This document shows, in pieces, positions 1 to 64,000 of a stretch of DNA of 64,000 nucleotides. The first letter of the stretch is position 1, and each line of letters begins with the position of its first letter. The translations under genes were made by a program, and so were the position numbers. Source of the DNA: a bacterium (GTDB lineage: Bacteria > Patescibacteriota > Minisyncoccia > UBA6257 > 2-01-FULL-56-20); the NCBI GenBank assembly GCA_027310625.1, contig DAIDAM010000003.1, positions 67,278 through 131,277 of the forward strand. The letters are read 5' to 3'. The notes under the pieces were generated by a model. The model saw nothing but the letters and a program-made list of their open reading frames with translations. It was not told the origin of the DNA and made no database searches.

Positions 1-76
1 ACCAGTAGCTCACATTTTGCGCATCCATCGTTCTTCCTTCCTTTGTTAATTTGCATTCTTCGCCGCGGATGCGGCT

Positions 77-466
77 TCAGCCGGGGATTTGCCTCCGCCA
101 GAGGCCGAAGGCGTTCTCGGCGATTTCCTTGCCACAGATTTTCTCTACCTCGTTCCACACGAGGCAGTAGAAAACGAGCCCGAAGAAGAACATGACGACC
201 TGAAATGTCAACGCGTCGCCGAAGTTCGTTTCCTTCCAGCTGAAAATGAATGATACGCCTTCGGCAGCTGACCATAGGAAGAAAAGCTCGCCGGCAATCA
301 GGCGGACACACGGGAAGTTGCTCCAGCGCGGCTCACGCGACTCCTTGAGAACTGACCATGTCAGCGCCGTAGCGAGATTCCCGCCTGGATGAAAAAAGAA
401 CAGCCGGAAGGCGTAGACTAAAGCCAGTCCGACGAGCGCGGTCATGAGAAAAAAGTTGGCTATCAT
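77..466 (-). CDS. small hypothetical membrane protein, ~4 TM helices. The long 77..760 ORF is probably an over-extension; internal Met at 466 is preceded by an aaggaag RBS.
   Basis: hydrophobic helices in translation; RBS-like aaggaag upstream of internal ATG. Confidence 0.35.
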   Translation of the reverse strand: MIANFFLMTALVGLALVYAFRLFFFHPGGNLATALTWSVLKESREPRWSNFPCVRLIAGELFFLWSAAEGVSFIFSWKETNFGDALTFQVVMFFFGLVFYCLVWNEVEKICGKEIAENAFGLWRRQIPG

Positions 467-561
467 TTTTCTTCCTTTCAATTTGCAGTTGTCTTCCGCC
501 GAATAGCGGAAGATACCATCTTGCGATAGTACTGAAAAGATAGCAGTACTTCTGCCGCAAA

Positions 562-1254
562 TCAAGGAGATTTTTTGAATGTGCCCGCGAAAATGCGGAC
601 GAGGAAAACGAAAATGATGAAAAGCGAAGCAATAAGCGAGATTGGAATTAAAAGGTACTTGTACGCCTCCGGGTCGGACCAGTCCTTGAAATCCATAACT
701 CCGACATGAAGCAGAACCAAAAAATAGGCGAGATAACCGAAGCGCTGAACCGATTTCCATCGTTCCATTCCCATCTTCTCTTCAATCGCGGGAATGGAGG
801 AGACCGCGACAATCAGAAAAATGGAGAAGGCAAGGATTCCGAAAAGCAGCGTTGTTTCCCCGATGAGATTTATTTTACCCGCGGCGTCGAAAAAATCGGG
901 ATAATACGCGGGTGAAATAATCGAAGAGGAAATAACCGCGTGCACCGCCGCCGTGCCGAATCCGAAAACTCCGAGCGATTTTCGGAGATACAATTTCGGA
1001 ACGAAGGTTTGCGGCCAAAATTTCGCAAGCGGACCGAGAACAAACGACAAACCGATGATGATTACGCTTGAGAGCGCGAAAACTTTGTTGGAAATGAAAA
1101 ACGGAATCTGGTCGTAAGGAACGTTCCGAACGATGTTGTAGCGGACGAAGGCGTAGACGAAAGACAAAATGAAAACGAAAAGGGAAATGTAAGCGCCTTT
1201 CTTCCAGACGCCCGCCTGCGCAGGCAAGCTTGGCTGATTCCGCGCCGTGTCCAT
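562..1254 (-). CDS. polytopic membrane protein with conserved His in TM helices; possible ferric-reductase/MsrQ-like heme-binding membrane protein
   Basis: 6 predicted TM segments; His in helices (AAVHAVIS, LLHVGVM). Confidence 0.4.
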   Translation of the reverse strand: MDTARNQPSLPAQAGVWKKGAYISLFVFILSFVYAFVRYNIVRNVPYDQIPFFISNKVFALSSVIIIGLSFVLGPLAKFWPQTFVPKLYLRKSLGVFGFGTAAVHAVISSSIISPAYYPDFFDAAGKINLIGETTLLFGILAFSIFLIVAVSSIPAIEEKMGMERWKSVQRFGYLAYFLVLLHVGVMDFKDWSDPEAYKYLLIPISLIASLFIIFVFLVRIFAGTFKKSP

Positions 1255-1353
1255 AATTGAATGTATTTTATCATAATCAAAAAAAGAGCCCCGAGGGTGA
1301 TGCCCGCCGGGGTTGAGTTGGTCGCTCGCGTTCTTCGGTTGGTGGCGGCCGGT

Positions 1354-1869
1354 TTAGCTCGCCACGCGCTTGTAGACGAAGAACGGCATTAGTTGCACGA
1401 CGCGCTCGCGCTTGTTCCACGCCTTGGGGGTGCGCGTTCTCTCCTGCTCGGAATCCTTGCAGAACCAGGAGTCGTACAGATAGGGCTCGGGTTCGGGACA
1501 GACGAAAACATCAATCCAGTCGCTGCCGGGCCGCCATGCTTCAACAACCGCCCGCTTCACATCCCGCTCCACGCGCCAGAGATGCGGTCTCGCGGCTGCA
1601 ACCCAGAGCTCGTGGAAATCGTTCTTCTTCGCCCATTGGACTGCGCCGCGCGCGATGCGGAGGGTCGGCGGCGGCTTGCCTGCCTGCTCGCCGACGTACT
1701 CCACCTGAATGCCCGCTCCGATGGGAATAGGCACGTCAAGCTGGGTGTACACAGGTGCGCCGAGCTCCCATGCTTTCTTGGACGCGATTTCGGCAACCTG
1801 CTTGTTGGAACGCAGTGTCCTCGGCACGCCGAACGCAAATGCAACTACGCCCGCCTTATTAGTTTTCAA
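1354..1869 (-). CDS. hypothetical protein encoded in a high-GC (~60%) patch
   Basis: 171-aa ORF; local GC far above the window average. Confidence 0.4.
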   Translation of the reverse strand: MKTNKAGVVAFAFGVPRTLRSNKQVAEIASKKAWELGAPVYTQLDVPIPIGAGIQVEYVGEQAGKPPPTLRIARGAVQWAKKNDFHELWVAAARPHLWRVERDVKRAVVEAWRPGSDWIDVFVCPEPEPYLYDSWFCKDSEQERTRTPKAWNKRERVVQLMPFFVYKRVAS

Positions 1870-1960
1870 GTGTCACCTCCTACAAAAGTTAAAGGTGATT
1901 GCTACAATTATTTCATATCACATTCAACCGATTTTGTAAACAAAATTACGAAAAAAAGAC

Positions 1961-1980
1961 AGGCTCCGTCCGTGGAGCCC
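1961..1980 (-). terminator. GC hairpin (ggctccgtccgtggagcc) followed by a T-run on the minus strand
   Basis: inverted repeat plus poly-T on minus strand. Confidence 0.4.
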
Positions 1981-2229
1981 GTTTGTGGTTCGCGAAGCGC
2001 CGCCGGCGCTAATGCGCGAGCTAAAGTCCCATGACCACCGCCGAGTCCAGCTTGTCCCCGCCGCTCGGGTAGATTACGCCATAGCTGAAGGGCCCGATAT
2101 CAAACTGGACGCGCCCGCTGCCGATGTCGTTCGGCAAAAGGTCGGAGTTGATGGGGTAAGCGCACTTGTCGTATACTTCCCAAGACGATTTAGCCAAAAA
2201 GCGGATATTAATACAACCCCGCGCTTATG

Positions 2230-2325
2230 AAAGCAGAAGGCGGCACAGTCAATAAACCAAGTGTTCAAACAATGGTGGAAATCGTCAAAGCATTTAGCGT
2301 CTCAATTGAGGATTTGTTAAAATAA
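2230..2325 (+). pseudogene. truncated XRE-family HTH remnant; only the C-terminal half of an HTH_3 domain (…SVQTMVEIVKAFSVSIEDLLK*)
   Basis: 32-aa ORF matching helix 4-5 of Cro/C1 HTH; no N-terminal half. Confidence 0.35.
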
Positions 2326-2425
2326 ACATTAGGAGTTAAAATTAATTAAAAGTAGGAACATGGTCGAGTTTCTGCAACGCCTTCAATAGGTCCAATCCCA
2401 ACAGAATTAATATTTAATCAACCTT

Positions 2426-3520
2426 ATGAAAAAAACATTAATTGCGAAAACACTCGGACTATTAGTAAGTTTGTTTGTATTTGCCGGGGGCACGGTTTTT
2501 GCTCAACAAACAACACTTCCCCCAGCCGGCTTAACGCCCGAAAGCCCATTTTATTTTCTGGATAAGTTAGGCGAATCTCTACAGAGATTTTTCGCTTTCA
2601 ACCCAGAAGCAAGGGCCAGATTAGAGATAACTTTTGCCGCCGAGAGAATCGCCGAGATAAAAGTCGTTCTTCTTGATAAGGGTGTTCAGGCCAAGGGCCT
2701 CACTGTAGCGGAAGCGGGGCTGCAAGATAATCTTTCTCGGGCTGTAGAAATTGTTACGGCGGAAAAGACAAAAGGCAACAACGTAAGTCAGCTCGCCAGC
2801 GCCATTAGCGATGAAGTGAATCAAAATAAAACATTGCTAAAGGGGGCTTTCGGTGAACAAAAACAAACATTAGAATCCAAAGAAAATGAACTTAAAGCCG
2901 CTCTCCGTGAGGCGCGGCGAAGCGGAGACACCGCCAAAGCCGATGCGCTCGCTAAAGAGCTCCAAGACCTGAAGCTTCAAAAAGACGCGCTGGACAAAAA
3001 AGAAGGGGACGATGAAGATGCGATTGAAGCAGAAGATGAAAAATTGGGGGAGCAGATGGGGTTAAAAGATGAGGCGGCAAAGAAAATTAGAGAGGCAGAA
3101 CAAGAAAAAGCTGAAATTGTCAGCGAATTACAAAAAGATGGCGTTGATATTCCCGACGGAACTTTCAGCAAGTTTGACGGTCTTCTTGTTCAAGCCAAAA
3201 CCGCTTTTGATGCCGGCAATTACGCCGATGCCAAACAATTCGCCAAGCAAGCAGAAAAAAATCTTGAAGATGTCGATAAAACGCTTAACGAGTTGAAAGA
3301 TGCCAAAGAACAAGAACAAGAACTGAAAGAAGAAAGCGAGGATGTGCAGAAAGGAACAGAGGAAAAGTTAAAAGAAGCCGATAAAGAAAAAGCAGGGCAG
3401 ATTAAAGAAGAAGGTAAGCGAGAAGAAGAAAGAATTAAAGGGGAACAAAAGCAAAACGAAGAAAGTCAAAAAGGTATTGAAGAAAAGTTGCAGGAGAACA
3501 ATCAAGAGGGAGAACGATAG
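2426..3520 (+). CDS. secreted DUF5667-like coiled-coil protein; signal peptide, PESPFYFLDKLGE motif, E/K-rich C-terminal half
   Basis: N-terminal signal peptide; conserved DUF5667 N-terminal motif; low-complexity EK-rich tail. Confidence 0.7.
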   Translation: MKKTLIAKTLGLLVSLFVFAGGTVFAQQTTLPPAGLTPESPFYFLDKLGESLQRFFAFNPEARARLEITFAAERIAEIKVVLLDKGVQAKGLTVAEAGLQDNLSRAVEIVTAEKTKGNNVSQLASAISDEVNQNKTLLKGAFGEQKQTLESKENELKAALREARRSGDTAKADALAKELQDLKLQKDALDKKEGDDEDAIEAEDEKLGEQMGLKDEAAKKIREAEQEKAEIVSELQKDGVDIPDGTFSKFDGLLVQAKTAFDAGNYADAKQFAKQAEKNLEDVDKTLNELKDAKEQEQELKEESEDVQKGTEEKLKEADKEKAGQIKEEGKREEERIKGEQKQNEESQKGIEEKLQENNQEGER

Positions 3521-3698
3521 TATAGGAAAAAGTTTCCAAGAAATTGGAGCAGGGAGAGATTAAAATTTTTGCAGCGCGCCACTGATTTTTTCTTCTAAAA
3601 GGAAAAGAGAATTTTGCTTGGCGGCGAGCGTCAGCGAGCGGCGGCGGGGCGGATTAGTTCCGCTCAAAATAGGTTCGGATTTGGTCATATAATTGACC

Positions 3699-3752
3699 AC
3701 GAAAACAAAAACTCTCAACAAGAGCATTTTGTTTTCGTGTGCGTCGGGTAGG
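3699..3752. repeat. partial duplicate of the terminator hairpin plus the last ~13 nt of tRNA-Tyr (gagcattttgttttcgtgtgcgtcgggtagga)
   Basis: 32-nt identity with 3899-3930. Confidence 0.55.
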
Positions 3753-3876
3753 AATCTCACTATTTTGAAACCAGGCGGTTTCAACGCTTCGCCGAGTAAG
3801 ACTCGGCTTCGCTGCTTCCGCATCAGGAAAACTTCCGTTTTCCCGACCCCTTTCACGTTCGAATCCTATTTGTATG

Positions 3877-3917
3877 AAAAACAAAATGCTCTCAATTGAG
3901 AGCATTTTGTTTTCGTG
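3877..3917 (-). terminator. rho-independent terminator immediately 3' of tRNA-Tyr; 16-bp stem aaaacaaaatgctctc/gagagcattttgtttt followed by a T-run
   Basis: perfect hairpin plus U-tract on minus strand. Confidence 0.6.
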
Positions 3918-4001
3918 TGCGTCGGGTAGGATTCGAACCTACGTAGGCCATAGGCCGCTTGATTTACAGTCAAGTGCGATTGACCACTCCGCCACCGACG
4001 C
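3918..4001 (-). tRNA. tRNA-Tyr (anticodon GTA), bacterial type with long variable arm; CCA not encoded
   Basis: hand-folded cloverleaf: acceptor GCGTCGG/CCGACGC, anticodon loop CTGTAAA, T-loop TTCGAAT. Confidence 0.8.
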
Positions 4002-4015
4002 ATTCATTTACGAAG

Positions 4016-4375
4016 TTAATTATTATCCGTGCCGGCGGTTTTTTCAACTTTTTCGGAATCCGAGGAGGTTGCGCCGTTCAAATCCTTGAAGTCGATTTTC
4101 GGCTTGCCGTTGCCGTTCGCGGAAACTTTTTTCAATTTTTCGTTGATGAAATTGTCAAATTTCATCAAAACCACTTTCGTTTTTCTCAAAAATTTCGCGA
4201 GAAAGCCGTTGAAAATGGTGTCTATTTTTTCGGGAATTTCCGAAGACGAAAGGCGCTCCAGAAAACCCGGCTTGTCGGAAAGCTTTTCATCAAGGCGCGG
4301 AAGCGAGCGCGCAATCAAATAAAGCATCGTCCCGAGCGACGCCATAAGAATTGTCGTGAGGATGAATTGGAACAT
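4016..4375 (-). CDS. hypothetical N-terminally membrane-anchored protein
   Basis: 119-aa ORF with an N-terminal TM helix. Confidence 0.4.
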   Translation of the reverse strand: MFQFILTTILMASLGTMLYLIARSLPRLDEKLSDKPGFLERLSSSEIPEKIDTIFNGFLAKFLRKTKVVLMKFDNFINEKLKKVSANGNGKPKIDFKDLNGATSSDSEKVEKTAGTDNN

Positions 4376-4552
4376 GCCAATGTTGTTAAAATTTATGAGC
4401 CCAATGCGAAGTAAATTTTACCACAACATTGAGCACCGAGCACATAAATTAATCATGAATATTCATAGACAGAAGGTTAATTTATGTGCTCGGTATAATA
4501 AGATTTGCTAATAAAAATACTGCGCTTTCAGCTTGAATTTTTAAATCAAATC

Positions 4553-4999
4553 TTACAACTCCAACCTTGAAAACGCTTTTACTTTTATCACTTCTCCGAC
4601 TTTTGCGCCGGTAAGTTTTATTATTTCGTCGACGGTTTTCGACTCGTCTTTAATATACGGCTGTTTCAGAAGTTCTTCAACATCGGACGGAGCGGCTGCG
4701 GCTATTTGCATGGCAAGTTCGTGCGCGAGTTTCCTGAACGGTTCGGAACGGACAACGAAATCGGTTTCCGCGCGGATATCCAAAATCACGCCTATTCTTT
4801 CGTTATGAACGTATGACTCTATGAGTCCCGCGGCGGTTTCCCTCCCCGCTCTTTTTTCCATTTTTGCAAGGCCGCGCTCGTGAATTATTTTCACGGCCAA
4901 ATCGAAATCGCCTTTGCTTTCGGCGAGCGCCTGCTTGCATTCCATCACGCCCGCGCCGGTGGCGTCGCGGAGTTTTTTAATGCTATCGGTTTGTTTCAT
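4553..4999 (-). CDS. tsf: elongation factor Ts, short (~150 aa) form
   Basis: conserved EF-Ts N-terminal UBA-like motif (IKKLRDATGAGVMECKQAL). Confidence 0.9.
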   Translation of the reverse strand: MKQTDSIKKLRDATGAGVMECKQALAESKGDFDLAVKIIHERGLAKMEKRAGRETAAGLIESYVHNERIGVILDIRAETDFVVRSEPFRKLAHELAMQIAAAAPSDVEELLKQPYIKDESKTVDEIIKLTGAKVGEVIKVKAFSRLEL

Positions 5000-5018
5000 G
5001 CTGGTTTCTAATCTCTGG

Positions 5019-5062
5019 TCACTTGTCGCTTGTCGCTTGTCGCTGGTCGCTGGTCGCTAATT
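5019..5062. repeat. 6x heptanucleotide tandem repeat (TGGTCGC/TTGTCGC) at the 3' end of rpsB
   Basis: direct reading of period-7 repeat. Confidence 0.9.
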
Positions 5063-5864
5063 TTTCTACATTCGTTGCTTCATTTGGGGCAGAAACTATA
5101 ATCTTTCCCTCTTTTATGGCTTCACCGAGCTTTCCCAAAAACCAGGAAACGCTCGCTCTTGCTTTCGTATTCCCGACAACCGGATATTCAACCACCTCCG
5201 GATCGCAGTCCGTGTTCACATAGGCGACAATGGGAATCCCCGCGCGTTTCGCCTCGCGGATTGCAGCCGCATGCTGGCTCGGGTCTATGACGATAAGAAG
5301 TCCGGGCAACTCCGAATAATTTTCCAATCCGCCGAAAAGTTCGTCCAGCCGCTTCAGTTCCTTTTCAAATCCGAGCTGCTCTTTCTTTGTGTACTTCTGC
5401 ATCGCGCCGCTTTTGAATTCGGATTTAAGCTTTTTGTAATAATCTATTCTTTTCGATATCACTTTGAAATTGGTTATAAGCCCGCCGAGCCAGCGAACGT
5501 TGACGTACGGAATGCCGAATTCTTTTGCGAATCCCGCGACAGCTTCGGCGGCGTGCGGCTGCGTTCCAACAATCATGAATTTCCCGCCGCCTGCCTGCCC
5601 GCCTGCGCGGTCAGGCGCAGGCAAGCTTCTCGTTTTTTCTTTCACGAAACCGAGGGCGTTATTTAACCCATCCATCGTTTTCTGGAGATTTATTATCTCA
5701 ACCTCGTTCCTTGTCGCAAGAATATAAGGCCTCATGCGCGGATGGGTCTTTGACTTTTTCCTGCCGATGAAAACGCCAATGTCCGCAAGCTCCTTAAGCG
5801 CCCCCTCGGGATAAACGTCCGTTAAGTTGTCCTGTTTTACCTCGTTCATAATACATAAATACAA
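5019..5864 (-). CDS. rpsB: 30S ribosomal protein S2; the start may be the internal ATG at 5849; the C-terminus (ATSDQRQATSDK) is encoded by a 6x heptamer repeat
   Basis: S2 signature throughout; 3' end consists of tggtcgc/ttgtcgc x6. Confidence 0.9.
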   Translation of the reverse strand: MYLCIMNEVKQDNLTDVYPEGALKELADIGVFIGRKKSKTHPRMRPYILATRNEVEIINLQKTMDGLNNALGFVKEKTRSLPAPDRAGGQAGGGKFMIVGTQPHAAEAVAGFAKEFGIPYVNVRWLGGLITNFKVISKRIDYYKKLKSEFKSGAMQKYTKKEQLGFEKELKRLDELFGGLENYSELPGLLIVIDPSQHAAAIREAKRAGIPIVAYVNTDCDPEVVEYPVVGNTKARASVSWFLGKLGEAIKEGKIIVSAPNEATNVEKLATSDQRQATSDK

Positions 5865-6186
5865 ACATCAGCAATAATCAGCTCCTATCAGCATTTATCA
5901 GCGTTCGTGTCATGAATGAACTTTTTGCGCTGATTTATGCCGATTTTTGCCGATTTATGCTGATGCGGCCGAATAACATTAAAGATTGTAAGCGATGGCG
6001 GTTTTTTTGGCAAATTTAGCATGTTCAAAACTTCACCACTTCACCACCAATTTCCTAAGCCTACCATCGCCACATAAAAAATCTATTCCAATATTCTTAA
6101 GAATACTAGAATAGATTTTCGCAACTGCTTTCCGAAAAATTGCCCGTCAGTAGATTTCTGTATCACCATAGGGTAAACTTAACCAC

Positions 6187-7048
6187 AATGAAAGAAACAG
6201 AAAAAATTACTCCTGCTGAACAAGGTGGTGATGTTTCGGATGTTGATAAAATCGAGCGTTTTATTGAGCAAATCGCATCCGAATATCGCGCGGCGGGCAT
6301 ACCAATTAACAACGATGGACGGTTAGATATGCAAGCATATTCCAAACTTTACCTCGATGTTGAAAAAGACACAGCGCGCACGCGCGAATGGGAAAAAGAA
6401 TGGTTTGGCGACGTCCCTGAAAAAGACATTGGAGAAAAAAGGCGGATGATGGAAGGTGAACAGCTCGAAATGCTGACCTATGCGATTTTCACCAAATACC
6501 TGGGGGAGGATTTCGTTGTGGCTCGCACTTCTCCGCATGACGATAGGGTAAACAAGGTAGACACAATAATTCTCGACAGAAAAACCGGAGCGCTCGTTTG
6601 CGCTTTTGATGAGGTCGGTGACACAACGGGGGTAAATTACGAAAAGAAAATTGCGCTCGTCCGCGAAAACAACCTTAGGGGCGGAGCTTCCCTAAAATAC
6701 GGCTTGGGAGTAAAAGTTGAAGGCGATAAACGAGTTCTCTTGCTCACATCGGGAAGCAACATTCCTGTTTTTTACATTGCTCTCCCTCCTGACCGCATTA
6801 AAAAAGGTGTTAAAGAATTCCTGCCCAACAAAAACATCAAGTCCGAATTTGAAAAAAAGTTGTTTTCTTATTTTGTGGCAACAATCACTGCTCAAATTAA
6901 CGGCTTGGAGCTTTATGAAAAGCGATTAAATCCACAATTAAAAGACAAACTTGCGACATTCAAAAAAATAATGAGGCAACTTAAAGAAATTCAGGAAAAG
7001 AAAGATTCCTCCGCAGAACAACCGCAAAGAATAAAATTGGGCGGCTAG
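6187..7048 (+). CDS. hypothetical protein; the ORF opens at 6140, and ATG at 6187 (MKETEK) is a plausible start
   Basis: long ORF with no recognised family. Confidence 0.5.
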
Positions 7049-7060
7049 CTAAGAGATTTT

Positions 7061-7459
7061 CTAATCAGAAAACAAAAGCTTTTTTATCTCTATTGCAAGC
7101 TCATCATAATTTTTCTTCACCTCAAGGAACTTTCTAAGTTTATCCTCATTTCCTGATAATCTTTCTCTTACTTTTTCTAACATGTTTTTAGTCAGTTCGT
7201 TATACTCTGTTGAATTTTTCCACCTCCAAAATTCTCTAGGCGTATAAGGTGCACTCGGCATGCCACGAGCGTCATCAATGCTTAGTATATATAGTAAGTC
7301 TCTAATTCTTCCTTCATTTATTGCCGCTTGTTCTTTATAATCTTCTTCATCGTCAGAGCCTCTATCTCTAGCTAAGTCAGCATCAATTATCTGGTCAAGT
7401 TCATCAAGAGAAATTTCTCCGCTTTTAATTTCTTGCTTAGCAAACTTTTCAGATTTCAT
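7061..7459 (-). CDS. hypothetical protein, 133 aa; the 7061..7783 ORF appears over-extended into a GC-rich region; ATG at 7459 has an aagggg RBS
   Basis: composition break at ~7460; RBS before internal Met. Confidence 0.45.
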   Translation of the reverse strand: MKSEKFAKQEIKSGEISLDELDQIIDADLARDRGSDDEEDYKEQAAINEGRIRDLLYILSIDDARGMPSAPYTPREFWRWKNSTEYNELTKNMLEKVRERLSGNEDKLRKFLEVKKNYDELAIEIKKLLFSD

Positions 7460-7534
7460 AGTTTTTATAGTAATCCCCTTTATATATTGTGTCAAGTGTA
7501 CATGTATCAAGTGCTCATTTGCAGTATAAAAATG

Positions 7535-7625
7535 CCCTCGTGGCGTTGCACCACGAGGGACTTGTTGGTGAGCCGAGTCCGCAGAACTCGGCCTTTGTCC
7601 GCCGTAGCTTTTAGCATAGGCGGAC
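7535..7625. other. three consecutive GC-rich hairpins (ccctcgtgg…ccacgaggg; gccgagt…actcggc; gtccgcc…ggcggac) between two minus-strand genes
   Basis: three perfect inverted repeats with 7-9 bp stems. Confidence 0.6.
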
Positions 7626-7662
7626 GATTGAGTTGGTTTAACGCGCTGCAGCACGTTTAGAA

Positions 7663-8508
7663 CTAGCCGAGGAGCCGGGCGGCGACCTCGGCGAGCGTCC
7701 GCGGGTTCACCTTGGACAGGTTCTCGGCCGGGGCCTTGCGCGACCCGCGGCAGAAGAGGAACCCGGCCGGGTGAGCGAACCAATCACTCACTTCGCCCGC
7801 GGCCTCGACGACCGCGCGGAGCTCAGTGTGGTCCATCCGGAGTTTCTCTTCCCCGTGCCGGATAATGCCAAGGTTACAGCCGTCCACGTAAACAATCACG
7901 CGGATGTCGCGCTCGTCGAAGAGGACACCATTCGTTCCGAACTCGCGAGAATTCGTTACGATGGCGACCTTGCCGCCGTCGAGCACATCGGCCTTGTCGG
8001 CCTCGGCCGCAGCCCGCTGGCGAGCACGTCCCGCCTGGAGCATGCCTGAGAGAATCTCCGACATCCGCTCACAGACGATGGCGTCGTTGCGCGGGTGCGT
8101 CGCCTGAAGCGCGCGCAGAACGGCGTTGAGGCCGGTCATGGCGAGCGTCTCCTGCGCCTCGCGGTTCACCCCGGGAACGAGGAACTTCACGGTGGAGCCG
8201 TGCGCGTCCTGCGCGTCCACGAAACGGACGATGCTGGCGAGGGCCGACTGGTCGCTCGGCGAGGCGTACTGCGCGACGATCGAAGCGATGCAGGAGTGAA
8301 CGATGCCATTCTCTCCCTTCTCGCCCTTCATGCCGCGGCCGCCGGCCGGGATGTCCACGGCGAGGTCGCCCTCCGCCATGTCGTTGCCGTCCCAGTTGGC
8401 GGGGCGGAACTCGGCGGCGGCGTCCTTCGCGCCGGGGATGAACTGCTTGGCCGCCCAAATTGAACAGGCGGCATCCAAATCCACCACTGTATGCGTGAAG
8501 ATTTTCAC
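7663..8508 (-). CDS. hypothetical protein, high-GC (~62%)
   Basis: 281-aa ORF; composition distinct from the rest of the contig. Confidence 0.5.
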   Translation of the reverse strand: MKIFTHTVVDLDAACSIWAAKQFIPGAKDAAAEFRPANWDGNDMAEGDLAVDIPAGGRGMKGEKGENGIVHSCIASIVAQYASPSDQSALASIVRFVDAQDAHGSTVKFLVPGVNREAQETLAMTGLNAVLRALQATHPRNDAIVCERMSEILSGMLQAGRARQRAAAEADKADVLDGGKVAIVTNSREFGTNGVLFDERDIRVIVYVDGCNLGIIRHGEEKLRMDHTELRAVVEAAGEVSDWFAHPAGFLFCRGSRKAPAENLSKVNPRTLAEVAARLLG

Positions 8509-8635
8509 AATCTTCTCCTTATTCGCTTCTCAATCTGTTTCGGCCTTTTAGGCCATCATCAGGGTAAGTACCATACTTACCGACAGAGAGGGCTTTTGTT
8601 ATTTTTATCCAGTGCCCTCGAACTGGAATTTACTG

Positions 8636-9550
8636 TTACTGCTTCACGCCCACCCGCTTCCATAGGTCGGGGTGGTCGTATTTCTCTGCAAGGTGCAGGA
8701 TTTCCTCTTGCGAGAACTTCCCAGAGTCGAGAACACGGCTCCAGTGCCCACAAGTCCTCCCGATGGCCTCCAGTTGCTCCCTGGTCGCCGCCGCCATGTC
8801 CAAAACATCGAAGATGGCTTGAACGAATGGTGCGTTCCAGCGCGGGTTTTGCCTGATGCCTTCGAGGAAAACTTCTATCCGCTCTTTTTCTTCCAACTTG
8901 CGGAACTCACGGCGCACCTTGTCGCCGTAGAATTTGTAGTCCTCGAAGTCGTGGAAGCCCCCGCTGAAGTTCTGGATCTGAGCGAGCTCCCCAATGGTCA
9001 GGTCAGCACAATGAAGCACCGTCGACCAGGAGATTTTCTTCTCCATTGCCAACCGCCACATCCGTGCTTTCGAGACGTGCCCGATCTCACACAGTGCAGT
9101 CAGCGCAATGCCGTGGTCGCGCTTGAACTGGTCGAGTTCGTTCTCCTTCAAGTTGTATGCTCTGATGAGCGACTTCCAGAAGTGCGTCCAGAGCCAACCG
9201 GTGTGAGCGATTTTGATCGCCTTTGCCCGCGACACACCTTGCCATGTGATTTTTGACCACAGGCGGTACTGCATCGAGCTGTCTTTCACGCGGAGCGCAA
9301 GTCCCAACAGTTCCTCCTGTGTCGGCTCGCAGTGATCAAGCACCGCATGCGCGACAAAGTGCGTATGCTTATGCGCCTTTTCGAGATCGTCGAGAATCCG
9401 CGGCAGATCGGCAAAGCCAATCGTCCGTTGCTTCACCAACTCTTCCCATGCCGTGGAAGAGTTGAGTTCGAGCGCCAGCGCGCACGCCCTCTTGCTTTCA
9501 CCATTTGCAACCGCGAGGCGCAACTGCGCCTCTTTTTTTGCCGTATCCAT
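8636..9550 (-). CDS. hypothetical all-alpha protein, high-GC; probable start MDTAKKEAQ at 9550 (ggag RBS)
   Basis: long ORF; RBS before internal Met; high GC. Confidence 0.5.
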   Translation of the reverse strand: MDTAKKEAQLRLAVANGESKRACALALELNSSTAWEELVKQRTIGFADLPRILDDLEKAHKHTHFVAHAVLDHCEPTQEELLGLALRVKDSSMQYRLWSKITWQGVSRAKAIKIAHTGWLWTHFWKSLIRAYNLKENELDQFKRDHGIALTALCEIGHVSKARMWRLAMEKKISWSTVLHCADLTIGELAQIQNFSGGFHDFEDYKFYGDKVRREFRKLEEKERIEVFLEGIRQNPRWNAPFVQAIFDVLDMAAATREQLEAIGRTCGHWSRVLDSGKFSQEEILHLAEKYDHPDLWKRVGVKQ

Positions 9551-9792
9551 GATTTCTCCTTTTGGAGAACATCGATGTATCACCCGCCCATGAAAACAGG
9601 TGCGATGGGCCGCGAGGCCAAGGATGATATGCGCACAGTTTACGCTGCCAAGATCGTGATACATACACGACGCGCGGTTTTAAAATTACTCGATAATGCT
9701 ATACTATTTTGCTAATTCTGTCAAGCCCAATTTGGCCTCATTTTTCAATATAAAATTCGCATGGGCGTGTTCGTAGCGCGCTATTCGCATGC

Positions 9793-10344
9793 TCAAAATT
9801 CTATCCCCAATTTTGCGAGTTCGCCGTCGTTGAATGGGTGCTTAATTTCCTTCATTTCCGTAACGAGATTGGCCAATTCGATAAATTCTTTGGGCGCGTT
9901 CCGGCCGCTCAAAATCAAAAGTTTATCTTTGGGATAATCTTTCACGACCTCAACCACCTGCTCGGGTTTCAAAAGCTTAAGCGAAACGGCGACATTGATT
10001 TCGTCGAGAACGATCAACTGCCATTTGCCGGAAGCGGCTTCTTTTTTGAAAAGCTCCAGCGCCTTTTCGGCCGCTTTCTCGTGTTCCTCGCGCGGCAGTT
10101 TGTCGCCCAAAATTCCGACGAACCCCAAACCCATTTTTACAATTTTGAATTGGGGCTGTTCAATGTCCGAGGTTCGATGTTCGAAGTTTTTAACGAATTC
10201 GTCTTCTCCGGAACGCCACGGACCCTTGATAAACTGAATCATCAAAGCGTTCTTGCCGCGCCCGAGAACGCGCATCATTTGCCCAAGCGACGCCGTGGTT
10301 TTGCCTTTACCATTACCAGTGAAAACAATAATCATATCAGGCAA
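9793..10344 (-). CDS. cobO: ATP:cob(I)alamin (corrinoid) adenosyltransferase, CobO/BtuR family
   Basis: P-loop TGNGKGKTTAS…QFIKG motif typical of CobO. Confidence 0.85.
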   Translation of the reverse strand: MPDMIIVFTGNGKGKTTASLGQMMRVLGRGKNALMIQFIKGPWRSGEDEFVKNFEHRTSDIEQPQFKIVKMGLGFVGILGDKLPREEHEKAAEKALELFKKEAASGKWQLIVLDEINVAVSLKLLKPEQVVEVVKDYPKDKLLILSGRNAPKEFIELANLVTEMKEIKHPFNDGELAKLGIEF

Positions 10345-10456
10345 TTATATCAGGTAATACCTGCTTGCCGCAGGCAGGGAAATTCGACTTGTTTGGTAAT
10401 TAAACTATTTTGCCGCAACGATTATGCTATTTGGCGGGAATAATAATTCTTTTAAG

Positions 10457-10478
10457 CCACTATGCTATAGCATAGTGG
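10457..10478. promoter_or_regulatory. 22-bp perfect palindrome CCACTATGCTATAGCATAGTGG between mnmA and cobO; shares the GCTATAGC core with the palindromes around 30.2-30.9 kb
   Basis: perfect inverted repeat. Confidence 0.5.
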
Positions 10479-10489
10479 TCAAATTTTCA

Positions 10490-11992
10490 CTATCTGATTG
10501 TGCCCCCGCCGAGCATTTCGTATTTCTCTGGTTTCTGGTCTCTGGTCTCTGGTCTCTTATAGTAGAACACAGCCGACTGACCTGCGGCGACGAACTTCTG
10601 CCCCTGCTCAAAGATGAGCAGCGCGGATTTGCGCGGATTAGACGCTGATTTGCGCGGATTTTTATCTGCGTTTATCTGCATATCGTCTGCGGGCATCAGC
10701 GTTGCAGGCGCGAGCGGTTGTCTGTACCTCACCCGCGCCAACACCTTATACCCCTTATTCGCACGAATTAGGGGTATAGTTTCCGAGTTGATGAAATTCA
10801 CATCGTGGAGTTTAATTTCTTTTCTGTACAACGCCGAATTGTCGCTCCCTTCTGCTACCACAAGCGTATTTGTTTCAACGTTTTTCTCAGCAACATAAAG
10901 CGGCTTGAAATCCGTTTTCTGCATAAGTCCGCGTTCTGTCTGTGTAAGTCCGCGATTGGTCATGCCAATATGTCTCTGCCCAATGGTGTAAAAATGCGCG
11001 CCGGAATGCCTGCCGATTTCTTCTCCGGCGGTATTCAAAACCGCGCCTTCTCTCGCGGGAAGATAACCGCCCAAAAACTCGGCGAGCGTAACTTTGCCGA
11101 GAAAGCAAATTCCCTGCGAATCTTTTTTCTCCGCCGTAGGCAAACCGGCTTTTCTCGCCATCGCCCGCACTTCTGACTTCAAATAATTGCCTATCGGGAA
11201 AAGGCAGTGTTGCAATTGCTCTTGCGTCAACGTCCAGAGAAAATATGACTGGTCTTTTTGCGCGTCACGCGCAGCGTATAGTTTATAACCATAACTCGAA
11301 TCTACGAATGTGCGCGAATTTGGCGAATTTAAAAAACTTTTATATTCGTTATATTCGCGCGAATTCGCGATATTCGAATTACGCATAAGCCGCACGTAGT
11401 GCCCGGTCGCCACGTAAATCCCTGCCTGCCGGCAGGCAGGCGCTCCCACGGACAGCGCTTTTTCCAAAAAGAGCCCGAACTTAATTTCCTTGTTGCACAT
11501 CACGTCCGGGTTGGGAGTAATGCCGCGGCGGTAACCGTCAACCATATAAGCGACGACTTTCTTTTTATATTCCTCCTCGAAATCCCAGATATAAAAAGGG
11601 ATTTCGAGTTTGCCGGCGACGCGGCGTGCGTCCTCGGCGTCTCTTTCCGCCTGACATTCATCGTCAAAATTTCCGCGCCCATCCGCGTTGAAATCCGCGT
11701 TAATCCGCGTGTTGGACGAAGTCCAACATTTCATAAAAACGCCGACGACATCGTAGCCATGGTTTTTAAGAAGCATGGCGGCGACTGAGGAATCAACCCC
11801 TCCACTCATTGCTACGAATACCTTTTTTTTACAAGCAAAGCCGCCAGCCTGCCTGCCATAGCCCTCGCCTTGCCGAAGCCGACGGCGAAGCGCAGGTTGG
11901 CGAAGGCGGGACATCCCCGCAAAAACTTTTTCTTTCCGTTTCTTCATGCGCCTATTTTTACATCGTCTTCTCCAATATATCAAATAAAACAA
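10490..11992 (-). CDS. mnmA: tRNA-specific 2-thiouridylase MnmA, with several in-frame repeat-derived insertions and a repeat-derived N-terminal extension
   Basis: SGGVDSS PP-loop, conserved MnmA core; low-complexity inserts (NPRKSASNPRKSAL, ETRDQKPEKYE). Confidence 0.85.
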   Translation of the reverse strand: MFYLIYWRRRCKNRRMKKRKEKVFAGMSRLRQPALRRRLRQGEGYGRQAGGFACKKKVFVAMSGGVDSSVAAMLLKNHGYDVVGVFMKCWTSSNTRINADFNADGRGNFDDECQAERDAEDARRVAGKLEIPFYIWDFEEEYKKKVVAYMVDGYRRGITPNPDVMCNKEIKFGLFLEKALSVGAPACRQAGIYVATGHYVRLMRNSNIANSREYNEYKSFLNSPNSRTFVDSSYGYKLYAARDAQKDQSYFLWTLTQEQLQHCLFPIGNYLKSEVRAMARKAGLPTAEKKDSQGICFLGKVTLAEFLGGYLPAREGAVLNTAGEEIGRHSGAHFYTIGQRHIGMTNRGLTQTERGLMQKTDFKPLYVAEKNVETNTLVVAEGSDNSALYRKEIKLHDVNFINSETIPLIRANKGYKVLARVRYRQPLAPATLMPADDMQINADKNPRKSASNPRKSALLIFEQGQKFVAAGQSAVFYYKRPETRDQKPEKYEMLGGGTIR

Positions 11993-12199
11993 CCGCTCTC
12001 CAAAAGAAAAAGATTATATCTTAAAGCGGCATCCGCAACATCACACTCAATGAATAAATCCAAACTTTGCAAAGAAAACCGTCTCGCAGGCCGAGCGGGC
12101 ATGGTTGCCCGCAGGGCAGAGCGAGGCCGAGAGCAAGCGCAAATTCCTCGCTGGGGAATTTGACAGCGTGTTTTCGTGCAAAGTTTGGATTGCAAATTT

Positions 12200-13471
12200 C
12201 TACTGTATCCCCTCGTACTCCCTCGCCAAAAGCTGCGAATCAATCTGCCGCATCATGTCCAAAACCACCGCAACGACTATCAGAAGCGCCGTGCCGCTGA
12301 CGTTAAGAACCGATATTTTCGTGAATACCTGAATAACGAGCGGCAAAACGGCTATCAAGCCCAATGCGGTCGCGCCGAGGAAAGTTACTCTGCCCGTCAG
12401 TTTTGAAAAATATTCCGCCGTGTTTTCTCCGGGCCTTATACCGGGTATAAAACCGCCGCTCCGCTGAAGATTCTTTGAGACCTCCTCGGGATTGAAAGTA
12501 ATTGCCGTATAAAAGTAAGTAAAAATAAACACAAGCACGAAGTAAAATATTCCATAGAAAAGTTTGTTGTTCAAAAATCCGGTGACAATGTTATTCAGTT
12601 TGACCGCCAAGTCAACGGAAAAAATAGAAGTCATTTGTGCAATAAATTGCGGGAAGAGAAGAACGGAAATGGCGAAAATGAGCGGTATCATTCCTGCCTG
12701 GTTAACTTTCATCGGAAGGTAGCTCTGAACGCCTCCGTACATTTTCATCCCCCTGACGCGGCGCGCGTAGGCTATCGGAACTTTTCTTTGCCCTTCGTTA
12801 AGATAAACGACGCCGGCGACGAGAAAAAGCGTAACCAAAATGAAACCTACGTAGGTCGGGAGCGCCGAAGCGGTGTAAGAGGCAATCGCCTGCTGCGCGT
12901 CAAGCGGCAGGCGGCTGACTATTCCCGCCAAAATTATCATTGATATCCCGTTCCCTATTTTTTGCTCGCTTATGAGTTCACCGAGCCAAAGAGCAATCAT
13001 GGAACCAGCGGTTATGGCGATGACGTTCGTGATCATTCCGAAAGCGCCCGGTCTGGGAACGACGTTTTGCGAAATCAAGAGTGTAAGAAAACCGTAACCC
13101 TGCAAAAACGCGAGCGGAACGGTGAGTAAGCGCGAGTATCTGTTGAATTTCGCCTGTCCCGCGGCGCCTTCCTCGTAATACATTTCCTTCAAACGCGGGA
13201 AAATTATCGTCAACAGCTGCATGATAATCGTTGCGGTGATGTACGGACCGACGCCGAGCATCGCCACCGACAAGGTGGACAAACCGCCGCCGGAAAAAAT
13301 GTTAAGGAAACCGAGCAGCTGGTTGGAAGAAAAAAATTGCTCGAGGCGCTGCGCGTCTATGCCCGGAATCGGGATTGTCGCCAGCGCCCGGTAAGCGACC
13401 AAAATACCGAGAACGATTAAAATTTTCTTCCGCAGGTCCCTTACTCTGAAAATTTGTAAGAAACGGTTCAT
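12200..13471 (-). CDS. secY: preprotein translocase subunit SecY
   Basis: 10-TM SecY signature. Confidence 0.95.
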   Translation of the reverse strand: MNRFLQIFRVRDLRKKILIVLGILVAYRALATIPIPGIDAQRLEQFFSSNQLLGFLNIFSGGGLSTLSVAMLGVGPYITATIIMQLLTIIFPRLKEMYYEEGAAGQAKFNRYSRLLTVPLAFLQGYGFLTLLISQNVVPRPGAFGMITNVIAITAGSMIALWLGELISEQKIGNGISMIILAGIVSRLPLDAQQAIASYTASALPTYVGFILVTLFLVAGVVYLNEGQRKVPIAYARRVRGMKMYGGVQSYLPMKVNQAGMIPLIFAISVLLFPQFIAQMTSIFSVDLAVKLNNIVTGFLNNKLFYGIFYFVLVFIFTYFYTAITFNPEEVSKNLQRSGGFIPGIRPGENTAEYFSKLTGRVTFLGATALGLIAVLPLVIQVFTKISVLNVSGTALLIVVAVVLDMMRQIDSQLLAREYEGIQ

Positions 13472-13489
13472 GCGTGTTTCGCCCGCGAG

Positions 13490-13660
13490 GGCAAGGTGGT
13501 TATACCGCAGACCGAGCGGTAATCAAAATTGAGCACCCCGCACATTCGCTGCACATCGTCTGATTTGAAATGCATGGCGTAGCGAAGCGGTTCGCCTGCG
13601 GCTTTGGTTTGATTTGTATTCATGAAGTTTGACATAAATGTGCGGGGTCCAAGATATTTG
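13490..13660. repeat. palindromic intergenic element with GCACC(C)CGCACAT…ATGTGCGGGGT termini; variant of the GCACCGAGCACATAAAA family
   Basis: terminal inverted repeats. Confidence 0.5.
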
Positions 13661-13670
13661 CAACGAAAAA

Positions 13671-14147
13671 TCATTCGTCTTGCGACTTTGATTTTTCGGC
13701 AAAATCTAGGACTCTCCCGCCGGCTTTCTCTATTTTTCCTCTCGCCGACCCGGAAACTTTTATTCCTTTTATTGAAACGGGTATGTCTATTTTAACGCTG
13801 TCGCCGAGTATTTTTACATCGCCGCGGTAGTCAGCGGGCAAAATACCCACTTCCTTCAGGAAAACTTTATCAACTTCCACGGCTTTCTTTTCTTTTGAAA
13901 AAACTTTGAGTTTTTCCGCAAGTTCCGAAATGCCGACTATGAAAGGTTTTTCCGAAACGGGTCTGTTTTTGTAGCCGCGCCTTTTGGGAAGACGGAGAAT
14001 CAAATCCCTCACCGCCGGCCTGATTCTGCGCCCGGCTCTTGATTTCTGACCCTTAGTACCGCGACCCGAAGTCGTGCCGCGCTTTCCCCCGCGTCCTATC
14101 CTTCTTTTTAATTTTTCGCCCCTGCGGGCTATGTGGTGAAGCTGCAT
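13671..14147 (-). CDS. rplO: 50S ribosomal protein L15
   Basis: L15 signature; operon position. Confidence 0.93.
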   Translation of the reverse strand: MQLHHIARRGEKLKRRIGRGGKRGTTSGRGTKGQKSRAGRRIRPAVRDLILRLPKRRGYKNRPVSEKPFIVGISELAEKLKVFSKEKKAVEVDKVFLKEVGILPADYRGDVKILGDSVKIDIPVSIKGIKVSGSARGKIEKAGGRVLDFAEKSKSQDE

Positions 14148-14160
14148 ATATTTCTGGTTA

Positions 14161-14640
14161 CTAGTTGCTGGTTTCTGGTTTCTCCGATTTCAACTTTTTC
14201 AGCGCCTCCATTGCAGCAAGGGCGTTGGTAAGTTTGTTCGGTGTCCGGCCGAGACATTTCGCGGTCGCGTCTTTTATTCCAGCCAAAGCAAGCACGGAAC
14301 GCACCGCGCCGCCGGCTTTCAGCCCATGTCCCGCCGCAGCCGGTTTTATTAAAACCCTCGCCGCGCTGTATTTCGCGTAAACTTCGTGGCGAATCGTTCT
14401 GTTATCCTTCAAGTTAAGAGGGAGAATTTTTTTCTTGGCGGCGGACTTTGCTTTGTCCACGGCGTTTTGAACGTCAAGACCCTTCGCAACGCCGACGCCG
14501 ACTCTTCCTTTTTCGTCTCCGACGACAACAGTCGCTCTGAAGCGGAAACGTTTTCCGCCCGCAACGACGCGCGTAACGCGGCGGAGGTCAAGAACTTTCT
14601 CCTTAAATTCCTCTTTTTTGATGTATCTTTTTTCTCTCAT
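14161..14640 (-). CDS. rpsE: 30S ribosomal protein S5; adjacent to rplO with no L30 gene between
   Basis: S5 signature. Confidence 0.93.
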   Translation of the reverse strand: MREKRYIKKEEFKEKVLDLRRVTRVVAGGKRFRFRATVVVGDEKGRVGVGVAKGLDVQNAVDKAKSAAKKKILPLNLKDNRTIRHEVYAKYSAARVLIKPAAAGHGLKAGGAVRSVLALAGIKDATAKCLGRTPNKLTNALAAMEALKKLKSEKPETSN

Positions 14641-14752
14641 GTTTTTGTACTCATCAGTATAAATCAGTTTTAATCCGCATTAATCAGCGTTATGGAACTT
14701 TGAAACGCCGATATATGCTGATTTTGGCTGATCAATGCTGATTTATATCGGT
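14641..14752. repeat. intergenic palindromic element, ATCAGC/GCTGAT family
   Basis: ATCAGC-rich arm followed by GCTGAT-rich arm. Confidence 0.6.
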
Positions 14753-15112
14753 TCATATTTTTAATCCTTCTTTCCTTGATCCTTCAGCGACCGCTTTCAC
14801 TCTTCCGTGATATTTGTACGCGCCGCGGTCAAAAACGGCTTTTTTTATTCCCGACGCCAAGGCCTTTTTCGCAAGTTCAACGCCGATTGCTTCCGAACAT
14901 CCGACTTTTCCCCCGCTCACGGATTTTTTGGAGCCGAGACTTGAAACGCTCACCAAAGTCCTGCCTTTCTCGTCGTCAATAAGCTGGGCGTAAATGTTCC
15001 TGTTGCTTCTGAACACCGAAAGTCGCGGTTTTTCGGCGGTCCCGAAAATTTTCGCCCGCGCGCGCACACCGCGCCTGCTTCTTATTTCATTTAGCTTTTT
15101 TCTCTTTTGCAT
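14753..15112 (-). CDS. rplR: 50S ribosomal protein L18
   Basis: L18 signature. Confidence 0.93.
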   Translation of the reverse strand: MQKRKKLNEIRSRRGVRARAKIFGTAEKPRLSVFRSNRNIYAQLIDDEKGRTLVSVSSLGSKKSVSGGKVGCSEAIGVELAKKALASGIKKAVFDRGAYKYHGRVKAVAEGSRKEGLKI

Positions 15113-15125
15113 TTTTGTTCCGCGT

Positions 15126-15674
15126 TTAAGCGGCAGCGGTGGCGGCGACTTTCTTGCCCGCCTTCCTTCTTATCACCTCGCCTTGATACTTTATTCCTTT
15201 GCCTTTGTACGGCTCCGGTTTCTTGAGATGTCTTATTTTTGCAGCTGTTTCGCCAACGAGATGTTTATTCACGCCGGAAATGGTTACAATGTTTTTTTCC
15301 ACGGCGATAGATATCCCTTCCGGAATCTCAAACTTGACGGGCTTAACATAGCCGAGCGAAAGCATCAAATTTTTCCCTTCAATATTCGCGCGGTAGCCGA
15401 TTCCTTCTATTTCAAGCTTTTTGGAAAATCCCGACGAAACTCCTTCGGCGGCATTTTTCACTAAAGACCACATCGTTCCCGAATTCGCCTTTGCCTGCCT
15501 GATATTCTTGGAAAACGAAATTTTCGCGGAATTGCCCTCAACTTCCACGTTAACGAAAGGAAGAATCTTCACTTTGATTTCCCCCTTTGGTCCTTTGAAA
15601 GCCAAAATTCCGCCTTCTTCGCCTACGGCAACGCCTGCTGGAAACTTTACCGGTTTTTTTGCTAAACGGGACAT
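15126..15674 (-). CDS. rplF: 50S ribosomal protein L6
   Basis: L6 signature. Confidence 0.93.
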   Translation of the reverse strand: MSRLAKKPVKFPAGVAVGEEGGILAFKGPKGEIKVKILPFVNVEVEGNSAKISFSKNIRQAKANSGTMWSLVKNAAEGVSSGFSKKLEIEGIGYRANIEGKNLMLSLGYVKPVKFEIPEGISIAVEKNIVTISGVNKHLVGETAAKIRHLKKPEPYKGKGIKYQGEVIRRKAGKKVAATAAA

Positions 15675-15833
15675 AAATTTGATACTAATCTACAAATCTA
15701 TACGAATACTACTAATGTCGCTAGGGCTCGATAATACAAATATGCGAATGAATTTCATTAGTACATTTGTATTCCTGCGCCAGAGCGCGATTCGTATCAT
15801 TAGCACGCATTAGTATATTAGCATTACGCTGAT

Positions 15834-16214
15834 TTACCATATTTCAAACAGATACTCTCCGCCGACTCTTTTCTTGCGGGCATCGCCGTCGCTCAAAATG
15901 CCTTCTGTCGTTGAAATCACGCCGGTTCCGTATCCCTGTCTGACGCGTCTCACTTTGTCTTTTCTCAGATATACATGCCTGCTTGGTCTGCTGATTATCT
16001 TAAAACCGCTGATTGACGGAGAACTGTTTTTGTAACTCAGTTTTATCTCAATGAATTTTTTATTTCCGCTGGTTTTTTTCTGAACGTCCTTCAAATAGCC
16101 GCGTTCCGCAAGCAGCTTCGCGACATTGTAATCAAAATTGGAAAAAGGAACGACAAGCGTGTCCTTTTTGGCAAGGGCCGCATTTCTTATTTTTGCTAAG
16201 AGATTGTAGTACAT
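15834..16214 (-). CDS. rpsH: 30S ribosomal protein S8
   Basis: S8 signature. Confidence 0.93.
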   Translation of the reverse strand: MYYNLLAKIRNAALAKKDTLVVPFSNFDYNVAKLLAERGYLKDVQKKTSGNKKFIEIKLSYKNSSPSISGFKIISRPSRHVYLRKDKVRRVRQGYGTGVISTTEGILSDGDARKKRVGGEYLFEIW

Positions 16215-16261
16215 GCCAATTTTATTTGAGAAAACAAGTTTATTTTATAAGCGCAGTTTGA

Positions 16262-16440
16262 GCAAGCATAAAATTGAGCACCGAGCACATAAAACCAACG
16301 TCCGCCCACCATAGCTGGTGCTTTCTGTTGTCGCAACTTTCCGTTTTTTTTACTTCCATCATTTTCGTTTTATGTGCTCGGTAAGGTTTGTCATCCAATC
16401 CGCCGGAGCACATAATGCGTTATGTGCTCGGCTCTTGGGA
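16262..16440. repeat. MITE-like element with GCACCGAGCACATAAAA…TTTTATGTGCTCGGT terminal inverted repeats, plus an extra partial inverted repeat
   Basis: terminal inverted repeats shared with 4419-4500, 19985-20110, 21987-22125. Confidence 0.6.
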
Positions 16441-16447
16441 CAAGCCC

Positions 16448-16633
16448 TTACCACGATGCTTTCTTCACGCCCGGTATCTCGCCGCGGCTGGCCATCTCTC
16501 TGAAGCAAATTCTGCAAAGACCGAAAGCTCTGAGATATCCTCTTTTCCGCCCGCACCTAAAACAGCGCCGAACCGCCCTCGTAGAAAATTTAGGGGTTTT
16601 CTTGCTGCGTGCTATTACTGAAGTTTTTGCCAT
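16448..16633 (-). CDS. rpsN: 30S ribosomal protein S14, Zn-binding type Z
   Basis: 61 aa, CxxC…CxxC. Confidence 0.9.
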
Positions 16634-16694
16634 GGAATTTGTAAATTCTAAATCTCAAATTAGAAATTCGAAACAATTGTAATCTGTTATTTGT

Positions 16695-17243
16695 TTAAGA
16701 TTTCGGATTTCGTGCTTCGGATTTACCTTTTAACGGAACGCCGAGTCGGCGATATTCCTTAATTGCTTTCTCTTTATTTTTTCTTTTAGGAACGATATTT
16801 ATGCCGAGCGGAAAAACCACCGGCGATTCCTCCGGATTTATTTCCGGAAACACCATTTGCTCCTGAAATCCTATGTTGAGCGTACCAACGTCATCTATAA
16901 GATTGGGGTCAATGCCTCTGAAATCGCGGACTCTGGGCAACACTATTGTAATCAAGCGTTCAAAAAAATCAACCATTTTTCTGCGGCGCAAAGTGACCTT
17001 CATGCCGACAATCTGGCCTTCTCTTATCTTGAACCCGGAAATGGACTTTTTCGCCTTTCTCGTCTGGGGCATCTGCCCGGCTATCAAAGAGATGTCTCTC
17101 GCTATTTGCTTGAGCGCTTTCTCTTCAAAATTCGGCTGCTGACTCAGGCGTCCGATACCGGCGTTGACGACTATTTTCTCCAAGAATTTGGATATTTCTT
17201 CCTGGCGGGCTGTTTTCGATTTTTTTATCGCTGCTTTGGTCAT
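16695..17243 (-). CDS. rplE: 50S ribosomal protein L5; the ORF track extends to a TTG at 17270, and ATG at 17243 is the likelier start
   Basis: L5 signature. Confidence 0.92.
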   Translation of the reverse strand: MTKAAIKKSKTARQEEISKFLEKIVVNAGIGRLSQQPNFEEKALKQIARDISLIAGQMPQTRKAKKSISGFKIREGQIVGMKVTLRRRKMVDFFERLITIVLPRVRDFRGIDPNLIDDVGTLNIGFQEQMVFPEINPEESPVVFPLGINIVPKRKNKEKAIKEYRRLGVPLKGKSEARNPKS

Positions 17244-17312
17244 GTTTTTGTGACGCGTGTCATGTGTCAAGTGTCAGGATTTTCCCTTCTTGATGCCTGA
17301 TACTTGATACAT

Positions 17313-17630
17313 TTATATTCTTGCGCTGCACTTTTTGCAGTACCTTATTTTTTCTTTTACGCCGCCGGCGCTTTCAATGCGGAAGCCGACACGAACCGCC
17401 CTTTTGCAATTCGGACAAACGAGCATCGCCTTTGAGGCCGAGAACGGCCTCGGAACAAGAACCGTTTCCCCTTTCTGACCCTGCTGTTTGGGGCGAACGC
17501 GCTTCTTGTAAAGGTTAATTCCTTCAACGGCGATCATTGAGTCCCCGCTTAAAACGCGTAGAACCTTGCCGCTTTTGCCGCGGTCCTTGCCGCTCATTAT
17601 TTTCACTTGGTCTCCTTTCTTGATTTTCAT
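17313..17630 (-). CDS. rplX: 50S ribosomal protein L24 with a C-terminal CPNC…CKKC zinc-ribbon extension
   Basis: KOW motif plus C-terminal Cys4. Confidence 0.9.
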   Translation of the reverse strand: MKIKKGDQVKIMSGKDRGKSGKVLRVLSGDSMIAVEGINLYKKRVRPKQQGQKGETVLVPRPFSASKAMLVCPNCKRAVRVGFRIESAGGVKEKIRYCKKCSARI

Positions 17631-17635
17631 CTTTT

Positions 17636-17735
17636 TATTATCGCACGAATTTACGAATCTTTACGAACATACGAATTTACAGTAAGTAAAATTTAATCTA
17701 TTCGTAAGTTCGTAATTTATTCGCTTATTCGTGCG
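17636..17735. repeat. intergenic palindromic element, ACGAATTTACGAA…TTCGTAAGTTCGT family
   Basis: long imperfect inverted repeat. Confidence 0.6.
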
Positions 17736-17739
17736 ATGC

Positions 17740-18108
17740 TCAGACGATTTCTTCCGCCATGGTCATTATTTTTTCAAAACCCATATTTTTAAGTTCACGG
17801 GGCATCGGACCGAAAATTCTCGTCGCTATCGGCTCTTTCTTGGCGTCAACAATCACGGCGGCATTCTCGTCAAAACGCAGGTAGGAACCGTCGGTCCTTC
17901 TGTACGGCTTCCTGCTTCTAACCAAAACTGCTTTCACTATATCCTTCTTTTTAACGCCTTTTCTCGGCTCGGCTTCCTGAACCGAAGCGATAAAAACGTC
18001 GCCGAGATTCGCGTATCTCCGCCTCGTTCCGCCTAAAATCCTGAAACACCTTATCCTTTTTGCGCCGCTATTGTCGGCGACTTTCAGTATTGAACGTTCT
18101 TGAATCAT
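17740..18108 (-). CDS. rplN: 50S ribosomal protein L14
   Basis: L14 signature. Confidence 0.93.
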   Translation of the reverse strand: MIQERSILKVADNSGAKRIRCFRILGGTRRRYANLGDVFIASVQEAEPRKGVKKKDIVKAVLVRSRKPYRRTDGSYLRFDENAAVIVDAKKEPIATRIFGPMPRELKNMGFEKIMTMAEEIV

Positions 18109-18109
18109 G

Positions 18110-18223
18110 GTTTCTTTAATTCAACACTTCGTTTTTTATCACAAGTACCAATAAGTTTCTACCAGTATCAATTAGTTTCGGAAGGATATTTGTAGAAACT
18201 TGCTTCGCGAAACTAATTGATAC
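18110..18223. repeat. intergenic palindromic element, GTTTCTACCAGTATCAATTAGTTTC…TTGCTTCGCGA family
   Basis: inverted repeats; shared core with 24906-25026 and 43985-44063. Confidence 0.6.
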
Positions 18224-18454
18224 TTATTGTCTCGCAATGATTACCCATCTTTTATCTTTCGACAATGGTCTTGTCTCTTCAATAATTACCCTGTCACCCG
18301 TTCGATATTCGTTCTTCTCATCGTGCGCCTTGAATTTTGAAGTTGACTTGAAATATTTCAGGTATTTTCTGTGTTTCTTAAGACGCGTAACGGCTACGAC
18401 GCGCGTTTTTTGCATCTTGTCCGAAACGACCATACCCTTTAATCTCCTTTTCAT
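18224..18454 (-). CDS. rpsQ: 30S ribosomal protein S17
   Basis: S17 signature. Confidence 0.92.
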
Positions 18455-18465
18455 TTTTTTATTGG

Positions 18466-18684
18466 TTACTTTTGTTTCTCGTTTATAAAAGTCAAAGCTC
18501 TCGCTATGTCCTTTTTGAGCGCTTTGATATCTTTCACGTTTTTCACCTTGCCTGCAGCCAAATCAAATTTCATCGCTCTCAATTTTTCGTCCGCATCGCT
18601 TACAAATTTTTTCAGCTCCGCGACCGGCTTCGTTTTAAGTTCGATTATTTCTTTTCTTTTCATTGTTTTGTGTTTTATCCGCAT
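18466..18684 (-). CDS. rpmC: 50S ribosomal protein L29
   Basis: L29 signature. Confidence 0.9.
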
Positions 18685-18765
18685 TAATCAGTTTAAATCA
18701 GCATCTGTCAGCGTTCAGGGCTCTACAAAAGCAATCGCCGCTGATTTATGCCGATTTTTGCGGAT
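18685..18765. repeat. intergenic palindromic element, ATCAGC/GCTGAT family
   Basis: ttaatcagtttaaatcagcatctgtcagcg … cgctgatttatgccgat. Confidence 0.6.
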
Positions 18766-19185
18766 TTATGCCGATGTTTTCATAACAATTGTGCTCTTGA
18801 AAGGAAGTTTGTGCGAAGCCCTGCGCAACGCTTCCTTTGCGTCTTCGCGGCTGATGCCGTCAACCTCAAAAATTATTCTTCCCGCTCTTACGGGAAAAAC
18901 ATAATGGTCAACGCTGCCCTTTCCGCCGCCCATTGTCGTTTCCGGAGGCCGCTGCGTTATCGGCTTGTCGGGGAAAACCCGTATCCAAAGACGGCCCTGA
19001 CGCTTGAGGAAGTGCGTTATTGCGCGGCGCGCGGCTTCTATCTGCCTCGAAGTGAGGCGCGCCGGCTCCGTCGCCTTAAGCCCATATTCTCCGTAGTTCA
19101 GCTCGAGGCCTCTCGTTTCCTTAAGTCGCCCTTTGGAGCGGCCCTTTTGCCATTTGCGATGTTTGACTTTTTTCGGTATCAACAT
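18766..19185 (-). CDS. rplP: 50S ribosomal protein L16
   Basis: L16 signature. Confidence 0.93.
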
Positions 19186-19195
19186 TTTTGATGTA

Positions 19196-19278
19196 TCGCG
19201 CGAATTTACGAATTTTTACGAACATACGAATTTACGGTGAGCATAATAGAAGTTATTCGTAAGTTCGTAATTCATTCG
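19196..19278. repeat. intergenic palindromic element, ACGAATTT family
   Basis: inverted repeat nearly identical to 17636-17735. Confidence 0.6.
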
Positions 19279-19279
19279 C

Positions 19280-19963
19280 TTATTCGTGCGATTTTATTCT
19301 TTTAAACACTTCCCCTTTGTATATCCAGACCTTGATTCCTATCGTCCCGTAAGTCGTAAAAGCAGTGGCTTGGCCGTAATCAATGTCGGCGCGGAGATTT
19401 TGAAGAGGCAGGGCTCCTCTTTTGAGGGACTCTTCTCTTGCTATTTCGGCTCCGTTTAATCTTCCTGACAAAGTTATTTTGACGCCCTTCACTTCTTTAT
19501 TTTGCGCAACCTGCTCCAGATATTTTTTCATTGCTCTTCTGAAAGGAAAACGCTTTTCCAGATCCCAGGCGATTTGCTGGGCAACATAAGGGGCGGCAAT
19601 TTCGGATTTTTTCAACTCCTCCACATTAACACTCAGGCTAACACGGTTTTTAACTTTTCTTTCTTTTCTAATCGTTTCCTCAAGTTCCTTTGTAAAGTCC
19701 TCTATCCCTTTTCCGCCGCGCCCGATTATAAGGCCCGGCCTTGCGGCTTTTATCACGACTTTGAGATTGTTCGTTGTACGCTCTATTTCAATTGACGCAA
19801 TCCCCGCCAACCCGAATTTTTTTCTGATGAGTTTTCTTATAATCTCATCTTCGGCAAGATACTTCGCATACGAACGCCCCCCTTTGCCGTGCAAAAACCA
19901 GCGGACCGGCCAGTCCTTTATTATGCCTATGCGAAGCGATTGTGGATTTATTTTCTGTCCCAT
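19280..19963 (-). CDS. rpsC: 30S ribosomal protein S3; the upstream 22 codons of the ORF lie in a MITE and are probably not translated
   Basis: S3 KH/C-terminal domains; start MGQKINP. Confidence 0.92.
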   Translation of the reverse strand: MGQKINPQSLRIGIIKDWPVRWFLHGKGGRSYAKYLAEDEIIRKLIRKKFGLAGIASIEIERTTNNLKVVIKAARPGLIIGRGGKGIEDFTKELEETIRKERKVKNRVSLSVNVEELKKSEIAAPYVAQQIAWDLEKRFPFRRAMKKYLEQVAQNKEVKGVKITLSGRLNGAEIAREESLKRGALPLQNLRADIDYGQATAFTTYGTIGIKVWIYKGEVFKRIKSHE

Positions 19964-19984
19964 GCTAGTTTTTCTTAATGAACG

Positions 19985-20110
19985 AAGTGAATTTAGAAAC
20001 AACTTGCACCGAGCACATAAAATTATCAACTGAATGATAAAGCGGTTTTACCGCTCGGCTGCAATTCTTTGTTTTTGCTGATTTCATGTTTGTTATTTTA
20101 TGTGCTCGGT
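19985..20110. repeat. MITE-like element (~125 bp) with GCACCGAGCACATAAAAT terminal inverted repeats; ~90% identical to 21987-22125
   Basis: two near-identical copies with terminal inverted repeats. Confidence 0.7.
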
Positions 20111-20145
20111 TAAGAAATTGTAATTCGCCTTGCTCATAACAATTT

Positions 20146-20697
20146 CTAAACCGATTTCCTCCTGAAAATCCTCTTGAAGAATCCGGGCTGTTTGGTGACA
20201 ATGTGTTCCTGTTTTTCCGTTTCCAGCTGCTGCTTTTTCTCTTTCTTCGGCCTTTCCTGAAGTTCTTTTTTAACTTTCTTTTTTACTTCAATTTTGAAGC
20301 GTCCGGATTTCAGTCCCGGTTTCTCCGCGAGAACGAGCGTGACGTGGCTCATTTTTTTCTGTATCGGGGTAGCCATTCCTCTCGCACGGGGCAATATTCT
20401 CTTAAGCATCGGTCCTTTGTCAACGCGGATGTTCTCAATGTAAAGATTTTCGGCGTTCATTTTTTTGTTGCGCACCGCGCCGGCAACCGCCGAACGGAGA
20501 AGTTTCAGAATCGGTTTTGCGGCTCTACGTCCCTGAACAACGAGTTGCGCCTCGGCTTCGTTCACCGAAAGCCCTTTTATTATTCCTGCAATCGCTCTCG
20601 TCTTTCTCGGGGCAATGCGAAGATAGTTAAGCCGCGCGATTTCCTTTTTGGAAGAAACGGGCGCGTTCATTCTTTTGTCGGTTGCTGTTTCCTGCAT
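20146..20697 (-). CDS. rplV: 50S ribosomal protein L22 with a lysine-rich C-terminal extension
   Basis: L22 signature. Confidence 0.92.
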   Translation of the reverse strand: MQETATDKRMNAPVSSKKEIARLNYLRIAPRKTRAIAGIIKGLSVNEAEAQLVVQGRRAAKPILKLLRSAVAGAVRNKKMNAENLYIENIRVDKGPMLKRILPRARGMATPIQKKMSHVTLVLAEKPGLKSGRFKIEVKKKVKKELQERPKKEKKQQLETEKQEHIVTKQPGFFKRIFRRKSV

Positions 20698-20705
20698 GTT
20701 TTCTA

Positions 20706-21059
20706 TTATGCTGTTTTCTTTGTCTCCGCAGGCGCTGCCGGTTGAACAGCGGTTTCGGCTTTTTGCTCAAGCTCCCTTTGTATTCTCCCTCCGTGCTTCA
20801 CGAATTTCCTCGTGGGGGCGAACTCGCCGAGGCGGTATCCAACCATGTCTTCGCTGACTTTCACTTCCACAAAATTCTTTCCGTTGTGCACCGCAAACGT
20901 ATATCCGACCATTTCCGGAGAAATCTCCGAAGAGCGCGACCACGTTTTAATCGGCGTTCCCTCGCCGGGTTTCCCGCGCGATATCTTCTTCAATATGTCA
21001 GGCGCCACATAGGGCGGTTTTTTTGATGATCTGGACATCTCTTTTGCTTTTATCGGCAT
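20706..21059 (-). CDS. rpsS: 30S ribosomal protein S19
   Basis: S19 signature. Confidence 0.92.
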
Positions 21060-21142
21060 AAATCAGCTATCATCCGCATCTATCAGCGTAGTTAAGGTTG
21101 AACGCTGATTTATGCTGATTCTGCCGATAGACGCTGATGTAT
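21060..21142. repeat. intergenic palindromic element, ATCAGC/GCTGAT family
   Basis: inverted ATCAGC…GCTGAT arms. Confidence 0.6.
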
Positions 21143-21967
21143 TTATTTTTTACGCCGCTGGATAATCATCTTATTCGACCACTTCTTTTTGTTCCTCGTT
21201 TTTCTGCCGCCGGTTATCTTCCCCCAAAGGGTTTTGGGACGGCGCGTGCCGCGCGGCTGTCTTCCCTCGCCTCCTCCGTAGGGGTGGTCAACGGGATTCA
21301 TCGCCGTGCCGCGGACCGTCGGTCTTATTCCGAGCCATCGCGAACGACCGGCTTTTCCGATAGTGGTCAGGTTGTGCTCCGGATTGGAAACCTGTCCGAG
21401 TGAAGCGTAACCTTCCCACTGCGCGCGCCTGATTTCTCCCGAAGAAAGTTTGAGGTCAGTGTAGCCGTTGGCGTTTGCCAAAATCTCGGCGTAGGAGCCG
21501 GCAGAACGCGCCAACTGCCCGCCGCGTCCGGGGTTGAGTTCAATGTTGTGCACCTGATATCCGACGGGAATATTTTTGAGTTTCATCCTGTTTCCCGCAT
21601 TGAGCGGAGCGGACTCGGCGGAAATTATTTCAGAACCAACTTTCAAACCGTCGGGCGCAAGAATGTAGCGGCGCTCGCCGTCGCCGTATTTCAAGAGGGC
21701 TATGAAGGCGGTTCTGTAAGGATCGTATTCTATGGTTTCAACTTTCGCGGGTTGATTGAATTTGTTCTGCAGAAAATCAACCATGCGGTAAAGTTTCTTG
21801 TGGCCGCCGGATTGATGCCGCACGGTTATTCTGCCGCTGTTCCCTCTGCCGGCATGCGCTTTAAGTTTTTTTGTCAGCGGCTTGTGCGGTTCAACTTTTG
21901 AAAGCGGCGAATAATCAGGGCGAACGGCGTGCCGTTTTGACGGAGTTGTGGGTGTGTATGTTTTCAT
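21143..21967 (-). CDS. rplB: 50S ribosomal protein L2
   Basis: L2 signature. Confidence 0.95.
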   Translation of the reverse strand: MKTYTPTTPSKRHAVRPDYSPLSKVEPHKPLTKKLKAHAGRGNSGRITVRHQSGGHKKLYRMVDFLQNKFNQPAKVETIEYDPYRTAFIALLKYGDGERRYILAPDGLKVGSEIISAESAPLNAGNRMKLKNIPVGYQVHNIELNPGRGGQLARSAGSYAEILANANGYTDLKLSSGEIRRAQWEGYASLGQVSNPEHNLTTIGKAGRSRWLGIRPTVRGTAMNPVDHPYGGGEGRQPRGTRRPKTLWGKITGGRKTRNKKKWSNKMIIQRRKK

Positions 21968-21986
21968 GCTAGTTTTTCTTAATGAG

Positions 21987-22125
21987 CGTATGCGAATTTA
22001 GAAACAACTTGCACCGAGCACATAAAATTACCGACTGAATGATGAAGTGGTTTTGCTGCTCGATTGCAATTTTCTGTTTTTGCTGATTTCATGATTGTTA
22101 TTTTATGTGCTCGGTAGATATTGCA
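21987..22125. repeat. MITE-like element, second near-identical copy of the GCACCGAGCACATAAAAT element
   Basis: ~90% identity to 19985-20110. Confidence 0.7.
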
Positions 22126-22141
22126 CATCTAAATTTTACGT

Positions 22142-22414
22142 TTAGGTAATATCTATCTTTTGCCCTTTTTTCAGCGTTACAACCGTTTTCTTGTAACCTT
22201 CTTTCGCGCCCGTCTTTCCGCGAAAAATTTTAGTCCTCGGCTTGTTTGTAATCGTTGCAACTTTCAAAACATCAACTCCATAAAGTTTCTTTATGTGTTT
22301 TTTTATTTCGTTTTTGGTCGCGTCCGGCTGGACAATAAAAACATATTTTCCCTCCTTGCTCAAGTCGGTTGCCTTCTCGGTGACATGCGGTTTTTTGATA
22401 ATAAATTTATTCAT
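22142..22414 (-). CDS. rplW: 50S ribosomal protein L23
   Basis: L23 signature. Confidence 0.92.
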   Translation of the reverse strand: MNKFIIKKPHVTEKATDLSKEGKYVFIVQPDATKNEIKKHIKKLYGVDVLKVATITNKPRTKIFRGKTGAKEGYKKTVVTLKKGQKIDIT

Positions 22415-22480
22415 CTCGAATACTTGTTCCCGAACGGCTTTCGCGAATATTCGCGAATCAATTCGAGATTAATTTGTGAT

Positions 22481-23128
22481 TTACTTTATTCTGTAATGTT
22501 TTTCTATTGTCGGTATAGCCTTTTGGTCAATGAAAACGTTTTTATGTCTCATTATTTCGTAAACATTGAGAGATTCAGGATTCAGAACTTCAGTTTTCTG
22601 AAGATTGGAAGAAGCTCTCGAAATTTTTTTGTTTCCCGAGTTTGGGACAAAAAGAACATCGTATTTTTTGGAATTCTTTTTCATCTCCGTAAGATTTCTC
22701 AAAAGTCCTGCAAGCACTTTTGTTTTCGGCGCTTCTATTTCAAGCGTGTCAAAAAATCTCATTTCTCCGTCCTTAAGTTTCTTTGAAAGAACGCTGAAGA
22801 GAGCTGTCCTTTTCATTTTTTTGTTTATTTTCTGCGAATAATTTCTCTCTTTTGTCGGCCCATGCGCCTTCCCGCCTCCTTTCCAAAGCGGAGAACGGAT
22901 GGAACCGTGCCGCGCGCGCCCGGTTCCTTTTTGTCTCCACGGCTTTCTCCCTCCGCCCCGAACTTCGCCGCGGCTCTTCGCGTGCGCCCAAGGTATCCTT
23001 TTGTTCGCAAGATAAGCATTGACCACCTGCGAAACGAGCGCTTCTCTCCAAGGCGCGCCGAAAACCGCGTCAGGCAAATCGATTTCTCCAACCTTCTCGT
23101 TTTTTAAATTAAATAATTCTTTTTTCAT
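22481..23128 (-). CDS. rplD: 50S ribosomal protein L4
   Basis: L4 signature. Confidence 0.93.
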   Translation of the reverse strand: MKKELFNLKNEKVGEIDLPDAVFGAPWREALVSQVVNAYLANKRIPWAHAKSRGEVRGGGRKPWRQKGTGRARHGSIRSPLWKGGGKAHGPTKERNYSQKINKKMKRTALFSVLSKKLKDGEMRFFDTLEIEAPKTKVLAGLLRNLTEMKKNSKKYDVLFVPNSGNKKISRASSNLQKTEVLNPESLNVYEIMRHKNVFIDQKAIPTIEKHYRIK

Positions 23129-23257
23129 CTAACTTTAAATTCTAAATACGAAATTCGAAATTCTAAACAATATCTAAATTCTAAATTTCAAACGGGTTTG
23201 TAATTTGTGATTTGTTGTTTAGGATTTGTTTCAAATTTAGTGCTTCGTGCTTCGGAT
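23129..23257. repeat. intergenic palindromic element, AAATTCTAAAT…ATTTAGAATTT family; also at 16634-16694 and 63113-63233
   Basis: inverted AAATTCTAAA/TTTAGAATTT arms. Confidence 0.6.
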
Positions 23258-23821
23258 TTATATTTTAGATATCTGTAAAAGTCCTCCGCGCGCGCCGGGA
23301 ACCGCGCCTTTAATCATCAAGATGTTTTTATCCGCGTCCACGCCGGCGATTTTCAGATTTTTTACAGTCACTCTCTCGCCACCCATGCGTCCCGCCATTT
23401 TTCTTCCCGGAAAAACTTTCTGCGGCGCCGTGGGACCGATTGAGCCCGGTGCGCGCCAGCGATTTTTCTGCCCGTGCGTTTTCGGTCCGCCGGCGAACCC
23501 GTGTCTCTTGACTACTCCCTGAAACCCTCGCCCCTTGGAAACACCGATTACCTTCACCATGTCGCCTTCTTTGAAAACCGAAATGTCAATGACATCGCCG
23601 ACTTTGAGGTTTTCCTTGTCACTGGTCACTGGTCGCTGGTCGCTCAATCGGAACTCGCGCCGTTTCTTCCCGTCAGTGATTTGAACTGCTTCATATCCGT
23701 CTTTTTCCTTTGTTCGTAGCAAAGCGACTTTATTTTTGGAAACTTCAACGAGCGTCACAGGAGTGACCTTGCCGTCTTTCCAAACCTGGCTCATGTTCAG
23801 TTTTCTGCCTAAAATAAACAT
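23258..23821 (-). CDS. rplC: 50S ribosomal protein L3, with an in-frame heptamer-repeat insertion (…SDQRPVTSDKE…)
   Basis: L3 signature; CTGGTCA/CTGGTCG tract at 23616-23650. Confidence 0.93.
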   Translation of the reverse strand: MFILGRKLNMSQVWKDGKVTPVTLVEVSKNKVALLRTKEKDGYEAVQITDGKKRREFRLSDQRPVTSDKENLKVGDVIDISVFKEGDMVKVIGVSKGRGFQGVVKRHGFAGGPKTHGQKNRWRAPGSIGPTAPQKVFPGRKMAGRMGGERVTVKNLKIAGVDADKNILMIKGAVPGARGGLLQISKI

Positions 23822-23900
23822 CTTTTTTATCGCTCGAATAAGCGAATATTACGAATTTACGAATTCGTATGTTCGTAAAAATTCGTAAATTCGCGCGATA
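23822..23900. repeat. intergenic palindromic element, ACGAATTT family
   Basis: cgaataagcgaatattacgaatttacgaattcgtatgttcgtaaaaattcgtaaattcg. Confidence 0.6.
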
Positions 23901-24163
23901 CCTAACAAAAACGCCGCCAAGGCATAGCCCCGCGGCCATATCCTTGTGGAATCCGCCCTGGGCGGACCATTAAAGAGACGGACAAAGTGTATATTAAACA
24001 AAGCAAGGTTGTCAACCAGGCAGTAGAAATGCGATTTGGATTAAAAAACTCAATCGCCGCAGGCGATTTTGGTCGCATTTTCGTTACCTGATCAATCGCA
24101 ACAAAAAAACCCGCGGTCAGGTTGACCCGGGTGGGCAGTAGGTCTGCCCGGTCCTTGCTGGAT

Positions 24164-24472
24164 TCAGCTGGCACGTTGCTGGCGAAGTTTCTCCGATGCT
24201 TCCATCAGCCCTTTCTTTATCTTTCGGCGCTCGGCGGCGACGCGGGCTTTCTCGCTAGCGATGTGGGCGAGAAGTCCGTCTATGGGCATACGCCACGCCC
24301 AAAGGTTATATTTTTCACGGAAAGCCGCTTCGATGGCGTCATGGTTCGCGACAATCTCCGACGCGTTTACAAGTCTCACCAAAACGTACAAAGCTAAATC
24401 TTCTCCGGGAGCATTCCCGATCGTCCTGACGACATCCACGATCGCCTCGTGGAAAGGCTTCGGTCCTGTCAT
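24164..24472 (-). CDS. hypothetical protein (102 aa) in a high-GC patch inserted between rpsJ and rplC
   Basis: ORF in ~58% GC segment; interrupts the conserved rpsJ-rplC adjacency. Confidence 0.45.
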   Translation of the reverse strand: MTGPKPFHEAIVDVVRTIGNAPGEDLALYVLVRLVNASEIVANHDAIEAAFREKYNLWAWRMPIDGLLAHIASEKARVAAERRKIKKGLMEASEKLRQQRAS

Positions 24473-24547
24473 GTTCTTTCTCCTATTCGGTTAGTAATTA
24501 GCACATAGAAATCCAAACACAAAATTGGACTACGTGCAATAGCAACC

Positions 24548-24573
24548 AAAAACCGCCTCGAGGCGGTTTTTGG
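24548..24573. terminator. bidirectional rho-independent terminator-like hairpin aaaaaccgcctcgaggcggttttt directly 3' of rpsJ
   Basis: perfect 8-bp GC stem flanked by A/T runs. Confidence 0.65.
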
Positions 24574-24575
24574 TT

Positions 24576-24905
24576 TCAAGCCATCTTAATTTCAACATCC
24601 ACCCCTGCCGGCAAATTCAGATTGGAAAGCGATTCGATTATTTTTTGACTGGGGTTGGTGATGTCTATCAGGCGTTTGTGGATGCGGAGTTCAAACTGTT
24701 CGCGGGAATCCTTGTCAACGAAAGTGGAGCGGTTGACGGTGTATCTTTTTATTTCCGTCGGCAAAGGAATCGGGCCGATGATTTTCGCGTCGTTTCTTTC
24801 CGCCGCCTCGATTATCTGCTTTGCGGAATTGTCTATAAGCTTGTGGTCGTACGCCTTCAAGCGCAGGCGCAGTTTTTGCGGCAGTTCGGTTTCCTTCTTG
24901 GCCAT
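24576..24905 (-). CDS. rpsJ: 30S ribosomal protein S10
   Basis: S10 signature. Confidence 0.93.
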
Positions 24906-25026
24906 ACCTTTTATTGATTCACACTAGATTTCTCACAATAAGTATCTACTAGTTTCTATTAGTATCAATTAGTTTCAGTGTGATACTTGTAGAAATTTGC
25001 TTCGCGATACTGATTGAAACTAATTG
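24906..25026. repeat. intergenic palindromic element, GTTTCTA…ATTAGTTTC/TTGCTTCGCGATACTGATTG family
   Basis: inverted repeats; shared core TTGCTTCGCGA. Confidence 0.6.
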
Positions 25027-26226
25027 TTACTTGATTATCTTGGTAACCACTCCGGCTCCCACCGTTTTGCCTCCTTCACGGATGGCGAACCTCTGCTTTT
25101 CTTCAAGAGCGACGGGTGAAATAAGTTTCACGCTGACGTTGACGGTGTCTCCCGGCATAACCATCTCCGTTCCCTGCGGCAAAGCGACGTCACCCGTAAC
25201 ATCCGTCGTTCTGATATAAAATTGCGGTTTGTAACCGGTGAAGAACGGCGTATGTCTTCCGCCTTCCTCCTTGGAAAGCACGTAGACCTCCGCTTCAAAG
25301 TCCGTGTGAGGAGTAACGCTCCCCGGTTTTGCGACAACCTGTCCCCTTTCAACGTCCTCTTTCTTAAGACCGCGGAGGAGAACTCCGATGTTGTCGCCAG
25401 CAAGACCCTCGTCAAGAATTTTATTGAACATTTCAATTCCGGTGACGACGGTTTTCTGCGTCGGCTTCAAGCCGATTATCTCAACTTCTTCGTTGACTTT
25501 CACTTTCCCGCGCTCCGCCCTGCCGGTAACAACCGTGCCGCGCCCTTCTATGGAGAAAACATCTTCAACGGGCATAAGAAAAGGTTTATCAAGCTCTCTC
25601 ACCGGCTCCGGAATGTAATCGTCGAGCGCTTTGACGAGGTCGAGAACCGGCTTGGCGTCCGGGTCGTCGGCTGATTTCACGTTGAGCGCTTTCAAAGCCG
25701 AGCCGCGGATGACCGGGGTGTTGTCGCCGTCAAAATTGTATTTCTTCAAAAGTTCGCGCACTTCCGACTCCACAAGGTCAATAAGTTCCTTGTCGTCCAC
25801 CATATCGCATTTGTTGAGAAACACGACGATTCTCGGAACGCCGACTTGGTATGCAAGAAGAATGTGCTCCCGCGTCTGGGGCATCGGGCCGTCGGTGGCG
25901 GCGACGACAAGAATCGCGCCGTCCATCTGCGCCGCGCCGGTAATCATGTTCTTGATGTAGTCCGCGTGACCGGGCGCGTCAATGTGCGCGTAGTGCCTTT
26001 TGTCCGATTCGTATTCCGAGTGGTGAAGAGCAATGGTTATGCCGCGCGCTTTTTCCTCCGGCGCGTTGTCAATCTGATCAACGCCTTCCTCCTTTTTCGC
26101 AAGCCCCTTCATGAAAAGGACGTGCGTCATCGCCGCGGTCAAAGTCGTCTTGCCGTGGTCAACGTGACCGATTGTTCCGACGTTTACGTGCGGCTTGCCT
26201 CTTACGAATTTTTCTTTTTCAGCCAT
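25027..26226 (-). CDS. tuf: elongation factor Tu
   Basis: [19 protein letters not shown] GTPase motifs. Confidence 0.97.
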
Positions 26227-26401
26227 TTTTTACTTACTAGACATTAGTCATCAGACATCAGTTAACAGAAGTTTTTGCAATTTTCCGTATTCCTGATTTC
26301 TGATTACTGATTACTGATTTCTGTTTATTTTTACGACCTGTTTTTAAACGGTTCGATAATTCTACTCCTGAACCATACTTTGTCAAGGAGATCTGTGGAT
26401 A
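26227..26401. repeat. intergenic element rich in CATCAG/CTGATT repeats
   Basis: acatcagacatcagttaacag … ctgatttctgattactgattactgatttctg. Confidence 0.55.
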
Positions 26402-28528
26402 TCACTTCTTTTTGCCCTCGATAATCAGCTGCGCCACGTTTTGCGGCGCTTGCTCATATCTATCAAACTCCATATTGAATGAACCCCTGCCCTGCGTCAG
26501 CGAGCGGAGCGAAGTCGCATAGCCGAACATTTCCGAAAGCGGAACTTTGGCGTCTATAATTTTCACGTTTGTCCTGTCGCCTATCGTTTCTATCTTTCCT
26601 CTCCTTGAGTTTATATCTCCCGTGACTTCGCCGAGGAAGTTTTGCGGAATTATCACTTGCACTTTCATTATCGGTTCGAGAATCACCGGTTTCGCGCGCT
26701 TCGCCGCCTCCTGAAAAGCGATTGAGCCGGCGATTTTGAAAGCCGCTTCCGAAGAGTCAACTTCGTGAAAAGAACCGTCGTAGAGGGCGACTTCCGCGTC
26801 AACCATCGGATAATGCGCAAGCACTCCTTTATCAAGCGCCTCTCTCACGCCTTTCTCAACGGCGGGAATGAACTCGTTCGGGATTATCCCTCCCCTTATT
26901 TCGTTCTCAAAAACGAATCCCTTTCCTCTTTCAAGCGGCTTCACGCGCAGCCATACGTGACCGTATTGCCCGCGTCCGCCCGATTGTCTGATGTATTTTC
27001 CTTCCGCCTCCGCTTCGCCGGTTATCGTTTCCTTGTAAGCGACCTGCGGACGCCCGACGTTCGCTTCCACGCTGAATTCTCTTTTCATTCTGTCAACGAT
27101 TATTTCAAGGTGAAGCTCGCCCATTCCGGAAATAATCGTTTCGCCGGTTTCGGGGTCGCCGGCAACGCGGAAAGTCGGGTCTTCGTCGGCGAGCCGGCGA
27201 AGCGCGATGCCCATTTTTTCCTGGTCGGCTTTCGTCTTCGGCTCAATTCTTATGCCGATGACCGGCTCGGGGAAAACAATCTTTTCAAGAACAACCGGGG
27301 AGTCGGGACTGCAAAGCGTGTCGCCGGTGCCGGTGTTTTTGAGACCGACTATCGCGGCTATCTCGCCCGCGTAAACCTCTTCCACTTCTTCCCGCTGGTT
27401 GGCGTGCATCCGCACAATTCTTCCGACGCGCTCCTGCTCGCCTTTCGTCGCGTTCAGAACGTAAGAACCGCGTTTCAGAACGCCCGCGTAATTTCTGAAA
27501 TAAGTCAAACTGCCCACGTAAGGGTCGTTGGCGATTTTGAAAGCAAGCGCCGTAAACGGTTCGGCGTCGTCGGGTTTTCTTGAAATTTCCTCTCCTGTTT
27601 TCGGATTACTTCCCTTAACCGGAGGCAAATCGAGCGGCGAAGGAAGATAATCAACGACCGCGTCCAGAACCAGCTGCACTCCTTTGTTTTTGAGCGCCGA
27701 GCCCGTGAACACCGGAACAATTTTGTTCGCTATCACGGCCTTTCGAAGCGCGCGCCGCAATTCATCGAGCGTGATTTCTTTTTCGGCGAGATATTTTTCC
27801 ATTACGGCATTGTCGGAGTCCGCAATCGCTTCGATAAGTTCGTGACGATACTTTTTAACATCCGCTTTCATCTCTTCGGGAACGGGGATTTCAACGATGC
27901 GTTCCCCTTTATCGCCGTGGAATTCAAAAGCTTTTTCCTGCAGTAAATCAACGACGCCGCGGAAAGTCGATTCAATTCCGAGCGGCAACTGCACGCGATA
28001 AGCGTGCGGCGTAAGGCGTTCCCTTATTGAGGCAAAGCTGCGTTCAAAGCTCGCGCCCATGCGGTCAAGCTTGTTGATGAAGCAAATTCGCGGAACATTG
28101 TATTCGTCGGCGTAGCGCCAGTTTGTCTCGGACTGCGGCTCGACGCCGGCGACGCCGTCAAAAACGACGACCGCGCCGTCAAGAACGCGGAGCGAGCGCT
28201 TGACCTCCACGGTGAAATCAATGTGTCCGGGAGTGTCAATGAGATTTATCCTGTGCTCGTATTCTTTCCTGGTGCCTGGTGCCTGGTTCCTGGTCACTGC
28301 ATAGGTCGGCGTCCAGAAGGCCGTCGTCGCCGCGGCCGTAATCGTTATGCCGCGCTCTCTTTCCTGCTCCATCCAGTCCATCACCGTGTCGCCCTCGTGA
28401 ACCTCGCCGATTTTATACGAAACGCCGGTGTAAAAAAGCACGCGCTCGGAAACGGTAGTTTTCCCAGCATCTATATGAGCAATAATTCCTATATTACGAG
28501 TTTTTTCGATCGGATAAGTTCGCGGCAT
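26402..28528 (-). CDS. fusA: elongation factor G, with a short in-frame heptamer-repeat insertion near the N-terminus ([12 protein letters not shown])
   Basis: EF-G GTPase and domains II-V; CTGGTGC x4 tract at 28268-28300. Confidence 0.96.
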
Positions 28529-29003
28529 TGATTTATCGCACGAATTTACGAATCTTTACGAACATACGAATTATTATTAACAATTCTCTTAAAAATAACA
28601 CCTTTAGACGTAAAATTTGCTAGGATGGCGAGTGGCAAATTGCTTGCTTTGAGATAGTTAAAAATCTGCTCCGCGTTATGACGAGAAAACGCCACACCCT
28701 TTTTAATCTCAATTATTACTTTTTCTTCAACTAAAAAATCGCATCTTTGTCTGCCAACTGCTTTACCATGAAACATAACGGGCAACAAAACTTCTCGCCT
28801 AAATTTTAATCCTGCATCCTCGAATGCTAATGCCACTGCGCGTTGATAATAATTTTCCGAGTAACCAGAGCCGAGTGCATTGCTGACATCGAATAGCGTT
28901 CCAACAATTTTGTAGCTCAGCTCGGGCTCAATAATGTCGCTCCTTCGCAACTTTCTCTCGCTCATAATGATTCGTAAGTTCGTAATATTCGCTTATTCGC
29001 GCG
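28529..29003. repeat. ACGAATTT-family palindromic element whose two arms (28529-28560 and 28966-29003) are separated by an inserted GxxExxY gene
   Basis: left arm atcgcacgaatttacgaatctttacgaacatacgaatt; right arm attcgtaagttcgtaatattcgcttattcgcgcgat. Confidence 0.6.
28546..28965 (-). CDS. GxxExxY family protein (PD-(D/E)xK-like; the family is associated with 23S rRNA intervening sequences)
   Basis: [21 protein letters not shown]…[13 protein letters not shown] motif pattern of the GxxExxY family. Confidence 0.75.
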
Positions 29004-29004
29004 A

Positions 29005-29472
29005 TCAGCGGGCAAAGTGCGCGAACGCCCTGTTGGCTTCCGCCTGCCGGTGCATATCCAGCTTCTTTTTCACCGCGTCTCCTTCATTTTTGGCGGCGGC
29101 AATTATTTCAGCGGCAAGTTTTTCATGCATCGGTTTTCCTTTTTTCGAGCGCGCGGCGTTGACAATCCAGCGCACACCGAGGATGAAACGGCGTTCGGGA
29201 CGCACCTCGCGCGGAATCTGGTAGTTCGCGCCTCCGACACGCTTTGAAAAAACTTCCAGCATCGGCGATGCGTTTGTAAGCGCCTGCTCAAAAACGCTGA
29301 CTGGCTCTTTTTTTGTTTCTTTTTTTATTTTCTCAAAAGCGCCGTAAACCGCCTTTCGCGCCGCGCTTCTCTTCCCTTCCCTCATCACATAATTTATCAG
29401 GCGCCCCACATCAACTCGCCCGTAAAGCGAATCCGGCTGATGATGTTTTTTGTAAACTCGTTTCTTTCTCAT
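29005..29472 (-). CDS. rpsG: 30S ribosomal protein S7
   Basis: S7 signature. Confidence 0.93.
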   Translation of the reverse strand: MRKKRVYKKHHQPDSLYGRVDVGRLINYVMREGKRSAARKAVYGAFEKIKKETKKEPVSVFEQALTNASPMLEVFSKRVGGANYQIPREVRPERRFILGVRWIVNAARSKKGKPMHEKLAAEIIAAAKNEGDAVKKKLDMHRQAEANRAFAHFAR

Positions 29473-29550
29473 TTAAGTATCGCACGAATTTACGAATTTT
29501 TACGAACATACGAATTCGTAAGTTCGTAATATTCGCTTATTCGAGCGATT
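29473..29550. repeat. intergenic palindromic element, ACGAATTT family
   Basis: cgcacgaatttacgaatttttacgaacatacgaattcgtaagttcgtaatattcgcttattcgagcg. Confidence 0.6.
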
Positions 29551-29985
29551 TTATCCTTTCGGTCTTTTTGCCCCATATTTCGACCGCTGCTGCTTCCTGT
29601 TTTCCACTCCGGTCGTATCCAAAACGCCGCGGACGATGTGATATCTGATTCCCGGCAGGTCCTTCACGCGTCCGCCGCGAATCATCACAATCGAGTGTTC
29701 CTGAAGCGTGTGCCCCTCGCCCGGAATGTAAGCGGTGACTTCCATGCCGTTGGTCAGCCGCACGCGGGCTACTTTCCGAAGAGCGGAGTTCGGTTTCTTG
29801 GGCGTGGTCGTGAAGACCTTCAAACAAACGCCGCGCTTGAACGGCGAACCGGAATAAACCGGACGATTTTCAAGCGTGTTGAAATAGTACGACAAAGCCG
29901 GCGATTTTGTTTTCGCTTTTATTTTCTTCCTTCCTTTTTTTATGAGTTGTCTGATTGTGGGCATGATAATAAGTAAATTAGACAT
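29551..29985 (-). CDS. rpsL: 30S ribosomal protein S12; probable start MPTIRQL at 29962
   Basis: S12 signature (PNSALRKV…). Confidence 0.93.
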
Positions 29986-30182
29986 CAGTCATTAGTAATC
30001 AGGGTTTATTAAACCCACAAACTAACTTCTGATGTTTGATAACTGATGACTAAATTTCAGTCGCTCAAAATTCTAAATCAAAATCCAACCTTGTGTCAAT
30101 GTTTGCTTCGCAAACCGTGGACTAACACTGGTGCGGAGCAACACTAACGCGGACTAACACCGATTTGTGATTTGTCGGGCCA

Positions 30183-30206
30183 GGCGTTGTGCTATAGCAC
30201 AACGCC
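30183..30206. promoter_or_regulatory. 24-bp perfect palindrome GGCGTTGTGCTATAGCACAACGCC at the 3' side of the yerC-like gene
   Basis: perfect inverted repeat; one of four TTGTGCTATAGCACAA boxes. Confidence 0.55.
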
Positions 30207-30283
30207 TACCGCGCCTTATTCTCTCAATCGCCTATACGCCTATAATTGCTTACACTCTTTAATATACACGCTTTTATACACGC

Positions 30284-30726
30284 CTATAAATGGTCGGGGA
30301 TATGCAACGTTCCGTATTTCGTACGAATGGGCCTGCCTTTGTGTTTCTTTTTCCTCGGCGTGTGATTATAGCTGTATTCTCTTTTTCTCCGCTCTTTTTT
30401 GCTTCTTTCTAGATAGCTCTTGTAATTGTTTTCAGTCATCGCCTTTTTAACAGCATTAATGGTTTGTGTGGAAAGCAATAATTCTCTGCTTAATTGCCTC
30501 GGCCCTTTACCGGAAACAAGTCCTTCCAGAGCCGCCGCGCGCATTACCAAATTGTGACGTTCATGCGACGTAATCAATGATGATAGCATTTCACCGGATT
30601 CCAAGATTTTCCGCCATGCCGCTTCTTCCCATTTTTCACGCGAGGGGTAATCATCTATCGGCGGAATTATACCTACCTTCCTACTAAAAATGTCTTTTTT
30701 GCCGACACTAGTTTGTTTTTCGCTCA
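30284..30726 (-). CDS. TrpR-like YerC/YecD family HTH protein; start uncertain (GTG ~30726 or ATG 30589); the upstream part of the long ORF is made of operator palindromes and is non-coding
   Basis: EKWEEAAWRKIL…ERHNLVMRAAALEGLVSGKGPRQLSRELLLSTQTINAVKKA matches the TrpR-like YerC family pattern. Confidence 0.6.
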
Positions 30727-30744
30727 CGTCAGCAGTATAGCACG

Positions 30745-30955
30745 CTGTTATGCTATAGCACAACAATTTTAAAAAAGCTGTCCGCACAAAAACCTTCCAT
30801 ATTAAACTAATCGTAGTGTATAGTGTTATGCTGTAGCACAACACTATACACTGCAACGAGCTTATTGTATTTTTTGCGAACTTTTACGCAAACATCTTTT
30901 ACGCAAAAACAGCTTTTCTAAAAAATTCCTGCCTGTTGTGCTATAGCACAACAGG
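30745..30955. promoter_or_regulatory. three more copies of the T(T/A)TGCTATAGCACAA palindrome (30745-30766, 30814-30851, 30932-30955) upstream of the yerC-like gene; putative operator array
   Basis: repeated 16-24 bp palindromes sharing one core. Confidence 0.55.
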
Positions 30956-31078
30956 CATCGAATGCCAAAGGGGAAAAGTTGAATTTTCCGGAAATTCTAC
31001 AGACATAAATCAAAACGGCGCATATAGTCAATCCCCGCATAAATACTTATGTGGGAGATCAATTAAACAAAGCGGGAA

Positions 31079-31726
31079 TCAGAAAGGGAGCGTGGGTCCC
31101 GCCAAAATTCTGTAAATCGCATTGATTATCGGAATTATCAAACCGAACCCGAAAAATATGAAAATCAAAATCAAAAACATCCCGTAGCGCTCGAGGAACA
31201 TCGCTATTTGAAAACTTGTCTCGCCCGGCGGCAAAAGCGAAAAGAGAACTTTCGAGCCGTCAAGCGGCGGCAAAGGGACGAGATTGAAAACGGCGAGCAG
31301 GACGTTTATGTAAACGATGAACGCGAAGAAAATCATCAGCGGGGAACCTGTGGCGTATCCGGACGAAGACAACAGACGAAGAAGAATTCCGAAAACGGCG
31401 GCGAGGAGAAGATTGCTCGCCGGTCCTGCAAGCGCGATTTTCCCCGAACCGCTTTTCGGGTTCTTGAGATAAACGGGATTGTAGGGCACCGGCTTTGCCC
31501 AGCCGAAAACGAAAGCCCCTTGAGTCGCGAAAAAAAGCAACACCGGCAAAAGAAACGAGCCGAAAAAATCCAAATGTTTCAACGGATTCAAGGTCAGCCG
31601 TCCCGCGAGCCGCGCCGTCGGGTCGCCCAAACTTTCAGCGACGTAGCCGTGAGAAATTTCGTGAATCATCACGGAGAAAATCAAAACCGCGAGCTGAAAA
31701 ATTAAAAACAAAATGTTTGCTTCCAT
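31079..31726 (-). CDS. site-2 protease family (M50) intramembrane zinc metalloprotease
   Basis: HEISHG (HExxH) in a TM helix and the LDG motif (NLVPLPPLDGSKVL). Confidence 0.8.
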   Translation of the reverse strand: MEANILFLIFQLAVLIFSVMIHEISHGYVAESLGDPTARLAGRLTLNPLKHLDFFGSFLLPVLLFFATQGAFVFGWAKPVPYNPVYLKNPKSGSGKIALAGPASNLLLAAVFGILLRLLSSSGYATGSPLMIFFAFIVYINVLLAVFNLVPLPPLDGSKVLFSLLPPGETSFQIAMFLERYGMFLILIFIFFGFGLIIPIINAIYRILAGPTLPF

Positions 31727-31761
31727 TTCTGCTAAAAATCCATATAATATTAGCACCTCCT

Positions 31762-31941
31762 GCCTCTGTGGTGAAACGGATATCATGACTGCCTTCCCTG
31801 CCCGCCGCAATTTGCCCTCGTGGTGAAATGGATATCACGTCAGGCTTCGAACCTGAAGTTCTAGGTTCAAATCCCGGCGAGGGCACGCGGCAAAGGCAGG
31901 CGGGGAAGCAGTCGTTGGGGGTTCGAATCCCTCCGGAGGCG
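31762..31941 (+). tRNA. interrupted tRNA-like gene. 5' part at 31762-31797 (acceptor, D-arm, 5' anticodon stem); 3' part at 31906-31941 (3' anticodon stem, T-arm TTCGAAT, acceptor, G73, no CCA). An ~110-nt insert lies in the anticodon loop. If spliced after C36, the loop would read CTTCCAA (Gly-UCC); identity unresolved.
   Basis: hand-folded: acceptor gcctctg/cggaggc, D-stem gtga/tcat, anticodon stem actgc/gcagt, T-stem ggggg/ccctc; insert forms a 9-bp helix ttccctgcc/ggcggggaa plus gccgc/gcggc. Confidence 0.5.
31814..31885 (+). tRNA. tRNA-Arg (anticodon TCG), complete 72-nt cloverleaf, nested inside the insert of the 31762-31941 tRNA-like gene
   Basis: acceptor gccctcg/cgagggc, D-arm tggtgaaatggatatcacg, anticodon stem tcagg/cctga with loop cttcgaa, T-loop ttcaaat, A73. 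Confidence 0.7.
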
Positions 31942-31961
31942 CAAACGCAATCGACTCTTTA

Positions 31962-32750
31962 TTGATTGTGGATAAGTTCTTTCAGTTCGGCTATTCTGTG
32001 CCGTATAGTTGGAAGTGTATGGATTATTCCCAACTAAAAAAGAAGGCGATTGCCCTCAGAAAGCAAGGGTTAAGCTACAGTGAAATACAGGGGAGATTGG
32101 ACAGCGCTGTTTCGAAAAGCACGCTTAGCTTATGGTTGAAATCCGTACTCCTCAAACCCGAGCATCGAAAACGGCTTTACACCAAGCAAATTCAAATCCT
32201 TTCCCTTGGATCTCAATCACAGAGAGAGCGAAGACAAAGAGAAATAAACGAAATAATTGAGCGGGCGAAGAAAGAAATCCATACTCCACTTTCTCAAGAA
32301 ACCTATCGTTTCTTCGGAGCCGCGCTTTATTGGGCGGAGGGCGGCAAAACAAAAAACTTTGAAATCACTAATTCTGATCCTTCGTTAATTGCCTTTATAG
32401 TAAAATGGTTTAATGATATTTTCGGCGTGGCGCCGAATAATTTAAAAGCTCATCTTAATCTTTACCCGCAACAGAACGAAAATGATATTAAAAGGTTTTG
32501 GTCAGACATTACGGGAATACCTAAGAAAAATTTTGGCAAAAGTTTTATAAAGCCGCCGAATAAGGGCTATAAGAAAAATAATCTCTATTATGGAACGATA
32601 AGAATAAGAGTTATGAAAGGAACTGACATGAAGCATAGATTATTTGGGTGGATTCAAGCCGCTTTACAAGACATAAATACAAAGGCAGAATTAGTACAGA
32701 GAAAGTGGATACGACTCAGCAAAGTAGCGCGCCCGCCTGTAAATCTATAA
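31962..32750 (+). CDS. HTH-containing protein with a possible LAGLIDADG-like endonuclease motif (FFGAALYWAEGGK); hypothetical
   Basis: N-terminal HTH-like segment (LSYSEIQGRL); LAGLIDADG-like glycine-rich motif; located between tRNA loci. Confidence 0.45.
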   Translation: MIVDKFFQFGYSVPYSWKCMDYSQLKKKAIALRKQGLSYSEIQGRLDSAVSKSTLSLWLKSVLLKPEHRKRLYTKQIQILSLGSQSQRERRQREINEIIERAKKEIHTPLSQETYRFFGAALYWAEGGKTKNFEITNSDPSLIAFIVKWFNDIFGVAPNNLKAHLNLYPQQNENDIKRFWSDITGIPKKNFGKSFIKPPNKGYKKNNLYYGTIRIRVMKGTDMKHRLFGWIQAALQDINTKAELVQRKWIRLSKVARPPVNL

Positions 32751-32751
32751 C

Positions 32752-32823
32752 CCCCCATAGCTCAATTGGCAGAGCAGCGCCCTCTTAAGGCGAGTGTTTC
32801 AGGTTCAAGTCCTGATGGGGGGA
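32752..32823 (+). tRNA. tRNA-Lys (anticodon CTT), probable; C1-G72 start and a 3-bp D-stem make the fold slightly atypical
   Basis: acceptor cccccca/tgggggg, anticodon loop ctcttaa, T-loop ttcaagt, A73. Confidence 0.6.
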
Positions 32824-32830
32824 CAAAATC

Positions 32831-35053
32831 TCACTCCAAATGAAGTTTCCTTTCGAATTCCGCAAGCTTTTCCGCGAGTAAGGGACGGGCTTTGAGATTT
32901 TTGTCTTTCTCTAAAATTTTCACCGCCGCATCTCTCGCCGCTTTCACCATTTCGAAATCCTGCAAGCCGCGCATAGCGACGTCGGGCAAACCGGTTTGCT
33001 TTTGTCCGATGAACTCTCCCGGTCCGCGGATTTTCAAATCTTTTTCTGCGAGTTCGAACCCGTTTTTCGCTTCAACTATCGCTTTTAGACGGTCACTCGT
33101 GGTTTTTGCGGGTGAGTCCGTGAAAAGAAAACAAAACGACTGATGTTCGCCGCGCCCCACGCGTCCGCGGAACTGGTAAAGCTGGGCGAGTCCAAACCTG
33201 TCCGCGCCTTCGATGAGCATTATCGTCGCGTTCGGAACGTCAACGCCGACTTCTATCACCGAGGTGGAAACGAGAACGTCTATTTTGCCTTCCCGAAACG
33301 CTTTCATTACCGCTTCTTTTGAAGGTTTTCCGTCCGAGGCGAGACCTCGCCCGCGTTTAGCGCGTGCGGGCATTTGCCCGTGAAGCATGCCGACTTTCAA
33401 ATCGGGAAAAACGTTCTTGGAAAGTTTTTCGTATTCTTCCTTTACTGCCTTGGTTTCCCAAGGCAACGCGGATTTACGCTGATTGTTATCAGCGCGGATC
33501 TGCGCGGATGTATCCGCGTCTGTCCGCGTGTCCGAGGATTCTATCCTCGGACAAATGACGAACGCCTGCCTTCCTTTTTTTATCTGGCCGCGGATGAACT
33601 GATACGCTTTGTCGCGGTTCGCGGGCGCGACGATTTTTGTGATTATCGGTTTTCTTCCCAAGGGCAATTCGGTGATAGTGGAAATATCCAGGTCGCCGAA
33701 AACCGTGAGCATCAGCGTGCGCGGTATCGGCGTCGCGCTCATCGACAACAGGTGTGGAATCAATTTAGTTTCGCGGTTTTTGTGTAATTCAGCGCGCTGC
33801 CTAACTCCAAAGCGATGCTGCTCATCAATTATCACAAGAGCAAGTTTGTCGAAGCGGACATCTTTTTGGATTAAAGCATGAGTTCCGGCAATTACTTTTA
33901 TTTTTCCGGCGATAACTCCTTTTTTAAACTCGTTCTTCGAAACTAAACTCTCCAAATCATTCTCAAAAAATACTTTTGCTTCTTTGGAAACGAGGAGTCC
34001 CACTTCCGGCTGTTTCCGAAGCGGCAGACGGGCGAAAATTTTTTTGAGCGTCCCGAAATGCTGGCGCGCGAGAATTTCCGTCGGCGCCATGAAAGCGCTT
34101 TGAAAGCCGTTTTCGGCGGCGACGATGGCGGCAACGGCGGCGACAACGGTTTTTCCCGAACCGACGTCGCCCTGCAACAGGCGGTTCATCGGTTTCGGCT
34201 TCCCGATGTCCTGAATGATTTCCCAAAGCGATTTTTTCTGCGACAAAGTAAGTTTGAATGGCAGTGCCTCCGTTATTTCTTTCAGATGTTCAATTTCAAT
34301 TTGAATCGGCTGCGCTTTTTCCTCCGCGAGTTTCATTTTTTGTCTGATGTTGAAAAGCTGGAGAAGAAAAAGGTTCTCGAACGAAAATCTTTTCTTGGCG
34401 GCGAGCGCCGCTTCGAGAGTTTTCGGGAAATGAACGTCGCGGAGCGCCTCGTTTATTTCCGGAACGCCGGCGGAGTCGAGAATTTCTTCCGGAATCCACT
34501 CGGAAATTTCGCCGACGCTTTTCAGAATCGGTTGAATCAAAAACCTGATGCCCCTTGAAGTAAGTCCTCTCGTCTCGGGATAAACGGGCACGAGCCGCCC
34601 GGTATGCCTCATTTCTTGTCCCCGGTCTCTGGTCGCTGGTCGCAAACCGATGAGTTCGTACGCCGGATGCGAAAGATAAATTTCGCGTTCGCCGAGCGAA
34701 ACCTTGCCGGAGAAATTCGCTTCCCGTCCGGGTCGAAGCGTGTTCAAAAGATACGGCTGGTTGAACCACACCGCTTTTATTTCGCCGGTGTCGTCGGCAA
34801 TTATCGCGTCAACTATAACAAAACGCCGCCGGAAAGTGCGGCGGATTTTTATGTCGCGGACGACGCCATGCACCGTCGCCTGCATGCCGGGTTCGAGGTT
34901 CGCTATCGGAACGATTTCCGAAAAATCCTCGTAGCGTGACGGAAAATGAAAAAGCAAATCTCTTATCGTAAAAATCTCGAGTTTCTCCAGTCGTTTCAAA
35001 AATCTCGGCGGAATTCCTCTTATTCCCGAAAGCGGCGTCAAAAGGTCAATCAC
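32831..35053 (-). CDS. recG: ATP-dependent DNA helicase RecG, with repeat-derived in-frame insertions
   Basis: helicase motifs (GDVGSGKT, DEQHRFG, SATPIPRT), wedge domain; inserts RPATRDRGQEM and DTRTDADTSAQIRADNNQRKSAL. Confidence 0.92.
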   Translation of the reverse strand: MIDLLTPLSGIRGIPPRFLKRLEKLEIFTIRDLLFHFPSRYEDFSEIVPIANLEPGMQATVHGVVRDIKIRRTFRRRFVIVDAIIADDTGEIKAVWFNQPYLLNTLRPGREANFSGKVSLGEREIYLSHPAYELIGLRPATRDRGQEMRHTGRLVPVYPETRGLTSRGIRFLIQPILKSVGEISEWIPEEILDSAGVPEINEALRDVHFPKTLEAALAAKKRFSFENLFLLQLFNIRQKMKLAEEKAQPIQIEIEHLKEITEALPFKLTLSQKKSLWEIIQDIGKPKPMNRLLQGDVGSGKTVVAAVAAIVAAENGFQSAFMAPTEILARQHFGTLKKIFARLPLRKQPEVGLLVSKEAKVFFENDLESLVSKNEFKKGVIAGKIKVIAGTHALIQKDVRFDKLALVIIDEQHRFGVRQRAELHKNRETKLIPHLLSMSATPIPRTLMLTVFGDLDISTITELPLGRKPIITKIVAPANRDKAYQFIRGQIKKGRQAFVICPRIESSDTRTDADTSAQIRADNNQRKSALPWETKAVKEEYEKLSKNVFPDLKVGMLHGQMPARAKRGRGLASDGKPSKEAVMKAFREGKIDVLVSTSVIEVGVDVPNATIMLIEGADRFGLAQLYQFRGRVGRGEHQSFCFLFTDSPAKTTSDRLKAIVEAKNGFELAEKDLKIRGPGEFIGQKQTGLPDVAMRGLQDFEMVKAARDAAVKILEKDKNLKARPLLAEKLAEFERKLHLE

Positions 35054-35165
35054 AGCCGCCGCATTATACGCGGTTTCATCGCAAACTTCAACTTTACTCG
35101 CTCATCTGATAAAATTCCCTGAATGCCGGGAAGTGGAAATTCTGCTGCCGTGTTTCAGCACGGCA

Positions 35166-35181
35166 CTATGATATAGCATAG
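35166..35181. promoter_or_regulatory. CTATGATATAGCATAG near-palindrome in the recG/DUF5674 divergent intergenic region; same GCTATAGC-type core
   Basis: near-perfect inverted repeat next to a GC hairpin (35139-35158). Confidence 0.4.
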
Positions 35182-35271
35182 CGACGTTCCATTTGTTATC
35201 TGCGTTAATTGATGCACTAACACGGTTAAGAAGTCTTTCATTAAACAAAACAGAATTTTTACCACCTGAAA

Positions 35272-35622
35272 ATGGAAATAAAAATAGTGAAAGAGCCAAT
35301 CAGCCGGAAGGAACTTGTTGAGATGGCGAGCGAGCAATTCGGGGACGTCGTGAAAGTGGTTGTTGACGTCGCGCAGGGGATTATGGCGGTCGGCGGCGAG
35401 CTTCACTCCGACGAAGAAGTTCTGCTGATGGAAAAAGAAAATTCCAAGAGAGAAAACACGTGGGGAATCAACATTTACCCCAAAAAACCCGTGAATGAAT
35501 GGATTGAATTTGATTCCATGATTAACATCAAGCCGTCGCTCGGCAATCGCTCGCGAATAGTGGAAAACGAAAGCGCGCGGGAAACGATAAAAAAAATAGT
35601 CGCTAAACTCGTCATTGACTGA
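35272..35622 (+). CDS. DUF5674-like hypothetical protein
   Basis: 116-aa ORF; family recognised only weakly. Confidence 0.5.
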   Translation: MEIKIVKEPISRKELVEMASEQFGDVVKVVVDVAQGIMAVGGELHSDEEVLLMEKENSKRENTWGINIYPKKPVNEWIEFDSMINIKPSLGNRSRIVENESARETIKKIVAKLVID

Positions 35623-35950
35623 AATGCCGATACACGAAGAACTGGCCGCGGGAAAATGGCGGGAGTTGTCGCTTGCCGAACAGCTCGGAAACGTCGGCAG
35701 CGAAGTTTTCCGCGCCTCGCGCTGGAAAGACAAGGACGAAAAATTGTTCCAAAGCGCGGTTGAAAAAGCGCTGGAACTTTTTGACTTGACGCTCGCCGAC
35801 CCGCGCTGGAAAGGGCGCTACCGGGAAATCGCCCGCGCGAGGGAGATCTTTTGCGACGCTTTTCTCGGCGATAATCTCTACGGGGGCTCGATAAGAGGTT
35901 TATTGAATTATTTCGACGTGTTCGCGGCGGCGGGAAGAAAGCAGGTTTGA
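35615..35950 (+). CDS. hypothetical protein; weak MazG-like NTP-pyrophosphohydrolase resemblance
   Basis: ORF overlapping the previous gene by 8 nt (operon-like). Confidence 0.4.
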   Translation: MTEMPIHEELAAGKWRELSLAEQLGNVGSEVFRASRWKDKDEKLFQSAVEKALELFDLTLADPRWKGRYREIARAREIFCDAFLGDNLYGGSIRGLLNYFDVFAAAGRKQV

Positions 35951-36111
35951 CTTACTGCGAAATAGTCGCAATCACGATTTAATGATAGTGAATCAGTTAT
36001 TAGTTATAAGTTACTAGTTATCAAAAATTGGCGACCGGCGCCAAAGCGAACGGAAACGGACAATCGGGGATAAAAAATTTTGCTTCAGCGGTTGGCGACG
36101 ACTGCATCAAA

Positions 36112-36321
36112 TTATAAATCATCCGGCATGAGCCCGGTGTGCTTTGCAATCCTGCTTAACATGCGGGGTCCGATTTCCTCGCGTTCGTGAAAAGCGAAAG
36201 TTACATTCGGCCAACCCGGTTTTGCCAATATTCTATGCGAACCGCGCTGCCGCTTTATCCGCCAGCCGATAGACGCCAAAGCTTTCAACACGCGCGATGC
36301 CTTAACGGCCCGCCACTCCAT
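36112..36321 (-). CDS. hicA: HicA family toxin (YcfA-like mRNA interferase); the ORF extends to 36378 but probably starts at MEWRAVKA
   Basis: KASRVLKALASIGWRIKRQRGSHRIL matches the HicA core. Confidence 0.7.
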   Translation of the reverse strand: MEWRAVKASRVLKALASIGWRIKRQRGSHRILAKPGWPNVTFAFHEREEIGPRMLSRIAKHTGLMPDDL

Positions 36322-36535
36322 GAGAAAATATTTTTGAAACTGGGAAAGGAAACTTTCCTTGCTCCGCGCTGTCGGCAAGGGTTCTCAAAGCCACGGCGTA
36401 AAGTTTACGAAGCGCTTCTTTTTTGGTCCTGCCGTAAGCCATGACGCCGGGCATCTTCGGAATTTCGGCGATCCAACGTCCGTCATTCTCGCGGTCAAAT
36501 TCAACTTTTAAGTTTTTGCTATTTGTCAAAGCCAT
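36302..36535 (-). CDS. hicB: HicB family antitoxin
   Basis: WIAEIPKMPGVMAYGRTKKEALRKL matches the HicB/UPF0150 fold pattern; directly upstream of hicA. Confidence 0.7.
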   Translation of the reverse strand: MALTNSKNLKVEFDRENDGRWIAEIPKMPGVMAYGRTKKEALRKLYAVALRTLADSAEQGKFPFPVSKIFSHGVAGR

Positions 36536-36813
36536 GTTTCCGATTACGTAATTAAAAGCATTCTGTTGGTTTCCAAAACCAAAAAAAGCGCATCCTTGAG
36601 GTTTTCTTTAATTTCCTTCTCTTTTATATACTCTATATACTCCAGTAAACTGAACGTTAGACATAATTTGATGCTAACAACCCGCGAAAAAAAGTCAACT
36701 ATGCGCATTGCGGAATCTCTCAAACAACTTTAGCGGACTACCTCGGGGCGGAGAAAGTTGTCGGCGCGGGGACGGGAGTGGTTGGGGTCGGAGCCGCCGC
36801 CACTCCTACACAA

Positions 36814-37434
36814 CTATATTCTTCCCGCTTCGTTGCTGAAAAACGATTTAACTTCTTTCCAATCCAAGGGTTTGAGCATCTTCGGCATCGGCTCCGCATC
36901 GGCATCATCGAAATATGTCAAACTCTTTTTTATATGCAGCAAGTTGAATTCAAGCGAAGAGTATTTTTTTCGGAACAGCGCGAGAACGTCGTCCAGCGAC
37001 GCCGTTTCCTTGATGATGAAATACAAGTCAATGAAGTCGCGCTTGGCTCCCCTTGCGGAAATGGCGTCTATTTTCATGCAGGCGATGTCGCGGATATCGG
37101 CAAGCCGAACGCCGCCGAAATGCGCCGATGAGAAAAGAAGCGGATAATGATAGCCGATAAAAGACACTTTTGTTTTTTCGAAAACGCCGATTACCGTTTG
37201 CTCGGCGCGTTTCTCCAGCCGGAAACTTCCCAACTCGGAAAGCCGCGAAATCAACAAGGAATCGTTGAAATCGCGTTCCGCAAAGAAATCCAGGTCGCCG
37301 GAAATTCTGTGCCCGAGATAAAGCGCAACCGCCGTTCCGCCGGCGAGATAAAATTCATTTATGCCGATTAAATTTCTAAGCAGAGAAATCGCCTTCTGCG
37401 AATTGCTCGGCAAAACCTCCGGGTGAAAAGTCAT
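36814..37434 (-). CDS. nucleotidyltransferase AbiEii/AbiGii toxin family (type IV TA)
   Basis: LAGGTAVALYLGHRISGDLDFF motif. Confidence 0.75.
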   Translation of the reverse strand: MTFHPEVLPSNSQKAISLLRNLIGINEFYLAGGTAVALYLGHRISGDLDFFAERDFNDSLLISRLSELGSFRLEKRAEQTVIGVFEKTKVSFIGYHYPLLFSSAHFGGVRLADIRDIACMKIDAISARGAKRDFIDLYFIIKETASLDDVLALFRKKYSSLEFNLLHIKKSLTYFDDADAEPMPKMLKPLDWKEVKSFFSNEAGRI

Positions 37435-37458
37435 CTTGCGGTGCTGTGAAAAATCGTA

Positions 37459-37701
37459 TTATTGACGGCTCAAAACCAACTCCCAAAACTTGCGGCTTTT
37501 GGGAGAAATGTTCTTTCCGGCTTTCAGCGCCGAAATAATGTCGTCTTTGGAAAAATTTTTTATCAGCCATTTGCCGGCTTTCTCGTCGCCCAATTCCAAC
37601 AGCCGTTCCAAAACGTACCTTTTGTGCTTGCGAACGTTTATTTTTTTGAAATCGGCGTCCCAAAAATATTTTTCAACGGCTTCCCTTCCCGCTATGTCCA
37701 T
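37459..37701 (-). CDS. small protein upstream of AbiEii; putative cognate antitoxin/partner (DUF6922-like)
   Basis: 80-aa ORF 24 nt upstream of the toxin gene. Confidence 0.4.
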   Translation of the reverse strand: MDIAGREAVEKYFWDADFKKINVRKHKRYVLERLLELGDEKAGKWLIKNFSKDDIISALKAGKNISPKSRKFWELVLSRQ

Positions 37702-37838
37702 AACGATAAAATTATACCAACCTTTCGAAGGAAAAACAAGCGCGCGTGCCTCATCGGGAAGTCGGATTCCTTAGGCCGATTTCCTTCGTCAAATCGGCCG
37801 CTGGCCGTTAGTGGAATTATTTATGGCTTAAGGAAGGA

Positions 37839-37860
37839 CTAAGGAAGTCCGACTTCCTAA
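37839..37860. repeat. REP-like palindrome (ctaaggaagtccgacttcctaa)
   Basis: member of the TTAGGAAGTCGGACTTCCTAA family. Confidence 0.7.
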
Positions 37861-37876
37861 ATGTTATAATTACAGC

Positions 37877-38578
37877 ATGACGAGACCGCGAATAATTCGG
37901 AACGAAATTTACCATGTCCTTAACCGTGGCGTAGATAAGCGAGCAATTTTCTCAGACGATAACGACCGCCTGCGGTTTATTCATAACCTCTTTGAGTTTA
38001 ACGACACCGCACCTGCACCCAATCTCGCCTACCATCTCGGCAAAAAACAATCTAAGGAAGTCGGACTTCCTAAGATTGAGAGGAGACGGCGGGAACTTTT
38101 GGTGGAAATTCTCGCGTTTTGCATGATGAAAAATCACTATCATCTTTTGGTCAGGCCGAAGGCTGATAATTTTCTAACGTTATTTATGAGAAAACTGGGA
38201 ACAGGGTACACCAATTATTTTAATCAAAAATATAAGCGGAGCGGAGCGCTTTTCCAAGGGAAATACAAAGTGGTGCACATTAACAATGATAGACATTTTA
38301 TTCATCTCCCCTACTACATTCACTTTAATCCATTAGACGGCTTTGCTCCGAGTTGGAGAGAAAAGGAAATAAAGGACCACAAAAAAGCAATGGAATTTTT
38401 GGAGAACTATCGCTGGAGCAGTTTTCCGGACTATATCGGCAGGAAAAATTTTCCTTCAATCACGCAAAGAGAATTTTTACTAAAGTTTTTCGGCGGCCCG
38501 GAGGAATACAAACGCAAAACGACAGAATGGCTAAAAGCAATCGATTTCGAGGCAATACACGACGTTGCACTAGAATAA
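37877..38578 (+). CDS. REP-associated tyrosine transposase (RAYT, IS200-like Y1 transposase); contains an internal REP copy at 38052-38074
   Basis: HxH motif (NHYHLLV) and catalytic Tyr region (LPYYIHFNP); flanked by REP palindromes. Confidence 0.8.
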   Translation: MTRPRIIRNEIYHVLNRGVDKRAIFSDDNDRLRFIHNLFEFNDTAPAPNLAYHLGKKQSKEVGLPKIERRRRELLVEILAFCMMKNHYHLLVRPKADNFLTLFMRKLGTGYTNYFNQKYKRSGALFQGKYKVVHINNDRHFIHLPYYIHFNPLDGFAPSWREKEIKDHKKAMEFLENYRWSSFPDYIGRKNFPSITQREFLLKFFGGPEEYKRKTTEWLKAIDFEAIHDVALE

Positions 38579-38585
38579 TTAATAA

Positions 38586-38606
38586 TTAGGAAGTCGGACT
38601 TCCTAA
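38586..38606. repeat. REP palindrome TTAGGAAGTCGGACTTCCTAA (perfect)
   Basis: perfect 21-bp palindrome. Confidence 0.8.
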
Positions 38607-38623
38607 GAAAAAAACAAGCGGCG

Positions 38624-38878
38624 TTAGTCGTAAATGTCTTTGCGATGGCCAATGGCAAAAAATACCGCTTTATCGTCTCTAAAATAAAAAAGCGCCCGAT
38701 AGCGGCGTGTGATACGAAAAGAAAACACGCCGGGAAGTTCTTTGTTCCTTTTGGTGTGCAATCTTGGGTCGAGCCAATTTTTCTTGAAGATGTTTTCCTG
38801 CCGATTGAAAAGTTTCCTTATTTCCGAGGGTAATTTACCTAAATCACTGACAAAATCCGGTGTCTTATGGACAACCAT
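38624..38878 (-). CDS. RelE/ParE family toxin
   Basis: …FRITRRYRALFYFRDDKAVFFAIGHRKDIY fits the RelE/ParE C-terminal pattern. Confidence 0.7.
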   Translation of the reverse strand: MVVHKTPDFVSDLGKLPSEIRKLFNRQENIFKKNWLDPRLHTKRNKELPGVFSFRITRRYRALFYFRDDKAVFFAIGHRKDIYD

Positions 38879-38900
38879 TTTTGGTTTTTTAATGCCTGAC

Positions 38901-39089
38901 TCAGGAAGATTTTACGCTCTTGAGATAATTTTTCCTGATTTGAGAAGAGTTCTTATATTCTTTCAAACTTTCTTCAGGAATCAAAAGCAAAAACTTTCCG
39001 AGCTGGTCGCGGATAGCCCTGATTTCAACCAAAAGGTTCTTCAAGACAATGCCCTGCTCTCTATTTTCAGTTGTAGTTTTAGTGGTCAT
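38901..39089 (-). CDS. putative antitoxin for the downstream RelE/ParE toxin
   Basis: 62-aa ORF immediately upstream of the toxin. Confidence 0.4.
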   Translation of the reverse strand: MTTKTTTENREQGIVLKNLLVEIRAIRDQLGKFLLLIPEESLKEYKNSSQIRKNYLKSVKSS

Positions 39090-39184
39090 AGTGATATGGT
39101 AGCAAAACTACAAACGTACAGCAAGTTTTTCTGCTACCATTATATCACAATTGTTGCTTAATGGTAACGGGTAATTATTTGTGG

Positions 39185-39206
39185 CTTAGGAAGTCGGACT
39201 TCCTGA
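39185..39206. repeat. REP palindrome copy
   Basis: cttaggaagtcggacttcctga. Confidence 0.75.
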
Positions 39207-39209
39207 ATA

Positions 39210-39458
39210 TCATCTCGGATGTTTCATTATCGTTAAAATTCTGTAAGCGTCTTTCTCGATTGTAAAATAAAATCTATAGCTCCTGCTGATTCGCGCCTGC
39301 CAAACATTTTCTGCTTCATCGTATTTCTTGGCGCGTAGCGAGGGATGCATAAAATTCTTTGAAAGCAAGGAGAACTGCTTATCGGCTGCTTTCTGCAGAT
39401 TTTTGGGCAAGCCGTTGTAATCGCGAACAGCCCTTTCTGAAAAACTTAACCTCATCAT
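39210..39458 (-). CDS. RelE/ParE family toxin
   Basis: …WQARISRSYRFYFTIEKDAYRILTIMKHPR. Confidence 0.7.
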   Translation of the reverse strand: MMRLSFSERAVRDYNGLPKNLQKAADKQFSLLSKNFMHPSLRAKKYDEAENVWQARISRSYRFYFTIEKDAYRILTIMKHPR

Positions 39459-39472
39459 CGGCTGGAACTACT

Positions 39473-39694
39473 TTATTCAGCATCCAGTTTAGCCAATGAT
39501 TTCTTGAATTCCCTGACAGTTTTGAACGGGCCCGAAAAACGGCCGGCCGCGAAATCCGCCAGTCCTTCATTAATTGCTTTATTAATCAAATTTTGTCCCT
39601 TACTCGATATCTCTGCCTTTTTCGCCTTGAAAGCTCGGAGGGGGATTTTCACAATCAGATATTTCAAAGTTTTTTCTACCGTCACCTGCGGCAT
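39473..39694 (-). CDS. ParD/RHH-like antitoxin
   Basis: 73-aa ORF upstream of the toxin; C-terminal segment (…INEGLADFAAGRFSGP…) resembles ParD. Confidence 0.5.
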   Translation of the reverse strand: MPQVTVEKTLKYLIVKIPLRAFKAKKAEISSKGQNLINKAINEGLADFAAGRFSGPFKTVREFKKSLAKLDAE

Positions 39695-39745
39695 ATTTCA
39701 ATGTTAACAAGGACGCTGCTCTACGTCAACAATAATGCTTTATGG

Positions 39746-39767
39746 CTTAGGAAGTCGGACTTCCTTA
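39746..39767. repeat. REP palindrome copy
   Basis: cttaggaagtcggacttccttag. Confidence 0.75.
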
Positions 39768-39993
39768 GAGCGCTTCACTAGTTATGTTCCTTGAAATTAC
39801 GGTTTAGTCGGAGGCGGCGTGTTCACAATCGGAGCCGGAACGGGACCGGCAACCGGAGCGACCGCGGGATTCGGAGATGTTGATATCGCGAGCATTGGTA
39901 TTACGGAAGTTCCTCACGGAGTTGTCGGCGGCGGAACGTTGCCCCTGTGGCTGCCCAATCAGCTTTGTTAATAATATGTTGCAAAAGACCCTA

Positions 39994-41952
39994 TTATCTG
40001 TAGCACTGGTATATCACGTGCGTGGCTATATCTTGCGTGTTATATGACAACACGGCAGAAGAAAAACCAGACGGGCAGGAGCACCCCGACGTGAGCGGAT
40101 TGGCTCGCGTGCAACCGCCGCCCGTATTAGTTTCGTACAAGCCCCCGAAGCCGCCCTGTACGGACGTCGGCGGGTTGCTTGCGGAGTAAACTCGGTTGCC
40201 GGCGTCGTAAACTCCCGTTGATCCATTGATATTGCCTGTAACATCAAGTTTATATCCCGGCCCCGTCGTCCCGATGCCGACGTTGCCGTTATTATCTATC
40301 CAAAGTCGGCTAGTATACGTACCGGTTCCGCTCATTGCGTCAGTAGTGCCAATGGAAAAGCCGTATCCTGGCGATGCAGTTCTACCGTAAACAATTCTCA
40401 TGACTGCATCTGCACCGTACGCAAGATATCCCCAATTTCCTGTGTCTACTCCTGTGCCTCCGTAAACGATAATTCTCGCTTGCGTGTATGGGCTCGAGTC
40501 CGCGGGTGCGCTATTACGAATCAGCCCCAGCGAACCAGTAGTGGCGCTTTGAGCGCCTCCGACTGGACCAACATCTAATTTGTATTGCGGCCCCGTCGTC
40601 CCTATCCCGACGTTGCCGCCTTGGATAACTGTTTTTGTAGTGTTGGTTCCACCCATATACACAGGCACTGCTGGGCTAGTTGCTCCACTAGCAAAGTAAA
40701 ATCCGCCAGCATCAGCGCCCGCTAATATTTCGCTGTTAGCTCCTGTATATAGATAATTTCCGATTTTAACGTTTCCGTTCACTTCCAATTTCTGGCTCGG
40801 TCCCGTCGTCCCGATGCCGACGTTGCCGCCGTTTGTAATTGCAAACAACGTTGAGAATGTCCCATTTGACGTCGGGGCACGTCTAATATAGAAACTGTCA
40901 GGACCCGCACCTTCACCTAAGATGCCGCCCAAAGCCATGTGCCATGATGGCAGAGAAGTATTCGCAGTGTTCACATATAAACTTAGGTTGTTGTAATTAC
41001 TTACCGAGCCGGCATTTGTTGTTATCTCTGAATAAGAATTGTTATATCCTCGTAACCAAATAGTGTTATCGGCGCCGTTAATGCCAAAGTATGAGTTGCT
41101 ACCTCTTACATCTATAATCCCTGCAGGCCCTGTCGTCCCGATGCCGACGTTGCCGCCGTTTTTGAAGGTTATTGCGCCGCCATCGAATCGCAAATCGCCG
41201 CCGCTATTTTCAATCGAATATGCCTTTATGCCCGGCAAATCCAATGTAATGCGCGGACCACTACTATCAACTGCAAATATATTTGCATTGTACCAGGTAT
41301 CTTTTCCTCCCGCAGAAACATAACCGCTCGCTGAAACGTTCGCGGGAAAGCTGTAATTCCCTCCGCCGGTGTTCGCCCCGAAACTGCCCGCGGAGACGTT
41401 GGCGGCGCTGACACTGCCGGAGTAATTGGAGCCGGAGATTGTGCCGCCGGCGGTGATGCTTCCAGTAACGTAGACGTTGCCTCCCCCTTGCGCCGTGGTC
41501 GTTCCGACGGCAATGCCGTTCGCCTTGAGGTCAAGAGTGGTGAATATCGGTCCATTGACAAAGAGGGAGCCAACGGATGGAGCTACTCCCACGTTCGGAA
41601 TCGTGGTCGTTGAACCCGTCTGGTTGCTCGCGGTTATCGCGCCGCCGATGGAGACCGAACCGTCGCTTCTCACCGTGAATAAGGGGCCGGTGTTGAGGTT
41701 GAGAACTTTTATCGCGAAATAGCTCGAACCGGTGGAGGTGCCGACGATGAGAAGTTTCGTGTCCGATTGCGTCGTGGTCGTTCCTATGGAAAGGTTTTTT
41801 GAGGCGTCAAGACCTATCGCGCCCTGCCCGATGCCGGCGGACTGAGAGGGGCCGATGAAGTTTTGGGCACGCGCCGAAGGCGCGGCCAAGAAACTGGTGG
41901 AAACTGTGAAACTAATGGAAATTATTAGCAGAAATTTATGGAAATTTTTCAT
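39994..41952 (-). CDS. large secreted beta-helix/fibre-like protein with repeated GGNVGIGTTGP(x)KL(D/E)V motifs (tail-fibre-like)
   Basis: signal peptide; Gly/Thr/Asn-rich repeats; four copies of the NVGIGTTGP motif. Confidence 0.65.
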   Translation of the reverse strand: MKNFHKFLLIISISFTVSTSFLAAPSARAQNFIGPSQSAGIGQGAIGLDASKNLSIGTTTTQSDTKLLIVGTSTGSSYFAIKVLNLNTGPLFTVRSDGSVSIGGAITASNQTGSTTTIPNVGVAPSVGSLFVNGPIFTTLDLKANGIAVGTTTAQGGGNVYVTGSITAGGTISGSNYSGSVSAANVSAGSFGANTGGGNYSFPANVSASGYVSAGGKDTWYNANIFAVDSSGPRITLDLPGIKAYSIENSGGDLRFDGGAITFKNGGNVGIGTTGPAGIIDVRGSNSYFGINGADNTIWLRGYNNSYSEITTNAGSVSNYNNLSLYVNTANTSLPSWHMALGGILGEGAGPDSFYIRRAPTSNGTFSTLFAITNGGNVGIGTTGPSQKLEVNGNVKIGNYLYTGANSEILAGADAGGFYFASGATSPAVPVYMGGTNTTKTVIQGGNVGIGTTGPQYKLDVGPVGGAQSATTGSLGLIRNSAPADSSPYTQARIIVYGGTGVDTGNWGYLAYGADAVMRIVYGRTASPGYGFSIGTTDAMSGTGTYTSRLWIDNNGNVGIGTTGPGYKLDVTGNINGSTGVYDAGNRVYSASNPPTSVQGGFGGLYETNTGGGCTRANPLTSGCSCPSGFSSAVLSYNTQDIATHVIYQCYR

Positions 41953-41971
41953 TTTAGTTTCTAAAAGTTTC

Positions 41972-42415
41972 TTAGTTTCTACGAGTTTCCTTATCCTTTA
42001 TTACCCTATAGGTTGACGATATAAAGTTCTGTAATTTCAGCGACGCCTTTTCGGCAATCACCTTATATTCGGAGTAAGATTTCTTGTCGGCAATTTTGTT
42101 TCTTTCATTCATAAGCTCAAGCCAATAATCATTTGCCTCCATTAAAGAACCGCGGGCATTGTAAAAAAACTTTATCTTGTCCAAGTAATGAAATCTTCCA
42201 TAACCCTCCGCCACATTAGCACCGAAAGAATCTGTTGCTGTAATAAATTGGTCACCCATCGTTTTTTTATCCTGCCAATTTAATCTCTCGTATATTTTCC
42301 ATCCAACCTTTGATAATTCTCTGGCTAATTTATAAATTTCCAAATCCTGTAACTTGATGTAATTCCTTTTAGTTTCCACGAGTTTCTTAGTTTCAATCAG
42401 TATCCTAATTTCCAT
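41972..42415 (-). CDS. four-helix-bundle protein (TIGR02436-type, associated with 23S rRNA intervening sequences)
   Basis: …FGANVAEGYGRF…LMEANDYWLEL…; flanked by GTTTCTTAGTTTC direct repeats. Confidence 0.8.
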   Translation of the reverse strand: MEIRILIETKKLVETKRNYIKLQDLEIYKLARELSKVGWKIYERLNWQDKKTMGDQFITATDSFGANVAEGYGRFHYLDKIKFFYNARGSLMEANDYWLELMNERNKIADKKSYSEYKVIAEKASLKLQNFISSTYRVIKDKETRRN

Positions 42416-42463
42416 CAGTTTCCATCAGTATCTATCAGTATCTATAAGTTTCTATGAGTATTT

Positions 42464-42637
42464 TTTACGTAGACCGACTTTCTTTTCCAGACGCTCAACC
42501 CTCTCTTGAATACCCTTAAATTTACCGGCAAGCTTCACGATTTCGCTCTTCCTAGCCAATTGCCGGTCTAATTCCCGCGCCGCCTCCCTAAACTTGCGCA
42601 TTCTTTTTCTAAAAGCGGCATCGAACATTAAGATAGA
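42464..42637 (-). CDS. small coiled-coil protein (57 aa) ending …RVERLEKKVGL; paralogue of 42641-42901 and 43668-44000
   Basis: shared C-terminal peptide and a shared 3'-proximal DNA motif CCGACTTTCTTTTCCA. Confidence 0.35.
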
Positions 42638-42640
42638 AAT

Positions 42641-42901
42641 TTAAATTTTCTTTTCAATCCCGACGATTCGCTGTGACAGGTCGCCGACCTCAGATTTTAA
42701 CGCATCAAAATCATGCCGCTTGACTTCAATCCCCTTAATTGCATCCAGTAAGTGTTCTTCTGTTTCTTGGAGATCTTTTTTTGTTGCGAAGTTCTTTAGC
42801 TGCTTTTCAATGTTTGCAAAGCGTTCATCAACGCCCAGAAAACCGCGCTGCGTCATTTGGGCAAGTTCATCAAGCGTCATTATTTGTTTCGCCTTGGTCA
42901 T
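42641..42901 (-). CDS. small coiled-coil protein (MTKAKQIMTLDELAQMTQ…); paralogue family; the longer 42641..43102 ORF is probably over-extended
   Basis: similarity to 43668-44000 (MTKAKPKMTLEKLAAMSQ…). Confidence 0.4.
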   Translation of the reverse strand: MTKAKQIMTLDELAQMTQRGFLGVDERFANIEKQLKNFATKKDLQETEEHLLDAIKGIEVKRHDFDALKSEVGDLSQRIVGIEKKI

Positions 42902-42950
42902 TTTTTCAAGTATATCGTCAAGGCTGTCTTCGACGCGCCGCAACCGAGCT

Positions 42951-43418
42951 TCAGCGAGGGGGCTGGCCTGACGGTCCCCTAAAAGTGCTTGTCGCTTGCT
43001 GTTGTTGCTGGTTGCCGGTCGCCGGCTGCTGCTGGACGGACGAAGGATTCTCAATCGCTTTTGCGAGCTGGCTGTCGCTTCTGATGCGCGACCACCAGAC
43101 AATTTCCTTGCTGTTGAGGTTCAGTTCGTCCATCGGACCCCAGAACGCTTTGTTGAATTGCCCAACGCCGAGCTGCTGCTGATTATTTTGGTCAACGGTT
43201 CTCTGCAAAACCCAGACATTGGTCAGGCGCGGAGCCGGAAACCAGGAAAGTTTGCCGAAATACATATCGCCGTTCGAGAGAAGAACTGCCGAATACGGCG
43301 AAGGACCTGCCGTTCCTCCGCCTCTCAAAACCGAACCGAGCCAAACTCCGAGCGCCACCAAAACGACGACGGCAACAACTAAAAGGACTACGCCTGTGAT
43401 TATTGTTTTTCTGGACAT
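42951..43418 (-). CDS. membrane-anchored hypothetical protein with a Q-rich tail
   Basis: N-terminal TM helix. Confidence 0.45.
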   Translation of the reverse strand: MSRKTIITGVVLLVVAVVVLVALGVWLGSVLRGGGTAGPSPYSAVLLSNGDMYFGKLSWFPAPRLTNVWVLQRTVDQNNQQQLGVGQFNKAFWGPMDELNLNSKEIVWWSRIRSDSQLAKAIENPSSVQQQPATGNQQQQQATSTFRGPSGQPPR

Positions 43419-43440
43419 TATTTTTTGATTTGTTTTTATT

Positions 43441-43671
43441 TTATTTGTAGATGCCGACTTTTTCTACTAAAAATTTCTTCGGAAAAACTTCCCGCTCAAT
43501 TAAGCCGCGTTTTTTAAGAAACAAGGTTACGGGTTTTGAGCATTTACCGCACAAAGAAATTCTATTAAGGCCGCGCTCAAAATGCAAAATCTCGTTTCTG
43601 TCTTTTATTCTCTTTTTGCAAACATCACAAGTAAAAATAATCATAGCATTAGTCAATATAACGAAAGTCAA
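43441..43671 (-). CDS. small zinc-ribbon protein (CDVC…CGKC)
   Basis: two CxxC pairs. Confidence 0.4.
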   Translation of the reverse strand: MTFVILTNAMIIFTCDVCKKRIKDRNEILHFERGLNRISLCGKCSKPVTLFLKKRGLIEREVFPKKFLVEKVGIYK

Positions 43672-44000
43672 TGAGGAAGGCCGACTTTCTTTTCCAACCG
43701 CTCAACTCTGCTTCTCAAGTCGTGGATTTCAATGACATCTTTCTGGATATCGTTAAGCTTATCCATAACGGCTTTCATCCCGGAACTCAAGGCACCGAAA
43801 CCGGCTTCCACGTCGCGACGCAGGAGATGCATTTCCTCTTTCATACCAGCCATTTCTCCTTTCATGCCGCTCATCTCGTCACGAATCTGCAAGAACTGCC
43901 TCTGGCTCATCGCCGCCAATTTCTCAAGCGTCATTTTGGGTTTCGCTTTCGTCATAAGTTTCTCAGTTTCATGGTTTCTATGAATTTCCATCAGTTTCAA
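43668..44000 (-). CDS. small coiled-coil protein of the paralogue family (…RSRVERLEKKVGLPH)
   Basis: paralogy as above. Confidence 0.45.
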   Translation of the reverse strand: MKLMEIHRNHETEKLMTKAKPKMTLEKLAAMSQRQFLQIRDEMSGMKGEMAGMKEEMHLLRRDVEAGFGALSSGMKAVMDKLNDIQKDVIEIHDLRSRVERLEKKVGLPH

Positions 44001-44063
44001 CTAGTTTCAGCATGAAATTTGCAGATACTTGCTTCGCGATATTGATTGATATCTTTATTGTTA

Positions 44064-44621
44064 TTATTTCGGCACCACGACTACGTAACCAACCGGACCT
44101 TTAGCCGGACCGCCGCAGGATTTGCAGTAGAAGGTGTACTTGCCGGCAGCCGTCACCTGGAATTCAACAAGCGCAGCCACGCCTTTAGGAAGCTGCTTGC
44201 TCAATCCGTAATCCGGCTGATAGAAATCGTAATCCTTGTCTTTGGCGGTGATGTTCAAACGAACCGTGTCGCCGATGTAGGCGATGACATTACTCGGACT
44301 AAACTCATTACTGGAGACGCTCAAAGAGAAGCTGCGGAAGTTTGACACACTCCCCGGGGCGGCCTGCGCAACTATAGCGGGCTTAGCCACATCGCCTGAG
44401 ACGGTTGAGGTTGCTCCCGGAACGACCGTATTGGGACTGACGGGCTGAACGGTGGCTGATTTTTGTTGAGCCGCTTGCGGTACCGCTGCCGGACCCTGAG
44501 AGACCCCGCCTCTTTGCGAACCTAACCTCGTTCTCCCGCCAAAATACAACGCAGCAAGAACAACTACTACGACCGCGACCCCCGCCCAAATTATTAATTT
44601 TTTGTTGTTTGTCCAATCCAT
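44064..44621 (-). CDS. membrane-anchored cupredoxin-fold-like protein lacking the canonical Cu ligands
   Basis: N-terminal TM; C-terminal …KYTFYCKSCGGPAKGPVGYVVVV resembling plastocyanin-like strands. Confidence 0.45.
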   Translation of the reverse strand: MDWTNNKKLIIWAGVAVVVVVLAALYFGGRTRLGSQRGGVSQGPAAVPQAAQQKSATVQPVSPNTVVPGATSTVSGDVAKPAIVAQAAPGSVSNFRSFSLSVSSNEFSPSNVIAYIGDTVRLNITAKDKDYDFYQPDYGLSKQLPKGVAALVEFQVTAAGKYTFYCKSCGGPAKGPVGYVVVVPK

Positions 44622-44744
44622 ATTTTAATTTTTTTATAAGCCCGTTATGCGAACCTTTAAGGGTAATTTTACAATATGGAGCGGGAAAGAGATAAAGGGA
44701 GTTATTCACAACCGCCGAAGAACTTAGAACTTGGAGCTTGGAGC

Positions 44745-45170
44745 TTAGGGCTTGGAATTCGGTGTTTTTTTATGGAGCTTGGCGCGGAGAGCTTGAATTT
44801 GTCTCATCAAAACAAGATAGCGGTTTCGCAAATTGTCATGTTCCTGTTCTGTGACATACTCTAATTTAAATGCCAAAGTAAGCGCGGTCAGCACTTCGTT
44901 AATCGAAGTTGCCGCCATCATAAGAAAATGCAGAAACTCTCTTGTTCCCCTCCCGCTTCCCTCCGCTATGTTGAAAGACACAGAAGATGCGGCTCTTCGC
45001 AGTTGGCTCGTCAACCCAAAAAGTTCGCCTTTCGGAAATTTCGAAGTAGTTTTATAAACCTCCAGCGCCAATTCCATACTTTCTTGCCAAATTCGCAATT
45101 TTTCATAATTTGGAGCAGAGTCCTTTAGACTCAAGCTTGGGTCTTGGTTCTTGGAACTTAGTTCACTCAT
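44745..45170 (-). CDS. four-helix-bundle protein (TIGR02436-type)
   Basis: LRIWQESMELALEVYK…NIAEGSGRGTREFLHFLMMAATSINEV; flanked by CTTGGAA-type heptamer repeats. Confidence 0.8.
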   Translation of the reverse strand: MSELSSKNQDPSLSLKDSAPNYEKLRIWQESMELALEVYKTTSKFPKGELFGLTSQLRRAASSVSFNIAEGSGRGTREFLHFLMMAATSINEVLTALTLAFKLEYVTEQEHDNLRNRYLVLMRQIQALRAKLHKKTPNSKP

Positions 45171-45271
45171 TATTTAATTATTTAATTTTTAGTGTTGCAT
45201 TTGGACAAGTTTCAACTTCAAAAACAAATTTCCAAGTTCCAAGCTCTAAGTTCCAAGTTCCAAGCTCCGCT

Positions 45272-46123
45272 TCAGTAAATCGTTCTCCAAGAGTAAGCGT
45301 TGGATGAGTCCTTGGCGCAAACCGTTACGGCATCTTTTGTTCCGGAAGCCGACTGCGTGACCCAGAAGGCACCCCTTTGCGAGGTGTCGCAAGTCGGCTG
45401 AGCGACCGTAGTATTGAGCCGCAAGCCGCCGTTCACCTCCAGAGTTTGTCCGGGACTGGAAACGCCGATGCCCACGTTCGAACCGCTGAAGTAAATTATG
45501 TCGTTTATTGACTGCCATATTTGCGACGAAGCGCCGATTTTGTAGGTGTTGGAAGTCGCGGGGACGACGTTGGAGTCAAAGGTTGCCGCGCCCACGCGCG
45601 CGACAGAAATGCTGAGCGACTGGAGGAACGACTGCTTAATATTCGTCGCGTTGTAGGACATCGTGAAATTGACGTTCACGCTGTCACGCCCGCCGGGGTT
45701 CACGCGCTTCGTGAAAGAAAGGTCGGAGACAATCACTTTGTTTGACGTCAGCGGCTGTTCCGTTCCGCTGTCGGTTTGCTTGAGATAAACCGTTCCGCCA
45801 GTCATATAAATGTATGTCGGGTCAACTGTGGAGGAAGACATCCGGAGTTTTAGTGTCGTTGACGCGGCGTCCGAAGCCATTTCAATCAGCGCCGAGGAAT
45901 TGACGTAGTATTGTATCGTGTCCAAAAGAAGCTGGCTTTGCTGGTTGACTTCGGCAGCGGCGTTTTGCCTCGTCTGCACCTGCACGGAGGAAACAAGCAG
46001 CGTGAGAAAAGTAATCGCGACGATGGAAAAAATGGCGGAGAAAATCAGGAGCTCAATGATGGTGAATCCGCGGGCAGAACTTAGGACTTGGAACTTGGAA
46101 CTTAGCGAATTTCTGAAGTGCAT
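45272..46123 (-). CDS. type IV pilin-like protein (prepilin N-terminal methylation motif GFTIIELLI) with a C-terminal NVGIGVSSPGQTLEV motif shared with the 39994-41952 protein
   Basis: class III signal peptide; shared fibre motif. Confidence 0.65.
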   Translation of the reverse strand: MHFRNSLSSKFQVLSSARGFTIIELLIFSAIFSIVAITFLTLLVSSVQVQTRQNAAAEVNQQSQLLLDTIQYYVNSSALIEMASDAASTTLKLRMSSSTVDPTYIYMTGGTVYLKQTDSGTEQPLTSNKVIVSDLSFTKRVNPGGRDSVNVNFTMSYNATNIKQSFLQSLSISVARVGAATFDSNVVPATSNTYKIGASSQIWQSINDIIYFSGSNVGIGVSSPGQTLEVNGGLRLNTTVAQPTCDTSQRGAFWVTQSASGTKDAVTVCAKDSSNAYSWRTIY

Positions 46124-46191
46124 TTGCGCTTAATTATAACAAAATGTGGTTTGAAAATATGCTTCTCAAGATGTAACATAACAAAATCTTT

Positions 46192-46384
46192 GGCCCCATC
46201 GTCTAACGGTCAGGACATCGGCTTTTTTCACCCCGCACCAAATCCTAGGGCCCTGTCGTCTAGTCTGGTCTAGGACACGAGCTTTTCAAGCTCGGTACAC
46301 GGGTTCGAATCCCGTCGGGGCTGCACAAAATTTGGTGCGGGGCAAGAGCCGGTAACCGGGGTTCGACTCCCCGTGGGGCTGCCA
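46192..46384 (+). tRNA. interrupted tRNA-like gene. 5' part at 46192-46230; 3' part at 46343-46384 (T-arm TTCGACT, acceptor, G73, CCA encoded). A ~112-nt insert lies in the anticodon loop. D-arm is Glu/Gln-like; anticodon unresolved.
   Basis: acceptor ggcccca/tggggct, D-stem gtc/gac, anticodon stem tcggc/gccgg, T-stem cgggg/ccccg; insert contains a 9-bp helix ccccgcacc/ggtgcgggg. Confidence 0.5.
46249..46323 (+). tRNA. tRNA-Glu (anticodon TTC), complete, nested within the insert of the 46192-46384 tRNA-like gene
   Basis: cloverleaf closely parallel to E. coli tRNA-Glu (gtc tag…gac D-arm; stem cgagc/gctcg with loop ttttcaa; T-loop ttcgaat; G73). Confidence 0.7.
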
Positions 46385-46385
46385 A

Positions 46386-48944
46386 ATGTATCGCTTTTTA
46401 GAAATTTTTCCCGGAGCGCTTTCGTGGCTGACTCTTATCTTACTTGTTTCTCTTTCCCGCTACGCGCCGGCGTTCGTCGCCGTTTTCATCATACTTTTTG
46501 ACATCTACTGGCTTTTGAAAACGATTTATCTCTCGCTGCATCTCCGCTCAACTTTTTCGGTTATGAAAAAAAACCTGAAGGTGAACTGGCTCAATGAGCT
46601 GAAGGCACTGCCGCATAATCCCAATGGCCCGAATAGAATCCAAATGCCCCGAATTATAGAAAAGGATCTCTCTTATAAACTAAGCGGGGTTTTCTTCAAA
46701 GTTCATAACCAACTCGGCAGGTTCTGCAGAGAGCGTCAATATGGCGATGCCGTCGCAAAGGAACTTGAATCCCTCGGCGTAAATTTTCAGCGCGAAGTTG
46801 CCGTTGCGGTCGCCGGGCGAAAATCCAATTTCGTAGATTTTGTCGTTGAAAGCAAAATCGCAATAGAACTGAAGACGAAAGACATAATTGACAAAGAAGA
46901 TTATTTCCAACTTCAAAGATACCTTAAAGCGCTGGGATTGGAATTGGGCATAATAGTCAACTTTAGAAGAAAACACTTGAATCCCAAACGCGTTCTCAAT
47001 TCTGACTTCCTTTACAAGTATTCGGCTGATTCAGATACATTCGGCAATTCGGATTATGTGGTCAATAGATATTCGGACAATTCGGATTCATTCGGATATT
47101 CGGATTATGTGAAATCCTGGGAAGACATTTATCATTTGGTGATATTGCCGATGTACCGCGAGCCGTACGAGGTCGTGAAAGGAAGTTTTGAAAGCATATC
47201 TAAAGGAAACTATCCGCTGGAAAAGTTAATTGTCGTCCTGGCGACGGAAGAACGCGCCGGCGCCGAAGCGAGGAAAACGGCTGAGAAAATCAGGCGCGAG
47301 TTCGGCGGCAAATTTTTCAAGTTTTTGATTACCACGCACCCCGCGAATCTCCCCGGCGAAATTCCCGGCAAGGGTTCCAACGAAACCTGGGCGGCGAAAG
47401 AGGCGAAAAGATTAATCATTGACCCACTGGTCAATGCGCAGACCTACGCAGACAACACGCAGACCGACGCAGAAAACGATTTTCTGTATCCAGACCTGAC
47501 ATATGAAATCAGAGGTGCGATATTTTCCATTAAGAAAAAGCTCGGCCTCGGACACAAAGAAGTTGTTTATCAAAAAGCACTGGAAGAGGAATTTAATCGA
47601 CTAGGTTTGAATTTCGAAAAAGAAAAAACGGTGGATATTGCATATAATAACAAAAAAGTTGGTGTCTACCGCCCAGATTTTGTAATTGAGGATAAAATTA
47701 TTTTGGAACTGAAGGCATTACCATTTATGGGCAAATATGAAAAAAGGCAAGTTTGGCAGTATTTAAAAGGAACGGAATATAAACTAGCTATGTTGGTAAA
47801 CTTCGGCGGTAGCGATATTCGCATAGATAGAATAGTTTACGACACAGCTCGCGCAAGTCAGCGTAAGTCTGCGTTAAGTCAGCGAGAGTCAGCGCTGAAA
47901 TATGAAAATGTTTTAGTGTCGGTTTTCGACATTGACACACAGATATTTCCGGAGTATTTCGGGCGCCTCACATATGTCTTTTTGAAATCCGAAGACAAAT
48001 TGCAGGCGATTTACCAGCCGATACCGCTTTTCATAAATAACATCTACGACGCGCCGGCGCTCGCGCGCGTGATTTCCTTTTCAAGCACCTTCTGGCAGAT
48101 GATGCAGCAGTCGCGGCCGGAACGGCTGACGTCTTTTTCGTCGCAGTCAATCCCCTTGCGGGCGCTCATTGACATCGGCTACTGGCACAAAAACGTCGTC
48201 TCCGAGGACTCGCGGATTTTCTGGCAGTGCTATCTCCGCTATCACGGGAACTTCCGCGTCGAACCGCTTTTTTACCCGGTTTCGATGGACGCCAACGCCG
48301 CGCCGACATTTTGGAGAACGCTCAAAAATAATTACTTGCAGCACCGCCGCTGGGCCTGGGGCTGCGAAAACATTCCCTACTTGCTCTGCGGCAAACATAA
48401 TCCGAATCCACGAATGCATCCGAATAACACGAATAGGAGTCCAGATAATAAATTAGATTCGGAACATTCGGATAGATTCGGGGATTCGGATTATGCGGAG
48501 GGTTTCCTCCACAACAAAAAAATCCCTCTCCGCAAAAAGCTCTACTGGTCGTTCAATGTAATTGAAGGATTCCATTCCTGGGCGACGAACGCGCTGATAA
48601 TTTTCGCTCTCGGCTGGCTGCCCGTTCTTTTGGGCGGAGAAGGTTTCGGGATTTCCATTTTGTCGCGGAGCCTGCCTTCGATTACAAGATTCATCATTCA
48701 ACTCTCGATGGTCGGAGTCGCCACCGCCGCTTTCTTCAGCATTCTTCTTCTGCCGCCGCGAAAAGAACCTCTCGAATGGCATCAGTATATTTGGTATCTC
48801 CTCCAATGGCTTCTTCTGCCCGCGACACTCATAATTTTCGGGTCCATCCCCGCGCTCGAGGCGCAAACGCGGCTGATGGTCGGCGGAAAATGGCGGCTCG
48901 GATTCTGGCCGACGCCGAAAACGAGAACCAATAATAGAAGCTAG
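46386..48944 (+). CDS. processive family-2 glycosyltransferase (cellulose-synthase-like; GKGxN, DxD, Q(H)RRW motifs) carrying two in-frame GxxExxY domain insertions (~46644-47000 and ~47481-47840) plus heptamer-repeat tracts
   Basis: GT2 motifs VILPMYREP, GKGSNETWAAKEA, VFDIDTQ, QHRRWAWG; inserted segments each align with the free-standing GxxExxY gene at 28546. Confidence 0.8.
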   Translation: MYRFLEIFPGALSWLTLILLVSLSRYAPAFVAVFIILFDIYWLLKTIYLSLHLRSTFSVMKKNLKVNWLNELKALPHNPNGPNRIQMPRIIEKDLSYKLSGVFFKVHNQLGRFCRERQYGDAVAKELESLGVNFQREVAVAVAGRKSNFVDFVVESKIAIELKTKDIIDKEDYFQLQRYLKALGLELGIIVNFRRKHLNPKRVLNSDFLYKYSADSDTFGNSDYVVNRYSDNSDSFGYSDYVKSWEDIYHLVILPMYREPYEVVKGSFESISKGNYPLEKLIVVLATEERAGAEARKTAEKIRREFGGKFFKFLITTHPANLPGEIPGKGSNETWAAKEAKRLIIDPLVNAQTYADNTQTDAENDFLYPDLTYEIRGAIFSIKKKLGLGHKEVVYQKALEEEFNRLGLNFEKEKTVDIAYNNKKVGVYRPDFVIEDKIILELKALPFMGKYEKRQVWQYLKGTEYKLAMLVNFGGSDIRIDRIVYDTARASQRKSALSQRESALKYENVLVSVFDIDTQIFPEYFGRLTYVFLKSEDKLQAIYQPIPLFINNIYDAPALARVISFSSTFWQMMQQSRPERLTSFSSQSIPLRALIDIGYWHKNVVSEDSRIFWQCYLRYHGNFRVEPLFYPVSMDANAAPTFWRTLKNNYLQHRRWAWGCENIPYLLCGKHNPNPRMHPNNTNRSPDNKLDSEHSDRFGDSDYAEGFLHNKKIPLRKKLYWSFNVIEGFHSWATNALIIFALGWLPVLLGGEGFGISILSRSLPSITRFIIQLSMVGVATAAFFSILLLPPRKEPLEWHQYIWYLLQWLLLPATLIIFGSIPALEAQTRLMVGGKWRLGFWPTPKTRTNNRS
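47000..47115. repeat. ATTCGGA/ATTCGGC heptamer-type repeat tract encoding …DSDTFGNSDYVVNRYSDNSDSFGYSDY… inside the GT2 gene; a similar tract at ~48405-48490
   Basis: period-7 direct repeats. Confidence 0.7.
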
Positions 48945-48959
48945 AATATAGAATTTAGA

Positions 48960-50172
48960 ATGAAAAAAATAAAAACGATTCTCGCGATTGAAACAAGTTG
49001 CGACGAAACGGGGATTGCTCTTGTTGAAGCGAAAGGTGGTTTTGCTTCGCCGAAATTCAGAGTCCTGAAAAACCTCGTGAGTTCACAGATAAAAATTCAC
49101 CGTCCTTTCGGCGGCGTCGTGCCGGGACTCGCCAAGCGCGAACACATCAAGAATCTTCCGAAACTTTTTCGGAAGATTCTTGTAAATTCTAAATCCGGAA
49201 TCCGGAATCCGAAACAAATTTCAAATTTCAAATTTCAAACATTGATTTAATTGCCGTCACCGTCGGTCCCGGGCTTGAACCGGCGCTGTGGACGGGAATA
49301 ACTTTTGCGCAAGAATTGCGCAAGCGACTAGCAACCAGAGACCAGAGACAAGAAAAGAAAATAAAAATTATCGGAGTGAACCATTTAGAAGGACATCTCT
49401 ACAGTTTTCTTTTGCGGCAGCAAAAGAAAACTGCAAATCAGAAATCAGAAATCAGAAACGTAAAAATTTGGGATTTCATGCTTCAAATTTGAGATTTCCA
49501 GCTATTGTTTTGCTGGTGAGCGGCGGACATACGGCTCTTCTCTTGATGAAAAATTTAAGAAAATGGAAAAAACTCGGGGAAACGCGGGATGACGCGGCGG
49601 GCGAAGCATTCGATAAAGTCGCAAGAATGCTCGGCCTCCCCTATCCCGGCGGTCCGGAAATCGAAAAACTGGCGAAAGAAGGTGACGCAGACGCGATAAA
49701 TTTTCCGCGCCCGATGCTCAACCAGAAAAATTACGATTTCAGTTTTTCGGGAATAAAAACGGCGGTATTTTACTATCTTAGAGACCGAATCTCTTACGAA
49801 AATACGAAAACATACGAAAGTACCAAAACGAAAAATAAATTTCGTAATTTCGCGCCGTTTCGTACTTTCGTAAGTAAGGCCGATATCGCCGCTTCGTTTC
49901 AAAAGGCGGTCGTTGAAACACTTGTCAAAAAAGTGGAACGGGCGGCGAAAGAATACGGGGCGTGCTCGCTCATTCTCTGCGGCGGAGTTGCGGCGAACAA
50001 GGTGTTGCGCGAAAATATGCGAAAAGCTGCTCACAAAATAAACGCGGAATTCATCGCGCCGCCGATGGAATACAACAACGATAACGCTGCGATGATTGCG
50101 GCCGCGGGATATTTCGCCTCGCTCCGGAGCAGAAAATTGCCGCTCAAGGCCGACGGCGATTTGAATATATAG
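48960..50172 (+). pseudogene. tsaD: tsaD (tRNA N6-threonylcarbamoyladenosine synthesis, Kae1/YgjD family) split into three reading frames by two -1 frameshifts, each inside a heptamer-repeat tract (49186-49240; 49425-49492)
   Basis: N-terminal ([11 protein letters not shown]…[16 protein letters not shown]) in frame 0; middle ([12 protein letters not shown]…VNHLEGHL) in frame 2; C-terminal (FPAIVLLVSGGHT…DDAAGEAFDKVARMLGLPYPGGP…) in frame 1. Confidence 0.75.
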
Positions 50173-50214
50173 TCATGTTAATCTTAAATTCTCAACAATC
50201 TCAAATTCTCAACT

Positions 50215-50250
50215 TGTTAACATTTTACGCGATCGCGTAAAATGTTAACA
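50215..50250. promoter_or_regulatory. 36-bp perfect palindrome TGTTAACATTTTACGCGATCGCGTAAAATGTTAACA
   Basis: perfect inverted repeat; a second near-identical copy at 50819-50853. Confidence 0.6.
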
Positions 50251-50304
50251 AAATAATAAAACAGCGGCGGTTGACGGACAGCGACGGTTAACGGTGAAAA
50301 AAAG

Positions 50305-50811
50305 TTAAATTATCTCGGCTTCTTTTGCCTCAAAAAATTTAATATATGGGAAAAGTTGAAGTTTTCTCAAAGATTCGACAAATTGTTCCGGCAATGGCGC
50401 CGGTCCAAGCCATAAACTCTTTTGAAGCATCTCGAATCCAAGACATAAAAGCTCGGCTCTCAACCAATCGCGTTTTTTCTTATGTATCTCTGGGACATCA
50501 AAAGAAATGACAATACTTTTGGGATTTCGCTTGGCAGTTTTTTCGCTGTGGGTCGGGAAAAGAGAAATTTTGTTTGCAAAGTATCCGCGCCCGGCTTTTG
50601 TAAGCCGCCATATACCCTTTTTATTTTCTACAAATCCCCTCTTTTTGAGACGTGAAAGTGTAACACGTATCGCAGAATCAGAAGCATCCTCAAAACCGCG
50701 ATAAATTCTACCATCAGAAAAAGGACTTGCACCGCTTAATTTTCTGCGCATCAAACGATAGCCGTCGTGATAACTGAATAAAATAGTCAAGATGTCATCC
50801 GTTAATCCCAT
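50305..50811 (-). CDS. winged-helix regulator-like protein (PaaX-like N-terminal HTH: RVTLSRLKKRGFVENKKGIWRLTKAGRGYF); function unknown
   Basis: wHTH-like segment; gene bracketed by two copies of a 34-36 bp palindrome. Confidence 0.45.
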   Translation of the reverse strand: MGLTDDILTILFSYHDGYRLMRRKLSGASPFSDGRIYRGFEDASDSAIRVTLSRLKKRGFVENKKGIWRLTKAGRGYFANKISLFPTHSEKTAKRNPKSIVISFDVPEIHKKKRDWLRAELLCLGFEMLQKSLWLGPAPLPEQFVESLRKLQLFPYIKFFEAKEAEII

Positions 50812-50818
50812 TTCAAAA

Positions 50819-50853
50819 TATTAACATTTTCAGCGATCGCGTAAAATGTTAAT
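50819..50853. promoter_or_regulatory. second copy of the TTAACATTTT(C/A)(A/C)GCGATCGCGTAAAATGTTAA palindrome
   Basis: near-perfect inverted repeat. Confidence 0.6.
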
Positions 50854-50864
50854 AAAAATTTTCA

Positions 50865-53800
50865 TTGAAAAGATTGAACAGGTTGAGACAATCCCTTAAA
50901 ATAAAATCAATGTCGGAGATTTTGGAACCGCGATACGACCACCAAAAGCACGAAAAGGAAATTTACGAACTCTGGGAAAAGAGCGGGTATTTTAATCCGG
51001 ATAATTTGCCTACGGCAAGTTCGGAGTTCGGAGTTCGAAGTTCGAAGAATAAAAAAATATCTCAAACGAAACCTCGAACCTCGAACCTCGAACCGTTTTC
51101 CATTATCATGCCTCCGCCGAACGCGAACGGCTCGCTACATCTCGGGCACGCCGTGTTCGTCGCGTTGCAGGACATACTCATAAGATTCTGGCGCATGCGC
51201 GGCAAAAAAGCGCTCTGGCTTCCGGGGGCGGACCACGCCGGCTTTGAAACGCAGGTTGTCTTCGACAAAAAACTTGAAAAGGAAGGGCGGAATAGATTCA
51301 CCATTCCGCGCGAGGAACTTTTCAAAGAAATCTGGGACTTCACCCAGCACAATAAAAAAATAATGGAAGAGCAGTTGCGTAAACTCGGAGCGTCGTGCGA
51401 CTGGAGCCGCGAAAAATTCACGCTTGACCCGGCAATCATTAGAATCGTCTATGAAACTTTTGAAAAACTTTACAAGGACGGACTTCTTTACCGCGATTTG
51501 CGCGTCGTCAACTGGTGTCCGAAACACAAAACCGCGCTCTCCGACCTGGAAGTGAAGCACGAAGAGCGTCTGGACCAGCTCTACTACATAAAGTATGGGC
51601 CACTAACATTAGCGACAGTGAGACCGGAAACGAAATTCGGCGACACGGCGCTTGCCGTGAACCCGAAGGACAAACGCTATTCAAAATACATCGGAAAAGA
51701 AATACGCGCCTTGGGCCTGCTCGGCAAACTCACATTCAAAGTCATCGCCGACGAAGCCGTTGACCCGAAATTCGGGACGGGGGTCATTAAGGTCACGCCC
51801 GCGCATGACCCCGCGGACTTTGAAATCTGGCAAAGGCACAAAAAAGAAATTCCCGGTCCGAAAATAATCATTGACGAAAACGGGCGGCTTACCGGCGAAA
51901 CAGGAAAATTCGCAGGGATGAAAGTCGCGGAAGCGAGAATAAAAGTCGCCGAAGCGATGAAAGAAATCGGCATTCTTGAAAAAGTTGAGAACGATTACAA
52001 ACACTCCGTTGCCGTCTGCTACAAGTGCGGCAACGTGCTCGAGCCGATTCCGAAGATGCAATGGTTCATCGCCATGACGGCGAAACCGCATCAATCAAGA
52101 GACCGGAGACCGGAGACTGGAGACCGGAAAAAATCGTTGCGCGATTTGGGAATCGAGGCAGTTGAAAAGAAAAAAATAAAATTTTATCCGGCGCATTCCA
52201 AAAAAGTCATTCTTCATTGGCTGAAAAATATCCGCGACTGGAACATTTCGCGGCAAATCGTCTGGGGCATAAGAATCCCCGTCTGGTACTGCCTCGCCTG
52301 CTCCGCCCGCCCCGAGAGCAATCGAGGGGAGCCGAAGATAAACATTAATCAGGAAGTGAAATCGCGCTGGTTTCTCGTAAGGCACGGGGAAACGGATTGG
52401 AACAAGGAAGGACGCATAATGGGACAATCCGACATTCCACTCAATAAAACTGGGATGGCGCAGGCGGAAGAAGCCGCGCGGGAATTAAAGCCGCACAAGG
52501 TAGATCTTATTATAAGTTCTGACTCGGCGCGCTGTCGCCAAACTGCGGAAATAATTAAAAAAGAGACGGGCGCGGAAATAATCCTCGAAAAAAAATTAAG
52601 AGAGCGCCACCACGGAGACATCGAGGGATTGCTACGAAAGGATGTTTTTGAACAATATCCCCGTATTTACGAATACAGCTACGAAGGCAAATATATGAAT
52701 GCCGAAAGCTATCGCGAATTGGAAGAGCGCGCATGGGAAGTTTTCTCGTCGCACCATTCAAGGCACGGCCATAAAAACGTCGTTTTGATTACGCACGGTG
52801 GGACGATTAGGATGCTTATAAAAAGAATAAAAAATCTTACTCCGGAAGCGGCTCTCTCAATACCTTCCAGAAAAAACGCGGAGATAATCCAGCTTGACGT
52901 TTTGGATAAATGCGAAAATTGCGGCGGACATTTTTACGAGCAGGACCCCGACGTTTTTGACACCTGGTTCTCGTCCGGGCAATGGCCGTTTGCGACGCTG
53001 ATGACGAGCGACAAAAAAATGGGTTTCCATGAAGAAGTTGTCCCGCAGGTTTTGGACGGCAAAACCAAGACATACCGCTTGCGCGACCACGGATTCAAGG
53101 TCGGCGACAAGGTTTTGTTTGAAAACTCCGCTACCAAAAAAATCTTCGGATATGGAATTATCACGGAAGCAAAAAAAACCACGATAGACAAAATAGATTA
53201 CACAGACAAAAGCCATTACAAAACCTATAAAAATCTGGACGAGTTGATGACGGCGTTCAAACACAAGAACCCAGAAAAAACTTTTACTTCCAAATCTCCT
53301 GCTTATCTTTACGCTTACGATTTTTACCCGGCGAAAAATTTGGAGACCGACTTCGAAACTTTTTATCCGACCGATGTGATGGAAACCGGATACGACATAC
53401 TTTTCTTCTGGGTGGCGAGGATGGTCATGCTCGGAATTTACACGACGGGAAAAATTCCTTTCAGAACTGTTTATCTCCACGGCTTGGTTCTCGACAAAGA
53501 CAAAAAGAAAATGTCCAAGTCCAAAGGCAACGTTATTGACCCGCTCGGCGTCGCCGAAATTTACGGAAGCGACGCGCTCCGCATGGCGCTGGTCGCCGGC
53601 AACACCGCCGGCAAGGATATCGTCATCTCCGAAGACAAAATCCGCGGCTACAGGAATTTTGCGACGAAAGTGTGGAACATCAGCCGATTCATTTTAATGA
53701 ATAAAATGAAAGACATCAGACATCAGACATCAGACATCAGGGTAAAATTAACGGCTTCAGACAAAAAAAATATTGCGGAAGCCGAAAAAATCAAAGATAA

Positions 53801-54176
53801 AGTCGGAAAACACATTGAAAAATTCGAGTTTCATCTCGCGGCGGAAACGGCATACCATTACATCTGGCATACCTTCGCCGACAAAATAATTGAAGAATAT
53901 AAGCCGCGACTAAAAGCCGAAACGGGTTCCGAGGAAGCTCTCGGAGGCGCGGCGAGCTCGGCATCCGGAGGATTCGCCGCGCCGAGAGCGCAGGCGGGCG
54001 CTCGCCGCAGGAGCGAGCGAACCGCCGATTCCGAGGGGCCCGTTGCGGCTTATCAAACACTGGAAGCAATTCTTCTGGAATGCTTGAAAATGCTCCATCC
54101 GTTTATGCCGTTCATAACGGAGGCGATATTTCAGAAGCTAAACAAAGGAGAAATGCTGATGATAGAAAGATGGTAA
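50865..54176 (+). CDS. valS: valine-tRNA ligase with an embedded histidine-phosphatase (PGAM-like) domain (~52360-52910), a second ~100-aa insertion, heptamer tracts and a GC-rich C-terminal insertion
   Basis: HIGH (PPPNANGSLHLGH) and KMSKS motifs, editing domain; insert has RHGETDWN, RERHHGD and ITHGG motifs of the histidine phosphatase superfamily. Confidence 0.9.
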   Translation: MKRLNRLRQSLKIKSMSEILEPRYDHQKHEKEIYELWEKSGYFNPDNLPTASSEFGVRSSKNKKISQTKPRTSNLEPFSIIMPPPNANGSLHLGHAVFVALQDILIRFWRMRGKKALWLPGADHAGFETQVVFDKKLEKEGRNRFTIPREELFKEIWDFTQHNKKIMEEQLRKLGASCDWSREKFTLDPAIIRIVYETFEKLYKDGLLYRDLRVVNWCPKHKTALSDLEVKHEERLDQLYYIKYGPLTLATVRPETKFGDTALAVNPKDKRYSKYIGKEIRALGLLGKLTFKVIADEAVDPKFGTGVIKVTPAHDPADFEIWQRHKKEIPGPKIIIDENGRLTGETGKFAGMKVAEARIKVAEAMKEIGILEKVENDYKHSVAVCYKCGNVLEPIPKMQWFIAMTAKPHQSRDRRPETGDRKKSLRDLGIEAVEKKKIKFYPAHSKKVILHWLKNIRDWNISRQIVWGIRIPVWYCLACSARPESNRGEPKININQEVKSRWFLVRHGETDWNKEGRIMGQSDIPLNKTGMAQAEEAARELKPHKVDLIISSDSARCRQTAEIIKKETGAEIILEKKLRERHHGDIEGLLRKDVFEQYPRIYEYSYEGKYMNAESYRELEERAWEVFSSHHSRHGHKNVVLITHGGTIRMLIKRIKNLTPEAALSIPSRKNAEIIQLDVLDKCENCGGHFYEQDPDVFDTWFSSGQWPFATLMTSDKKMGFHEEVVPQVLDGKTKTYRLRDHGFKVGDKVLFENSATKKIFGYGIITEAKKTTIDKIDYTDKSHYKTYKNLDELMTAFKHKNPEKTFTSKSPAYLYAYDFYPAKNLETDFETFYPTDVMETGYDILFFWVARMVMLGIYTTGKIPFRTVYLHGLVLDKDKKKMSKSKGNVIDPLGVAEIYGSDALRMALVAGNTAGKDIVISEDKIRGYRNFATKVWNISRFILMNKMKDIRHQTSDIRVKLTASDKKNIAEAEKIKDKVGKHIEKFEFHLAAETAYHYIWHTFADKIIEEYKPRLKAETGSEEALGGAASSASGGFAAPRAQAGARRRSERTADSEGPVAAYQTLEAILLECLKMLHPFMPFITEAIFQKLNKGEMLMIERW

Positions 54177-54273
54177 GGGCTACGAAATTACGAATCAGTA
54201 CGAATATACGAATTCGTACATTCGCCTGCCTGCCGCAGGCAGGTAAAAATCTATAAATTAGTAACCTGACTTA

Positions 54274-54972
54274 ATGAATATTTTAATCATAATTCTCGGT
54301 CTCCTGCCCGGATTTGCCTGGCTCCTTTTTTATCTGCAGGAGGAAACTCACCCCGAGCCGAAGAGGATGATAGCGCTCGCCTTTTTCGTCGGCGCTATTG
54401 CGGCAATCGTGTCGCTCTTTTTGGAATTTTTCGTAAATTGTTTCCAATCGCAACCCGTTTCAATCTGCATTAAAAATCCGGCGGCAGAGGTGGAACTCAC
54501 GTTCTTCTCCATCGTCGCGTTTTCCCTCATAGAAGAAGTCACGAAATTTTTAGCCGTTTACTTCGCCGTCTCCAAAACAAAATATTTCAGCGAACCGGTG
54601 GACGCGATGTTCTACATGGCGGTCGCCGCCCTCGGATTCGCCACCCTTGAAAATCTCGGAGCGCTCTCCGGCTCGGGCAAGCCGGTCCTCTTGAACGGAC
54701 TTTTCGAAATCGCTATTTTCCGAATGGTCGGAACAACGCTCCTTCACACTCTCACGGCTTCAATAACGGGGTACTTTTGGGCGCTCGGGATAAGAGAGTT
54801 CAAAAGGACAAGGTTGATAATTTACGGGCTCTTGGTTGCGACCGTCTTGCACGCCATTTTCAATTATCTTATAATCGCAGGTGAAAACCTCGTGTACCCG
54901 ATAATTTTTGTAACGCTTGTCGGCTTTTTCGTCTTGAACGATTTTGAAAAGCTGAAGGGCAGGAAGGTTTAA
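54274..54972 (+). CDS. PrsW-family intramembrane metalloprotease
   Basis: EExxK (LIEEVTKF), FxxxH and HxxxN motifs in a polytopic membrane protein. Confidence 0.7.
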   Translation: MNILIIILGLLPGFAWLLFYLQEETHPEPKRMIALAFFVGAIAAIVSLFLEFFVNCFQSQPVSICIKNPAAEVELTFFSIVAFSLIEEVTKFLAVYFAVSKTKYFSEPVDAMFYMAVAALGFATLENLGALSGSGKPVLLNGLFEIAIFRMVGTTLLHTLTASITGYFWALGIREFKRTRLIIYGLLVATVLHAIFNYLIIAGENLVYPIIFVTLVGFFVLNDFEKLKGRKV

Positions 54973-54973
54973 T

Positions 54974-55426
54974 ATGGCCGAATCAGAAAACAAATTCTTT
55001 GAAAACCTCGTAAGCGGGAACGGGCACGGCAAAAAATCCCGCACAAGAGAAGAAATGGAAGAAAAATCGCAAATAATAAAATCAAACGGATTCGGCGACG
55101 CCGAAGGCAAGCTCACGATAGACGTTTACCAGACGCCGGCGGAGATAGTCGTGGAATCGGCGATAGCGGGGGTAAAACCCGAGGATTTGGATATAAACGT
55201 TTCCAACGATTCCATAACAATCAAAGGCGAAAGATATCGCGAAGAAAAAATAAGCGATGAAAATTATTTCTATCAGGAATGCTATTGGGGAAGATTTTCG
55301 CGCTCCGTCATTCTGCCCGAGGAAGTTGACCCTGACGGCGCGAAAGTCAGCTTCAAAAACGGAATTCTGACGGTCAAAATGCCGAAAGCGAGCAGAAGGA
55401 AAACAAAGAAACTAAAAGTCGAGTAA
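54974..55426 (+). CDS. Hsp20/alpha-crystallin family small heat-shock protein
   Basis: alpha-crystallin domain (…SFKNGILTVKMPKA). Confidence 0.8.
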   Translation: MAESENKFFENLVSGNGHGKKSRTREEMEEKSQIIKSNGFGDAEGKLTIDVYQTPAEIVVESAIAGVKPEDLDINVSNDSITIKGERYREEKISDENYFYQECYWGRFSRSVILPEEVDPDGAKVSFKNGILTVKMPKASRRKTKKLKVE

Positions 55427-55430
55427 CAAA

Positions 55431-55490
55431 ATAGTGACCAGAGAGCGGAGACCAGAATTCAGGACTTGGTTACTGGTTTCTGGTCTCTAA
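55431..55490. repeat. inverted heptamer arrays (GAGACCAGAA … TTCTGGTCTC) forming a hairpin between hsp20 and rpmB
   Basis: 10-bp perfect inverted repeat built from AGACCAG/CTGGTCT units. Confidence 0.6.
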
Positions 55491-55506
55491 ATTCTAACCA
55501 ACAGCC

Positions 55507-55794
55507 ATGCGACATTGCGCAATTTGCGGAAAAGGTTCAATAATCGGAGGTAGAAGGAAGCTCCTGCGCGGGCATTACAATCCCGTTTCGAAATCGAGAA
55601 AATACCCCAATCTTCAGTGGGCCCGCCTGCCATCGCCTGCGGCTCAGTCCTCTGGCGGGCAGGCGAGAATCCCCGCCAAAGGCGGGTCCCTGCCCGACGG
55701 CGGGCGCGGCGCCTCGGGTGGAAATGGCGTACGAAAACTTATCTGCGCTCAATGCTTAAAAACGTTGAACCGCAAAGCCAAGACGAAAAAATGA
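55507..55794 (+). CDS. rpmB: 50S ribosomal protein L28 carrying a ~33-aa GC-rich in-frame insertion (55620-55720)
   Basis: L28 N- and C-terminal conserved segments (MRHCAICGKG…; …RKLICAQCLKTLNRK) separated by a Gly/Pro/Ala-rich segment of ~70% GC. Confidence 0.75.
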   Translation: MRHCAICGKGSIIGGRRKLLRGHYNPVSKSRKYPNLQWARLPSPAAQSSGGQARIPAKGGSLPDGGRGASGGNGVRKLICAQCLKTLNRKAKTKK

Positions 55795-55842
55795 CTTTGC
55801 GGACGGCGGGCCATAGTATATCCCGCAACTTTTGTATCCAAT

Positions 55843-55913
55843 CGGGCTGTAGTATAACGGCAGTACGCATGCATGGGGTGCATGTAGCCCGGGTTCGATT
55901 CCCGGCAGCCCGA
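55843..55913 (+). tRNA. tRNA-Pro (anticodon GGG), with C1-G72 as in bacterial tRNA-Pro
   Basis: acceptor cgggctg/cagcccg, anticodon stem catgc/gcatg with loop atggggt, T-loop ttcgatt. Confidence 0.65.
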
Positions 55914-56228
55914 CAAATTACAATAAAGGTTCGATTCTCCCGCCATTGTTCGAGCGAAGCGAGTTTACAATGGCGTGGATCCCGTACTCTCTCAATCCCA
56001 AAAAAAACACAAAATATAAAAATAGCGGCGGGATCGCGCCAACTCTAACTTCGCTTTCGCTCAGAGAGTTGCGGGACGCCTGGCCCGACACTAGAAATCG
56101 CTTGGCGAGTATTCGAGCTTAGCGTTTCTTGTGCCCCGCCGCAGGCGGGGCCGCCATATGCACCTTCCTTCGCTCCCGTCTTCACAAGGGCTACGGCGGG
56201 CAAGAAAGCTTCGGAAGAGTTATCAACA

Positions 56229-56270
56229 ATATGCAATGTCAAAGGTTGATAAAACAAAAACTGTATGGTA
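56229..56270. repeat. direct repeat ATGCAATGTC(A/G)AAGGTTGATAAAACAAAAACTG; second copy at 57600-57640; the pair brackets the dehydrogenase gene
   Basis: ~40-nt near-identical direct repeats. Confidence 0.6.
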
Positions 56271-56339
56271 TTTCGCTCGGCATACCGGAATATCAAGTAG
56301 ATTTTGCGCCCGATGATAAAGTTTGGGAAAGATAAATTT

Positions 56340-57365
56340 ATGAAAGCAGTATTTTTTGAAAAACCGGGCGGGCTAGAAGTTCTCCAATACGGAGAATTTC
56401 CAACCCCAAAACCGCAAAAGGGCGAGGCCCTTGTGCGAGTTCGTGCGGCTGGATTAAATCGTCTTGATATTTGGCTTCACGAGGATAAAGAGAACGCTCG
56501 CAATATCCCCATGCCGCATATTCCTGGATCTGATGCCGCCGGAATAATTGAGGAAATAAACGGAGAAAGCTCGCTCAAGGTTGGTCAAGAAGTGGTTTTG
56601 AATCCGTCTATTCCTTGCGGTACTTGTCCGCGCTGCAAAAAAAGCGAGGCGTGCGAACTTGTTAAAATTTTTGGTGTCAAGAATCAGGGCAGTTATGCCG
56701 AGTATATTACTGCGCCAATCTCGCAATTCTATCCTAAGCCACAAAACATTTCTTTTGTTGAAGCGGCGGCGTTTCCGCTAACTTTTCTAACTGCTTGGCA
56801 TATGCTTGTCGGACGAGCCAATCTCCAAAAGGGAGAATCTGTTTTTATTTGGGGCGCGTCCGGCGGATTGGGTTCTTCAGCTATTCAAGTGGCAAAATAT
56901 CTTGGCGCGAAAGTTATCGCCGCTGCAAAATCAGAGGAAGACGCAAAACAAATCCGCGAGATTGGCGCGGACGAAACTGTAATTTATACAAAAGGAAATA
57001 TTGAAAGCGAAGTAAAGAATCTGACGAATGGCCTAGGTGTTGACGTCGTGTTTGAAAGTGTTGGCGAAAAAACATGGAACACAACGCTTGCTATGCTTCG
57101 ACCTTTTGGTCGCGTTGTCATCGCTGGGACAACGAGTGGCGATATGGGAACGCAAGATTTAAGCGATATCTATGTTCGCCAACTTTCGATTTTTGGAGCG
57201 AGAATGGGAATCAGAGAAGAATTTGAGAAGGTTTTGGAGCTCGTCGCCGCAGGAAAATTAAAACCGATTATTGATAAGACATTCTCGCTCCAAGACGCTG
57301 CCGAAGCACAAAAACGAATGATTGAAGCTAAACAATTAGGTAAAATTGTGTTAGAGATATTATAA
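56340..57365 (+). CDS. zinc-binding alcohol dehydrogenase / quinone-oxidoreductase (MDR family)
   Basis: GHE-like and Cys4 structural zinc (CGTCPRCKKSEAC), GxGxxG-like GASGGLGS. Confidence 0.8.
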   Translation: MKAVFFEKPGGLEVLQYGEFPTPKPQKGEALVRVRAAGLNRLDIWLHEDKENARNIPMPHIPGSDAAGIIEEINGESSLKVGQEVVLNPSIPCGTCPRCKKSEACELVKIFGVKNQGSYAEYITAPISQFYPKPQNISFVEAAAFPLTFLTAWHMLVGRANLQKGESVFIWGASGGLGSSAIQVAKYLGAKVIAAAKSEEDAKQIREIGADETVIYTKGNIESEVKNLTNGLGVDVVFESVGEKTWNTTLAMLRPFGRVVIAGTTSGDMGTQDLSDIYVRQLSIFGARMGIREEFEKVLELVAAGKLKPIIDKTFSLQDAAEAQKRMIEAKQLGKIVLEIL

Positions 57366-57878
57366 GCGGCGTGCCAATTTCATTGGCACAAATTTTGGCG
57401 GCAGCGAAAGCGATGGCGGGGCGGGCATTCATCCCCCTTCACCCCCCTTTTTCTGCCAGCCCCGCCCGAGCGGTTTGGTTTTTGCCGCACCGCAGGCACG
57501 GCATCATTCAGGATTTCGTTCAAATCAAAAAAGGTTCGTTCAGCATTCAGTAATTGCGACATAAAAAAGGCGCGGGGTGAAGGGTGGGTATGTTACAAAA
57601 AATGCAATGTCGAAGGTTGATAAAACAAAAACTGCCCTAAAAGACAGCTTTTGAAGTCCCGCCTAGATTTTGCCCGGTTGTTTAACCAAGTGGGTGAGCT
57701 CAACTCCGTCCCGGAGGACGGAGGGATATTGCCCTCCCTGACAAAATTATTTGATCCGAACTCTAAAGCGGGACCACACTTATTATACCATATCAAAACG
57801 GCAAACGGCACAACGCAAACAGCAAACAGCTAAAACGATTTGCCGTAAGCTGTAAGCCGTGAGCAATAAGCCAAAACT

Positions 57879-59186
57879 ATGGATAGAAAAATAAGGAGAA
57901 AACTCTTTTATTCTCTTTTTGCCGCATTCATAGTTCTCGGCATAATTGTTGTCCTCTACGCAAACGGCTGGAGAATTGACCTTGAAAATTTCAAGGTGGA
58001 GAAAGTGGGAGGAATTTATGTGAGGAGTTTCCCGTCGGATGCACGGCTTTTTTTGAACGGGAAACAGCAAAATAAAAATCCGGGGCTCTTTGACTATGGA
58101 AGATTCATAGGAAATCTTCTGCCGAAAAACTATGAACTCAAGCTCGCAAGCGAGGGTTATCTGGATTGGATTGAAAGCGTCTCTGTAAATCCGTCTCTAA
58201 TATCGGAAATCAAATATGCGGTTCTAATTCCCAAAAATTCCATTTCGGCTGCGAGCGGAACCATTGATGGATTTTGGATTGAAAACGACCAACTGATAAC
58301 CCGGAAGGGCGGGACTCTCTTTTATGGGAAAGGAAAATTGAGCGGTGATACCGTTTTATGGCAGAACAACAACGACAGAACAACTGTCACAAAAAGTTCC
58401 GCATCAAAAATTTATTTCATAAATCGTCTGCTGAACGGCGCGTCCTCTCCAACTTCAACGAGCATTAACGCAATGCTTTCAAAAAATGGAATCGCGCCGT
58501 CAAGCGTCAGAGAAATCACTGAAGACGGGGGTGGAACAATTTTTGCGACAACAAAAAGAATTTTCGGCTTGAATCTTGCCGACGGAAAAATAGAAGAACT
58601 TGCGTCGTCAAGCGATGCGGTTTCAAATCTTGCGGTTTCACGGTCGCTTGCGGCATGGACGACAAGAGAACAAAAAACCGGGAATTATGCGCTTTCGCTT
58701 TACAGCCGTTCCTCACGGTCGGTTGAAAAAGTGTCCCTCGACGGAGAGCCGATAAAGCTTGAATTTACAAGCGAAAACCGACTGGGAATCCTTCAAAAAA
58801 ACGGGGGGTTTTACATAATCAACGGGAAAAAAGAACCTAGGAAAACCGCCAGCGACGCCAAAGATTTTTATTTTTCACCAAGCGGCAGCAAAGTTGCGGT
58901 CCTTGAAAACGGGGCAGTGGAAATATTCTCAATTGACGGAAGCAGCAATTACTGGAGATTCCGCCTTCCCGATACTGAGAATATAAAAAAGTTGGAATGG
59001 TATGCCGACGAAAACAATCTTTTCGTTATTTACCCAAGTGAGGCGAGATTTTTTAATCTTGACGACAGGGAAATAAGAAACTTCCTTCTCGTAACCGACG
59101 GCGAGCAATTTCAATACGACGAGAAGTCAAACTCTTTTTACTTCATAAAAAACAAAGAGTTGAGGAAAATTGTTTTTCCGAGATGA
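57879..59186 (+). CDS. membrane-anchored PEGA-domain protein with a C-terminal beta-rich region; hypothetical
   Basis: N-terminal TM helix; PEGA-like IYVRSFPSDARLFLNG…YELKLASEGY. Confidence 0.5.
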   Translation: MDRKIRRKLFYSLFAAFIVLGIIVVLYANGWRIDLENFKVEKVGGIYVRSFPSDARLFLNGKQQNKNPGLFDYGRFIGNLLPKNYELKLASEGYLDWIESVSVNPSLISEIKYAVLIPKNSISAASGTIDGFWIENDQLITRKGGTLFYGKGKLSGDTVLWQNNNDRTTVTKSSASKIYFINRLLNGASSPTSTSINAMLSKNGIAPSSVREITEDGGGTIFATTKRIFGLNLADGKIEELASSSDAVSNLAVSRSLAAWTTREQKTGNYALSLYSRSSRSVEKVSLDGEPIKLEFTSENRLGILQKNGGFYIINGKKEPRKTASDAKDFYFSPSGSKVAVLENGAVEIFSIDGSSNYWRFRLPDTENIKKLEWYADENNLFVIYPSEARFFNLDDREIRNFLLVTDGEQFQYDEKSNSFYFIKNKELRKIVFPR

Positions 59187-59450
59187 TAAGCAACAATAAA
59201 GCAGTTCTTTTTGCGGCCTCGCAGCTGATTGGCATGGTGTCACCTGCCAAATGTCGGGGAGCAATCAGCGAGGACAAAGCAAGCGAGTTGCTGGACGAGC
59301 GAAGCAGGCAAGAAAAGGAATCGCTTTTATTTTTATCTCTTTTGCCAATGAGGCATCAAATTTCCCCCGAACCCCTGTCTTGGAAACCTCTCGGTTTCCA
59401 ACGGCCTTCGGCCTGCCTTCCTACACGGGGGAAATTTCCCCGCAATGTCA

Positions 59451-59876
59451 TTAGCGTTTCTGCCATTGCGGGGCCCTCCTCGCTTTCTTGAGTCCGTACT
59501 TCTTCCTTTCCACCATTCGCGGGTCGCGAGTCAAAAATCCGAAGGCGCGGAGTTTGTTTTTTAGTCCGCTGTCAAACATAACAAGCGCGCGGGCAAGACC
59601 GAGGCGAACCGCCTCCGCCTGCGCATTCATTCCCCCGCCTGAAACCTTCGCGCTAACGTCAAATTTCTCCGAGAGAGCGAGTTTATCCAAGGGAGACGAA
59701 GCGACAGCGCTTGAAAAACCCGTGTTGAAATACTCCCCTGAAACTTCGCTGTTTATAAGAAAATTTCCTGTTCCTTTCGTTATCCGGACGCGCGCGACGG
59801 CTGTTTTTCTCCTTCCCACGCCCTCAAAATATCGTATAGGTTTTACGGATTGCTGTTTTTCTTGTTTTTTAGCCAT
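59451..59876 (-). CDS. rpsI: 30S ribosomal protein S9
   Basis: S9 signature. Confidence 0.93.
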   Translation of the reverse strand: MAKKQEKQQSVKPIRYFEGVGRRKTAVARVRITKGTGNFLINSEVSGEYFNTGFSSAVASSPLDKLALSEKFDVSAKVSGGGMNAQAEAVRLGLARALVMFDSGLKNKLRAFGFLTRDPRMVERKKYGLKKARRAPQWQKR

Positions 59877-59990
59877 TGTTTTATCAGCGAATAACGAATC
59901 TTTTTCTAATTTATCCCGATTGCATCGAGGACTCTCGACGGCGTCGGAGCGAATTCGTTTATTCGCAATTGATTAGTTATTCGTTGATTA

Positions 59991-60353
59991 TCATTTTTCA
60001 AAAACAAGATTTTTCAGGCGGCGACTGCTCAAAAAATTCTTGGGAAGCATTCTTCTTATCGCCTCTCTTATTACGCCCTTCGGATTTCTTTCAAACGCCT
60101 GCTCAAAAGTAAGCTTTTTCAAGTGTCCCTGATATCCCGTGTGCCTGTAATAAACTTTGTTTTTGAATTTCCTCCCGGTAAGCGTTATGTCGCGGTAATT
60201 TTTCAAAAGAACTTTGTCCGCGCCGATAAGCCGCGGATTGTAATTCGCCGATTTCTTGCCCTGCAGAATCGTCGCGATTTCGGAGGCCAGTCGTCCCAAT
60301 CTTTTATTTTTGGCGTCAATTATATAGTCCATCTTTTTCGTAATCAGCATCAA
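59991..60353 (-). CDS. rplM: 50S ribosomal protein L13
   Basis: L13 signature. Confidence 0.92.
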   Translation of the reverse strand: MMLITKKMDYIIDAKNKRLGRLASEIATILQGKKSANYNPRLIGADKVLLKNYRDITLTGRKFKNKVYYRHTGYQGHLKKLTFEQAFERNPKGVIREAIRRMLPKNFLSSRRLKNLVFEK

Positions 60354-60354
60354 T

Positions 60355-60545
60355 CAGTCGTCATCCGCACCCGCCTGCCAACGCCTGCCAGTGAAGTTAT
60401 GATATAGTTTCAAAGTAAATGTCATCTTTTTGTTATTGCCGAGTTTCATTGGATGGCTATGGCGGGCAGGTAAATCAGCGTCAAAAGTATTCCCCGCAGC
60501 GATGAACGCTGATAAATGCTGATTTTGGGCGGATTAACGCTGATG
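60355..60545. repeat. intergenic palindromic element, ATCAGC/GCTGAT family
   Basis: catcaatcagtcgtcatccgc … cgctgataaatgctgattttg. Confidence 0.55.
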
Positions 60546-60557
60546 CGCAAGATTTTA

Positions 60558-60911
60558 TTACACAAACTCGATTGTCGCAACCCGCGCGCTGTCTCTTTTT
60601 CTAGTTTTCCCTCCTTTCATTATCCGAAGGAAGCCGCCGTTTCTGTCCTTGTAGCGCGGAGCTATGTCTTCCATCAGTTTCCCGACAAGGTTTTTATCGT
60701 GAAGCCGGCTCAAGAGGATGCGTCGCGAAGCCAAATCGCCCTTTTTTGCTATGGAAACCATTCTTTCGGTAATCGGCCGCATCTCTTTCGCTCTGATTTC
60801 CGTGGTCTCAATTTTCTCGTCGCGTATGAGATTGTTGACGAGATTTCTCAAAAACGATTTTCTCCTGCCGGTCAGGCGATGAAATTTTCTTCCTTTTTTT
60901 CTGTGGCGCAT
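60558..60911 (-). CDS. rplQ: 50S ribosomal protein L17
   Basis: L17 signature. Confidence 0.92.
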   Translation of the reverse strand: MRHRKKGRKFHRLTGRRKSFLRNLVNNLIRDEKIETTEIRAKEMRPITERMVSIAKKGDLASRRILLSRLHDKNLVGKLMEDIAPRYKDRNGGFLRIMKGGKTRKRDSARVATIEFV

Positions 60912-60998
60912 AGGAGTATTCGCGAATGATGCTAATTGTTTCTAAATAATGCGAATTTATTAGCGTTATTCTGTCAAGATTCGCGTTATTGGCGATTA

Positions 60999-61778
60999 CT
61001 ATTGTTTCTTCGGTCTTCCCCTTTTCTTCGGCGCCTTCTCTCCGCCTTCCTCTTTCACGCCGCCGTGACCCATCTCAAACTCCTGAACGCCGACATCGGA
61101 AACTTTCTTGAAGTGGTCGTTGAGAATGTTCGCCGTTTTGTGAAGCGCCGATGAAGGACTGATGGTGCCGTCGGTTTCTATTTCAATCCGCAGACGGTTG
61201 TAGTCGGTGCGCTCGCCGACACGCATGTTTTCAACCGTGTAATTCACTCTTCTGACCGGAGAGAAAAACGCATCCACTCCTATGAGCCCCACGGTCAATT
61301 TTTTTTCCTTTCTTGATTCCACCGGCGAATAGCCGAGTCCTTTCTCAACCGTTATTTCCACGTCCAACTCGGCGTTTTTTGAAGTAAGGGAGGCAATGTG
61401 CTCGTCGGGATTGATAATTTCTACATCGGCGTTTTTCTTTATGTCCGCCGCCGTGACTTCGCCCTCGCCCTTCGCTTTCAGCGTCAAGGTTTGCGTTTCA
61501 TCAGTGTGCATTCTGAAACGAATCTTTTTGAAATTCAGGGTCAGTTCCACCAAGTCCTCTTTAACGCCGGGCAGGGTGGAAAATTCATGCTGGGCGTTCT
61601 TTACCTTTATGTAGGTGACGGCGGCTCCTGGAAGAGACGAAAGAAGAGCACGCCGAAGAGCGTTCCCTATCGTAAGGCCGTAGCCGGCGTAGAGTCCTTC
61701 TACTTCAAAAACTCCTTTTTTGCCGTTTTCCGAAACGGTTTTTATCCCGACTGTTTCGCTTAAGTATGTGTAATTCAT
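60999..61778 (-). CDS. rpoA: DNA-directed RNA polymerase alpha subunit lacking the C-terminal domain; ends in a basic AT-hook-like tail (KAPKKRGRPKKQ)
   Basis: alpha N-terminal dimerisation/assembly domain conserved; only 259 aa; next gene starts 88 nt downstream. Confidence 0.88.
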   Translation of the reverse strand: MNYTYLSETVGIKTVSENGKKGVFEVEGLYAGYGLTIGNALRRALLSSLPGAAVTYIKVKNAQHEFSTLPGVKEDLVELTLNFKKIRFRMHTDETQTLTLKAKGEGEVTAADIKKNADVEIINPDEHIASLTSKNAELDVEITVEKGLGYSPVESRKEKKLTVGLIGVDAFFSPVRRVNYTVENMRVGERTDYNRLRIEIETDGTISPSSALHKTANILNDHFKKVSDVGVQEFEMGHGGVKEEGGEKAPKKRGRPKKQ

Positions 61779-61882
61779 GAATTTAAGAGATTAGATATCA
61801 GTTAACAGACATTAGGGCGTTTTACTCTGATTACTGATGTTTGACTTTTGATGTCTAATATCTGATGTCTAATTACTATGTC

Positions 61883-62491
61883 CTATTTATTAAATGATTC
61901 GACCAATAAGTTTATTTCCACCGGTATCTCTGCCTGACGCGGCAATTCAATCACTTTTCCTTCCATTTTGTCGGCGTCAAACGCCAACCAAGCAGGCATT
62001 TCGTAGTTTTTGAGATTCTCCTTCAGGTTCTTGAAAGTCTGCTTGGCTTTGGATTCCTCCCTCACGCTGACGGTGTCGTTCATTTTTACGAGAAAACCGG
62101 GAGAACGCACCCGCTTTTTATTCACGAAAATGTGCCCGTGAATTATAATCTGTCTTGCCTGCGAACGAGAAGGCGCGATGCCCATTCTGAAAACGACGTT
62201 GTCCAATCTGCGCTCAACAAGTTCCGTAATTTTTTCGATAGTGGAGGTGCGACTCCTTTCCGCATCTTTGAAGATTTTCCGCAGATTGTTTTCGTCTATG
62301 CCGTAAGTCAGTTTGAATTTCTGTTTTTCTTTCAGTTGCTTTCCGAAATCCGAAACGGAATGACGCTTCTGCCCGTGAGGGCCAGGTCTGTAGGGACGCC
62401 TGACCACCGCGCACTTCGGCGACTGACAGCGATAGCCCTTCAGGTGAAGGTGCTCGCCAAGCGAACGTTCCTTTTTTTCTTTTACTTTCAT
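61883..62491 (-). CDS. rpsD: 30S ribosomal protein S4
   Basis: S4 signature with N-terminal zinc-finger Cys. Confidence 0.93.
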   Translation of the reverse strand: MKVKEKKERSLGEHLHLKGYRCQSPKCAVVRRPYRPGPHGQKRHSVSDFGKQLKEKQKFKLTYGIDENNLRKIFKDAERSRTSTIEKITELVERRLDNVVFRMGIAPSRSQARQIIIHGHIFVNKKRVRSPGFLVKMNDTVSVREESKAKQTFKNLKENLKNYEMPAWLAFDADKMEGKVIELPRQAEIPVEINLLVESFNK

Positions 62492-62494
62492 GTT

Positions 62495-62660
62495 TTTATG
62501 GTATCCGCATTAATCAGCTGTCATCCGCATTTATCAGCGTTCTTGCTGTGAAAAAGTTTTTGACGCTGATTTACCTGCCCGCCGAAGCCCTCGCCTTGCC
62601 GAAGCCGACGGCGAAGCGCAGGTCGGCGCAGGCGGGTGCCGATTTTGACGGATTTATGCT
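62495..62660. repeat. intergenic element: ATCAGC/GCTGAT arms plus a GC-rich segment (GCCCTCGCCTTGCCGAAGCCGACGGCGAAGCGCAGGT) that is also found inside the mnmA 5' region (11858-11895)
   Basis: 38-nt near-identity between 62582-62620 and 11858-11895. Confidence 0.65.
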
Positions 62661-62671
62661 GATATTCCATT

Positions 62672-63109
62672 TCATATCCTTCTTGTTTTCGGCGGACGAG
62701 GGCCGTTATGGGGAACCGGAGTCACGTCTCTTATCGCCGTTATGTTTATTCCTCTATTTATAAGAGAGCGGAGGGCGGAATCTCTCCCGCTGCCGACCCC
62801 TTTCACAAAAACTTCCGCATCCTTCATTCCGTAAGGAGCGATTTTCTCCGCGATTATCGAAACGACCTTGGAAGCGGCGAAGGGTGTCGCTTTTTTCGGC
62901 CCCGAAAATCCCGATGAGCCCGACGAAGCCCAGGCAAGAACGCTTCCTTTCGTGTCGGTCACCGTTATCATCGTATTGTTATAGGTCGCGTTTATGTAAA
63001 TCTTTCCCTTCTCAACCGACTTGGATTTCTTCGAGCTTGCTTTCGGGGCAGCTTCCTGTTTTTCTTTTGCCGCCTCCGCGGCTTTTTCGACAACTTTTTT
63101 CTTGCCCAT
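62672..63109 (-). CDS. rpsK: 30S ribosomal protein S11; upstream ORF extension lies in a repeat element
   Basis: S11 signature; start MGKKKV. Confidence 0.92.
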   Translation of the reverse strand: MGKKKVVEKAAEAAKEKQEAAPKASSKKSKSVEKGKIYINATYNNTMITVTDTKGSVLAWASSGSSGFSGPKKATPFAASKVVSIIAEKIAPYGMKDAEVFVKGVGSGRDSALRSLINRGINITAIRDVTPVPHNGPRPPKTRRI

Positions 63110-63233
63110 GATTTTGATAAATCCTAAATTCGAAATCCGAAATTCTAAACAAATTCGAAATTCTAAATTCAAAACGTGTTTGAAATTTGTGATTTGGGAT
63201 TTGTTTAGTATTTAGAATTTAGTGCTTCGAATT

Positions 63234-63617
63234 TTACTTTAATTCCACCTTGCGTTTCCCGCTGCCGGCGGTCTTTCTCACATTGCCCCTGACGGTTCTT
63301 GAATTTGTTTTTGTCCTCTGGCCGCGGGTCGGCAGATGCTTGACATGCCTCGCTCCGCGGTACGTCTGGAGTTCTTTCAATCGCTGAATATTCCTCCTGA
63401 TTACCTGCCTGAGTTCCCCCTCAATGCGGAAATTCTTTTCTACAAACGTTTTTATGCGGTTTATCTCGTCGGGATTCAAATCCTTGACGCGCTTGTCGGG
63501 ACTGATTTTTGAAGAACCAAGTATGCGCCTGCTGCTCGGCAAACCGATGCCGTAAATATACGTCAGAGATGTTTCGATTCTTTTGTTGTCCGGTATGTTT
63601 ACTCCGAGCAATCTCAT
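63234..63617 (-). CDS. rpsM: 30S ribosomal protein S13
   Basis: S13 signature. Confidence 0.93.
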   Translation of the reverse strand: MRLLGVNIPDNKRIETSLTYIYGIGLPSSRRILGSSKISPDKRVKDLNPDEINRIKTFVEKNFRIEGELRQVIRRNIQRLKELQTYRGARHVKHLPTRGQRTKTNSRTVRGNVRKTAGSGKRKVELK

Positions 63618-63715
63618 GGTTTTATATTGTTCGTCGTTCGATCGCTTCGCTCGTTCAATTTGTTCGAATTGTTTTTACTTTGAACATTTCGAACTTCGAA
63701 CTTTTAACTGATAAT

Positions 63716-63829
63716 TTATCCCTGTCGCTGTTTATGTTTTGGATTCCTGCAGAGAATATAAAGGCGACCGCGACGCTTCGTTACCCTGCAATCCTTGCAC
63801 ATTTTTTTTATTGAACTTCGCACCTTCAT
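63716..63829 (-). CDS. rpmJ: 50S ribosomal protein L36 (37 aa; too short for the ORF track)
   Basis: hand translation [37 protein letters not shown] with the L36 zinc-ribbon pattern. Confidence 0.85.
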
Positions 63830-63839
63830 TGGTGTAAAT

Positions 63840-63960
63840 AAATTTCGCGAGCCGCAGGCGAGCAATAGTATCTACCAGTATCAACAAGTATCAAACGATA
63901 CTGATAGATACTCGGTTTTGCCGATACTTGCTCGGCATAAATGCCTCGCGATACCGATCG
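63840..63960. repeat. intergenic palindromic element, GTATCTACCAGTATCAA … family
   Basis: inverted repeats agtatctaccagtatcaacaagtatcaaacgatactgatagatact. Confidence 0.55.
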
Positions 63961-63970
63961 TATTACATCT

Positions 63971-64000
63971 TACAACCTCCTGATTATCCTCCCGCGCAAC
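63971..64000 (-). CDS. infA: possible 3' end of infA (…LRGRIIRRL*), partial at the window edge
   Basis: C-terminal peptide resembles IF-1; expected operon position upstream of rpmJ. Confidence 0.3.

What the first reader, a model, noticed from the sequence alone, without database searches (positions are those of the whole stretch)
31762..31941. A tRNA nested inside the anticodon-loop insert of another tRNA-like gene (locus 1: outer gene carries tRNA-Arg-TCG)
All elements of a tRNA are present but split. Acceptor 5' strand plus D-arm plus 5' anticodon stem lie at 31762-31797; 3' anticodon stem plus T-arm (TTCGAAT) plus acceptor 3' strand lie at 31906-31941. Every stem pairs. About 110 nt separate the halves. 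The insert has an extended 9-bp helix (ttccctgcc/ggcggggaa) continuous with the anticodon stem, a second 5-bp helix, and at the tip a complete canonical tRNA-Arg(TCG) at 31814-31885. The inner and outer D-arms are near-identical (tggtgaaaTggatatcaCg vs tggtgaaaCggatatcaTg), suggesting a duplication origin. Bacteria are not known to excise tRNA-containing inserts from tRNA anticodon loops. The insert is too short (~110 nt) for a group I intron. The layout resembles archaeal split or intron-containing tRNAs that are joined through GC-rich complementary leader/trailer helices. Two readings are possible. One is an intron that releases a second tRNA via RNase P/Z processing. The other is a two-piece tRNA held together by the 9-bp helix. 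A possible LAGLIDADG-like gene (31962-32750) lies immediately downstream.
Basis: seen in the sequence. Interest (0 to 1): 0.85.

Follow-up and report, generated by a model that had tools for sequence, protein, structure and literature searches.

The report
tRNA gene nested inside cognate tRNA
An intact arginine tRNA gene sits on a ~110-bp cassette with inverted-repeat ends, inside the anticodon loop of a second arginine tRNA gene; the same layout recurs for many tRNAs across Patescibacteria, which points to an undescribed insertion cassette that brings its own replacement tRNA rather than to a spliced intron.

Summary
At 31762-31941 two tRNA-Arg halves with all 21 stem pairs intact flank a complete tRNA-Arg(TCG), and a second such locus (tRNA-Glu) lies at 46192-46381.

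An excise-and-rescan screen found outer tRNAs at 4 of 239 Patescibacteria tRNAs, against 0 of 4000 random excisions. In the Glu locus and in at least 32 other tRNAs of 12 isotypes, the insert is bounded by one conserved inverted repeat, CCCCGCACCAA...TTGGTGCGGGG. It sits in the D, anticodon or T loop of a cognate outer tRNA. The window's Arg arms are a diverged version.

The closest relatives keep the same gene order with a plain tRNA-Arg, so nesting is a derived gain. Three results argue against a spliced intron:
- Precise excision would restore a normal loop only in the Arg case.
- The asymmetric junction words occur in both orientations relative to the tRNA.
- Outer copies range from intact to decayed, multiply nested and riddled with further hairpins.

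The best reading is a DNA-level palindromic cassette carrying a replacement tRNA. Compensatory changes in the outer Glu stems keep open a selected tRNA-like scaffold role. I found no prior description.

The parts
31744..31749 (+). TATAAT, a -10-like hexamer 12 nt upstream of the outer 5' end; probable promoter element of the resident (outer) gene
   Evidence: Read. The consensus scan found no full -35/-10 pair here, so this is weak.
31762..31792 (+). Outer tRNA-Arg 5' half: acceptor strand, D arm, 5' strand of the anticodon stem
   Evidence: The body is 84% identical to the stand-alone tRNA-Arg(TCG) of L023.
31793..31813 (+). Left boundary of the cassette: CTTC (equal to the first 4 nt of the native loop CTTCGAA and to the generic junction word CTTG), then left arm CCTGCC-CGCCGC, then spacer AATTT
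   Evidence: It resembles the family consensus CTTGC-CCCGCACCAA and the CCTGCC...GGCAGG palindrome family.
31814..31885 (+). Inner, intact tRNA-Arg(TCG); the likely functional gene
   Evidence: ARAGORN; Rfam 63.2 bits; 85% identical to the stand-alone L029 gene.
31886..31907 (+). Right boundary of the cassette: C, GCGGC, AAAGGCA, right arm GGCGGGG, then AA
   Evidence: It ends in GCGGGG, as does the family arm TTGGTGCGGGG.
31908..31941 (+). Outer tRNA-Arg 3' half: 3' strand of the anticodon stem, variable loop, T arm, acceptor strand, discriminator G
32019..32750 (+). Conserved Patescibacteria ORF with a transposase-type N-terminal HTH; its stop codon abuts tRNA-Lys. It occupies a variable slot between tRNA-Arg and tRNA-Lys. 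Its link to the nesting is unproven.
32751..32823 (+). tRNA-Lys(CTT), the syntenic partner of tRNA-Arg(TCG); not nested
46151..46179 (+). Promoter-like site TTGAAA-17-TAACAT, 12 nt upstream of the outer tRNA-Glu
46192..46230 (+). Second locus: outer tRNA-Glu 5' half, ending TCGGC, plus junction TTTTTTCA
   Evidence: The outer is 92% identical to the stand-alone L035 tRNA-Glu.
46231..46248 (+). Left arm CCCCGCACCAAAT plus spacer CCTAG
46249..46323 (+). Inner, intact tRNA-Glu(TTC)
   Evidence: 59.1 bits; 88% identical to the stand-alone L006 tRNA-Glu.
46324..46347 (+). Spacer, right arm ATTTGGTGCGGGG, junction CAAGA
46348..46381 (+). Outer tRNA-Glu 3' half (GCCGG, TAAC, T arm, acceptor strand, G)
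55806..55945 (+). Possible third, strongly decayed case around tRNA-Pro(GGG) 55843-55913: GGCGGGCCATAGTATA upstream and GGTTCGATTCTCCCGCCA downstream
   Evidence: It was not detected by the excision screen or the flank scan, so it is not significant.

Best explanation
The locus is a resident tRNA-Arg(TCG) gene that was split in its anticodon loop, between positions 35 and 36, by a ~110-bp cassette with palindromic ends. The cassette carries a second, intact tRNA-Arg(TCG). It belongs to a family of elements with inverted-repeat ends (core CCCCGCACCAA...TTGGTGCGGGG, with diverged arms here). In Patescibacteria these elements land in loops of structured-RNA genes. In an essential single-copy tRNA gene such an insertion survives only if the cassette supplies a cognate replacement.

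Proposed working, all inferred: the whole unit is transcribed from the resident gene's promoter, because the cassette has no room for one. The arms and the old anticodon stem form one long helix. RNase P and the 3'-end processing enzymes release the inner tRNA, which does the decoding. The outer halves cannot decode. They persist as a tRNA-shaped relic that decays with time and can be hit again, giving the multiple nesting seen elsewhere.

Shown: the anatomy, the recurrence, the conserved ends, that the insert is a derived state, and the lack of restorable loops in sister loci. Inferred: DNA-level mobility, the enzyme involved, how the cargo was acquired, and the RNA processing.
For: 1. Recurrence well above chance: 4 of 239 tRNAs by the excision screen against 0 of 4000 controls; 8 of 239 by the flank-alignment criterion.
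2. Conserved ends: the same inverted repeat bounds the insert in window-Glu, L019-Pro and L039-Asp/Ala. A metagenome scan gave at least 120 stretches. Of 128 elements in all held sequence, including the genome loci and the window, 32 carry a tRNA of 12 isotypes.
3. For 30 of the 33 tRNA cargoes examined (these 32 plus window-Arg) the flanks are the 5' and 3' parts of a cognate tRNA. ARAGORN calls the joined flanks a tRNA in 11 of 32 elements with tRNA cargo and in 0 of 96 with other cargo.
4. The insertion point is a D, anticodon or T loop depending on isotype.
5. The junction words CYYG|C..G|TRAA also occur as their reverse complement TTYA|C..G|CRRG relative to the tRNA direction: 14 against 7-10 cases. 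In the second orientation the possible G-U pairs become A-C mismatches, so the conservation is in the DNA rather than the RNA.
6. Derived state: relatives with 75-78% identical M50 protease keep M50 / tRNA-Arg / tRNA-Lys / RecG with a plain tRNA-Arg.
7. Each layer has stand-alone counterparts elsewhere: outer Arg 84% to L023, inner Arg 85% to L029, inner to outer only 74%; outer Glu 92% to L035, inner Glu 88% to L006.
8. Sister outers cannot be repaired by excision. Glu has two extra nucleotides on each side of the native loop. Orientation-A Pro outers lack U33. Asn lacks the 3' strand of the D stem.
9. Outers range from intact to decayed. Some are multiply nested (L123, L178) or carry extra cargo-less hairpins (L105, L178, L012, L118, L124, L135).
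10. The genome carries many other small inserted elements.
Against: No transposase, recombinase or autonomous parent element with these ends was found. No clean target-site duplication or general target rule could be derived. How a cassette comes to hold the cognate tRNA is unexplained.

In the one likely vertical pair, window and L187 Glu, which are syntenic with homologous spacers, the outer halves are 79-87% identical while the upstream intergenic DNA is at background. Of 13 differences, 8 form 4 compensatory pairs. That suggests selection on the outer fold.

Within a genome, inner and outer Asn are more alike (88-92%) than inners of different genomes (72-86%). This fits local copying or gene conversion better than simple horizontal cargo.

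The arm helix also closes conserved RNA structures: RNase P P3, and a 5'-leader family in fixed orientation. It may therefore have an RNA-level role too.

In this particular locus the halves abut as CTTC|GAA, exactly the native loop, so splicing cannot be excluded for Arg.
Confidence: 0.5

Rival explanations
1. Selected scaffold. The insertion happened as above, but the outer tRNA-shaped fold is kept by selection because it does something at the RNA level. It could give the precursor defined ends through RNase P, 3'-end processing and CCA addition. It could stabilise or present the inner pre-tRNA. It could also survive as a two-piece tRNA-like RNA with an extended arm after the inner tRNA is cut out.
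For: Window against L187 Glu: 4 compensatory pairs against 1 broken pair in the outer stems, while the flanking intergenic DNA is unalignable. All 21 outer pairs are intact in both window loci. T loops and D-loop GG are intact. Outer Asn anticodon loops CTGTTAA are intact in 4 of 6 lineages. The arm helix recurs as a closing helix in RNase P RNA and in a leader RNA family. Its outer 7 bp equal the tRNA-Gln/fMet acceptor stem and are followed by CCAA, resembling an RNase P substrate end.
Against: Many outers are clearly decayed, truncated or riddled with further hairpins. Only 11 of 32 still score as tRNA. The compensatory changes could predate independent insertions into already diverged resident genes. 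The junction words are conserved as DNA, not as an RNA motif. No function for an anticodon-less tRNA-Arg or tRNA-Glu is known, and ArgRS and GluRS need the anticodon (established knowledge).
Confidence: 0.2
2. RNA-level intervening sequence. The cassette is removed from the transcript, for example by RNase P and 3'-end processing at the embedded tRNA plus cleavage in the arm helix. The outer halves are then ligated or stay paired, so that one transcript yields two working tRNAs.
For: In this locus the exons abut as CTTC|GAA, and joining 31796 to 31905 gives a perfect tRNA-Arg(TCG). The position, 35/36, is the one where self-splicing group I introns sit in Patescibacteria tRNA-Asn and tRNA-Asp (PMC13011429). 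Inserts always lie in loops. The outer fold is intact here.
Against: There is no group I intron signal at E<=10 and the insert is only ~110 nt. There is no bulge-helix-bulge motif: a 1-nt bulge, a 9-bp helix and a 7-nt asymmetric loop. [quoted passage not shown] For Glu, Pro and Asn no cut sites give a canonical loop or D arm. CTTC..GAA also matches the generic junction words CTTG..TGAA, so the exact abutment may be coincidence. Both orientations of the junction words occur. No splicing endonuclease or RNA ligase was seen among the 20 larger ORFs scanned in about half of the window, 25-26 kb and 35-63 kb. This is a weak negative, since the rest was not scanned and the enzymes could lie elsewhere in the genome.
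Confidence: 0.12
3. Local rearrangement without a mobile cassette. Nesting arose by in-place copying of the resident tRNA into a pre-existing palindromic hairpin, for example by repair synthesis or gene conversion after a break in the pseudo-palindromic loop. The similarity of ends across genomes would then reflect a common hairpin element rather than a tRNA-carrying unit.
For: Inner and outer Asn of one genome are 88-92% alike, more than inners across genomes. Cargo-less hairpins with the same arms exist. The insert in Arg lies at the dyad of TTCGAA. ORFs resembling homing endonucleases (GIY-YIG in L206, the HTH ORF here) occupy the slot next to this tRNA.
Against: In the window, inner and outer are only 74% (Arg) and ~82% (Glu) alike, and each is closer to stand-alone genes of other lineages. 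The two Asn and Asp sequence types swap inner and outer roles between genomes. No mechanism is known that gives an A-[A-B]-B order.
Confidence: 0.1

Closest known systems
Intervening sequences (IVS) of bacterial 23S/16S rRNA, excised by RNase III without religation
   Same: A ~100-200-nt insert closed by a long inverted-repeat stem that replaces a loop of a structured-RNA gene. Sporadic distribution and multiple sites. The host RNA keeps its fold around it. This genome also encodes two 23S_rRNA_IVP proteins.
   Different: The host here is a tRNA, or RNase P RNA in other loci. Fragmenting an anticodon loop destroys decoding, and the insert carries a complete cognate tRNA that replaces the host's function. 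The arm sequence is conserved across genes and genomes. RNase III cleavage was not tested.
Archaeal disrupted tRNA genes: BHB introns at canonical and non-canonical positions, multiple introns, split and permuted tRNAs (PMC4033280, PMC3218864, PMC3978253)
   Same: Inserts in the D, anticodon and T loops of tRNA genes. Related insert sequences sit at different positions and in different tRNAs. GC-rich helices bring the halves together.
   Different: No bulge-helix-bulge motif. A bacterial host with no known splicing endonuclease. The inserts contain a whole tRNA. The exons of most cases cannot be rejoined into a canonical tRNA.
MITEs and REP/REPIN-type palindromic elements
   Same: Non-coding ~100-130-bp units with terminal inverted repeats of 11-16 bp. 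Two orientations. Many copies across related genomes. They can form long hairpins.
   Different: No cognate transposase was identified. The window's RAYT-like gene is flanked by a different REP. There is no clear target-site duplication, only 1-2 copies per ~64 kb, cargo that is a functional tRNA, and targets that are loops of the cognate tRNA gene.
Integrative elements (phages, ICEs) that insert in tRNA genes and carry a tRNA segment to restore the gene
   Same: They target the anticodon or T-loop region of tRNA genes and compensate for the damage with element-borne tRNA sequence, leaving tRNA fragments behind. Many one-sided 3' relics are also seen here.
   Different: Those elements are kilobases long and encode an integrase. 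They restore the gene by a hybrid attL and leave one displaced 3' fragment. Here a whole tRNA on a ~110-bp unit is nested between both halves.
Group I introns at position 35/36 in Patescibacteria tRNA-Asn/Asp (Nakagawa et al. 2026, PMC13011429)
   Same: The same phylum, the same unusual 35/36 site for the Arg locus, and genes missed by standard tRNA finders.
   Different: The insert is too short, gives no Intron_gpI match and has a tRNA in place of a ribozyme core. Self-splicing is implausible.
Engineered 'tRNA scaffold' RNAs (an RNA of interest replacing the anticodon stem-loop of a tRNA; own knowledge, Ponchon and Dardel 2007)
   Same: The same topology: a tRNA body whose anticodon arm is extended by a helix that carries a folded RNA at its tip.
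   Different: That is an artificial construct. Nothing shows that the natural outer body is used to stabilise or process the cargo.

Membership tests
Canonical bacterial tRNA gene (inner, 31814-31885) | Cloverleaf with 7/4/5/5-bp stems, U33, T-loop TTCRANY, score above the Rfam gathering threshold | tested here: met
   Rfam RF00005 63.2 bits against a threshold of 29; ARAGORN tRNA-Arg(TCG). There is one A-C mismatch at 51-63.
Canonical tRNA gene (outer, halves joined in silico) | Recognised as a tRNA after removal of the insert, with a 7-nt anticodon loop | tested here: met
   ARAGORN calls 31796|31905 as a 73-nt tRNA-Arg(TCG) and calls the outer after excision of the inner. No covariance-model score could be obtained for a joined sequence with these tools. 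For locus 2 (Glu) the body is called, but the native loop is not restored.
Group I intron | Conserved P3-P8 core, length of at least ~200 nt, match to Rfam Intron_gpI | tested here: not met
   No Intron_gpI match at E<=10 in 31000-33500. The insert is 108 nt, 72 of which are the tRNA.
Archaeal/eukaryal BHB tRNA intron | Two 3-nt bulges on opposite strands separated by a 4-bp helix at the exon-intron borders | tested here: not met
   Structure read: a 1-nt bulge (C31793), a 9-bp helix, then a loop of 0-1 nt on one strand and 7 nt on the other. Locus 2 has a 4-nt/1-nt internal loop next to a 13-bp helix.
Archaeal/eukaryal BHB tRNA intron | Presence of a splicing endonuclease (EndA) and an RtcB-type ligase in the genome | not testable with these tools
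   Only 64 kb of the genome is held. Neither enzyme was among the 20 larger ORFs scanned.
Split (two-piece) tRNA | Halves transcribed separately, or cut apart, then joined or held together to give a decoding tRNA with an anticodon loop | tested here: inconclusive
   The halves are co-linear on one strand behind one promoter-like site. Release of the inner tRNA would leave two paired pieces without a closed anticodon loop. No RNA data are available.
MITE | Terminal inverted repeats | tested here: met
   An 11-bp perfect core, extended imperfectly to about 16 bp, in 128 elements.
MITE | Target-site duplication and a parent IS or transposase with the same ends | tested here: not met
   No consistent duplication; at most a CA/TG dinucleotide in some cases. 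No long element bounded by the arms in 2.08 Mb of held sequence.
REP/REPIN mobilised by a RAYT | The RAYT gene is flanked by the same REP that forms the dispersed doublets | tested here: not met
   The window RAYT-like gene 37877-38578 (Y1_Tnp homologue) is flanked by AGGAAGTCGGACTTCCT repeats, not by the cassette arms.
rRNA-type intervening sequence | Insert closed by a long stem that replaces a hairpin loop of a structured RNA | tested here: met
   tRNA D, anticodon and T loops; RNase P RNA P3 loop and P19 position.
rRNA-type intervening sequence | Excision by RNase III, with the host RNA functional as fragments | not testable with these tools
   This needs RNA end-mapping or in vitro cleavage.
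LAGLIDADG homing endonuclease (ORF 32019-32750) | LAGLIDADG motif and alpha-beta-beta-alpha-beta-beta-alpha core detectable by profile or fold | tested here: inconclusive

The most novel reading that the evidence does not exclude
The cassette is a new kind of bacterial intervening sequence that is removed by the tRNA-processing machinery itself. RNase P and the 3'-end processing enzymes cut out the embedded tRNA. The conserved arm helix (its outer 7 bp equal a tRNA-Gln/fMet acceptor stem and are followed by CCAA, resembling an RNase P substrate end) then holds or directs rejoining of the outer halves. One transcript would yield two tRNAs, or a working two-piece tRNA, in a bacterium.
Probability: 0.1. 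Interest if true: 0.95.

Novelty: new variant of a known kind. Interest (0 to 1): 0.75.

Why it matters
If the main reading holds, Patescibacteria harbour small selfish cassettes that can sit inside essential single-copy tRNA genes because they bring their own replacement. That would be a compact way for tRNA genes to be overwritten, swapped between lineages and layered one inside another.

It would also explain why tRNA finders and annotators see odd tRNA fragments, and why assemblies break at these loci.

The conserved arm helix recurs in RNase P RNA and in mRNA leaders. This hints at a shared, unidentified DNA- or RNA-binding factor in a phylum whose RNA biology (introns, rRNA insertions) is already unusual.

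If instead the outer genes are spliced or function as two pieces, this would be the first protein-dependent tRNA splicing or split tRNA in bacteria. That bears directly on the old question of how disrupted tRNA genes arise.

Tried and rejected
- ARAGORN with intron search on the intact window does not report the outer genes, so an excise-and-rescan screen was used instead.
- The Rfam evalue-mode scan of 31000-33500 gave only the two tRNAs and noise, with no intron, ribozyme or tmRNA-like family.
- Viral contigs contain no copy of the arm pair.
- A link to the RAYT-like Y1 transposase was considered and rejected, because its flanking REP is a different sequence.
- A search for an autonomous element bounded by the arms (160-5000 bp apart) found nothing convincing.
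- Attempts to derive a target-site duplication or a single insertion rule failed. Orientation-B anticodon-loop cases fit native-left / TT-CA / [C..G] / CA-AG / native-right, but T-loop and D-loop cases do not.
- Locus 3 (tRNA-Pro) was examined and judged not significant.
- Eight literature searches (nested tRNA, Patescibacteria tRNA introns and insertions, split tRNA in bacteria, and the motif itself) found no description.
- The Logan contig of the same organism starts inside the inner tRNA. I did not take this as evidence of polymorphism, because tRNA genes commonly break metagenome assembly graphs.
Full report
**1. What is there.**
- A 5' tRNA half (acceptor GCCTCTG, D arm, anticodon-stem strand ACTGC) ends at 31792.
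- A 3' half (GCAGT, CGTT, T arm GGGGG-TTCGAAT-CCCTC, acceptor CGGAGGC, discriminator G) runs from 31908 to 31941.
- All 21 stem pairs form.
- Between the halves lie a 9-bp helix, an asymmetric loop and a 5-bp helix. At the tip sits a complete tRNA-Arg(TCG) at 31814-31885 (ARAGORN; Rfam 63.2 bits).
- The whole region folds into these nested helices with z = -4.3.
- ARAGORN's intron mode does not call the outer gene in place. It does once the inner tRNA is deleted.
- Joining 31796 to 31905 gives a 73-nt tRNA-Arg(TCG) whose loop is CTTCGAA.

**2. It is not a one-off and not chance.**
- T-loop-like motifs sit just downstream of other tRNAs. Following them led to a second, cleaner case at 46192-46381, where an intact tRNA-Glu(TTC) lies inside a tRNA-Glu-like gene.
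- I fetched 80 Patescibacteria loci through the conserved downstream ORF. I then deleted each of 239 ARAGORN tRNAs in turn and rescanned.
- A tRNA spanning the deletion appeared at four places: the two window loci, L019 tRNA-Pro and L039 tRNA-Asp.
- The same procedure on 4000 random 71-76-nt deletions gave none.
- By a looser criterion (the 5' flank aligns to the 5' part and the 3' flank to the 3' part of the tRNA), 8 of 239 tRNAs are nested. A further 19 have a one-sided relic, mostly 3'.

**3. A conserved pair of ends.**
- In window-Glu, L019-Pro and L039-Asp/Ala the insert is bounded by the same inverted repeat, CCCCGCACCAA ... TTGGTGCGGGG.
Viral contigs had none.
- Of 128 elements in all held sequence, 32 carry a tRNA: Pro, Asn, Asp, Arg, Met, Glu, Val, Ala, Ser, Gly and Leu.
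- For 30 of the 33 tRNA cargoes examined (these 32 plus window-Arg) the flanks are the two parts of a cognate tRNA.
- ARAGORN still calls the joined flanks a tRNA in 11 of 32. It does so in none of the 96 elements with other cargo.
- The break point depends on the isotype. It is in the anticodon loop for Pro, Asp, Glu and Arg-TCG, in the D loop for Asn, and in the T loop for Val, Met and several Arg.
- The arms of the window's Arg locus (CCCTGCC-CGCCGCAA ... GCGGC-AAA-GGCAG-GCGGGG) are a diverged version. They share the CTT./..GAA junction and the terminal GCGGGG. They also resemble a second palindrome family, CCTGCCTGCCGGCAGGCAGG, which occurs in this window at 11421 and 54225 and in other loci. 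This assignment is by inspection.

**4. The nesting is a gain, and both layers look like ordinary tRNA genes of the phylum.**
- Relatives whose M50 protease is 75-78% identical keep the order M50 / tRNA-Arg(TCG) / tRNA-Lys(CTT) / RecG, but with a plain tRNA-Arg.
- The joined outer Arg is 84% identical to the stand-alone gene of L023. The inner is 85% identical to that of L029. Inner and outer are only 74% alike.
- The outer Glu is 92% identical to the stand-alone L035 gene. The inner Glu is 88% identical to the stand-alone gene of L006, which has no arms and lies near the same membrane glycosyltransferase gene.
- In the Asn and Asp families, two sequence types swap inner and outer roles between genomes.

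**5. Is it an intron?**
- The insert gives no group I signal and is far too short.
- There is no bulge-helix-bulge motif.
- Only the Arg locus could be rejoined into a native loop. That abutment, CTTC|GAA, is nearly the generic junction CTTG|..|TGAA, so it may be coincidence.
- The outer Glu has TCGGC-TT-TTTTCA[..]CAA-GA-GCCGG where the native gene has TCGGC-TTTTCAA-GCCGG.
- Orientation-A outer Pro loops lack U33, and the outer Asn lacks the 3' strand of the D stem.
- The few nucleotides that extend the arms are asymmetric: CYYG on one side and TRAA on the other. They occur as exact reverse complements relative to the direction of the tRNA, in 14 against 7-10 cases, even within tRNA-Pro(CGG).
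- In one orientation these words could extend the RNA helix through G-U pairs. In the other they would be A-C mismatches. Their conservation is therefore a property of the DNA.
- Together these results argue against a directional RNA splicing signal.

**6. Relic or scaffold?**
- Many outers are decayed (L193, L118, L124). Some are multiply nested: L123 has two successive Pro 5' halves, and L178 has at least three layers. Others carry extra cargo-less hairpins of three palindrome families. This is the pattern expected of dead genes that keep being hit.
- Against that, the window and L187 Glu loci are syntenic and share homologous spacers.
- Their outer halves are 87% and 79% identical, while the upstream intergenic DNA is at background.
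- Of the 13 outer differences, 8 make four compensatory pairs and only one breaks a pair.
- If the insertion predates the split of these lineages, the outer fold has been under selection. If the same site was hit independently in both, the covariation is older than the insertion. I cannot decide between these.

**7. Proposed working.**
- Shown: the architecture, the conserved ends, the loop positions, the cognate cargo and the derived state.
- Shown for Glu only: a promoter-like site upstream of the outer gene, TTGAAA-17-TAACAT at 46151-46179. For Arg there is only a TATAAT 12 nt upstream, which the consensus scan did not call. The 4-27-nt spacers of the cassettes leave no room for a promoter.
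- Inferred: the unit is transcribed from the resident promoter. The inner tRNA is released by RNase P and 3'-end processing and does the decoding. The outer halves remain as a paired, anticodon-less by-product.
- Inferred: insertions into single-copy tRNA genes survive only when the cargo is cognate. Because the cargo carries a fresh copy of the target loop, it can be hit again, which gives the repeated nesting.
- Unknown: the enzyme that moves or creates the cassettes, and how cargo is captured.
- The arm helix also forms P3, or sits at the P19 position, of some RNase P RNAs. It also closes a conserved ~110-nt structure upstream of rplK, nusG, rpmJ, murA and other genes. A second, RNA-level role for it is therefore possible.

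**8. The downstream ORF.**
- ORF 32019-32750 belongs to a family with more than 1000 members at 60-75% identity across Patescibacteria. Where I looked, it lies between tRNA-Arg(TCG) and tRNA-Lys(CTT), and its stop codon abuts or lies within about 20 nt of tRNA-Lys.
- It has a transposase-type N-terminal HTH.
- In close relatives the same slot is empty or holds a GIY-YIG ORF.
- It may be a free-standing endonuclease-like gene that favours this tRNA pair. A role in the nesting is speculation.

**9. Comparison and novelty.**
- The nearest analogues are rRNA intervening sequences, archaeal disrupted tRNA genes, MITE/REPIN-type palindromic elements, and integrative elements that repair the tRNA gene they enter.
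- None of these combines a ~110-bp unit with inverted-repeat ends, a complete cognate tRNA as cargo, and insertion into loops of the same tRNA.
- Eight full-text searches found nothing on this.
- The recent survey of Patescibacteria tRNA introns reports only group I introns (PMC13011429).
- I rate it a new variant of a known kind, with a small chance (about 0.1) that it is a new bacterial RNA-processing pathway.

Noticed in passing
window 37839-38607 (also 38051-38074, 39175-39200): A RAYT-like Y1 (IS200-like) transposase gene at 37877-38578 is flanked by inverted copies of its own palindromic REP (CTAAGGAAGTCGGACTTCCTAAG). It is 62% identical to an ORF 1.1 kb from the nested tRNA-Glu of L187.
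   Followed up: partly
window 11421-11440, 54225-54243, 55626-55663: CCTGCCTGCCGGCAGGCAGG-type palindromes occur 5 times against 0.05 expected. The first two are preceded by TACGAAT/ATTCG-rich repeats. The same hairpin sits upstream of tRNA-Arg in L009 and L211 and inside the D loop of the outer tRNA-Val of L135. The copy at 55626 encloses ATCGCCTGCGGCTCAG, which resembles the cargo motif of the leader family noted below.
   Followed up: partly
window 46386-48944, 50865-54176; L207 1-2215: Host proteins carry in-frame inserted domains. The glycosyltransferase next to the nested tRNA-Glu has two PDDEXK_3 nuclease domains (852 aa against 514-566 aa in L006 and L187). A class I aminoacyl-tRNA synthetase has a His_Phos_1 domain at residues 503-680. 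RecG of L207 has a PDDEXK_3 insert.
   Followed up: partly
window 41972-42415 and 44745-45170 (- strand): Two '23S rRNA-intervening sequence protein' (four-helix-bundle) ORFs. An AbiEii toxin-like ORF lies at 36814-37434.
   Followed up: no
window 32019-32750 with 32751-32823; L002 10001-10863; L003 10001-10822; L206 330-871: The stop codon of the conserved HTH ORF abuts tRNA-Lys(CTT) in the window and L002, and lies 20 nt before it in L003-L005. The slot between tRNA-Arg(TCG) and tRNA-Lys(CTT) is empty, holds this ORF, or holds a GIY-YIG ORF, depending on the genome.
   Followed up: partly
L102, L108, L127, L129, L161, L175-L177, L181 (two copies), L185, L188, L198, L205: A ~110-nt element closed by the same arm helix, with a conserved GCC-UNCG-GGC hairpin. 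It lies in fixed orientation just upstream of the start codons of rplK, nusG, rpmJ, murA and other genes. Next to it is a covarying hairpin that pairs with the start codon. It matches no Rfam family at the gathering threshold.
   Followed up: partly
L106 4180-4676, L150, L110 1923-2397: RNase P RNAs of ~475-500 nt in which the arm helix forms P3 with an 84-nt insert in its loop (L106; in L150 the same reading rests on matching flanks and cargo, not an Rfam alignment), or sits as a ~100-nt insert at the P19 position (L110).
   Followed up: partly
L095, L096, L113, L121, L133, L139, L157, L174, L184: A conserved ~100-nt unit containing several copies of the arm motif paired with GGTAGGGGG-type partners. 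It could be another structured RNA or a short array.
   Followed up: no
L002 7380-7720: tRNA-Arg(TCG) flanked by a 13-nt copy of its 5' end 103 nt upstream, a copy of its 3' end 138 nt downstream and an inverted copy of its T arm. This is a nested arrangement with a ~300-nt insert and different ends.
   Followed up: no
window about 3740-3760 (- strand); 17 tRNAs in L006-L072: One-sided 3' relics: a copy of the last ~18-35 nt of the tRNA lies 14-190 nt downstream of the gene. Examples include the window's tRNA-Tyr and the tRNA-Arg of the closest relative, L006.
   Followed up: no
L012 320-650; L118, L124 outer Asn: A further palindrome family, CCCCGTAGC...GCTACGGGG, is inserted in the D and T regions of outer relic tRNAs.
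   Followed up: no
20 tRNA genes in held loci: Patescibacteria initiator tRNA-Met and tRNA-Gln genes share the acceptor stem (N)GCGGGG/CCCCGCA. This equals the outer 7 bp of the cassette arm helix, which continues with CCAA.
   Followed up: partly

Follow-up and report, generated by a model that had tools for sequence, protein, structure and literature searches.

Within a window of 64 kb (the whole stretch of patescibacterial DNA that we analysed, 64,000 nucleotides), we find a locus that is probably a compact REPtron-like, partly IS200-like unit, belonging to a RAYT/TnpA-Y1 clade specific to the Patescibacteria. We observe directly the anatomy of this locus, the co-variation of its hairpins, the fold of its protein, one block duplication elsewhere and in-frame REPs in other genes. 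The gene product would be an HUH single-tyrosine nuclease-ligase, and three hairpin copies are built into the gene itself: one in the promoter, before an extended -10 box and a presumably leaderless start, one in codons 58-68 and one just past the stop codon.

The transposase gene

The gene (37877..38578, forward strand) is intact and encodes a RAYT-like HUH/Y1 single-strand DNA transposase of 233 amino acids, as judged from Pfam, motifs and fold. A sequence-only reading of the same DNA had called it a REP-associated tyrosine transposase, and had named missing HuH and tyrosine motifs as a finding that would speak against this. The motifs are present: H87 and H89 (H87-x-H89), Y147 within YYIHxNP, H149 and N151, all of them invariant among 118 homologues. 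Together with a Pfam Y1_Tnp match of 36.3 bits (GA 23) and the fold comparison described below, they bear out the assignment. Pfam also supports the other families proposed in that reading (ParE_toxin, HicA_toxin and AbiEii), and its ORF positions agree with the ORF listing.

At the level of sequence, a PDB search with the transposase returned marginal ISDra2 matches only (E = 0.13), so a fold search was needed to place the protein. The best Foldseek match of the AlphaFold model (pLDDT 87, pTM 0.84) is 4er8_A (E = 2.5e-6, TM 0.67), which is the E. coli RAYT together with its REP hairpin; TnpA of IS608 and ISDra2 come next, with a probability of 1.00. The NCBIfam model REP_Tyr_transpos (NF047646) reaches 39.3 bits against a cut-off of 80 and aligns with residues 66-153 alone, and no IS200 model matched in the NCBIfam search. 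The transposase represents a clade that is related to the curated NF047646 equivalog and lies outside it. Over 4,000 homologues of the family were detected. A phage origin was considered and rejected, as a search of IMG/VR gave no relative, and Rfam found nothing at the locus and just five tRNAs in the whole window.

Upstream of the gene, an extended -10 box (TGTTATAAT, 37862..37870, forward strand), found by direct reading, ends 7 nt before the ATG, from which we infer a leaderless or near-leaderless mRNA. In the model, pLDDT falls below 50 solely over residues 52-64 (block means are 46 for residues 51-60 and 52 for residues 61-70). The internal REP is thus predicted to encode the one disordered loop of the protein, a linker between helix 1 and strand 2, and across the wider family this linker varies greatly in length.

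REP copies in the window

Five intact copies of a 17-nt core, AGGAAGTC[G/C]GACTTCCT, are found at 37840, 38053, 38586, 39186 and 39747. They were recovered as matches to a 21-mer with at most 3 mismatches (37840-37860, 38053-38073, 38586-38606, 39186-39206 and 39747-39767), where 0.00 matches are expected by chance (100 shuffles), in agreement with the five copies that the sequence-only reading had counted. The exact 21-mer is the copy at 38586 only; the other four differ at the two outermost positions, and the part that does not vary is the 17-mer AGGAAGTC[S]GACTTCCT, with C in the centre at 37840 and G in the remaining four. Concerning the starts given previously, that of 38586 was right, whereas the other four were one base too low.

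All five intact REPs fall within 2 kb of the 64-kb window. There is no sixth intact core in the window, and the remaining matches with at most 3/15 mismatches in the 64 kb are two weak ones, within chance expectation. The previous list of copies was nevertheless incomplete, as two decayed remnants had been overlooked. By comparison with the repeat family we recognise a remnant with one base deleted (GGAAGTCGGA-TTCCTTA, 37757..37773); the same comparison and direct reading reveal a truncated half-copy with a 13-nt extension, AATTATTTATGGC (37815..37838). This extension also precedes the REPs at 39186 and 39747.

The upstream REP (37840..37860, centre C) takes the -35/spacer position of the transposase promoter and folds as single-stranded DNA with -6.4 kcal/mol. 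The internal REP is a hairpin of 14/15 bp, CAATCTAAGGAAGTCGGACTTCCTAAGATTG (38048..38078, forward strand), which occupies codons 58-68 (QSKEVGLPKIE) and has its centre on the first base of codon 63; the copy at 38053 is in frame within the ORF 37877-38578 and encodes SKEVGLPK. It is the most stable of the five as single-stranded DNA (-10.3 versus -5.2 to -6.9 kcal/mol). The core GGAAGTCSGACTTCC is free of stop codons in all six frames. The downstream REP (38586..38606, from the 21-mer match and the ssDNA fold) lies 8 nt past the transposase stop and also resembles a terminator, a hairpin with a T-rich tail, for a convergent minus-strand ParE operon. The last two copies carry the 13-nt extension: one (39173..39206, REP proper at 39186-39206) lies upstream of operon 1, 4 nt beyond the toxin 2 stop codon, and the other (39734..39767, REP proper at 39747-39767) is the outer boundary of the REP cluster. 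The extended unit at 39173 is 33 nt long and 91% identical to the copy at 39733. The sequence data support the view that these palindromes are the cognate REPs of the RAYT-like transposase.

The internal hairpin in homologous loci

The internal copy, which had been treated as incidental, is instead a conserved and co-varying hallmark of the transposase family. We compared 83 unique homologous loci, gathered with close-clade patterns (55-73% identity). An internal palindrome of at least 7 bp is present at the homologous site in 72 of them (87%), and one of at least 9 bp in 64, whereas 16% and 2% of control windows of the same genes reach these lengths. The hairpin centre falls on codon position 1 of one alignment column in 71/71 loci. 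There are 47 distinct internal-hairpin cores across the loci, and elsewhere in the family the stems reach 15-22 bp. Furthermore, 71 of 72 loci have their own core within 150 nt of the ORF ends, while foreign cores were found there in 64 of 4458 trials (1.4%).

The stems vary in a compensatory manner. Stem positions are paired in 86.4% of cases as compared to 66.3% after shuffling, compensatory double changes are seen in 13 of 14 stem pairs, and the covariation score is 0.466 (reached in 0/500 shuffles) versus 0.124 for shuffled stems and 0.04-0.10 for slid controls. The loop orientations of flanking versus internal copies are random (14/12/12/10). We considered mRNA structure as the selected level and disfavour it, since GU-type pairs are not enriched in the internal-hairpin stems and the constraint is strand-symmetric. 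From these alignments, the constraint on the hairpin appears to act at the DNA level and symmetrically on both strands.

Some loci seem to be caught in the process of switching their REP type. The proteins of L142 and L147 are 84% identical, and in L147 a pair has gone from G:C to A:T in all but one of its 4 copies (3 changed), the promoter copy still being of the old type; L146 holds a REP copy with a chimeric arm. On the other hand, 11 of the 83 loci are without a clear internal hairpin, among them L105, which has nevertheless kept its flanking REPs. The internal copy is therefore not essential. RAYT protein identity tracks the core weakly (0.69 for the same core versus 0.62 for distant cores), so the concerted evolution of the copies cannot simply be ascribed to changing enzyme specificity. 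As a test for recombination at the internal hairpin, the identities of the N-terminal and C-terminal parts were compared; they correlate with 0.44, and outliers are no stronger than the noise expected for a 45-residue segment.

Beyond the close clade, the depth of the internal hairpin can be followed from peptide traces alone. A back-translation palindrome test for distant relatives finds 47% of the known cases at 7% false positives. The anchoring motif FEFN is absent from most relatives that are less than 55% identical, and the alignment was read directly instead.

In several homologous loci the promoter has the order TTGACT-REP-TATAAT-ATG. Of 62 loci, 38 have a -10-like hexamer whose start is 10-15 nt ahead of the ATG, most often 12. 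REPs are concentrated around the gene: up to 150 bp from the ORF there are 6.8 of them per kb, and this figure drops to 0.16 between 150 and 1000 bp, 0.03 between 1 and 3 kb and 0.01 between 3 and 7 kb.

Block duplication and REPs in other CPR genomes

In one genome, other than that of the window, we see a duplication of the REP-gene-REP block. The loci L149 and L150, 130 kb apart on one 585-kb contig, have a common block of 901 bp that is 99.9% identical, begins at the upstream REP and stops just past the second downstream REP. The closest relative of the window gene (73% identical) sits in an unrelated context, between pilin and PilB genes, and has no toxin-antitoxin (TA) genes beside it.

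REPs are also found in coding sequences. The transposase gene of L166/L169 carries its own 31-nt REP twice in frame, and in other CPR genomes in-frame REP doublets occur in the genes for MetRS, ArgRS, TsaD, a Mur ligase, RecG, MPG and RNase HII. Adjacent inverted doublets, similar to BIMEs or REPINs, are present in related genomes. Among the matches listed, the same 17-nt core is found in many species-level genomes across different CPR lineages, and other CPR MAGs hold it on at least 4-8 contigs each. Palindromes unique to the locus would have spoken against the sequence-only reading; they are indeed confined to 2 kb within the window, but copies of this core are scattered across other CPR genomes. 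The scan of contigs gave at least 129 matches, with about 70 expected by chance in 596 Gb; we estimate that a few dozen of the 129, from unrelated taxa of high GC and with no extended stem, are chance matches. In the 129 aligned REP contexts no conserved 5' tag was seen, and the stems are near-perfect.

Proposed maintenance and function of the hairpins

By homology to E. coli TnpA-REP and IS608 TnpA, catalysis on these hairpins is quite likely: the enzyme would bind the hairpin on single-stranded DNA, then cut and rejoin there. The E. coli enzyme depends on a 5' GTAG and on a mismatch in the stem, and it does not act on a palindrome that is perfect (PMC3333891). Since the window REPs are near-perfect and without such a tag, their recognition must differ from that of E. 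coli TnpA-REP.

The three gene-borne copies show concerted evolution: the stem drifts by compensatory changes across the family, and within one locus the copies remain alike. The internal copy may have originated as an in-frame REP insertion into the one permissive linker of a gene that is itself the centre of REP activity. Local seeding of REPs would proceed by hairpin copy/replace or conversion, and this process could also keep the internal copy in step with its neighbours. For homogenisation of the copies by the RAYT itself, we regard the chances as roughly even. The internal copy may also dampen expression; autoregulation through the promoter and internal copies is conceivable, although we would sooner bet against it.

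A rival explanation, which we hold to be possible and still somewhat improbable, is that the internal hairpin is a selected self-recognition site and not a tolerated passenger. The transposase would bind the hairpin in its own promoter and coding sequence, as single-stranded or extruded DNA, giving negative feedback, and the need for this feedback would compel the copies in the gene to remain the same as those of the REP population. The retention of the hairpin at one codon position in 87% of loci in spite of 47 core variants would fit such a role, as would the high stability of the internal copy in the window, the stems of 15-22 bp elsewhere and the location of the upstream copy between -35 and -10; RNA-level hairpins of -15 to -35 kcal/mol would also hinder translation. 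However, in-frame REPs also occur in unrelated housekeeping genes, with a second one in one RAYT gene, which means that insertion into coding DNA needs no regulatory purpose. In addition, about 13% of loci have lost the hairpin, and gene conversion between copies 200-550 bp apart could maintain their identity without selection. E. coli TnpA-REP, moreover, does not bind double-stranded substrates (PMC3333891).

Neighbouring toxin-antitoxin genes

Next to the transposase gene lie two pairs that the sequence-only reading had taken for RelE/ParE systems, all on the minus strand. Toxin 1 (38624..38878, 84 aa) belongs to the ParE/RelE superfamily with a ParE_toxin match of 24.5 bits (GA 23) and weakly matches RelE3 (PDB 3bpq). 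Toxin 2 (39210..39458, 82 aa) is below GA for both ParE_like (20.4 bits) and ParE_toxin (19.6 bits), yet it is 34% identical to toxin 1 (E = 4e-11), and both toxins can be upheld as ParE/RelE-like. Antitoxins 1 (38901..39089, 62 aa) and 2 (39473..39694, 73 aa) are putative and assigned by position, their ORFs lying 22 and 14 nt upstream of toxins 1 and 2; neither has a match in Pfam, NCBIfam or PADLOC. Promoter-like sites with a TG precede operon 1 (TTACCA-17-TATAAT, 39139..39167, minus strand) and operon 2 (TTGACG-17-TAACAT, 39701..39729, minus strand).

Further upstream, also on the minus strand, an AbiEii-family nucleotidyltransferase (36814..37434, 206 aa; Pfam 54 bits, PADLOC AbiEii models) is accompanied by a small DUF6922 protein (37459..37701, 80 aa; PF21956, 51 bits). 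The AbiEii toxin and its small partner had thus been recognised properly, whereas a canonical AbiE pair is not present: by its domain matches, this is an AbiEii-like toxin with a non-canonical partner, in which DUF6922 replaces AbiEi. The hicB-hicA pair was likewise found where it had been described, with a HicA toxin (36112..36378, minus strand; HicA_toxin 53.4 bits), whose true start is probably an internal Met, and a HicB-like UPF0150 protein (36302..36535, minus strand, 77 aa; 25.6 bits, just below the GA of 27.3). The HicB-like gene is upstream of hicA and overlaps it, rather than being downstream.

The sequence-only reading saw here a mobile island carrying the two RelE/ParE cassettes. 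On this model, REP pairs delimit TA cassettes that the RAYT mobilises, and the region would resemble an integron array or an IS200/IS605 element with cargo. We think this unlikely. Each ParE-type operon is indeed flanked by two REPs of the same type (600 and 561 bp apart), the two outer REPs of these operons have the common 33-nt unit, a remnant of which also precedes the AbiEii operon, and all four TA operons have one orientation. Moreover, in L185/L188/L190 a ParE pair (35 bits) is placed in the same way: it converges on the RAYT and is flanked by REPs of the type found in that genome. But this is the one ParE pair among the REP-bounded segments beside homologous transposases; otherwise these hold unrelated genes (NYN, LamG, cupredoxin and surface-protein genes), and for this reason a mobile TA island with the cassettes as cargo is not shown. 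With only 34% identity, toxins 1 and 2 are not recent copies of each other. No TA cassette was found at a second site, the sole duplicated block seen is REP-RAYT-REP with no cargo, the closest relative is without TA neighbours, and TA genes are common in such islands anyway.

Under the REPtron-like reading, local seeding would have given the two further REPs of the window, each with its 13-nt extension; each follows one minus-strand ParE/RelE operon at its 3' end and precedes another. The bracketing of the TA operons is then a by-product of local spread into a TA-rich island, and does not speak for a system of cassette capture.

Finally, that the palindromes are ordinary regulatory sites unrelated to the transposase (operators of a dimeric repressor such as an antitoxin, or bidirectional terminators) is very improbable: their perfect dyad symmetry suits dimer binding, they are positioned between operons and, judged by its score, the REP at 38586 could serve the minus-strand operon as a terminator, but the same architecture surrounds RAYT homologues without TA neighbours, one copy is inside the ORF and one in the promoter, and the stem bases vary freely with complementarity kept, which indicates a folded hairpin and not a base-specific dimer site, so that the comparisons of homologous loci, flank co-variation and stem covariation appear largely to refute it.

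Comparison with known systems

The window gene and the E. coli REPtron (PDB 4ER8; PMC3333891, PMC3479197) have in common the Y1 HUH fold, the HuH motif and a single Tyr in a Y-x-x-x-N-P helix, and both are bordered by cognate hairpins. Unlike the E. coli gene, that of the window has a cognate hairpin in frame inside the ORF and another one in the promoter, and its product of 233 aa has an extra C-terminal helical part. By definition (PMC3333891, PMC3733652), a REP is an imperfect palindrome whose orientation is set by a conserved tetranucleotide, GTAG/CGTC, on its 5' side. REPs of the window type, in contrast to those of E. coli, are near-perfect palindromes with no 5' GTAG/CGTC tag and no fixed orientation; their copies are few and thin out sharply away from the gene. 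While E. coli REPtrons do not move as units, the CPR unit has been block-duplicated in one genome.

With IS200/IS605 elements (TnpA of IS608 and ISDra2) the system shares a Y1 HUH transposase, subterminal hairpins at both ends and a unit of about 0.9 kb, of which one contig has two copies that are 99.9% identical. IS200/IS605 elements have distinct left and right ends with guide tetranucleotides, whereas here the same symmetric palindrome is found at both ends, and the hairpin is met with outside the unit as well, by itself, dispersed, as a doublet or within a gene. The transposase is single-copy in the 64-kb window, unlike IS200/IS605, with their several identical copies. IS200 uses hairpins to limit its own expression.

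Palindromic elements of Rickettsia reportedly lie in frame in protein-coding genes, including essential ones (Ogata et al., 2000). Other in-frame MITEs are the QMITEs of Coxiella; such inserts add a surface peptide and the protein is not destroyed. The in-frame REPs of CPR genomes are similar to the Rickettsia elements in being short palindromes in coding genes, essential ones included. They are, however, much shorter (15-31 nt as single copies, about 36 nt as doublets), and they belong with a recognisable HUH enzyme, in whose own gene one of them lies. In Pseudomonas REPIN-RAYT systems (PMC3116915, PMC5581495) the RAYT is likewise flanked by the repeat, and inverted doublets are dispersed; there, REPINs are extragenic and number in the hundreds, while the CPR 17-nt core is common to many species-level genomes.

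Integrons have arrays of promoterless cassettes bounded by attC hairpins, which are recognised in single-stranded form. Like such arrays, the window has small, TA-rich units in the same orientation, separated by hairpin-forming sites. Unlike them, it has no tyrosine-recombinase integrase, attI or Pc, and each operon has its own promoter-like site; there is no integrase among the ORFs of 34.5-41.5 kb, and none among the 11 ORFs scanned against Pfam.

Significance

REP/RAYT systems are usually pictured as an enzyme gene with extragenic repeats. Here, the repeat is also within the coding sequence and the promoter, and the arrangement is shared by 87% of the 83 loci compared, which come from a major, poorly understood radiation of bacteria (Patescibacteria/CPR). 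The RAYT/HUH classification literature that was searched, with subscription journals sparsely represented, mentions neither a REP inside a RAYT gene nor CPR REPs. That we found no published description of a REP inside a RAYT coding sequence is not proof of novelty, and the system is apparently new within the REP/RAYT kind.

A single protein scaffold is thereby combined with 47 variants of the hairpin, in all of which the G-A..T/A..T-C positions are invariant, and this constitutes a rare natural covariation series. This series bears on how HUH enzymes read hairpins, and HUH enzymes serve as tags that couple ssDNA to proteins. Selfish hairpins colonise essential genes in frame in streamlined genomes, here with the responsible enzyme in view, and the system makes a domesticated RAYT harder to tell from an active IS200-like element. 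Annotators of CPR assemblies can put odd peptide insertions down to these hairpins, and probably some of the contig breaks too.

It is rather doubtful, but worth stating, that the hairpin-specific HUH transposase and its hairpin form a self-referential system, in which the site of action lies in the promoter and reading frame of the enzyme's own gene, combining feedback, concerted evolution of gene and repeat, and in-frame writing of short hairpins without stop codons into essential genes, among them those for tRNA synthetases, RecG and TsaD. If true, such a system would be an undescribed source of lineage-specific protein insertions in CPR genomes, and one enzyme scaffold would come with a natural library of hairpins, at least 47 variants that co-vary.

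The transposase gene and its palindromes

The gene at the centre of the locus (37877-38578, plus strand) encodes a protein of 233 aa that matches the Pfam profile Y1_Tnp with 36 bits, above the GA of 23, and the NCBIfam profile REP_Tyr_transpos with 39 bits, under the curated cut-off of 80. It retains H87, H89, Y147, H149 and N151 (the HuH and YYIHxNP motifs), which are invariant among 118 homologues. For an AlphaFold model built on the alignment of these homologues (pLDDT 87, pTM 0.84), the best match among solved structures is that of the E. coli REP-associated tyrosine transposase (RAYT) with a bound REP hairpin (4ER8; E = 2.5e-6, TM 0.67), and the next ones are the TnpA proteins of IS608 and ISDra2. 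The motif residues, the Y1_Tnp score and the top fold match support the RAYT-like identity that had been proposed from the sequence alone. The 90% cluster database yields over 4,200 homologues, and the 50% cluster library 302 representatives with E <= 1e-30, rising to 18,106 with E <= 1e-3. Named homologues come from MAGs of Parcubacteria, Wolfebacteria, Brennerbacteria, Liptonbacteria and 'Patescibacteria', and no relatives were found on viral contigs.

The REP is a palindrome with a 17-nt core. Allowing up to three mismatches, its 21-mer matches the window at 37840, 38053, 38586, 39186 and 39747, against an expectation of 0.00, so the five copies that had been claimed are borne out, well above chance. 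Only the copy at 38586 is exact, and it is also the one whose start had been placed correctly; the other four had been put one base too low. The invariant part in the window is AGGAAGTC[G/C]GACTTCCT, the centre base being C at 37840 and G in the other four copies. There are no further intact copies across the 64-kb window. Two decayed remnants lie close upstream (37757-37773 and a half-copy at 37815-37838), and a 13-nt left extension, AATTATTTRTGGC, is common to this half-copy and the REPs at 39186 and 39747. The REP count is above the usual, with two extra copies within 1.2 kb.

A REP inside the transposase gene

The key point of the locus is the intragenic REP copy. A hairpin of 31 nt (38048-38078, 14 of 15 bp) is centred on the REP at 38053; it encodes QSKEVGLPKIE and, as ssDNA, is the most stable of the five window hairpins (-10.3 kcal/mol). 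The comparison comprised 80 homologous loci from metagenomes and 13 further gene-bearing loci, 11 from a scan of a genome collection (among the matches listed) and 2 from an exact-protein look-up; the homologous loci all come from the close clade of the window transposase. A hairpin of at least 7 bp is present at the homologous site in 72 of 83 unique loci and one of at least 9 bp in 64 of 83, with stems reaching 22 bp; the respective values for control windows in the same genes are 16% and 2%. In 71 of 71 loci the hairpin is centred on one and the same codon, at its first base, and the 72 hairpin-bearing loci comprise 47 different cores of 17 nt. When the proteins are aligned, the encoded peptide looks either conserved or changed mirror-wise (for example, SKEVGLPK versus SYEVGLRK). 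About 13% of the loci have lost the internal hairpin; one of them, L105, lacks it yet has flanking REPs.

The hairpin (codons 58-68) lies in the sole low-confidence stretch of the model, between a helix (28-40) and a strand (76-83). Values of pLDDT below 50 are confined to residues 52-64, and the block means are 46 (51-60) and 52 (61-70). The length of this linker is highly variable in the wider family, and linker peptides of the EVGL or GSPTS type, that is, the REP core in two frames, are still seen at 42-54% identity. In the RAYT of L166/L169 (L169:1285-2046), the gene's own 31-nt REP occurs in frame once more, away from the usual site, inserting QKQSYEVKPRKIEE at a place that corresponds to the junction of residues 165 and 166 in the window protein.

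Concerted evolution of internal and flanking copies

A search for the locus's own core, allowing 0-2 mismatches, finds it no more than 150 nt from an end of the ORF in 71 of 72 loci, compared with 64 hits in 4,458 trials when cores from other loci were put to the same test. Flanking REPs usually lie 20-30 nt 5' of the ATG and 10-20 nt 3' of the stop, and where both flanks are available the locus's own core is found on both sides in 50 of 64 cases.

Covariation was calculated from a gap-free alignment of 65 distinct internal hairpin sequences from hairpin-bearing loci. Paired cells amount to 86.4% versus 66.3% after shuffling, a percentage that is raised by choosing hairpin-bearing loci, while the double changes are unaffected by this choice: changes on both sides occur in 13 of 14 stem pairs. 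The covariation score is 0.466, versus 0.124 for shuffled alignments (0/500) and 0.04-0.10 for slid partners. G13:C25 is invariant, A14:T24 and T17:A21 are nearly so, and the remaining stem positions are free to vary. Among the non-Watson-Crick cells GU-type pairs are not enriched, and the loop orientation of flanking relative to internal copies is random (14/12/12/10). These last two observations indicate that the constraint on the hairpin operates at the level of the DNA, on both strands equally, and not at the mRNA.

The proteins of L142 and L147 are 84% identical, and their cores are one compensatory G:C to A:T pair apart. In L147 the switch has reached the internal, the downstream and one distal copy, the promoter copy still being of the old type; a REP copy in L146 combines one arm of each type. 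Such close pairs capture core switching in progress. RAYT protein identity tracks core similarity only weakly (0.69 for the same core versus 0.62 for distant cores).

Whatever we say on mechanism past this anatomy and evolution, we infer. The fold and the strict association between gene and REP argue that the HUH enzyme probably acts on the REP hairpins, and it might, one step further, drive the homogenisation of the copies by hairpin replacement or conversion. Alternatively, template-switch correction within the palindromes, together with short-tract conversion, could be the homogenising process.

Distribution, copying and in-frame insertion

REPs number 6.8 per kb in the first 150 bp around the gene and 0.16 per kb from 150 to 1000 bp; further out their density drops to 0.03 (1-3 kb) and 0.01 (3-7 kb). 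The REP is a low-copy repeat that seeds chiefly beside the gene of its own enzyme. Among the matches listed, the exact 17-mer of the window occurs in many species-level CPR (Patescibacteria) genomes, mostly without a RAYT within 8 kb, and on up to 8 contigs of single MAGs, part of the hits in unrelated taxa being due to chance. Elsewhere the 17-mer often forms adjacent inverted doublets, and its outer stem is variable yet complementary.

Two loci 130 kb apart on one 585-kb contig (L149 and L150, Ga0315285_10000001) have in common a 901-bp block with 99.9% identity, which runs from the upstream REP through the RAYT to just past the second downstream REP. Since the flanks of this duplicate are unrelated, the REP-RAYT-REP unit can be copied as a block. 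A protein 73% identical to the window transposase, its closest relative, is encoded in the same three-REP layout, between a pilin-like gene and a PilB gene. Both 901-bp blocks also have another palindrome, TATCGAGGTTCGACCTCGATA, directly at or close to their right end.

The core GGAAGTCSGACTTCC is free of stops in six frames and reads GSRTS/GSPTS, EVGLP/EVRLP or KSDFL. In other CPR genomes we see in-frame REP doublets of about 36 nt, adding peptides such as GSPTSLGSRTS or RKSDFLGKSDFL, in genes that were identified by Pfam as MetRS, ArgRS, TsaD, Mur ligase, methylpurine glycosylase, RNase HII and a PMT-type (PMT_2) glycosyltransferase, as well as in a RecG whose alignment with the window RecG spans the insertion and runs from end to end (L083; the other loci are L007, L016, L022, L030, L089, L003 and L058). 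In-frame insertion thus looks like a general property of the REP, to which the Rickettsia palindromic elements are a parallel. The internal copy may have arisen when a REP inserted in frame into a gene on which REP activity is centred, at its only permissive linker; such a simple insertion is supported by the in-frame REPs of other genes and by their presence twice in the L166/L169 RAYT.

Other hairpins and repeats in the window

The window recG (32831-35053, minus strand) has an extra segment, SSDTRTDADTSAQIRADNNQRKSALPWETKAV (33377-33556), exactly at the site of the L083 doublet but built from different hairpins: one of 11 bp (33529-33553), half of which is formed by the conserved CPRI codons, one of 8 bp (33446-33465) and CGCGGAT..ATCCGCG. 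Just past recG lie tRNA-Arg (31814) and tRNA-Lys (32751). The window tsaD (48960-50172) is split across three reading frames, with the N part at 48960-49250, the C part at 49288-50172 and the middle part (...VNHLEGH) in another frame, and the shifts fall within short tandem repeats (AATCCGG, AAATTTC and AAATCAGA, three times each). Its coding sequence contains perfect palindromes of 16 bp (49148-49182, the site of the doublet in the L022 TsaD) and 14 bp (49402-49433). Possible explanations of the split are a pseudogene, an error in the assembly or slippage-prone insertions.

A second, more abundant family of short repeats, with units like ATCMGCRTAAATC, gives 16 matches versus 2.9 expected (up to three mismatches), with copies at 5928, 10622, 10919, 11695, 14706, 18739, 21103, 33467, 47859, 60528 and 62647. 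The units are often tandem pairs with 20 nt spacing, and in several places a left arm is followed after 20-25 nt by an inverted right arm (about 90 nt in total). Two copies, one inside recG and one inside an 852-aa ORF (46386-48944), encode QRKSAL-type peptides. Perfect hairpins with a stem of 8 bp or more number 39 in the whole window (6.7 when shuffled), including the small families GTGCTATAGCAC (10457, 30182, 30930), CCTGCCTGCCGGCAGGCAGG (11421, 54225) and TACGAAT..ATTCGTA (23850, 54198). Long perfect palindromes are found at 3878 (18 bp), 24544 (16 bp) and 50214 (19 bp).

The promoter copy

The upstream REP fills the -35/spacer position of the transposase promoter. The copy in the window stops one base short of TGTTATAAT, the last base of which is 7 nt from the ATG. 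The order TTGACT-REP-TATAAT-ATG is seen in several homologous loci, and a -10-like hexamer starts 10-15 nt 5' of the ATG in 38 of 62. This layout, a REP and then a -10-like box close to the ATG, implies a leaderless transcript that would start past the upstream REP, include the internal REP and end near the third. Internal hairpins as RNA have computed energies of -15 to -35 kcal/mol. A regulatory role of the promoter and internal copies is plausible, although on balance we rather doubt it.

Neighbouring toxin-antitoxin genes

Two ParE/RelE-type toxins are encoded downstream of the transposase, on the minus strand. ParE_toxin matches the first with 24.5 bits. The second stays under the threshold, yet is 34% identical to the first, and the two are old paralogues. 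The small ORF upstream of each toxin has no Pfam, NCBIfam or PADLOC family match. Each operon has a promoter-like site of its own in front, and for the first of them the REP at 38586 receives a terminator score. Upstream of the transposase there are an AbiEii nucleotidyltransferase with a DUF6922 partner and a HicA with a HicB-like UPF0150 protein. The genes named in the sequence-only reading (transposase, two ParE/RelE toxins with putative antitoxins, HicAB-like and AbiEii) therefore stand.

At the left edge of this toxin-antitoxin-rich stretch, a two-gene operon (35272-35950, plus strand) encodes a DUF5674 protein (101 bits) and, in an overlapping ORF, a product of 111 aa without a family match. 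A 652-aa protein (39994-41952, minus strand) without a Pfam match has repeated GNVGIGTTGP motifs, mirrored by 61-nt direct repeats at 40241, 40571 and 40781; a large repeat protein resembling it lies between REPs in L142.

The same reading had also taken the locus for a mobile island that carries toxin-antitoxin cassettes. Mobilisation of such cassettes by REPs we consider unproven and improbable: both window ParE operons are bracketed by REPs, as is a ParE pair once elsewhere (the L185 group), but the remaining bracketed segments elsewhere contain unrelated genes, the window toxins diverged long ago, and no cassette was seen at two places among the loci compared. In E. coli strains without tnpA-REP, hicAB takes the place of the gene (PMC3333891), and therefore toxin-antitoxin genes and REPtrons (a RAYT gene with flanking REPs) share loci elsewhere too.

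Discussion

The best-supported reading is that of a REPtron-like, partly IS200-like unit, in which the HUH enzyme would recognise a DNA hairpin and the gene is embedded in three concertedly evolving copies of this hairpin. RAYTs and REPtrons would share its way of working and are nearest to it by structure. In contrast to the classical RAYT, the window unit is without a GTAG/CGTC-tagged imperfect palindrome and its protein is under the curated equivalog score; a match in high dispersed copy number and in immobility of the unit is doubtful. On one contig the CPR unit has been copied as a block, whereas E. coli REPtrons are not (PMC3333891). On the other hand, it is not a classical IS200/IS605 element, because its ends are identical and symmetric.

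The searchable literature yielded neither a RAYT gene with a REP inside it nor any account of REPs from CPR bacteria, which does not prove that none exists. A self-contained hairpin with a covariation series of 47 variants would surprise specialists, and this series makes both hairpin recognition and REP homogenisation directly testable.

Follow-up and report, generated by a model that had tools for sequence, protein, structure and literature searches.

The 64-kb stretch of DNA analyzed here (hereafter the window), from a candidate-phyla-radiation (CPR) bacterium, encodes a complete tRNA-Glu(UUC) that is nested within a second tRNA gene, capping a 13-bp helix inside the anticodon loop of an outer tRNA-Glu-like gene that we call the shell (locus 2; Table 1). 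This nested architecture is confirmed by fold, by gene calls, and by comparison with related genomes, in which such nests recur with covarying stems. Removal of the insert does not rebuild a 7-nt anticodon loop at locus 2, and across lineages the shells form a series from intact to decaying. A tRNA gene interrupted by a tRNA gene of the same isotype would, judged from sequence comparison, be a new type among bacterial disrupted tRNA genes.

Architecture of the nested locus

All four stems of the shell, i.e., acceptor, D, anticodon, and T, are fully paired (7/7, 4/4, 5/5, and 5/5, respectively), and the 3' half ends in G73 followed by CCA. The first-pass annotation of this DNA had proposed these stems and ends, the inner tRNA-Glu, and the nesting itself as one of two cases in the window, and all of these features are present. 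The inner tRNA is called tRNA-Glu(ttc) by ARAGORN and scores 59.1 bits (E = 3e-10) in Rfam against a gathering threshold of 29, i.e., it is a canonical bacterial tRNA gene by score. The minimum free energy (MFE) structure of the 193-nt locus is exactly the nested cloverleaf (−91.6 kcal/mol, z = −5.3), which none of 200 shuffles equals.

The insert measures 112 to 116 nt, 75 nt of which are the inner tRNA. The helix at its base, previously described as 9 bp long, does exist and extends over 13 bp, and in the window it is part of a stalk of 5 + 4 + 13 bp with one internal loop (~22 bp in all). At the base of this stalk, AAG of the 3' junction pairs with UUU of the 5' junction, and UCA bulges opposite C. 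Only one promoter-like site was observed between 45900 and 46600, located 5' of the shell, with none from the start of the shell to the inner tRNA; the two shell halves lie on either side of the inner tRNA, on the same strand and in a span of 193 nt, downstream of this single site. Exact matches to GGTGCGGGG in the window are limited to the two locus-2 arms, and matches with one mismatch occur at chance level. The arms are single-copy within the window, and their being a dispersed repeat is ruled out.

Table 1. Features of the two nested tRNA loci in the window
Feature	Position	Strand	Sequence or parts	Remarks
Promoter-like site	46151..46179	+	TTGAAA, 17 nt, TAACAT	Upstream of shell
Shell 5' half	46192..46222	+	Acceptor strand GGCCCCA (46192-46198); U8 C9; D arm GTCTAACGGTCAGGAC (46201-46216); A26; anticodon-stem 5' strand TCGGC (46218-46222)	
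5' junction	46223..46230	+	TTTTTTCA	8 nt; leftover of anticodon-loop positions 32-37 (UUUUCA) plus 2 extra U
Stalk 5' arm	46231..46243	+	CCCCGCACCAAAT	Pairs with 46330-46342
5' spacer	46244..46248	+	CCTAG	Leader of inner tRNA
Inner tRNA-Glu(UUC)	46249..46323	+		Discriminator G73 included, CCA not encoded; ARAGORN, Rfam
3' spacer	46324..46329	+	CACAAA	Trailer of inner tRNA
Stalk 3' arm	46330..46342	+	ATTTGGTGCGGGG	Pairs with 46231-46243
3' junction	46343..46347	+	CAAGA	5 nt; tail CAAG plus A
Shell 3' half	46348..46384	+	GCCGG (46348-46352); variable region TAAC; T arm CGGGG-TTCGACT-CCCCG (46357-46373); acceptor TGGGGCT (46374-46380); G73 (46381); CCA (46382-46384)	
Locus 1 nest	31762..31943	+	Arg-like shell 31762-31796 and 31905-31943; inner tRNA-Arg(UCG) 31814-31885	

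Distribution of nested tRNA genes

Scanning for two Glu D arms 20 to 50 nt apart yielded 15 genome matches, nearly all from Patescibacteria, and 49 metagenome matches, which together resolve into ~30 distinct complete Glu-in-Glu nests; the same scan of 2.9 M viral contigs gave none. This pattern replaced an isotype-blind one (two T loops 30 to 58 nt apart), for which the viral matches listed were unrelated tRNA clusters and att-like fragments. Furthermore, a strict nested-tRNA detector recovers both nests of the window plus six CPR Glu loci, with a single match, not tRNA-like, among 80 tRNA-rich phage loci. Nests are also observed for Arg-in-Arg (locus 1 of the window) and Lys-in-Lys, and full-text literature searches yielded no account of nested tRNA genes.

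The loci differ in the place and size of the insert, with insertion sites at 34/35, 35/36, 37/38, and 38/39, in the variable region, and in the T loop, and with arms that are 13 bp at locus 2 and 6 to 19 bp in other loci (6 bp in the type A nests, see below). These varied insertion sites, together with Arg arms that carry the termini of a dispersed repeat, point to an origin at the DNA level. Other lineages show shells with T-loop inserts, loci with a 5' half only, and triple nests, and pseudogene-like decay features are present in L128, L130, and L176. In addition, five loci (L189 to L191, L193, and L194) carry an un-nested tRNA-Glu(UUC) that is orthologous to the inner tRNA and occupies the same syntenic position as locus 2. 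Compared in this way, the loci display what we read as a life cycle of nests, in which shells degenerate or disappear and further nests arise, resulting in double and triple dolls and a patchy spread.

Conservation and covariation of the shell

Across an alignment of 28 distinct nests including locus 2 (30 pairs), 98.5% of cells pair, both sides change in 24/30 pairs, and none of 500 shuffles matches this (slid controls, 35 to 55%), a covariation that is partly circular since 3' halves were found by complementarity to the 5' acceptor strand plus T-stem pairing and arms were taken as the longest helix. The stalk arms covary across loci as well. Two features that were not used in the search, the T loop UUCGAYU/UUCAAWU and the variable region NAAY, are found in nearly all shells. 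Furthermore, the discriminator of the shell matches that of the inner tRNA across loci (P = 0.007).

The orthologous nest L139/L168 allows a closer comparison, as the nest is common to both genomes with neighboring genes that are only ~72 to 75% identical. Between the window and L168, the shell stems differ by four compensatory pairs (5-68, 27-43, 29-41, and 49-65) and by no disruptive change, the T loop and A45/A46 are kept, all 13 junction nucleotides are identical, and the 26 arm nucleotides are unchanged apart from a distal length difference of 1 nt, with spacers and flanks free to vary. Disruptive stem changes and lost loop nucleotides, as expected of a pseudogene, are therefore lacking at locus 2 relative to L168. 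The compensatory-only stem changes and the invariant stalk base argue that the shell is not a chance pseudogene, which bears out the earlier claim to that effect, with the helix and both halves conserved and covarying in related genomes. In the upstream flank, the −35 and extended −10 elements are the sole conserved blocks between the window and L139/L168, the remainder being unalignable.

In terms of rate, the junction differs at 7/106 positions (nine pairs of nests with GC arms), compared with 15% for the inner tRNA, 20% for the shell stems, and 52% for the spacers (13 pairs), which are the fastest-changing part of locus 2. Among 13 type-B lineages, the consensus of the 5' junction is YU+YUUUCA and that of the 3' tail is CA(A/G/C)G or CGAG. 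Joined and stripped of its loop, the shell shares 94% identity with the intact inner tRNA-Glu(UUC) of L128, which indicates that the shell is an ex-tRNA. Shell and inner tRNA nevertheless form separate orthologous lineages in the window and L139/L168, so that a recent conversion is unlikely.

Can the shell be rejoined?

Joining the halves where the first-pass annotation had split them leaves 8 nt + 5 nt between the anticodon-stem strands, and the resulting 13-nt loop is called tRNA-SeC(tca) by ARAGORN, i.e., the halves as drawn do not make up a normal tRNA. Taking out the arms plus CAAG gives a 9-nt anticodon loop and a call of Lys(ttt), and tRNA-Glu(ttc) is called only after two more U are dropped. 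All other splice registers tried for a 7-nt loop at locus 2 either keep two surplus nucleotides or need a 7-bp anticodon stem. Without its insert, the shell thus has perfect stems but no 7-nt loop and falls outside what defines a canonical tRNA.

This is not so in all nests. Insert removal restores an exact 7-nt loop in the type A Glu nests of deeply diverged lineages (UUC-insert-UCAU), in the Arg nest of the window (CUUC-insert-GAA), and in the Lys(CUU) nest L186 (CUCU-insert-UAA). Most other type-B shells would have loops of 8 to 11 nt, with 7 nt in L171 and L176 only, and L176 reads UUU. The anticodon loop is wholly replaced in shells L123, L132, L149, and L156 and likewise in the Lys shells L165/L169. 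Because of the 9-nt loop at locus 2, the 8- to 11-nt loops elsewhere, the shells without a loop, and the UUU of L176, we regard the shell at locus 2 as probably not being a standard decoder.

With respect to known splicing signals, a bulge-helix-bulge (BHB) motif (a pair of 3-nt bulges, one per strand, separated by 4 bp and placed at the exon-intron borders) is absent from the MFE and hand folds; at the exon-insert border of locus 2, these contain a single asymmetric internal loop, in which UUCA faces C, with the second bulge absent. None of the three layouts (type A, type B, and the Arg nest) accommodated a BHB when fitted by hand. A group I core gave no Rfam match at locus 2 at the gathering threshold or at E ≤ 10, and a permissive Rfam scan of the locus for other ribozymes returned tRNA-like noise only. 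Of the exon rule for group I introns, which calls for U as the last nucleotide of the 5' exon and G as that of the intron (PMC13011429), only the terminal G fits, the 5' exon ending in A in the Glu nest (46230) and in C in the Arg nest (31796). The check for an RNA ligase or splicing endonuclease gene that had been suggested previously turned up no Pfam domain of EndA or of RtcB-type ligases in ~40 of the larger open reading frames (ORFs) of the window.

Interpretation of the nest

On balance, we consider it about an even call that locus 2 is transcribed as a single precursor from which RNase P and RNase Z free the inner tRNA, with the shell retained from a former tRNA-Glu(UUC) as a tRNA-like scaffold rather than as a standard decoder. 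Between its positions 37 and 38, a tRNA-Glu(UUC) gene would have been broken by insertion, in the DNA itself, of a cassette that probably consisted of two complementary arms around a complete tRNA-Glu(UUC). Transcription from the promoter upstream of the shell would then produce one precursor, a cloverleaf bearing a second cloverleaf on the ~22-bp stalk. By analogy with general bacterial tRNA maturation, RNase P and RNase Z, together with the CCA-adding enzyme, would release the inner tRNA as the working decoder, a step that would necessarily split the shell into pieces of ~57 and ~60 nt, held together by the arms and by the anticodon and acceptor stems. The shell may thereby be kept as an L-shaped tRNA-like scaffold that no longer acts as a standard decoder, that gives the precursor tRNA-type ends, that keeps the inner tRNA clear of mispairing with the paralogous halves, and that presents the conserved stalk-base motif (YUU/AAG mini-helix with bulged UCA) to a putative reader. 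A conserved junction that consists mostly of anticodon-loop nucleotides speaks against the scaffold, since these would also be expected to be most conserved in a functional spliced tRNA. The exact 7-nt loops restored in other nests and the near-identity of the shell at locus 2 to a functional tRNA weigh against it as well. Loci with a 5' half only further suggest that an incomplete shell is compatible with a working inner tRNA and that the scaffold is not strictly required.

Instead of a scaffold, the shell could be a true intron-containing tRNA-Glu, from which the insert (arms, inner tRNA, and tail) is removed and the halves ligated, so that one gene yields two tRNAs; excision by RNase P/RNase Z would provide the endonuclease step, completed by trimming and an RNA ligase or by a putative nuclease acting at the stalk base. 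This cutting and religation of an intron-bearing outer tRNA, implied by the first-pass annotation, seems to us credible but unlikely. The exact 7-nt loops of the type A Glu, window Arg, and L186 Lys nests favor it, as do the junction being the most conserved region, the shell stems, T loop, and variable region being kept as in a working tRNA, and the discriminator of the shell covarying with that of the inner tRNA. In L125, L130, L131, L138, and L171, which combine a CUC inner tRNA with a UUC-type shell, splicing would moreover let one locus supply both isoacceptors. It is at odds with the product predicted for locus 2 and its orthologue, whose 9-nt loop is equivalent to a 7-bp stem, with the 8- to 11-nt loops of most other UUC-type shells, with shells that lack any anticodon loop, and with the heterogeneous insertion sites; neither a BHB nor a ribozyme match (group I included) was obtained, the ORFs scanned in the window showed no domain of a ligase or endonuclease, and arms left by RNase P/RNase Z would still require precise removal. 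At locus 2, the anticodons of inner tRNA and shell are identical, so a second decoder is not needed. If CPR bacteria did splice tRNA without a group I ribozyme or BHB endonuclease, with an intron that is itself a tRNA and with halves that are ligated or joined noncovalently as a two-piece tRNA, which we doubt to much the same degree, Bacteria would gain their first case of protein-dependent tRNA splicing or of a naturally split tRNA.

We hold it rather unlikely that the shell is a nondecoding tRNA-like RNA that is aminoacylated or bound by protein, e.g., a GluRS-binding regulator or a nonribosomal aminoacyl donor, with the stalk blocking the anticodon arm. The near-identity of the window shell to a functional tRNA and the matching discriminator hint at recognition by GluRS, U35-C36-A37 remain exposed as a conserved bulge, and the nested isotypes seen so far in a small and biased sample are Glu, Arg, and Lys, whose class I synthetases require tRNA for amino acid activation. 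The case is purely inferential, and a uniform function is contradicted by shells without an anticodon-loop remnant and by shells with T-loop inserts; un-nested relatives manage without a shell. That the shell is simply a dead tRNA gene, hit by a mobile hairpin cassette that brought in a replacement tRNA and looking intact through recency or gene conversion, appears quite unlikely. Such a history would fit the decay series across lineages, the termini that the Arg arms share with a dispersed repeat family, the close syntenic relatives without a nest, the Y1 (IS200-like) transposase gene in the window, and the 5' halves that are identical to the inner tRNA in L122, L127, L140, L160, and L175, indicating recent duplication or conversion. 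The Glu arms are not repeated within the window, however, and the nest has outlasted the divergence of neighboring genes between the window and L139/L168, with compensatory shell changes only, an invariant stalk base, free spacers, and separate lineages of shell and inner tRNA that make recent conversion improbable. Chance resemblance or an assembly artifact has a practically negligible probability, given the z-score of the fold, the covariation, the like architecture in independent assemblies from many samples, and a RecG that is 100% identical on an independently assembled contig (run SRR5161795).

Comparison with known systems

Disrupted tRNA genes, whether intron-containing, split, or permuted, are seen as an archaeal and eukaryal specialty, and the bacterial tRNA introns known to us are self-splicing ribozymes, i.e., group I and rarely group II; we know of no splicing endonuclease in bacteria. 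The split tRNAs of Nanoarchaeum equitans include tRNA-Glu, and cargo RNA is known from some archaeal tRNA introns, e.g., the C/D-box RNA of tRNA-Trp. Archaeal tRNA introns occupy the canonical position 37/38 as well as noncanonical positions (PMC4090602, PMC3218864). Locus 2 resembles the archaeal split tRNAs and the protein-spliced tRNAs of archaea and eukaryotes in that the tRNA body is broken in or near the anticodon loop and GC-rich complementary sequences adjoin and unite the halves. It differs in having a bacterial host, halves on one transcript rather than in trans from separate loci as in Nanoarchaeum, no BHB, a complete tRNA of the same isotype as cargo, and halves that rebuild no 7-nt loop.

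Group I introns have a conserved catalytic core and are usually >200 nt long. In bacteria, they are found in tRNA anticodon loops, including position 35/36 in Patescibacteria (PMC13011429, which makes no mention of nested tRNAs). The nests share with them the phylum, the anticodon loop (including 35/36 in the Arg nest), and an insert that ends in G, and differ in having no core, only 37 to 42 nt of non-tRNA sequence, and a 5' exon that ends in A or C rather than U.

Two further likenesses concern RNA design and processing. Engineered tRNA scaffolds graft a recombinant RNA onto the anticodon stem of a tRNA, keeping the acceptor, D, and T arms while a structured RNA of foreign origin is carried, as is the case here, by a lengthened anticodon stem, and the chimera is handled as a tRNA by processing enzymes; shells L132, L149, and L165 have the same design. 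In contrast to these, the nests are natural and conserved, and their cargo is a tRNA that is expected to be excised. The stalks and intervening sequences of rRNA operons are flank helices that are cut by RNase III, with the pieces not being religated; RNase III stalks span about two helical turns. As in those stalks, leader and trailer pair here in a long helix (~22 bp in the window) and leftover pieces would stay paired, whereas in the nests a tRNA takes the place of the mature rRNA and tRNA halves take that of its flanks, and the 6-bp stalks of type A are too short for RNase III.

Seen against this background, a tRNA gene broken by another tRNA gene and widespread in a major bacterial radiation would be a new type of disruption. 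Standard tRNA finders report the inner gene only, so shells are missed in annotations and tRNA gene counts may be incomplete. Whether the shell ends up as rejoined halves, as a two-piece RNA, or as a scaffold, any of these would be new for RNA processing in organisms with minimal genomes, and nature appears to have reached the "tRNA scaffold" design of RNA engineering. Ordered from fresh nests with exact loops, via conserved and then decaying shells, to un-nested genes, the loci may provide a record of tRNA gene disruption and replacement that bears on the debate about the origin of split and intron-containing tRNAs.

Locus 1 and the palindromic repeat family

The second nest noted in the first pass, locus 1, is also real, consisting of an Arg-like shell around tRNA-Arg(UCG), and deleting 31797 to 31904 leaves a clean tRNA-Arg(tcg). 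The idea that both loci follow the same design applies loosely, in that both are nested, and fails for the insert position (35/36 in the Arg locus versus 37/38 in the Glu locus) and for the arms, which differ, those of locus 1 reading CCTGCCCGCCGC... / ...GCGGCAAAGGCAGGCGGG. The arm termini of locus 1 match a repeat family found elsewhere in the window, i.e., they are multicopy in the manner of REP elements, as the arms of locus 2 are not. The termini CCTGCCCGCC...GGCAGGCGGG are common to the Arg-nest arms, to the T-loop inserts of other shells, and to a dispersed GC-rich palindromic family, copies of which are found in the window both between genes and in frame within ORFs. The copy in MnmA lengthens the protein by 8 residues without a frameshift, and at the S2 copy the reading frame continues uninterrupted, both of which point to palindromes that are translated rather than spliced; on these two copies, their excision at the RNA level was rejected. 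A single DNA-transposon target directly after TTC would account for type A, the window's Arg nest, and shells with T-loop inserts and fails for type B and for the ORF and intergenic repeat copies of the window.

Rickettsia palindromic elements insert in frame into genes, and we know of no REP family with a tRNA in its loop. REP/REPIN-type palindromic repeats are associated with RAYT (Y1) transposases (PMC3733652). Locus 1 resembles both kinds of element in its dispersed palindromic termini, in-frame copies in ORFs, and a Y1 transposase gene, whereas the locus-2 arms have no further copies in the window and covary across lineages rather than keep their sequence. The Y1 gene present in the window is of the IS200-like type.

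Architecture of the nested locus

The window is a chromosome segment of Patescibacteria (CPR) type, encoding EF-G, EF-Tu, SecY, ribosomal proteins, RecG, MnmA and TsaD, with its closest named RecG relatives (65-75% identical) in Candidatus Liptonbacteria, Paceibacterota and "Patescibacteria group" MAGs. ARAGORN and Rfam report five tRNAs in it, including a tRNA-Glu(UUC) at 46249-46323 (59.1 bits), and the two halves of a tRNA-Glu-like gene lie around it exactly where the first-pass annotation had placed them. This tRNA-in-tRNA layout (nest) is real and conserved. The stalk helix between the interrupted outer gene (the shell) and the inner tRNA, earlier described as 9 bp, extends to 13 bp, with spacers of 5-6 nt beside it, and the 193-nt locus folds into one cloverleaf that bears another (-91.6 kcal/mol, z = -5.3). 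The outer gene had also been taken for a tRNA; it is indeed tRNA-like, with all arms, yet no clean tRNA, because a 9-nt loop, TTTTTTCA plus A, remains once the insert is removed (13 nt with the split first proposed).

We observe that the shell without its loop is 94% identical to an intact tRNA-Glu(UUC), the inner tRNA of L128 (a Liptonbacteria MAG; loop UUUUCAA), and the shell is therefore best read as a former tRNA-Glu(UUC), apparently broken after A37 and now with two added U. The inner tRNA is of a separate tRNA-Glu(UUC) lineage, in which the D loop is long. The nested tRNA-Arg locus of the window differs, since deletion of 31797-31904 leaves an ARAGORN-clean tRNA-Arg(tcg) whose 7-nt loop, CUUCGAA, is that of its inner tRNA.

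Features of the nested loci and of related repeats (L-numbers, loci from other genomes or metagenomes; all other positions refer to the window)
Feature	Position or locus	Strand	Remark
Glu shell, 5' side			acceptor GGCCCCA, D arm, anticodon-stem strand TCGGC; flanks inner tRNA-Glu(UUC)
Glu shell, 3' side			GCCGG, TAAC, canonical T arm, TGGGGCT, G73, CCA
Glu stalk helix	46231-43 / 46330-42		between shell and inner tRNA
Sole promoter-like site	46151-79		upstream of Glu shell; sole one in 45900-46600
Inner tRNA-Arg(UCG)	31814-31885		
Arg-like shell	31762-96 and 31905-43		flanks tRNA-Arg(UCG); insert at position 35/36
tRNA-Lys(CUU), un-nested	32751-32824		
tRNA-Lys(CUU) nest in Lys shell	L186, about 2600-2830	minus	loop CUCU/.../UAA; long AT-rich arms
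tRNA-Lys(UUU) in Lys-like shell	L165 1230-1390; L169 7670-7830		anticodon stem-loop wholly replaced by CCCGCC/GGCGGG arms
Type A nests (CUC shells)	L121/141, L134, L147, L148, L150, L133		UUC/CCCGCC...GGCGGGCAGG/UCAU; exact 7-nt loop regained
Type B nests (UUC shells)	window + 12 other lineages		YU+YUUUCA/CCC-arm...arm-GGG+CA(A/G/C)G+N; CGAG in L171/L176
Stalk replaces anticodon loop outright	L123, L132, L149, L156, Lys shell of L165		
AT-rich arms with extra hairpin	L137, L151, L159, L182		
Other insertion sites	L129; L158		variable region; T loop with 37-nt duplication
Triple dolls	L130, L171, L151		outermost shells partly deleted
GC-rich hairpins after C56 of T loop	L121, L141, L123, L128, L176		
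GC-rich palindromic repeats	55622-55662; 60370-60469	minus	termini CCTGCCCGCC...GGCAGGCGGG
GC-rich palindromic repeat	62575-62640	plus	termini CCTGCCCGCC...GGCAGGCGGG
GC-rich palindromic repeats	54225-54243; 5590-5625; 11848-11857		
GC-rich palindrome in MnmA	11421-11440		ORF 10490-11992, stays open
GC-rich palindrome in S2	5590-5603		ORF 5019-5864, stays open
AT-richer repeat, GCTGATAAATCAGCG-like	MnmA ORF; 60440-60520; 62520-62580		
Y1 (IS200-like) transposase-domain ORF	37877-38578		
T-arm-like fragment AAAGGTTCGATTCTCCC	55925-55945		12 nt downstream of tRNA-Pro(GGG)
Glycosyltransferase	46386-48944		downstream of Glu nest
Class I aminoacyl-tRNA synthetase	50865-54176		1103 aa

Distribution and varieties of nests

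A pattern of two Glu D arms separated by 20-50 nt, a spacing too tight for tandem genes, matched 15 loci in 185,579 species genomes, almost all of these loci in Patescibacteria (Moran-, Lipton-, Azam-, Berkel-, Curtiss-, Nealson- and Shapirobacteria), and 49 loci in metagenomes, with zero matches in 2.9 million viral contigs. The few non-CPR matches proved to be plain partial tandem duplications (L126, L164). With duplicates removed, about 30 distinct complete nests remained, in which the two shell halves are present and the acceptor, anticodon and T stems pair perfectly or nearly so; some loci keep the 5' half only. The Lys nests (L165/L169, L186) were met incidentally, outside the aim of this Glu-specific pattern. 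Full-text literature searches returned no earlier description of nested tRNA genes, and the latest survey of Patescibacteria tRNA introns reports group I introns only (PMC13011429).

The leftover loop of type B is 8-11 nt in most nests and 7 nt only in L171 and L176, the latter reading UUU. These leftovers fold consistently into a 3-bp mini-helix (YUU/AAG) stacked on the anticodon stem, with UCA (U35 C36 A37) bulged opposite C and the arms, the two strands of the stalk, starting CCC/GGG. In many 5' arms (window locus, L135, L128, L145, L171, L176, L180) we also see (A/G)CCA 6-7 nt past the junction (the nucleotides between anticodon stem and arms), pairing with UGGU of the 3' arm, which makes the inner stalk part look like an acceptor helix with NCCA, perhaps through shared ancestry alone. 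The T-loop palindrome measures 20 nt in L121 and 40 nt in the otherwise identical L141, which shows that such inserts expand fast. The T-arm-like fragment AAAGGTTCGATTCTCCC may be what is left of a lost shell; a 5' half to match it was not seen.

Nests come and go on the timescale of genera, since the inner-type tRNA stands un-nested at the corresponding syntenic site in five similarly distant relatives (L189, L190, L191, L193, L194), and since L186, the closest syntenic relative examined for the Arg locus (RecG 75% identical to that of the window), has its tRNA-Arg(UCG) un-nested and its tRNA-Lys(CUU) nested, the reverse of the window. The un-nested tRNA of L193 matches the L139 inner tRNA at 100% identity. 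In L190, with the gene order of the window, a small GIY-YIG ORF (1129-1389) lies directly upstream of the un-nested tRNA-Glu.

Constraint on the shell

The helix and both halves are kept in related genomes: in an alignment of 28 distinct nests (window locus included) in fixed register over 30 pairs, standard pairs fill 98.5% of cells and both-side changes occur in 24/30 pairs, where 3' halves had been found via acceptor complementarity and T-stem pairing and arms chosen as the longest helix. No shuffle reached this pairing and covariation, and slid controls fell to 35-55%. The only fully independent features are the anticodon stem, T loop and variable region, and these are also kept (5/5 anticodon-stem pairs in most shells, UUCGAYU and NAAY, respectively).

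The most stringent comparison is with the syntenic orthologue L139/L168, which shares the pilin-like gene upstream and the glycosyltransferase downstream. Its genes are ~72-75% identical to those of the window, and its upstream flank is unalignable save for -35 and -10. The shells differ at 12/65 positions, with all stem changes compensatory (5-68 C-G to U-A; 27-43 U.G to A-U; 29-41 G-C to A-U; 49-65 C-G to A-U), which together with the covarying stems bears out the earlier view that this is no chance pseudogene. The inner tRNAs differ at 7/75 positions and the spacers vary freely, the junction is identical over 13 nt, and the 26 arm nt differ by a distal 1-nt length change only. Divergence is 6.6% (7/106) for the junction in the nine GC-arm comparisons, and 15% for the inner tRNA, 20% for shell stems and 52% for spacers in all 13. 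Discriminators of shell and inner tRNA agree (Fisher p = 0.007; 30 loci scored: G/G in 3, A/A in 24, mismatch only in 3 decayed shells), an agreement that could also stem from common ancestry or from short tracts of gene conversion.

Processing and role of the shell

The inner tRNA has every feature used by RNase P and RNase Z, and by the usual course of bacterial tRNA maturation its excision from the precursor is expected; this would inevitably split the shell. We give an even chance to a single precursor in which the inner tRNA does the decoding and the shell, descended from an interrupted tRNA-Glu(UUC), is kept by selection as a tRNA-like scaffold. That the shell is truly spliced is unlikely: against a spliced decoder stand the 9-nt loop and the identical anticodon already present in the inner tRNA at this locus, as well as the loop-less shells and varying insertion sites elsewhere. 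The locus shows no bulge-helix-bulge motif and no group I or small-ribozyme match, and within the window, a small fraction of the genome, no gene for an RNA ligase or splicing endonuclease is recognisable.

Some tRNA-type function of the shell is supported by its compensatory evolution, retained nucleotides of tertiary contacts, near-identity with a functional tRNA, extremely conserved loop remnant and discriminator agreement, and by the exact loops of type A, Arg and Lys(CUU) nests. An independent, non-decoding function is improbable in our estimate. Slightly less probable still is a functionless relic, as the compensatory changes, slow junction and fast spacers are unlike the decay of a pseudogene.

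The glycosyltransferase ATG begins 2 nt past the shell-encoded CCA (46381-46388), so that 3' processing of the shell would set the mRNA 5' end almost at the start codon; this spacing is not kept in L139.

Origin of nests and insertions in neighboring genes

The arms of the Arg nest start CCTGCCCGCC and end GGCAGGCGGG, termini that also bound three repeat copies of 42-100 nt in the window and, in another CPR lineage, the insert in the T loop of the L123 shell. GC-rich palindromes within MnmA and S2 leave these essential ORFs unbroken, and the MnmA copy CCTGCCTGCCGGCAGGCAGG adds eight residues in frame (APACRQAG) adjoining the ATGHY motif, which suggests translated DNA-level insertions and no RNA introns. 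Taken with the Y1 transposase, this speaks for nests arising at the DNA level, by entry of a hairpin-flanked tRNA cassette into a tRNA gene; an insertion would survive only if its tRNA had the isotype of the interrupted gene, the incoming tRNA then replacing the function destroyed. No copies of the repeat termini were seen adjoining the Y1 ORF. The Glu arms, however, are single-copy in the window and covary between lineages, and so are maintained today as an RNA helix.

The second, AT-richer repeat is translated within MnmA as INADKNPRKSASNPRKSA-type stretches and flanks GC-rich elements in intergenic regions. The glycosyltransferase owes its 852 aa to two stretches of PD-(D/E)XK_3 (GxxExxY) domain insertion (homologues have ~500 aa without and ~650-720 aa with insert), and the domain is also inserted in some RecG homologues (P0019, P0021, P0024 and others), as would fit a mobile domain that inserts in frame. 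The aminoacyl-tRNA synthetase carries a complete His_Phos_1 (histidine-phosphatase) domain mid-protein, at residues 503-680.
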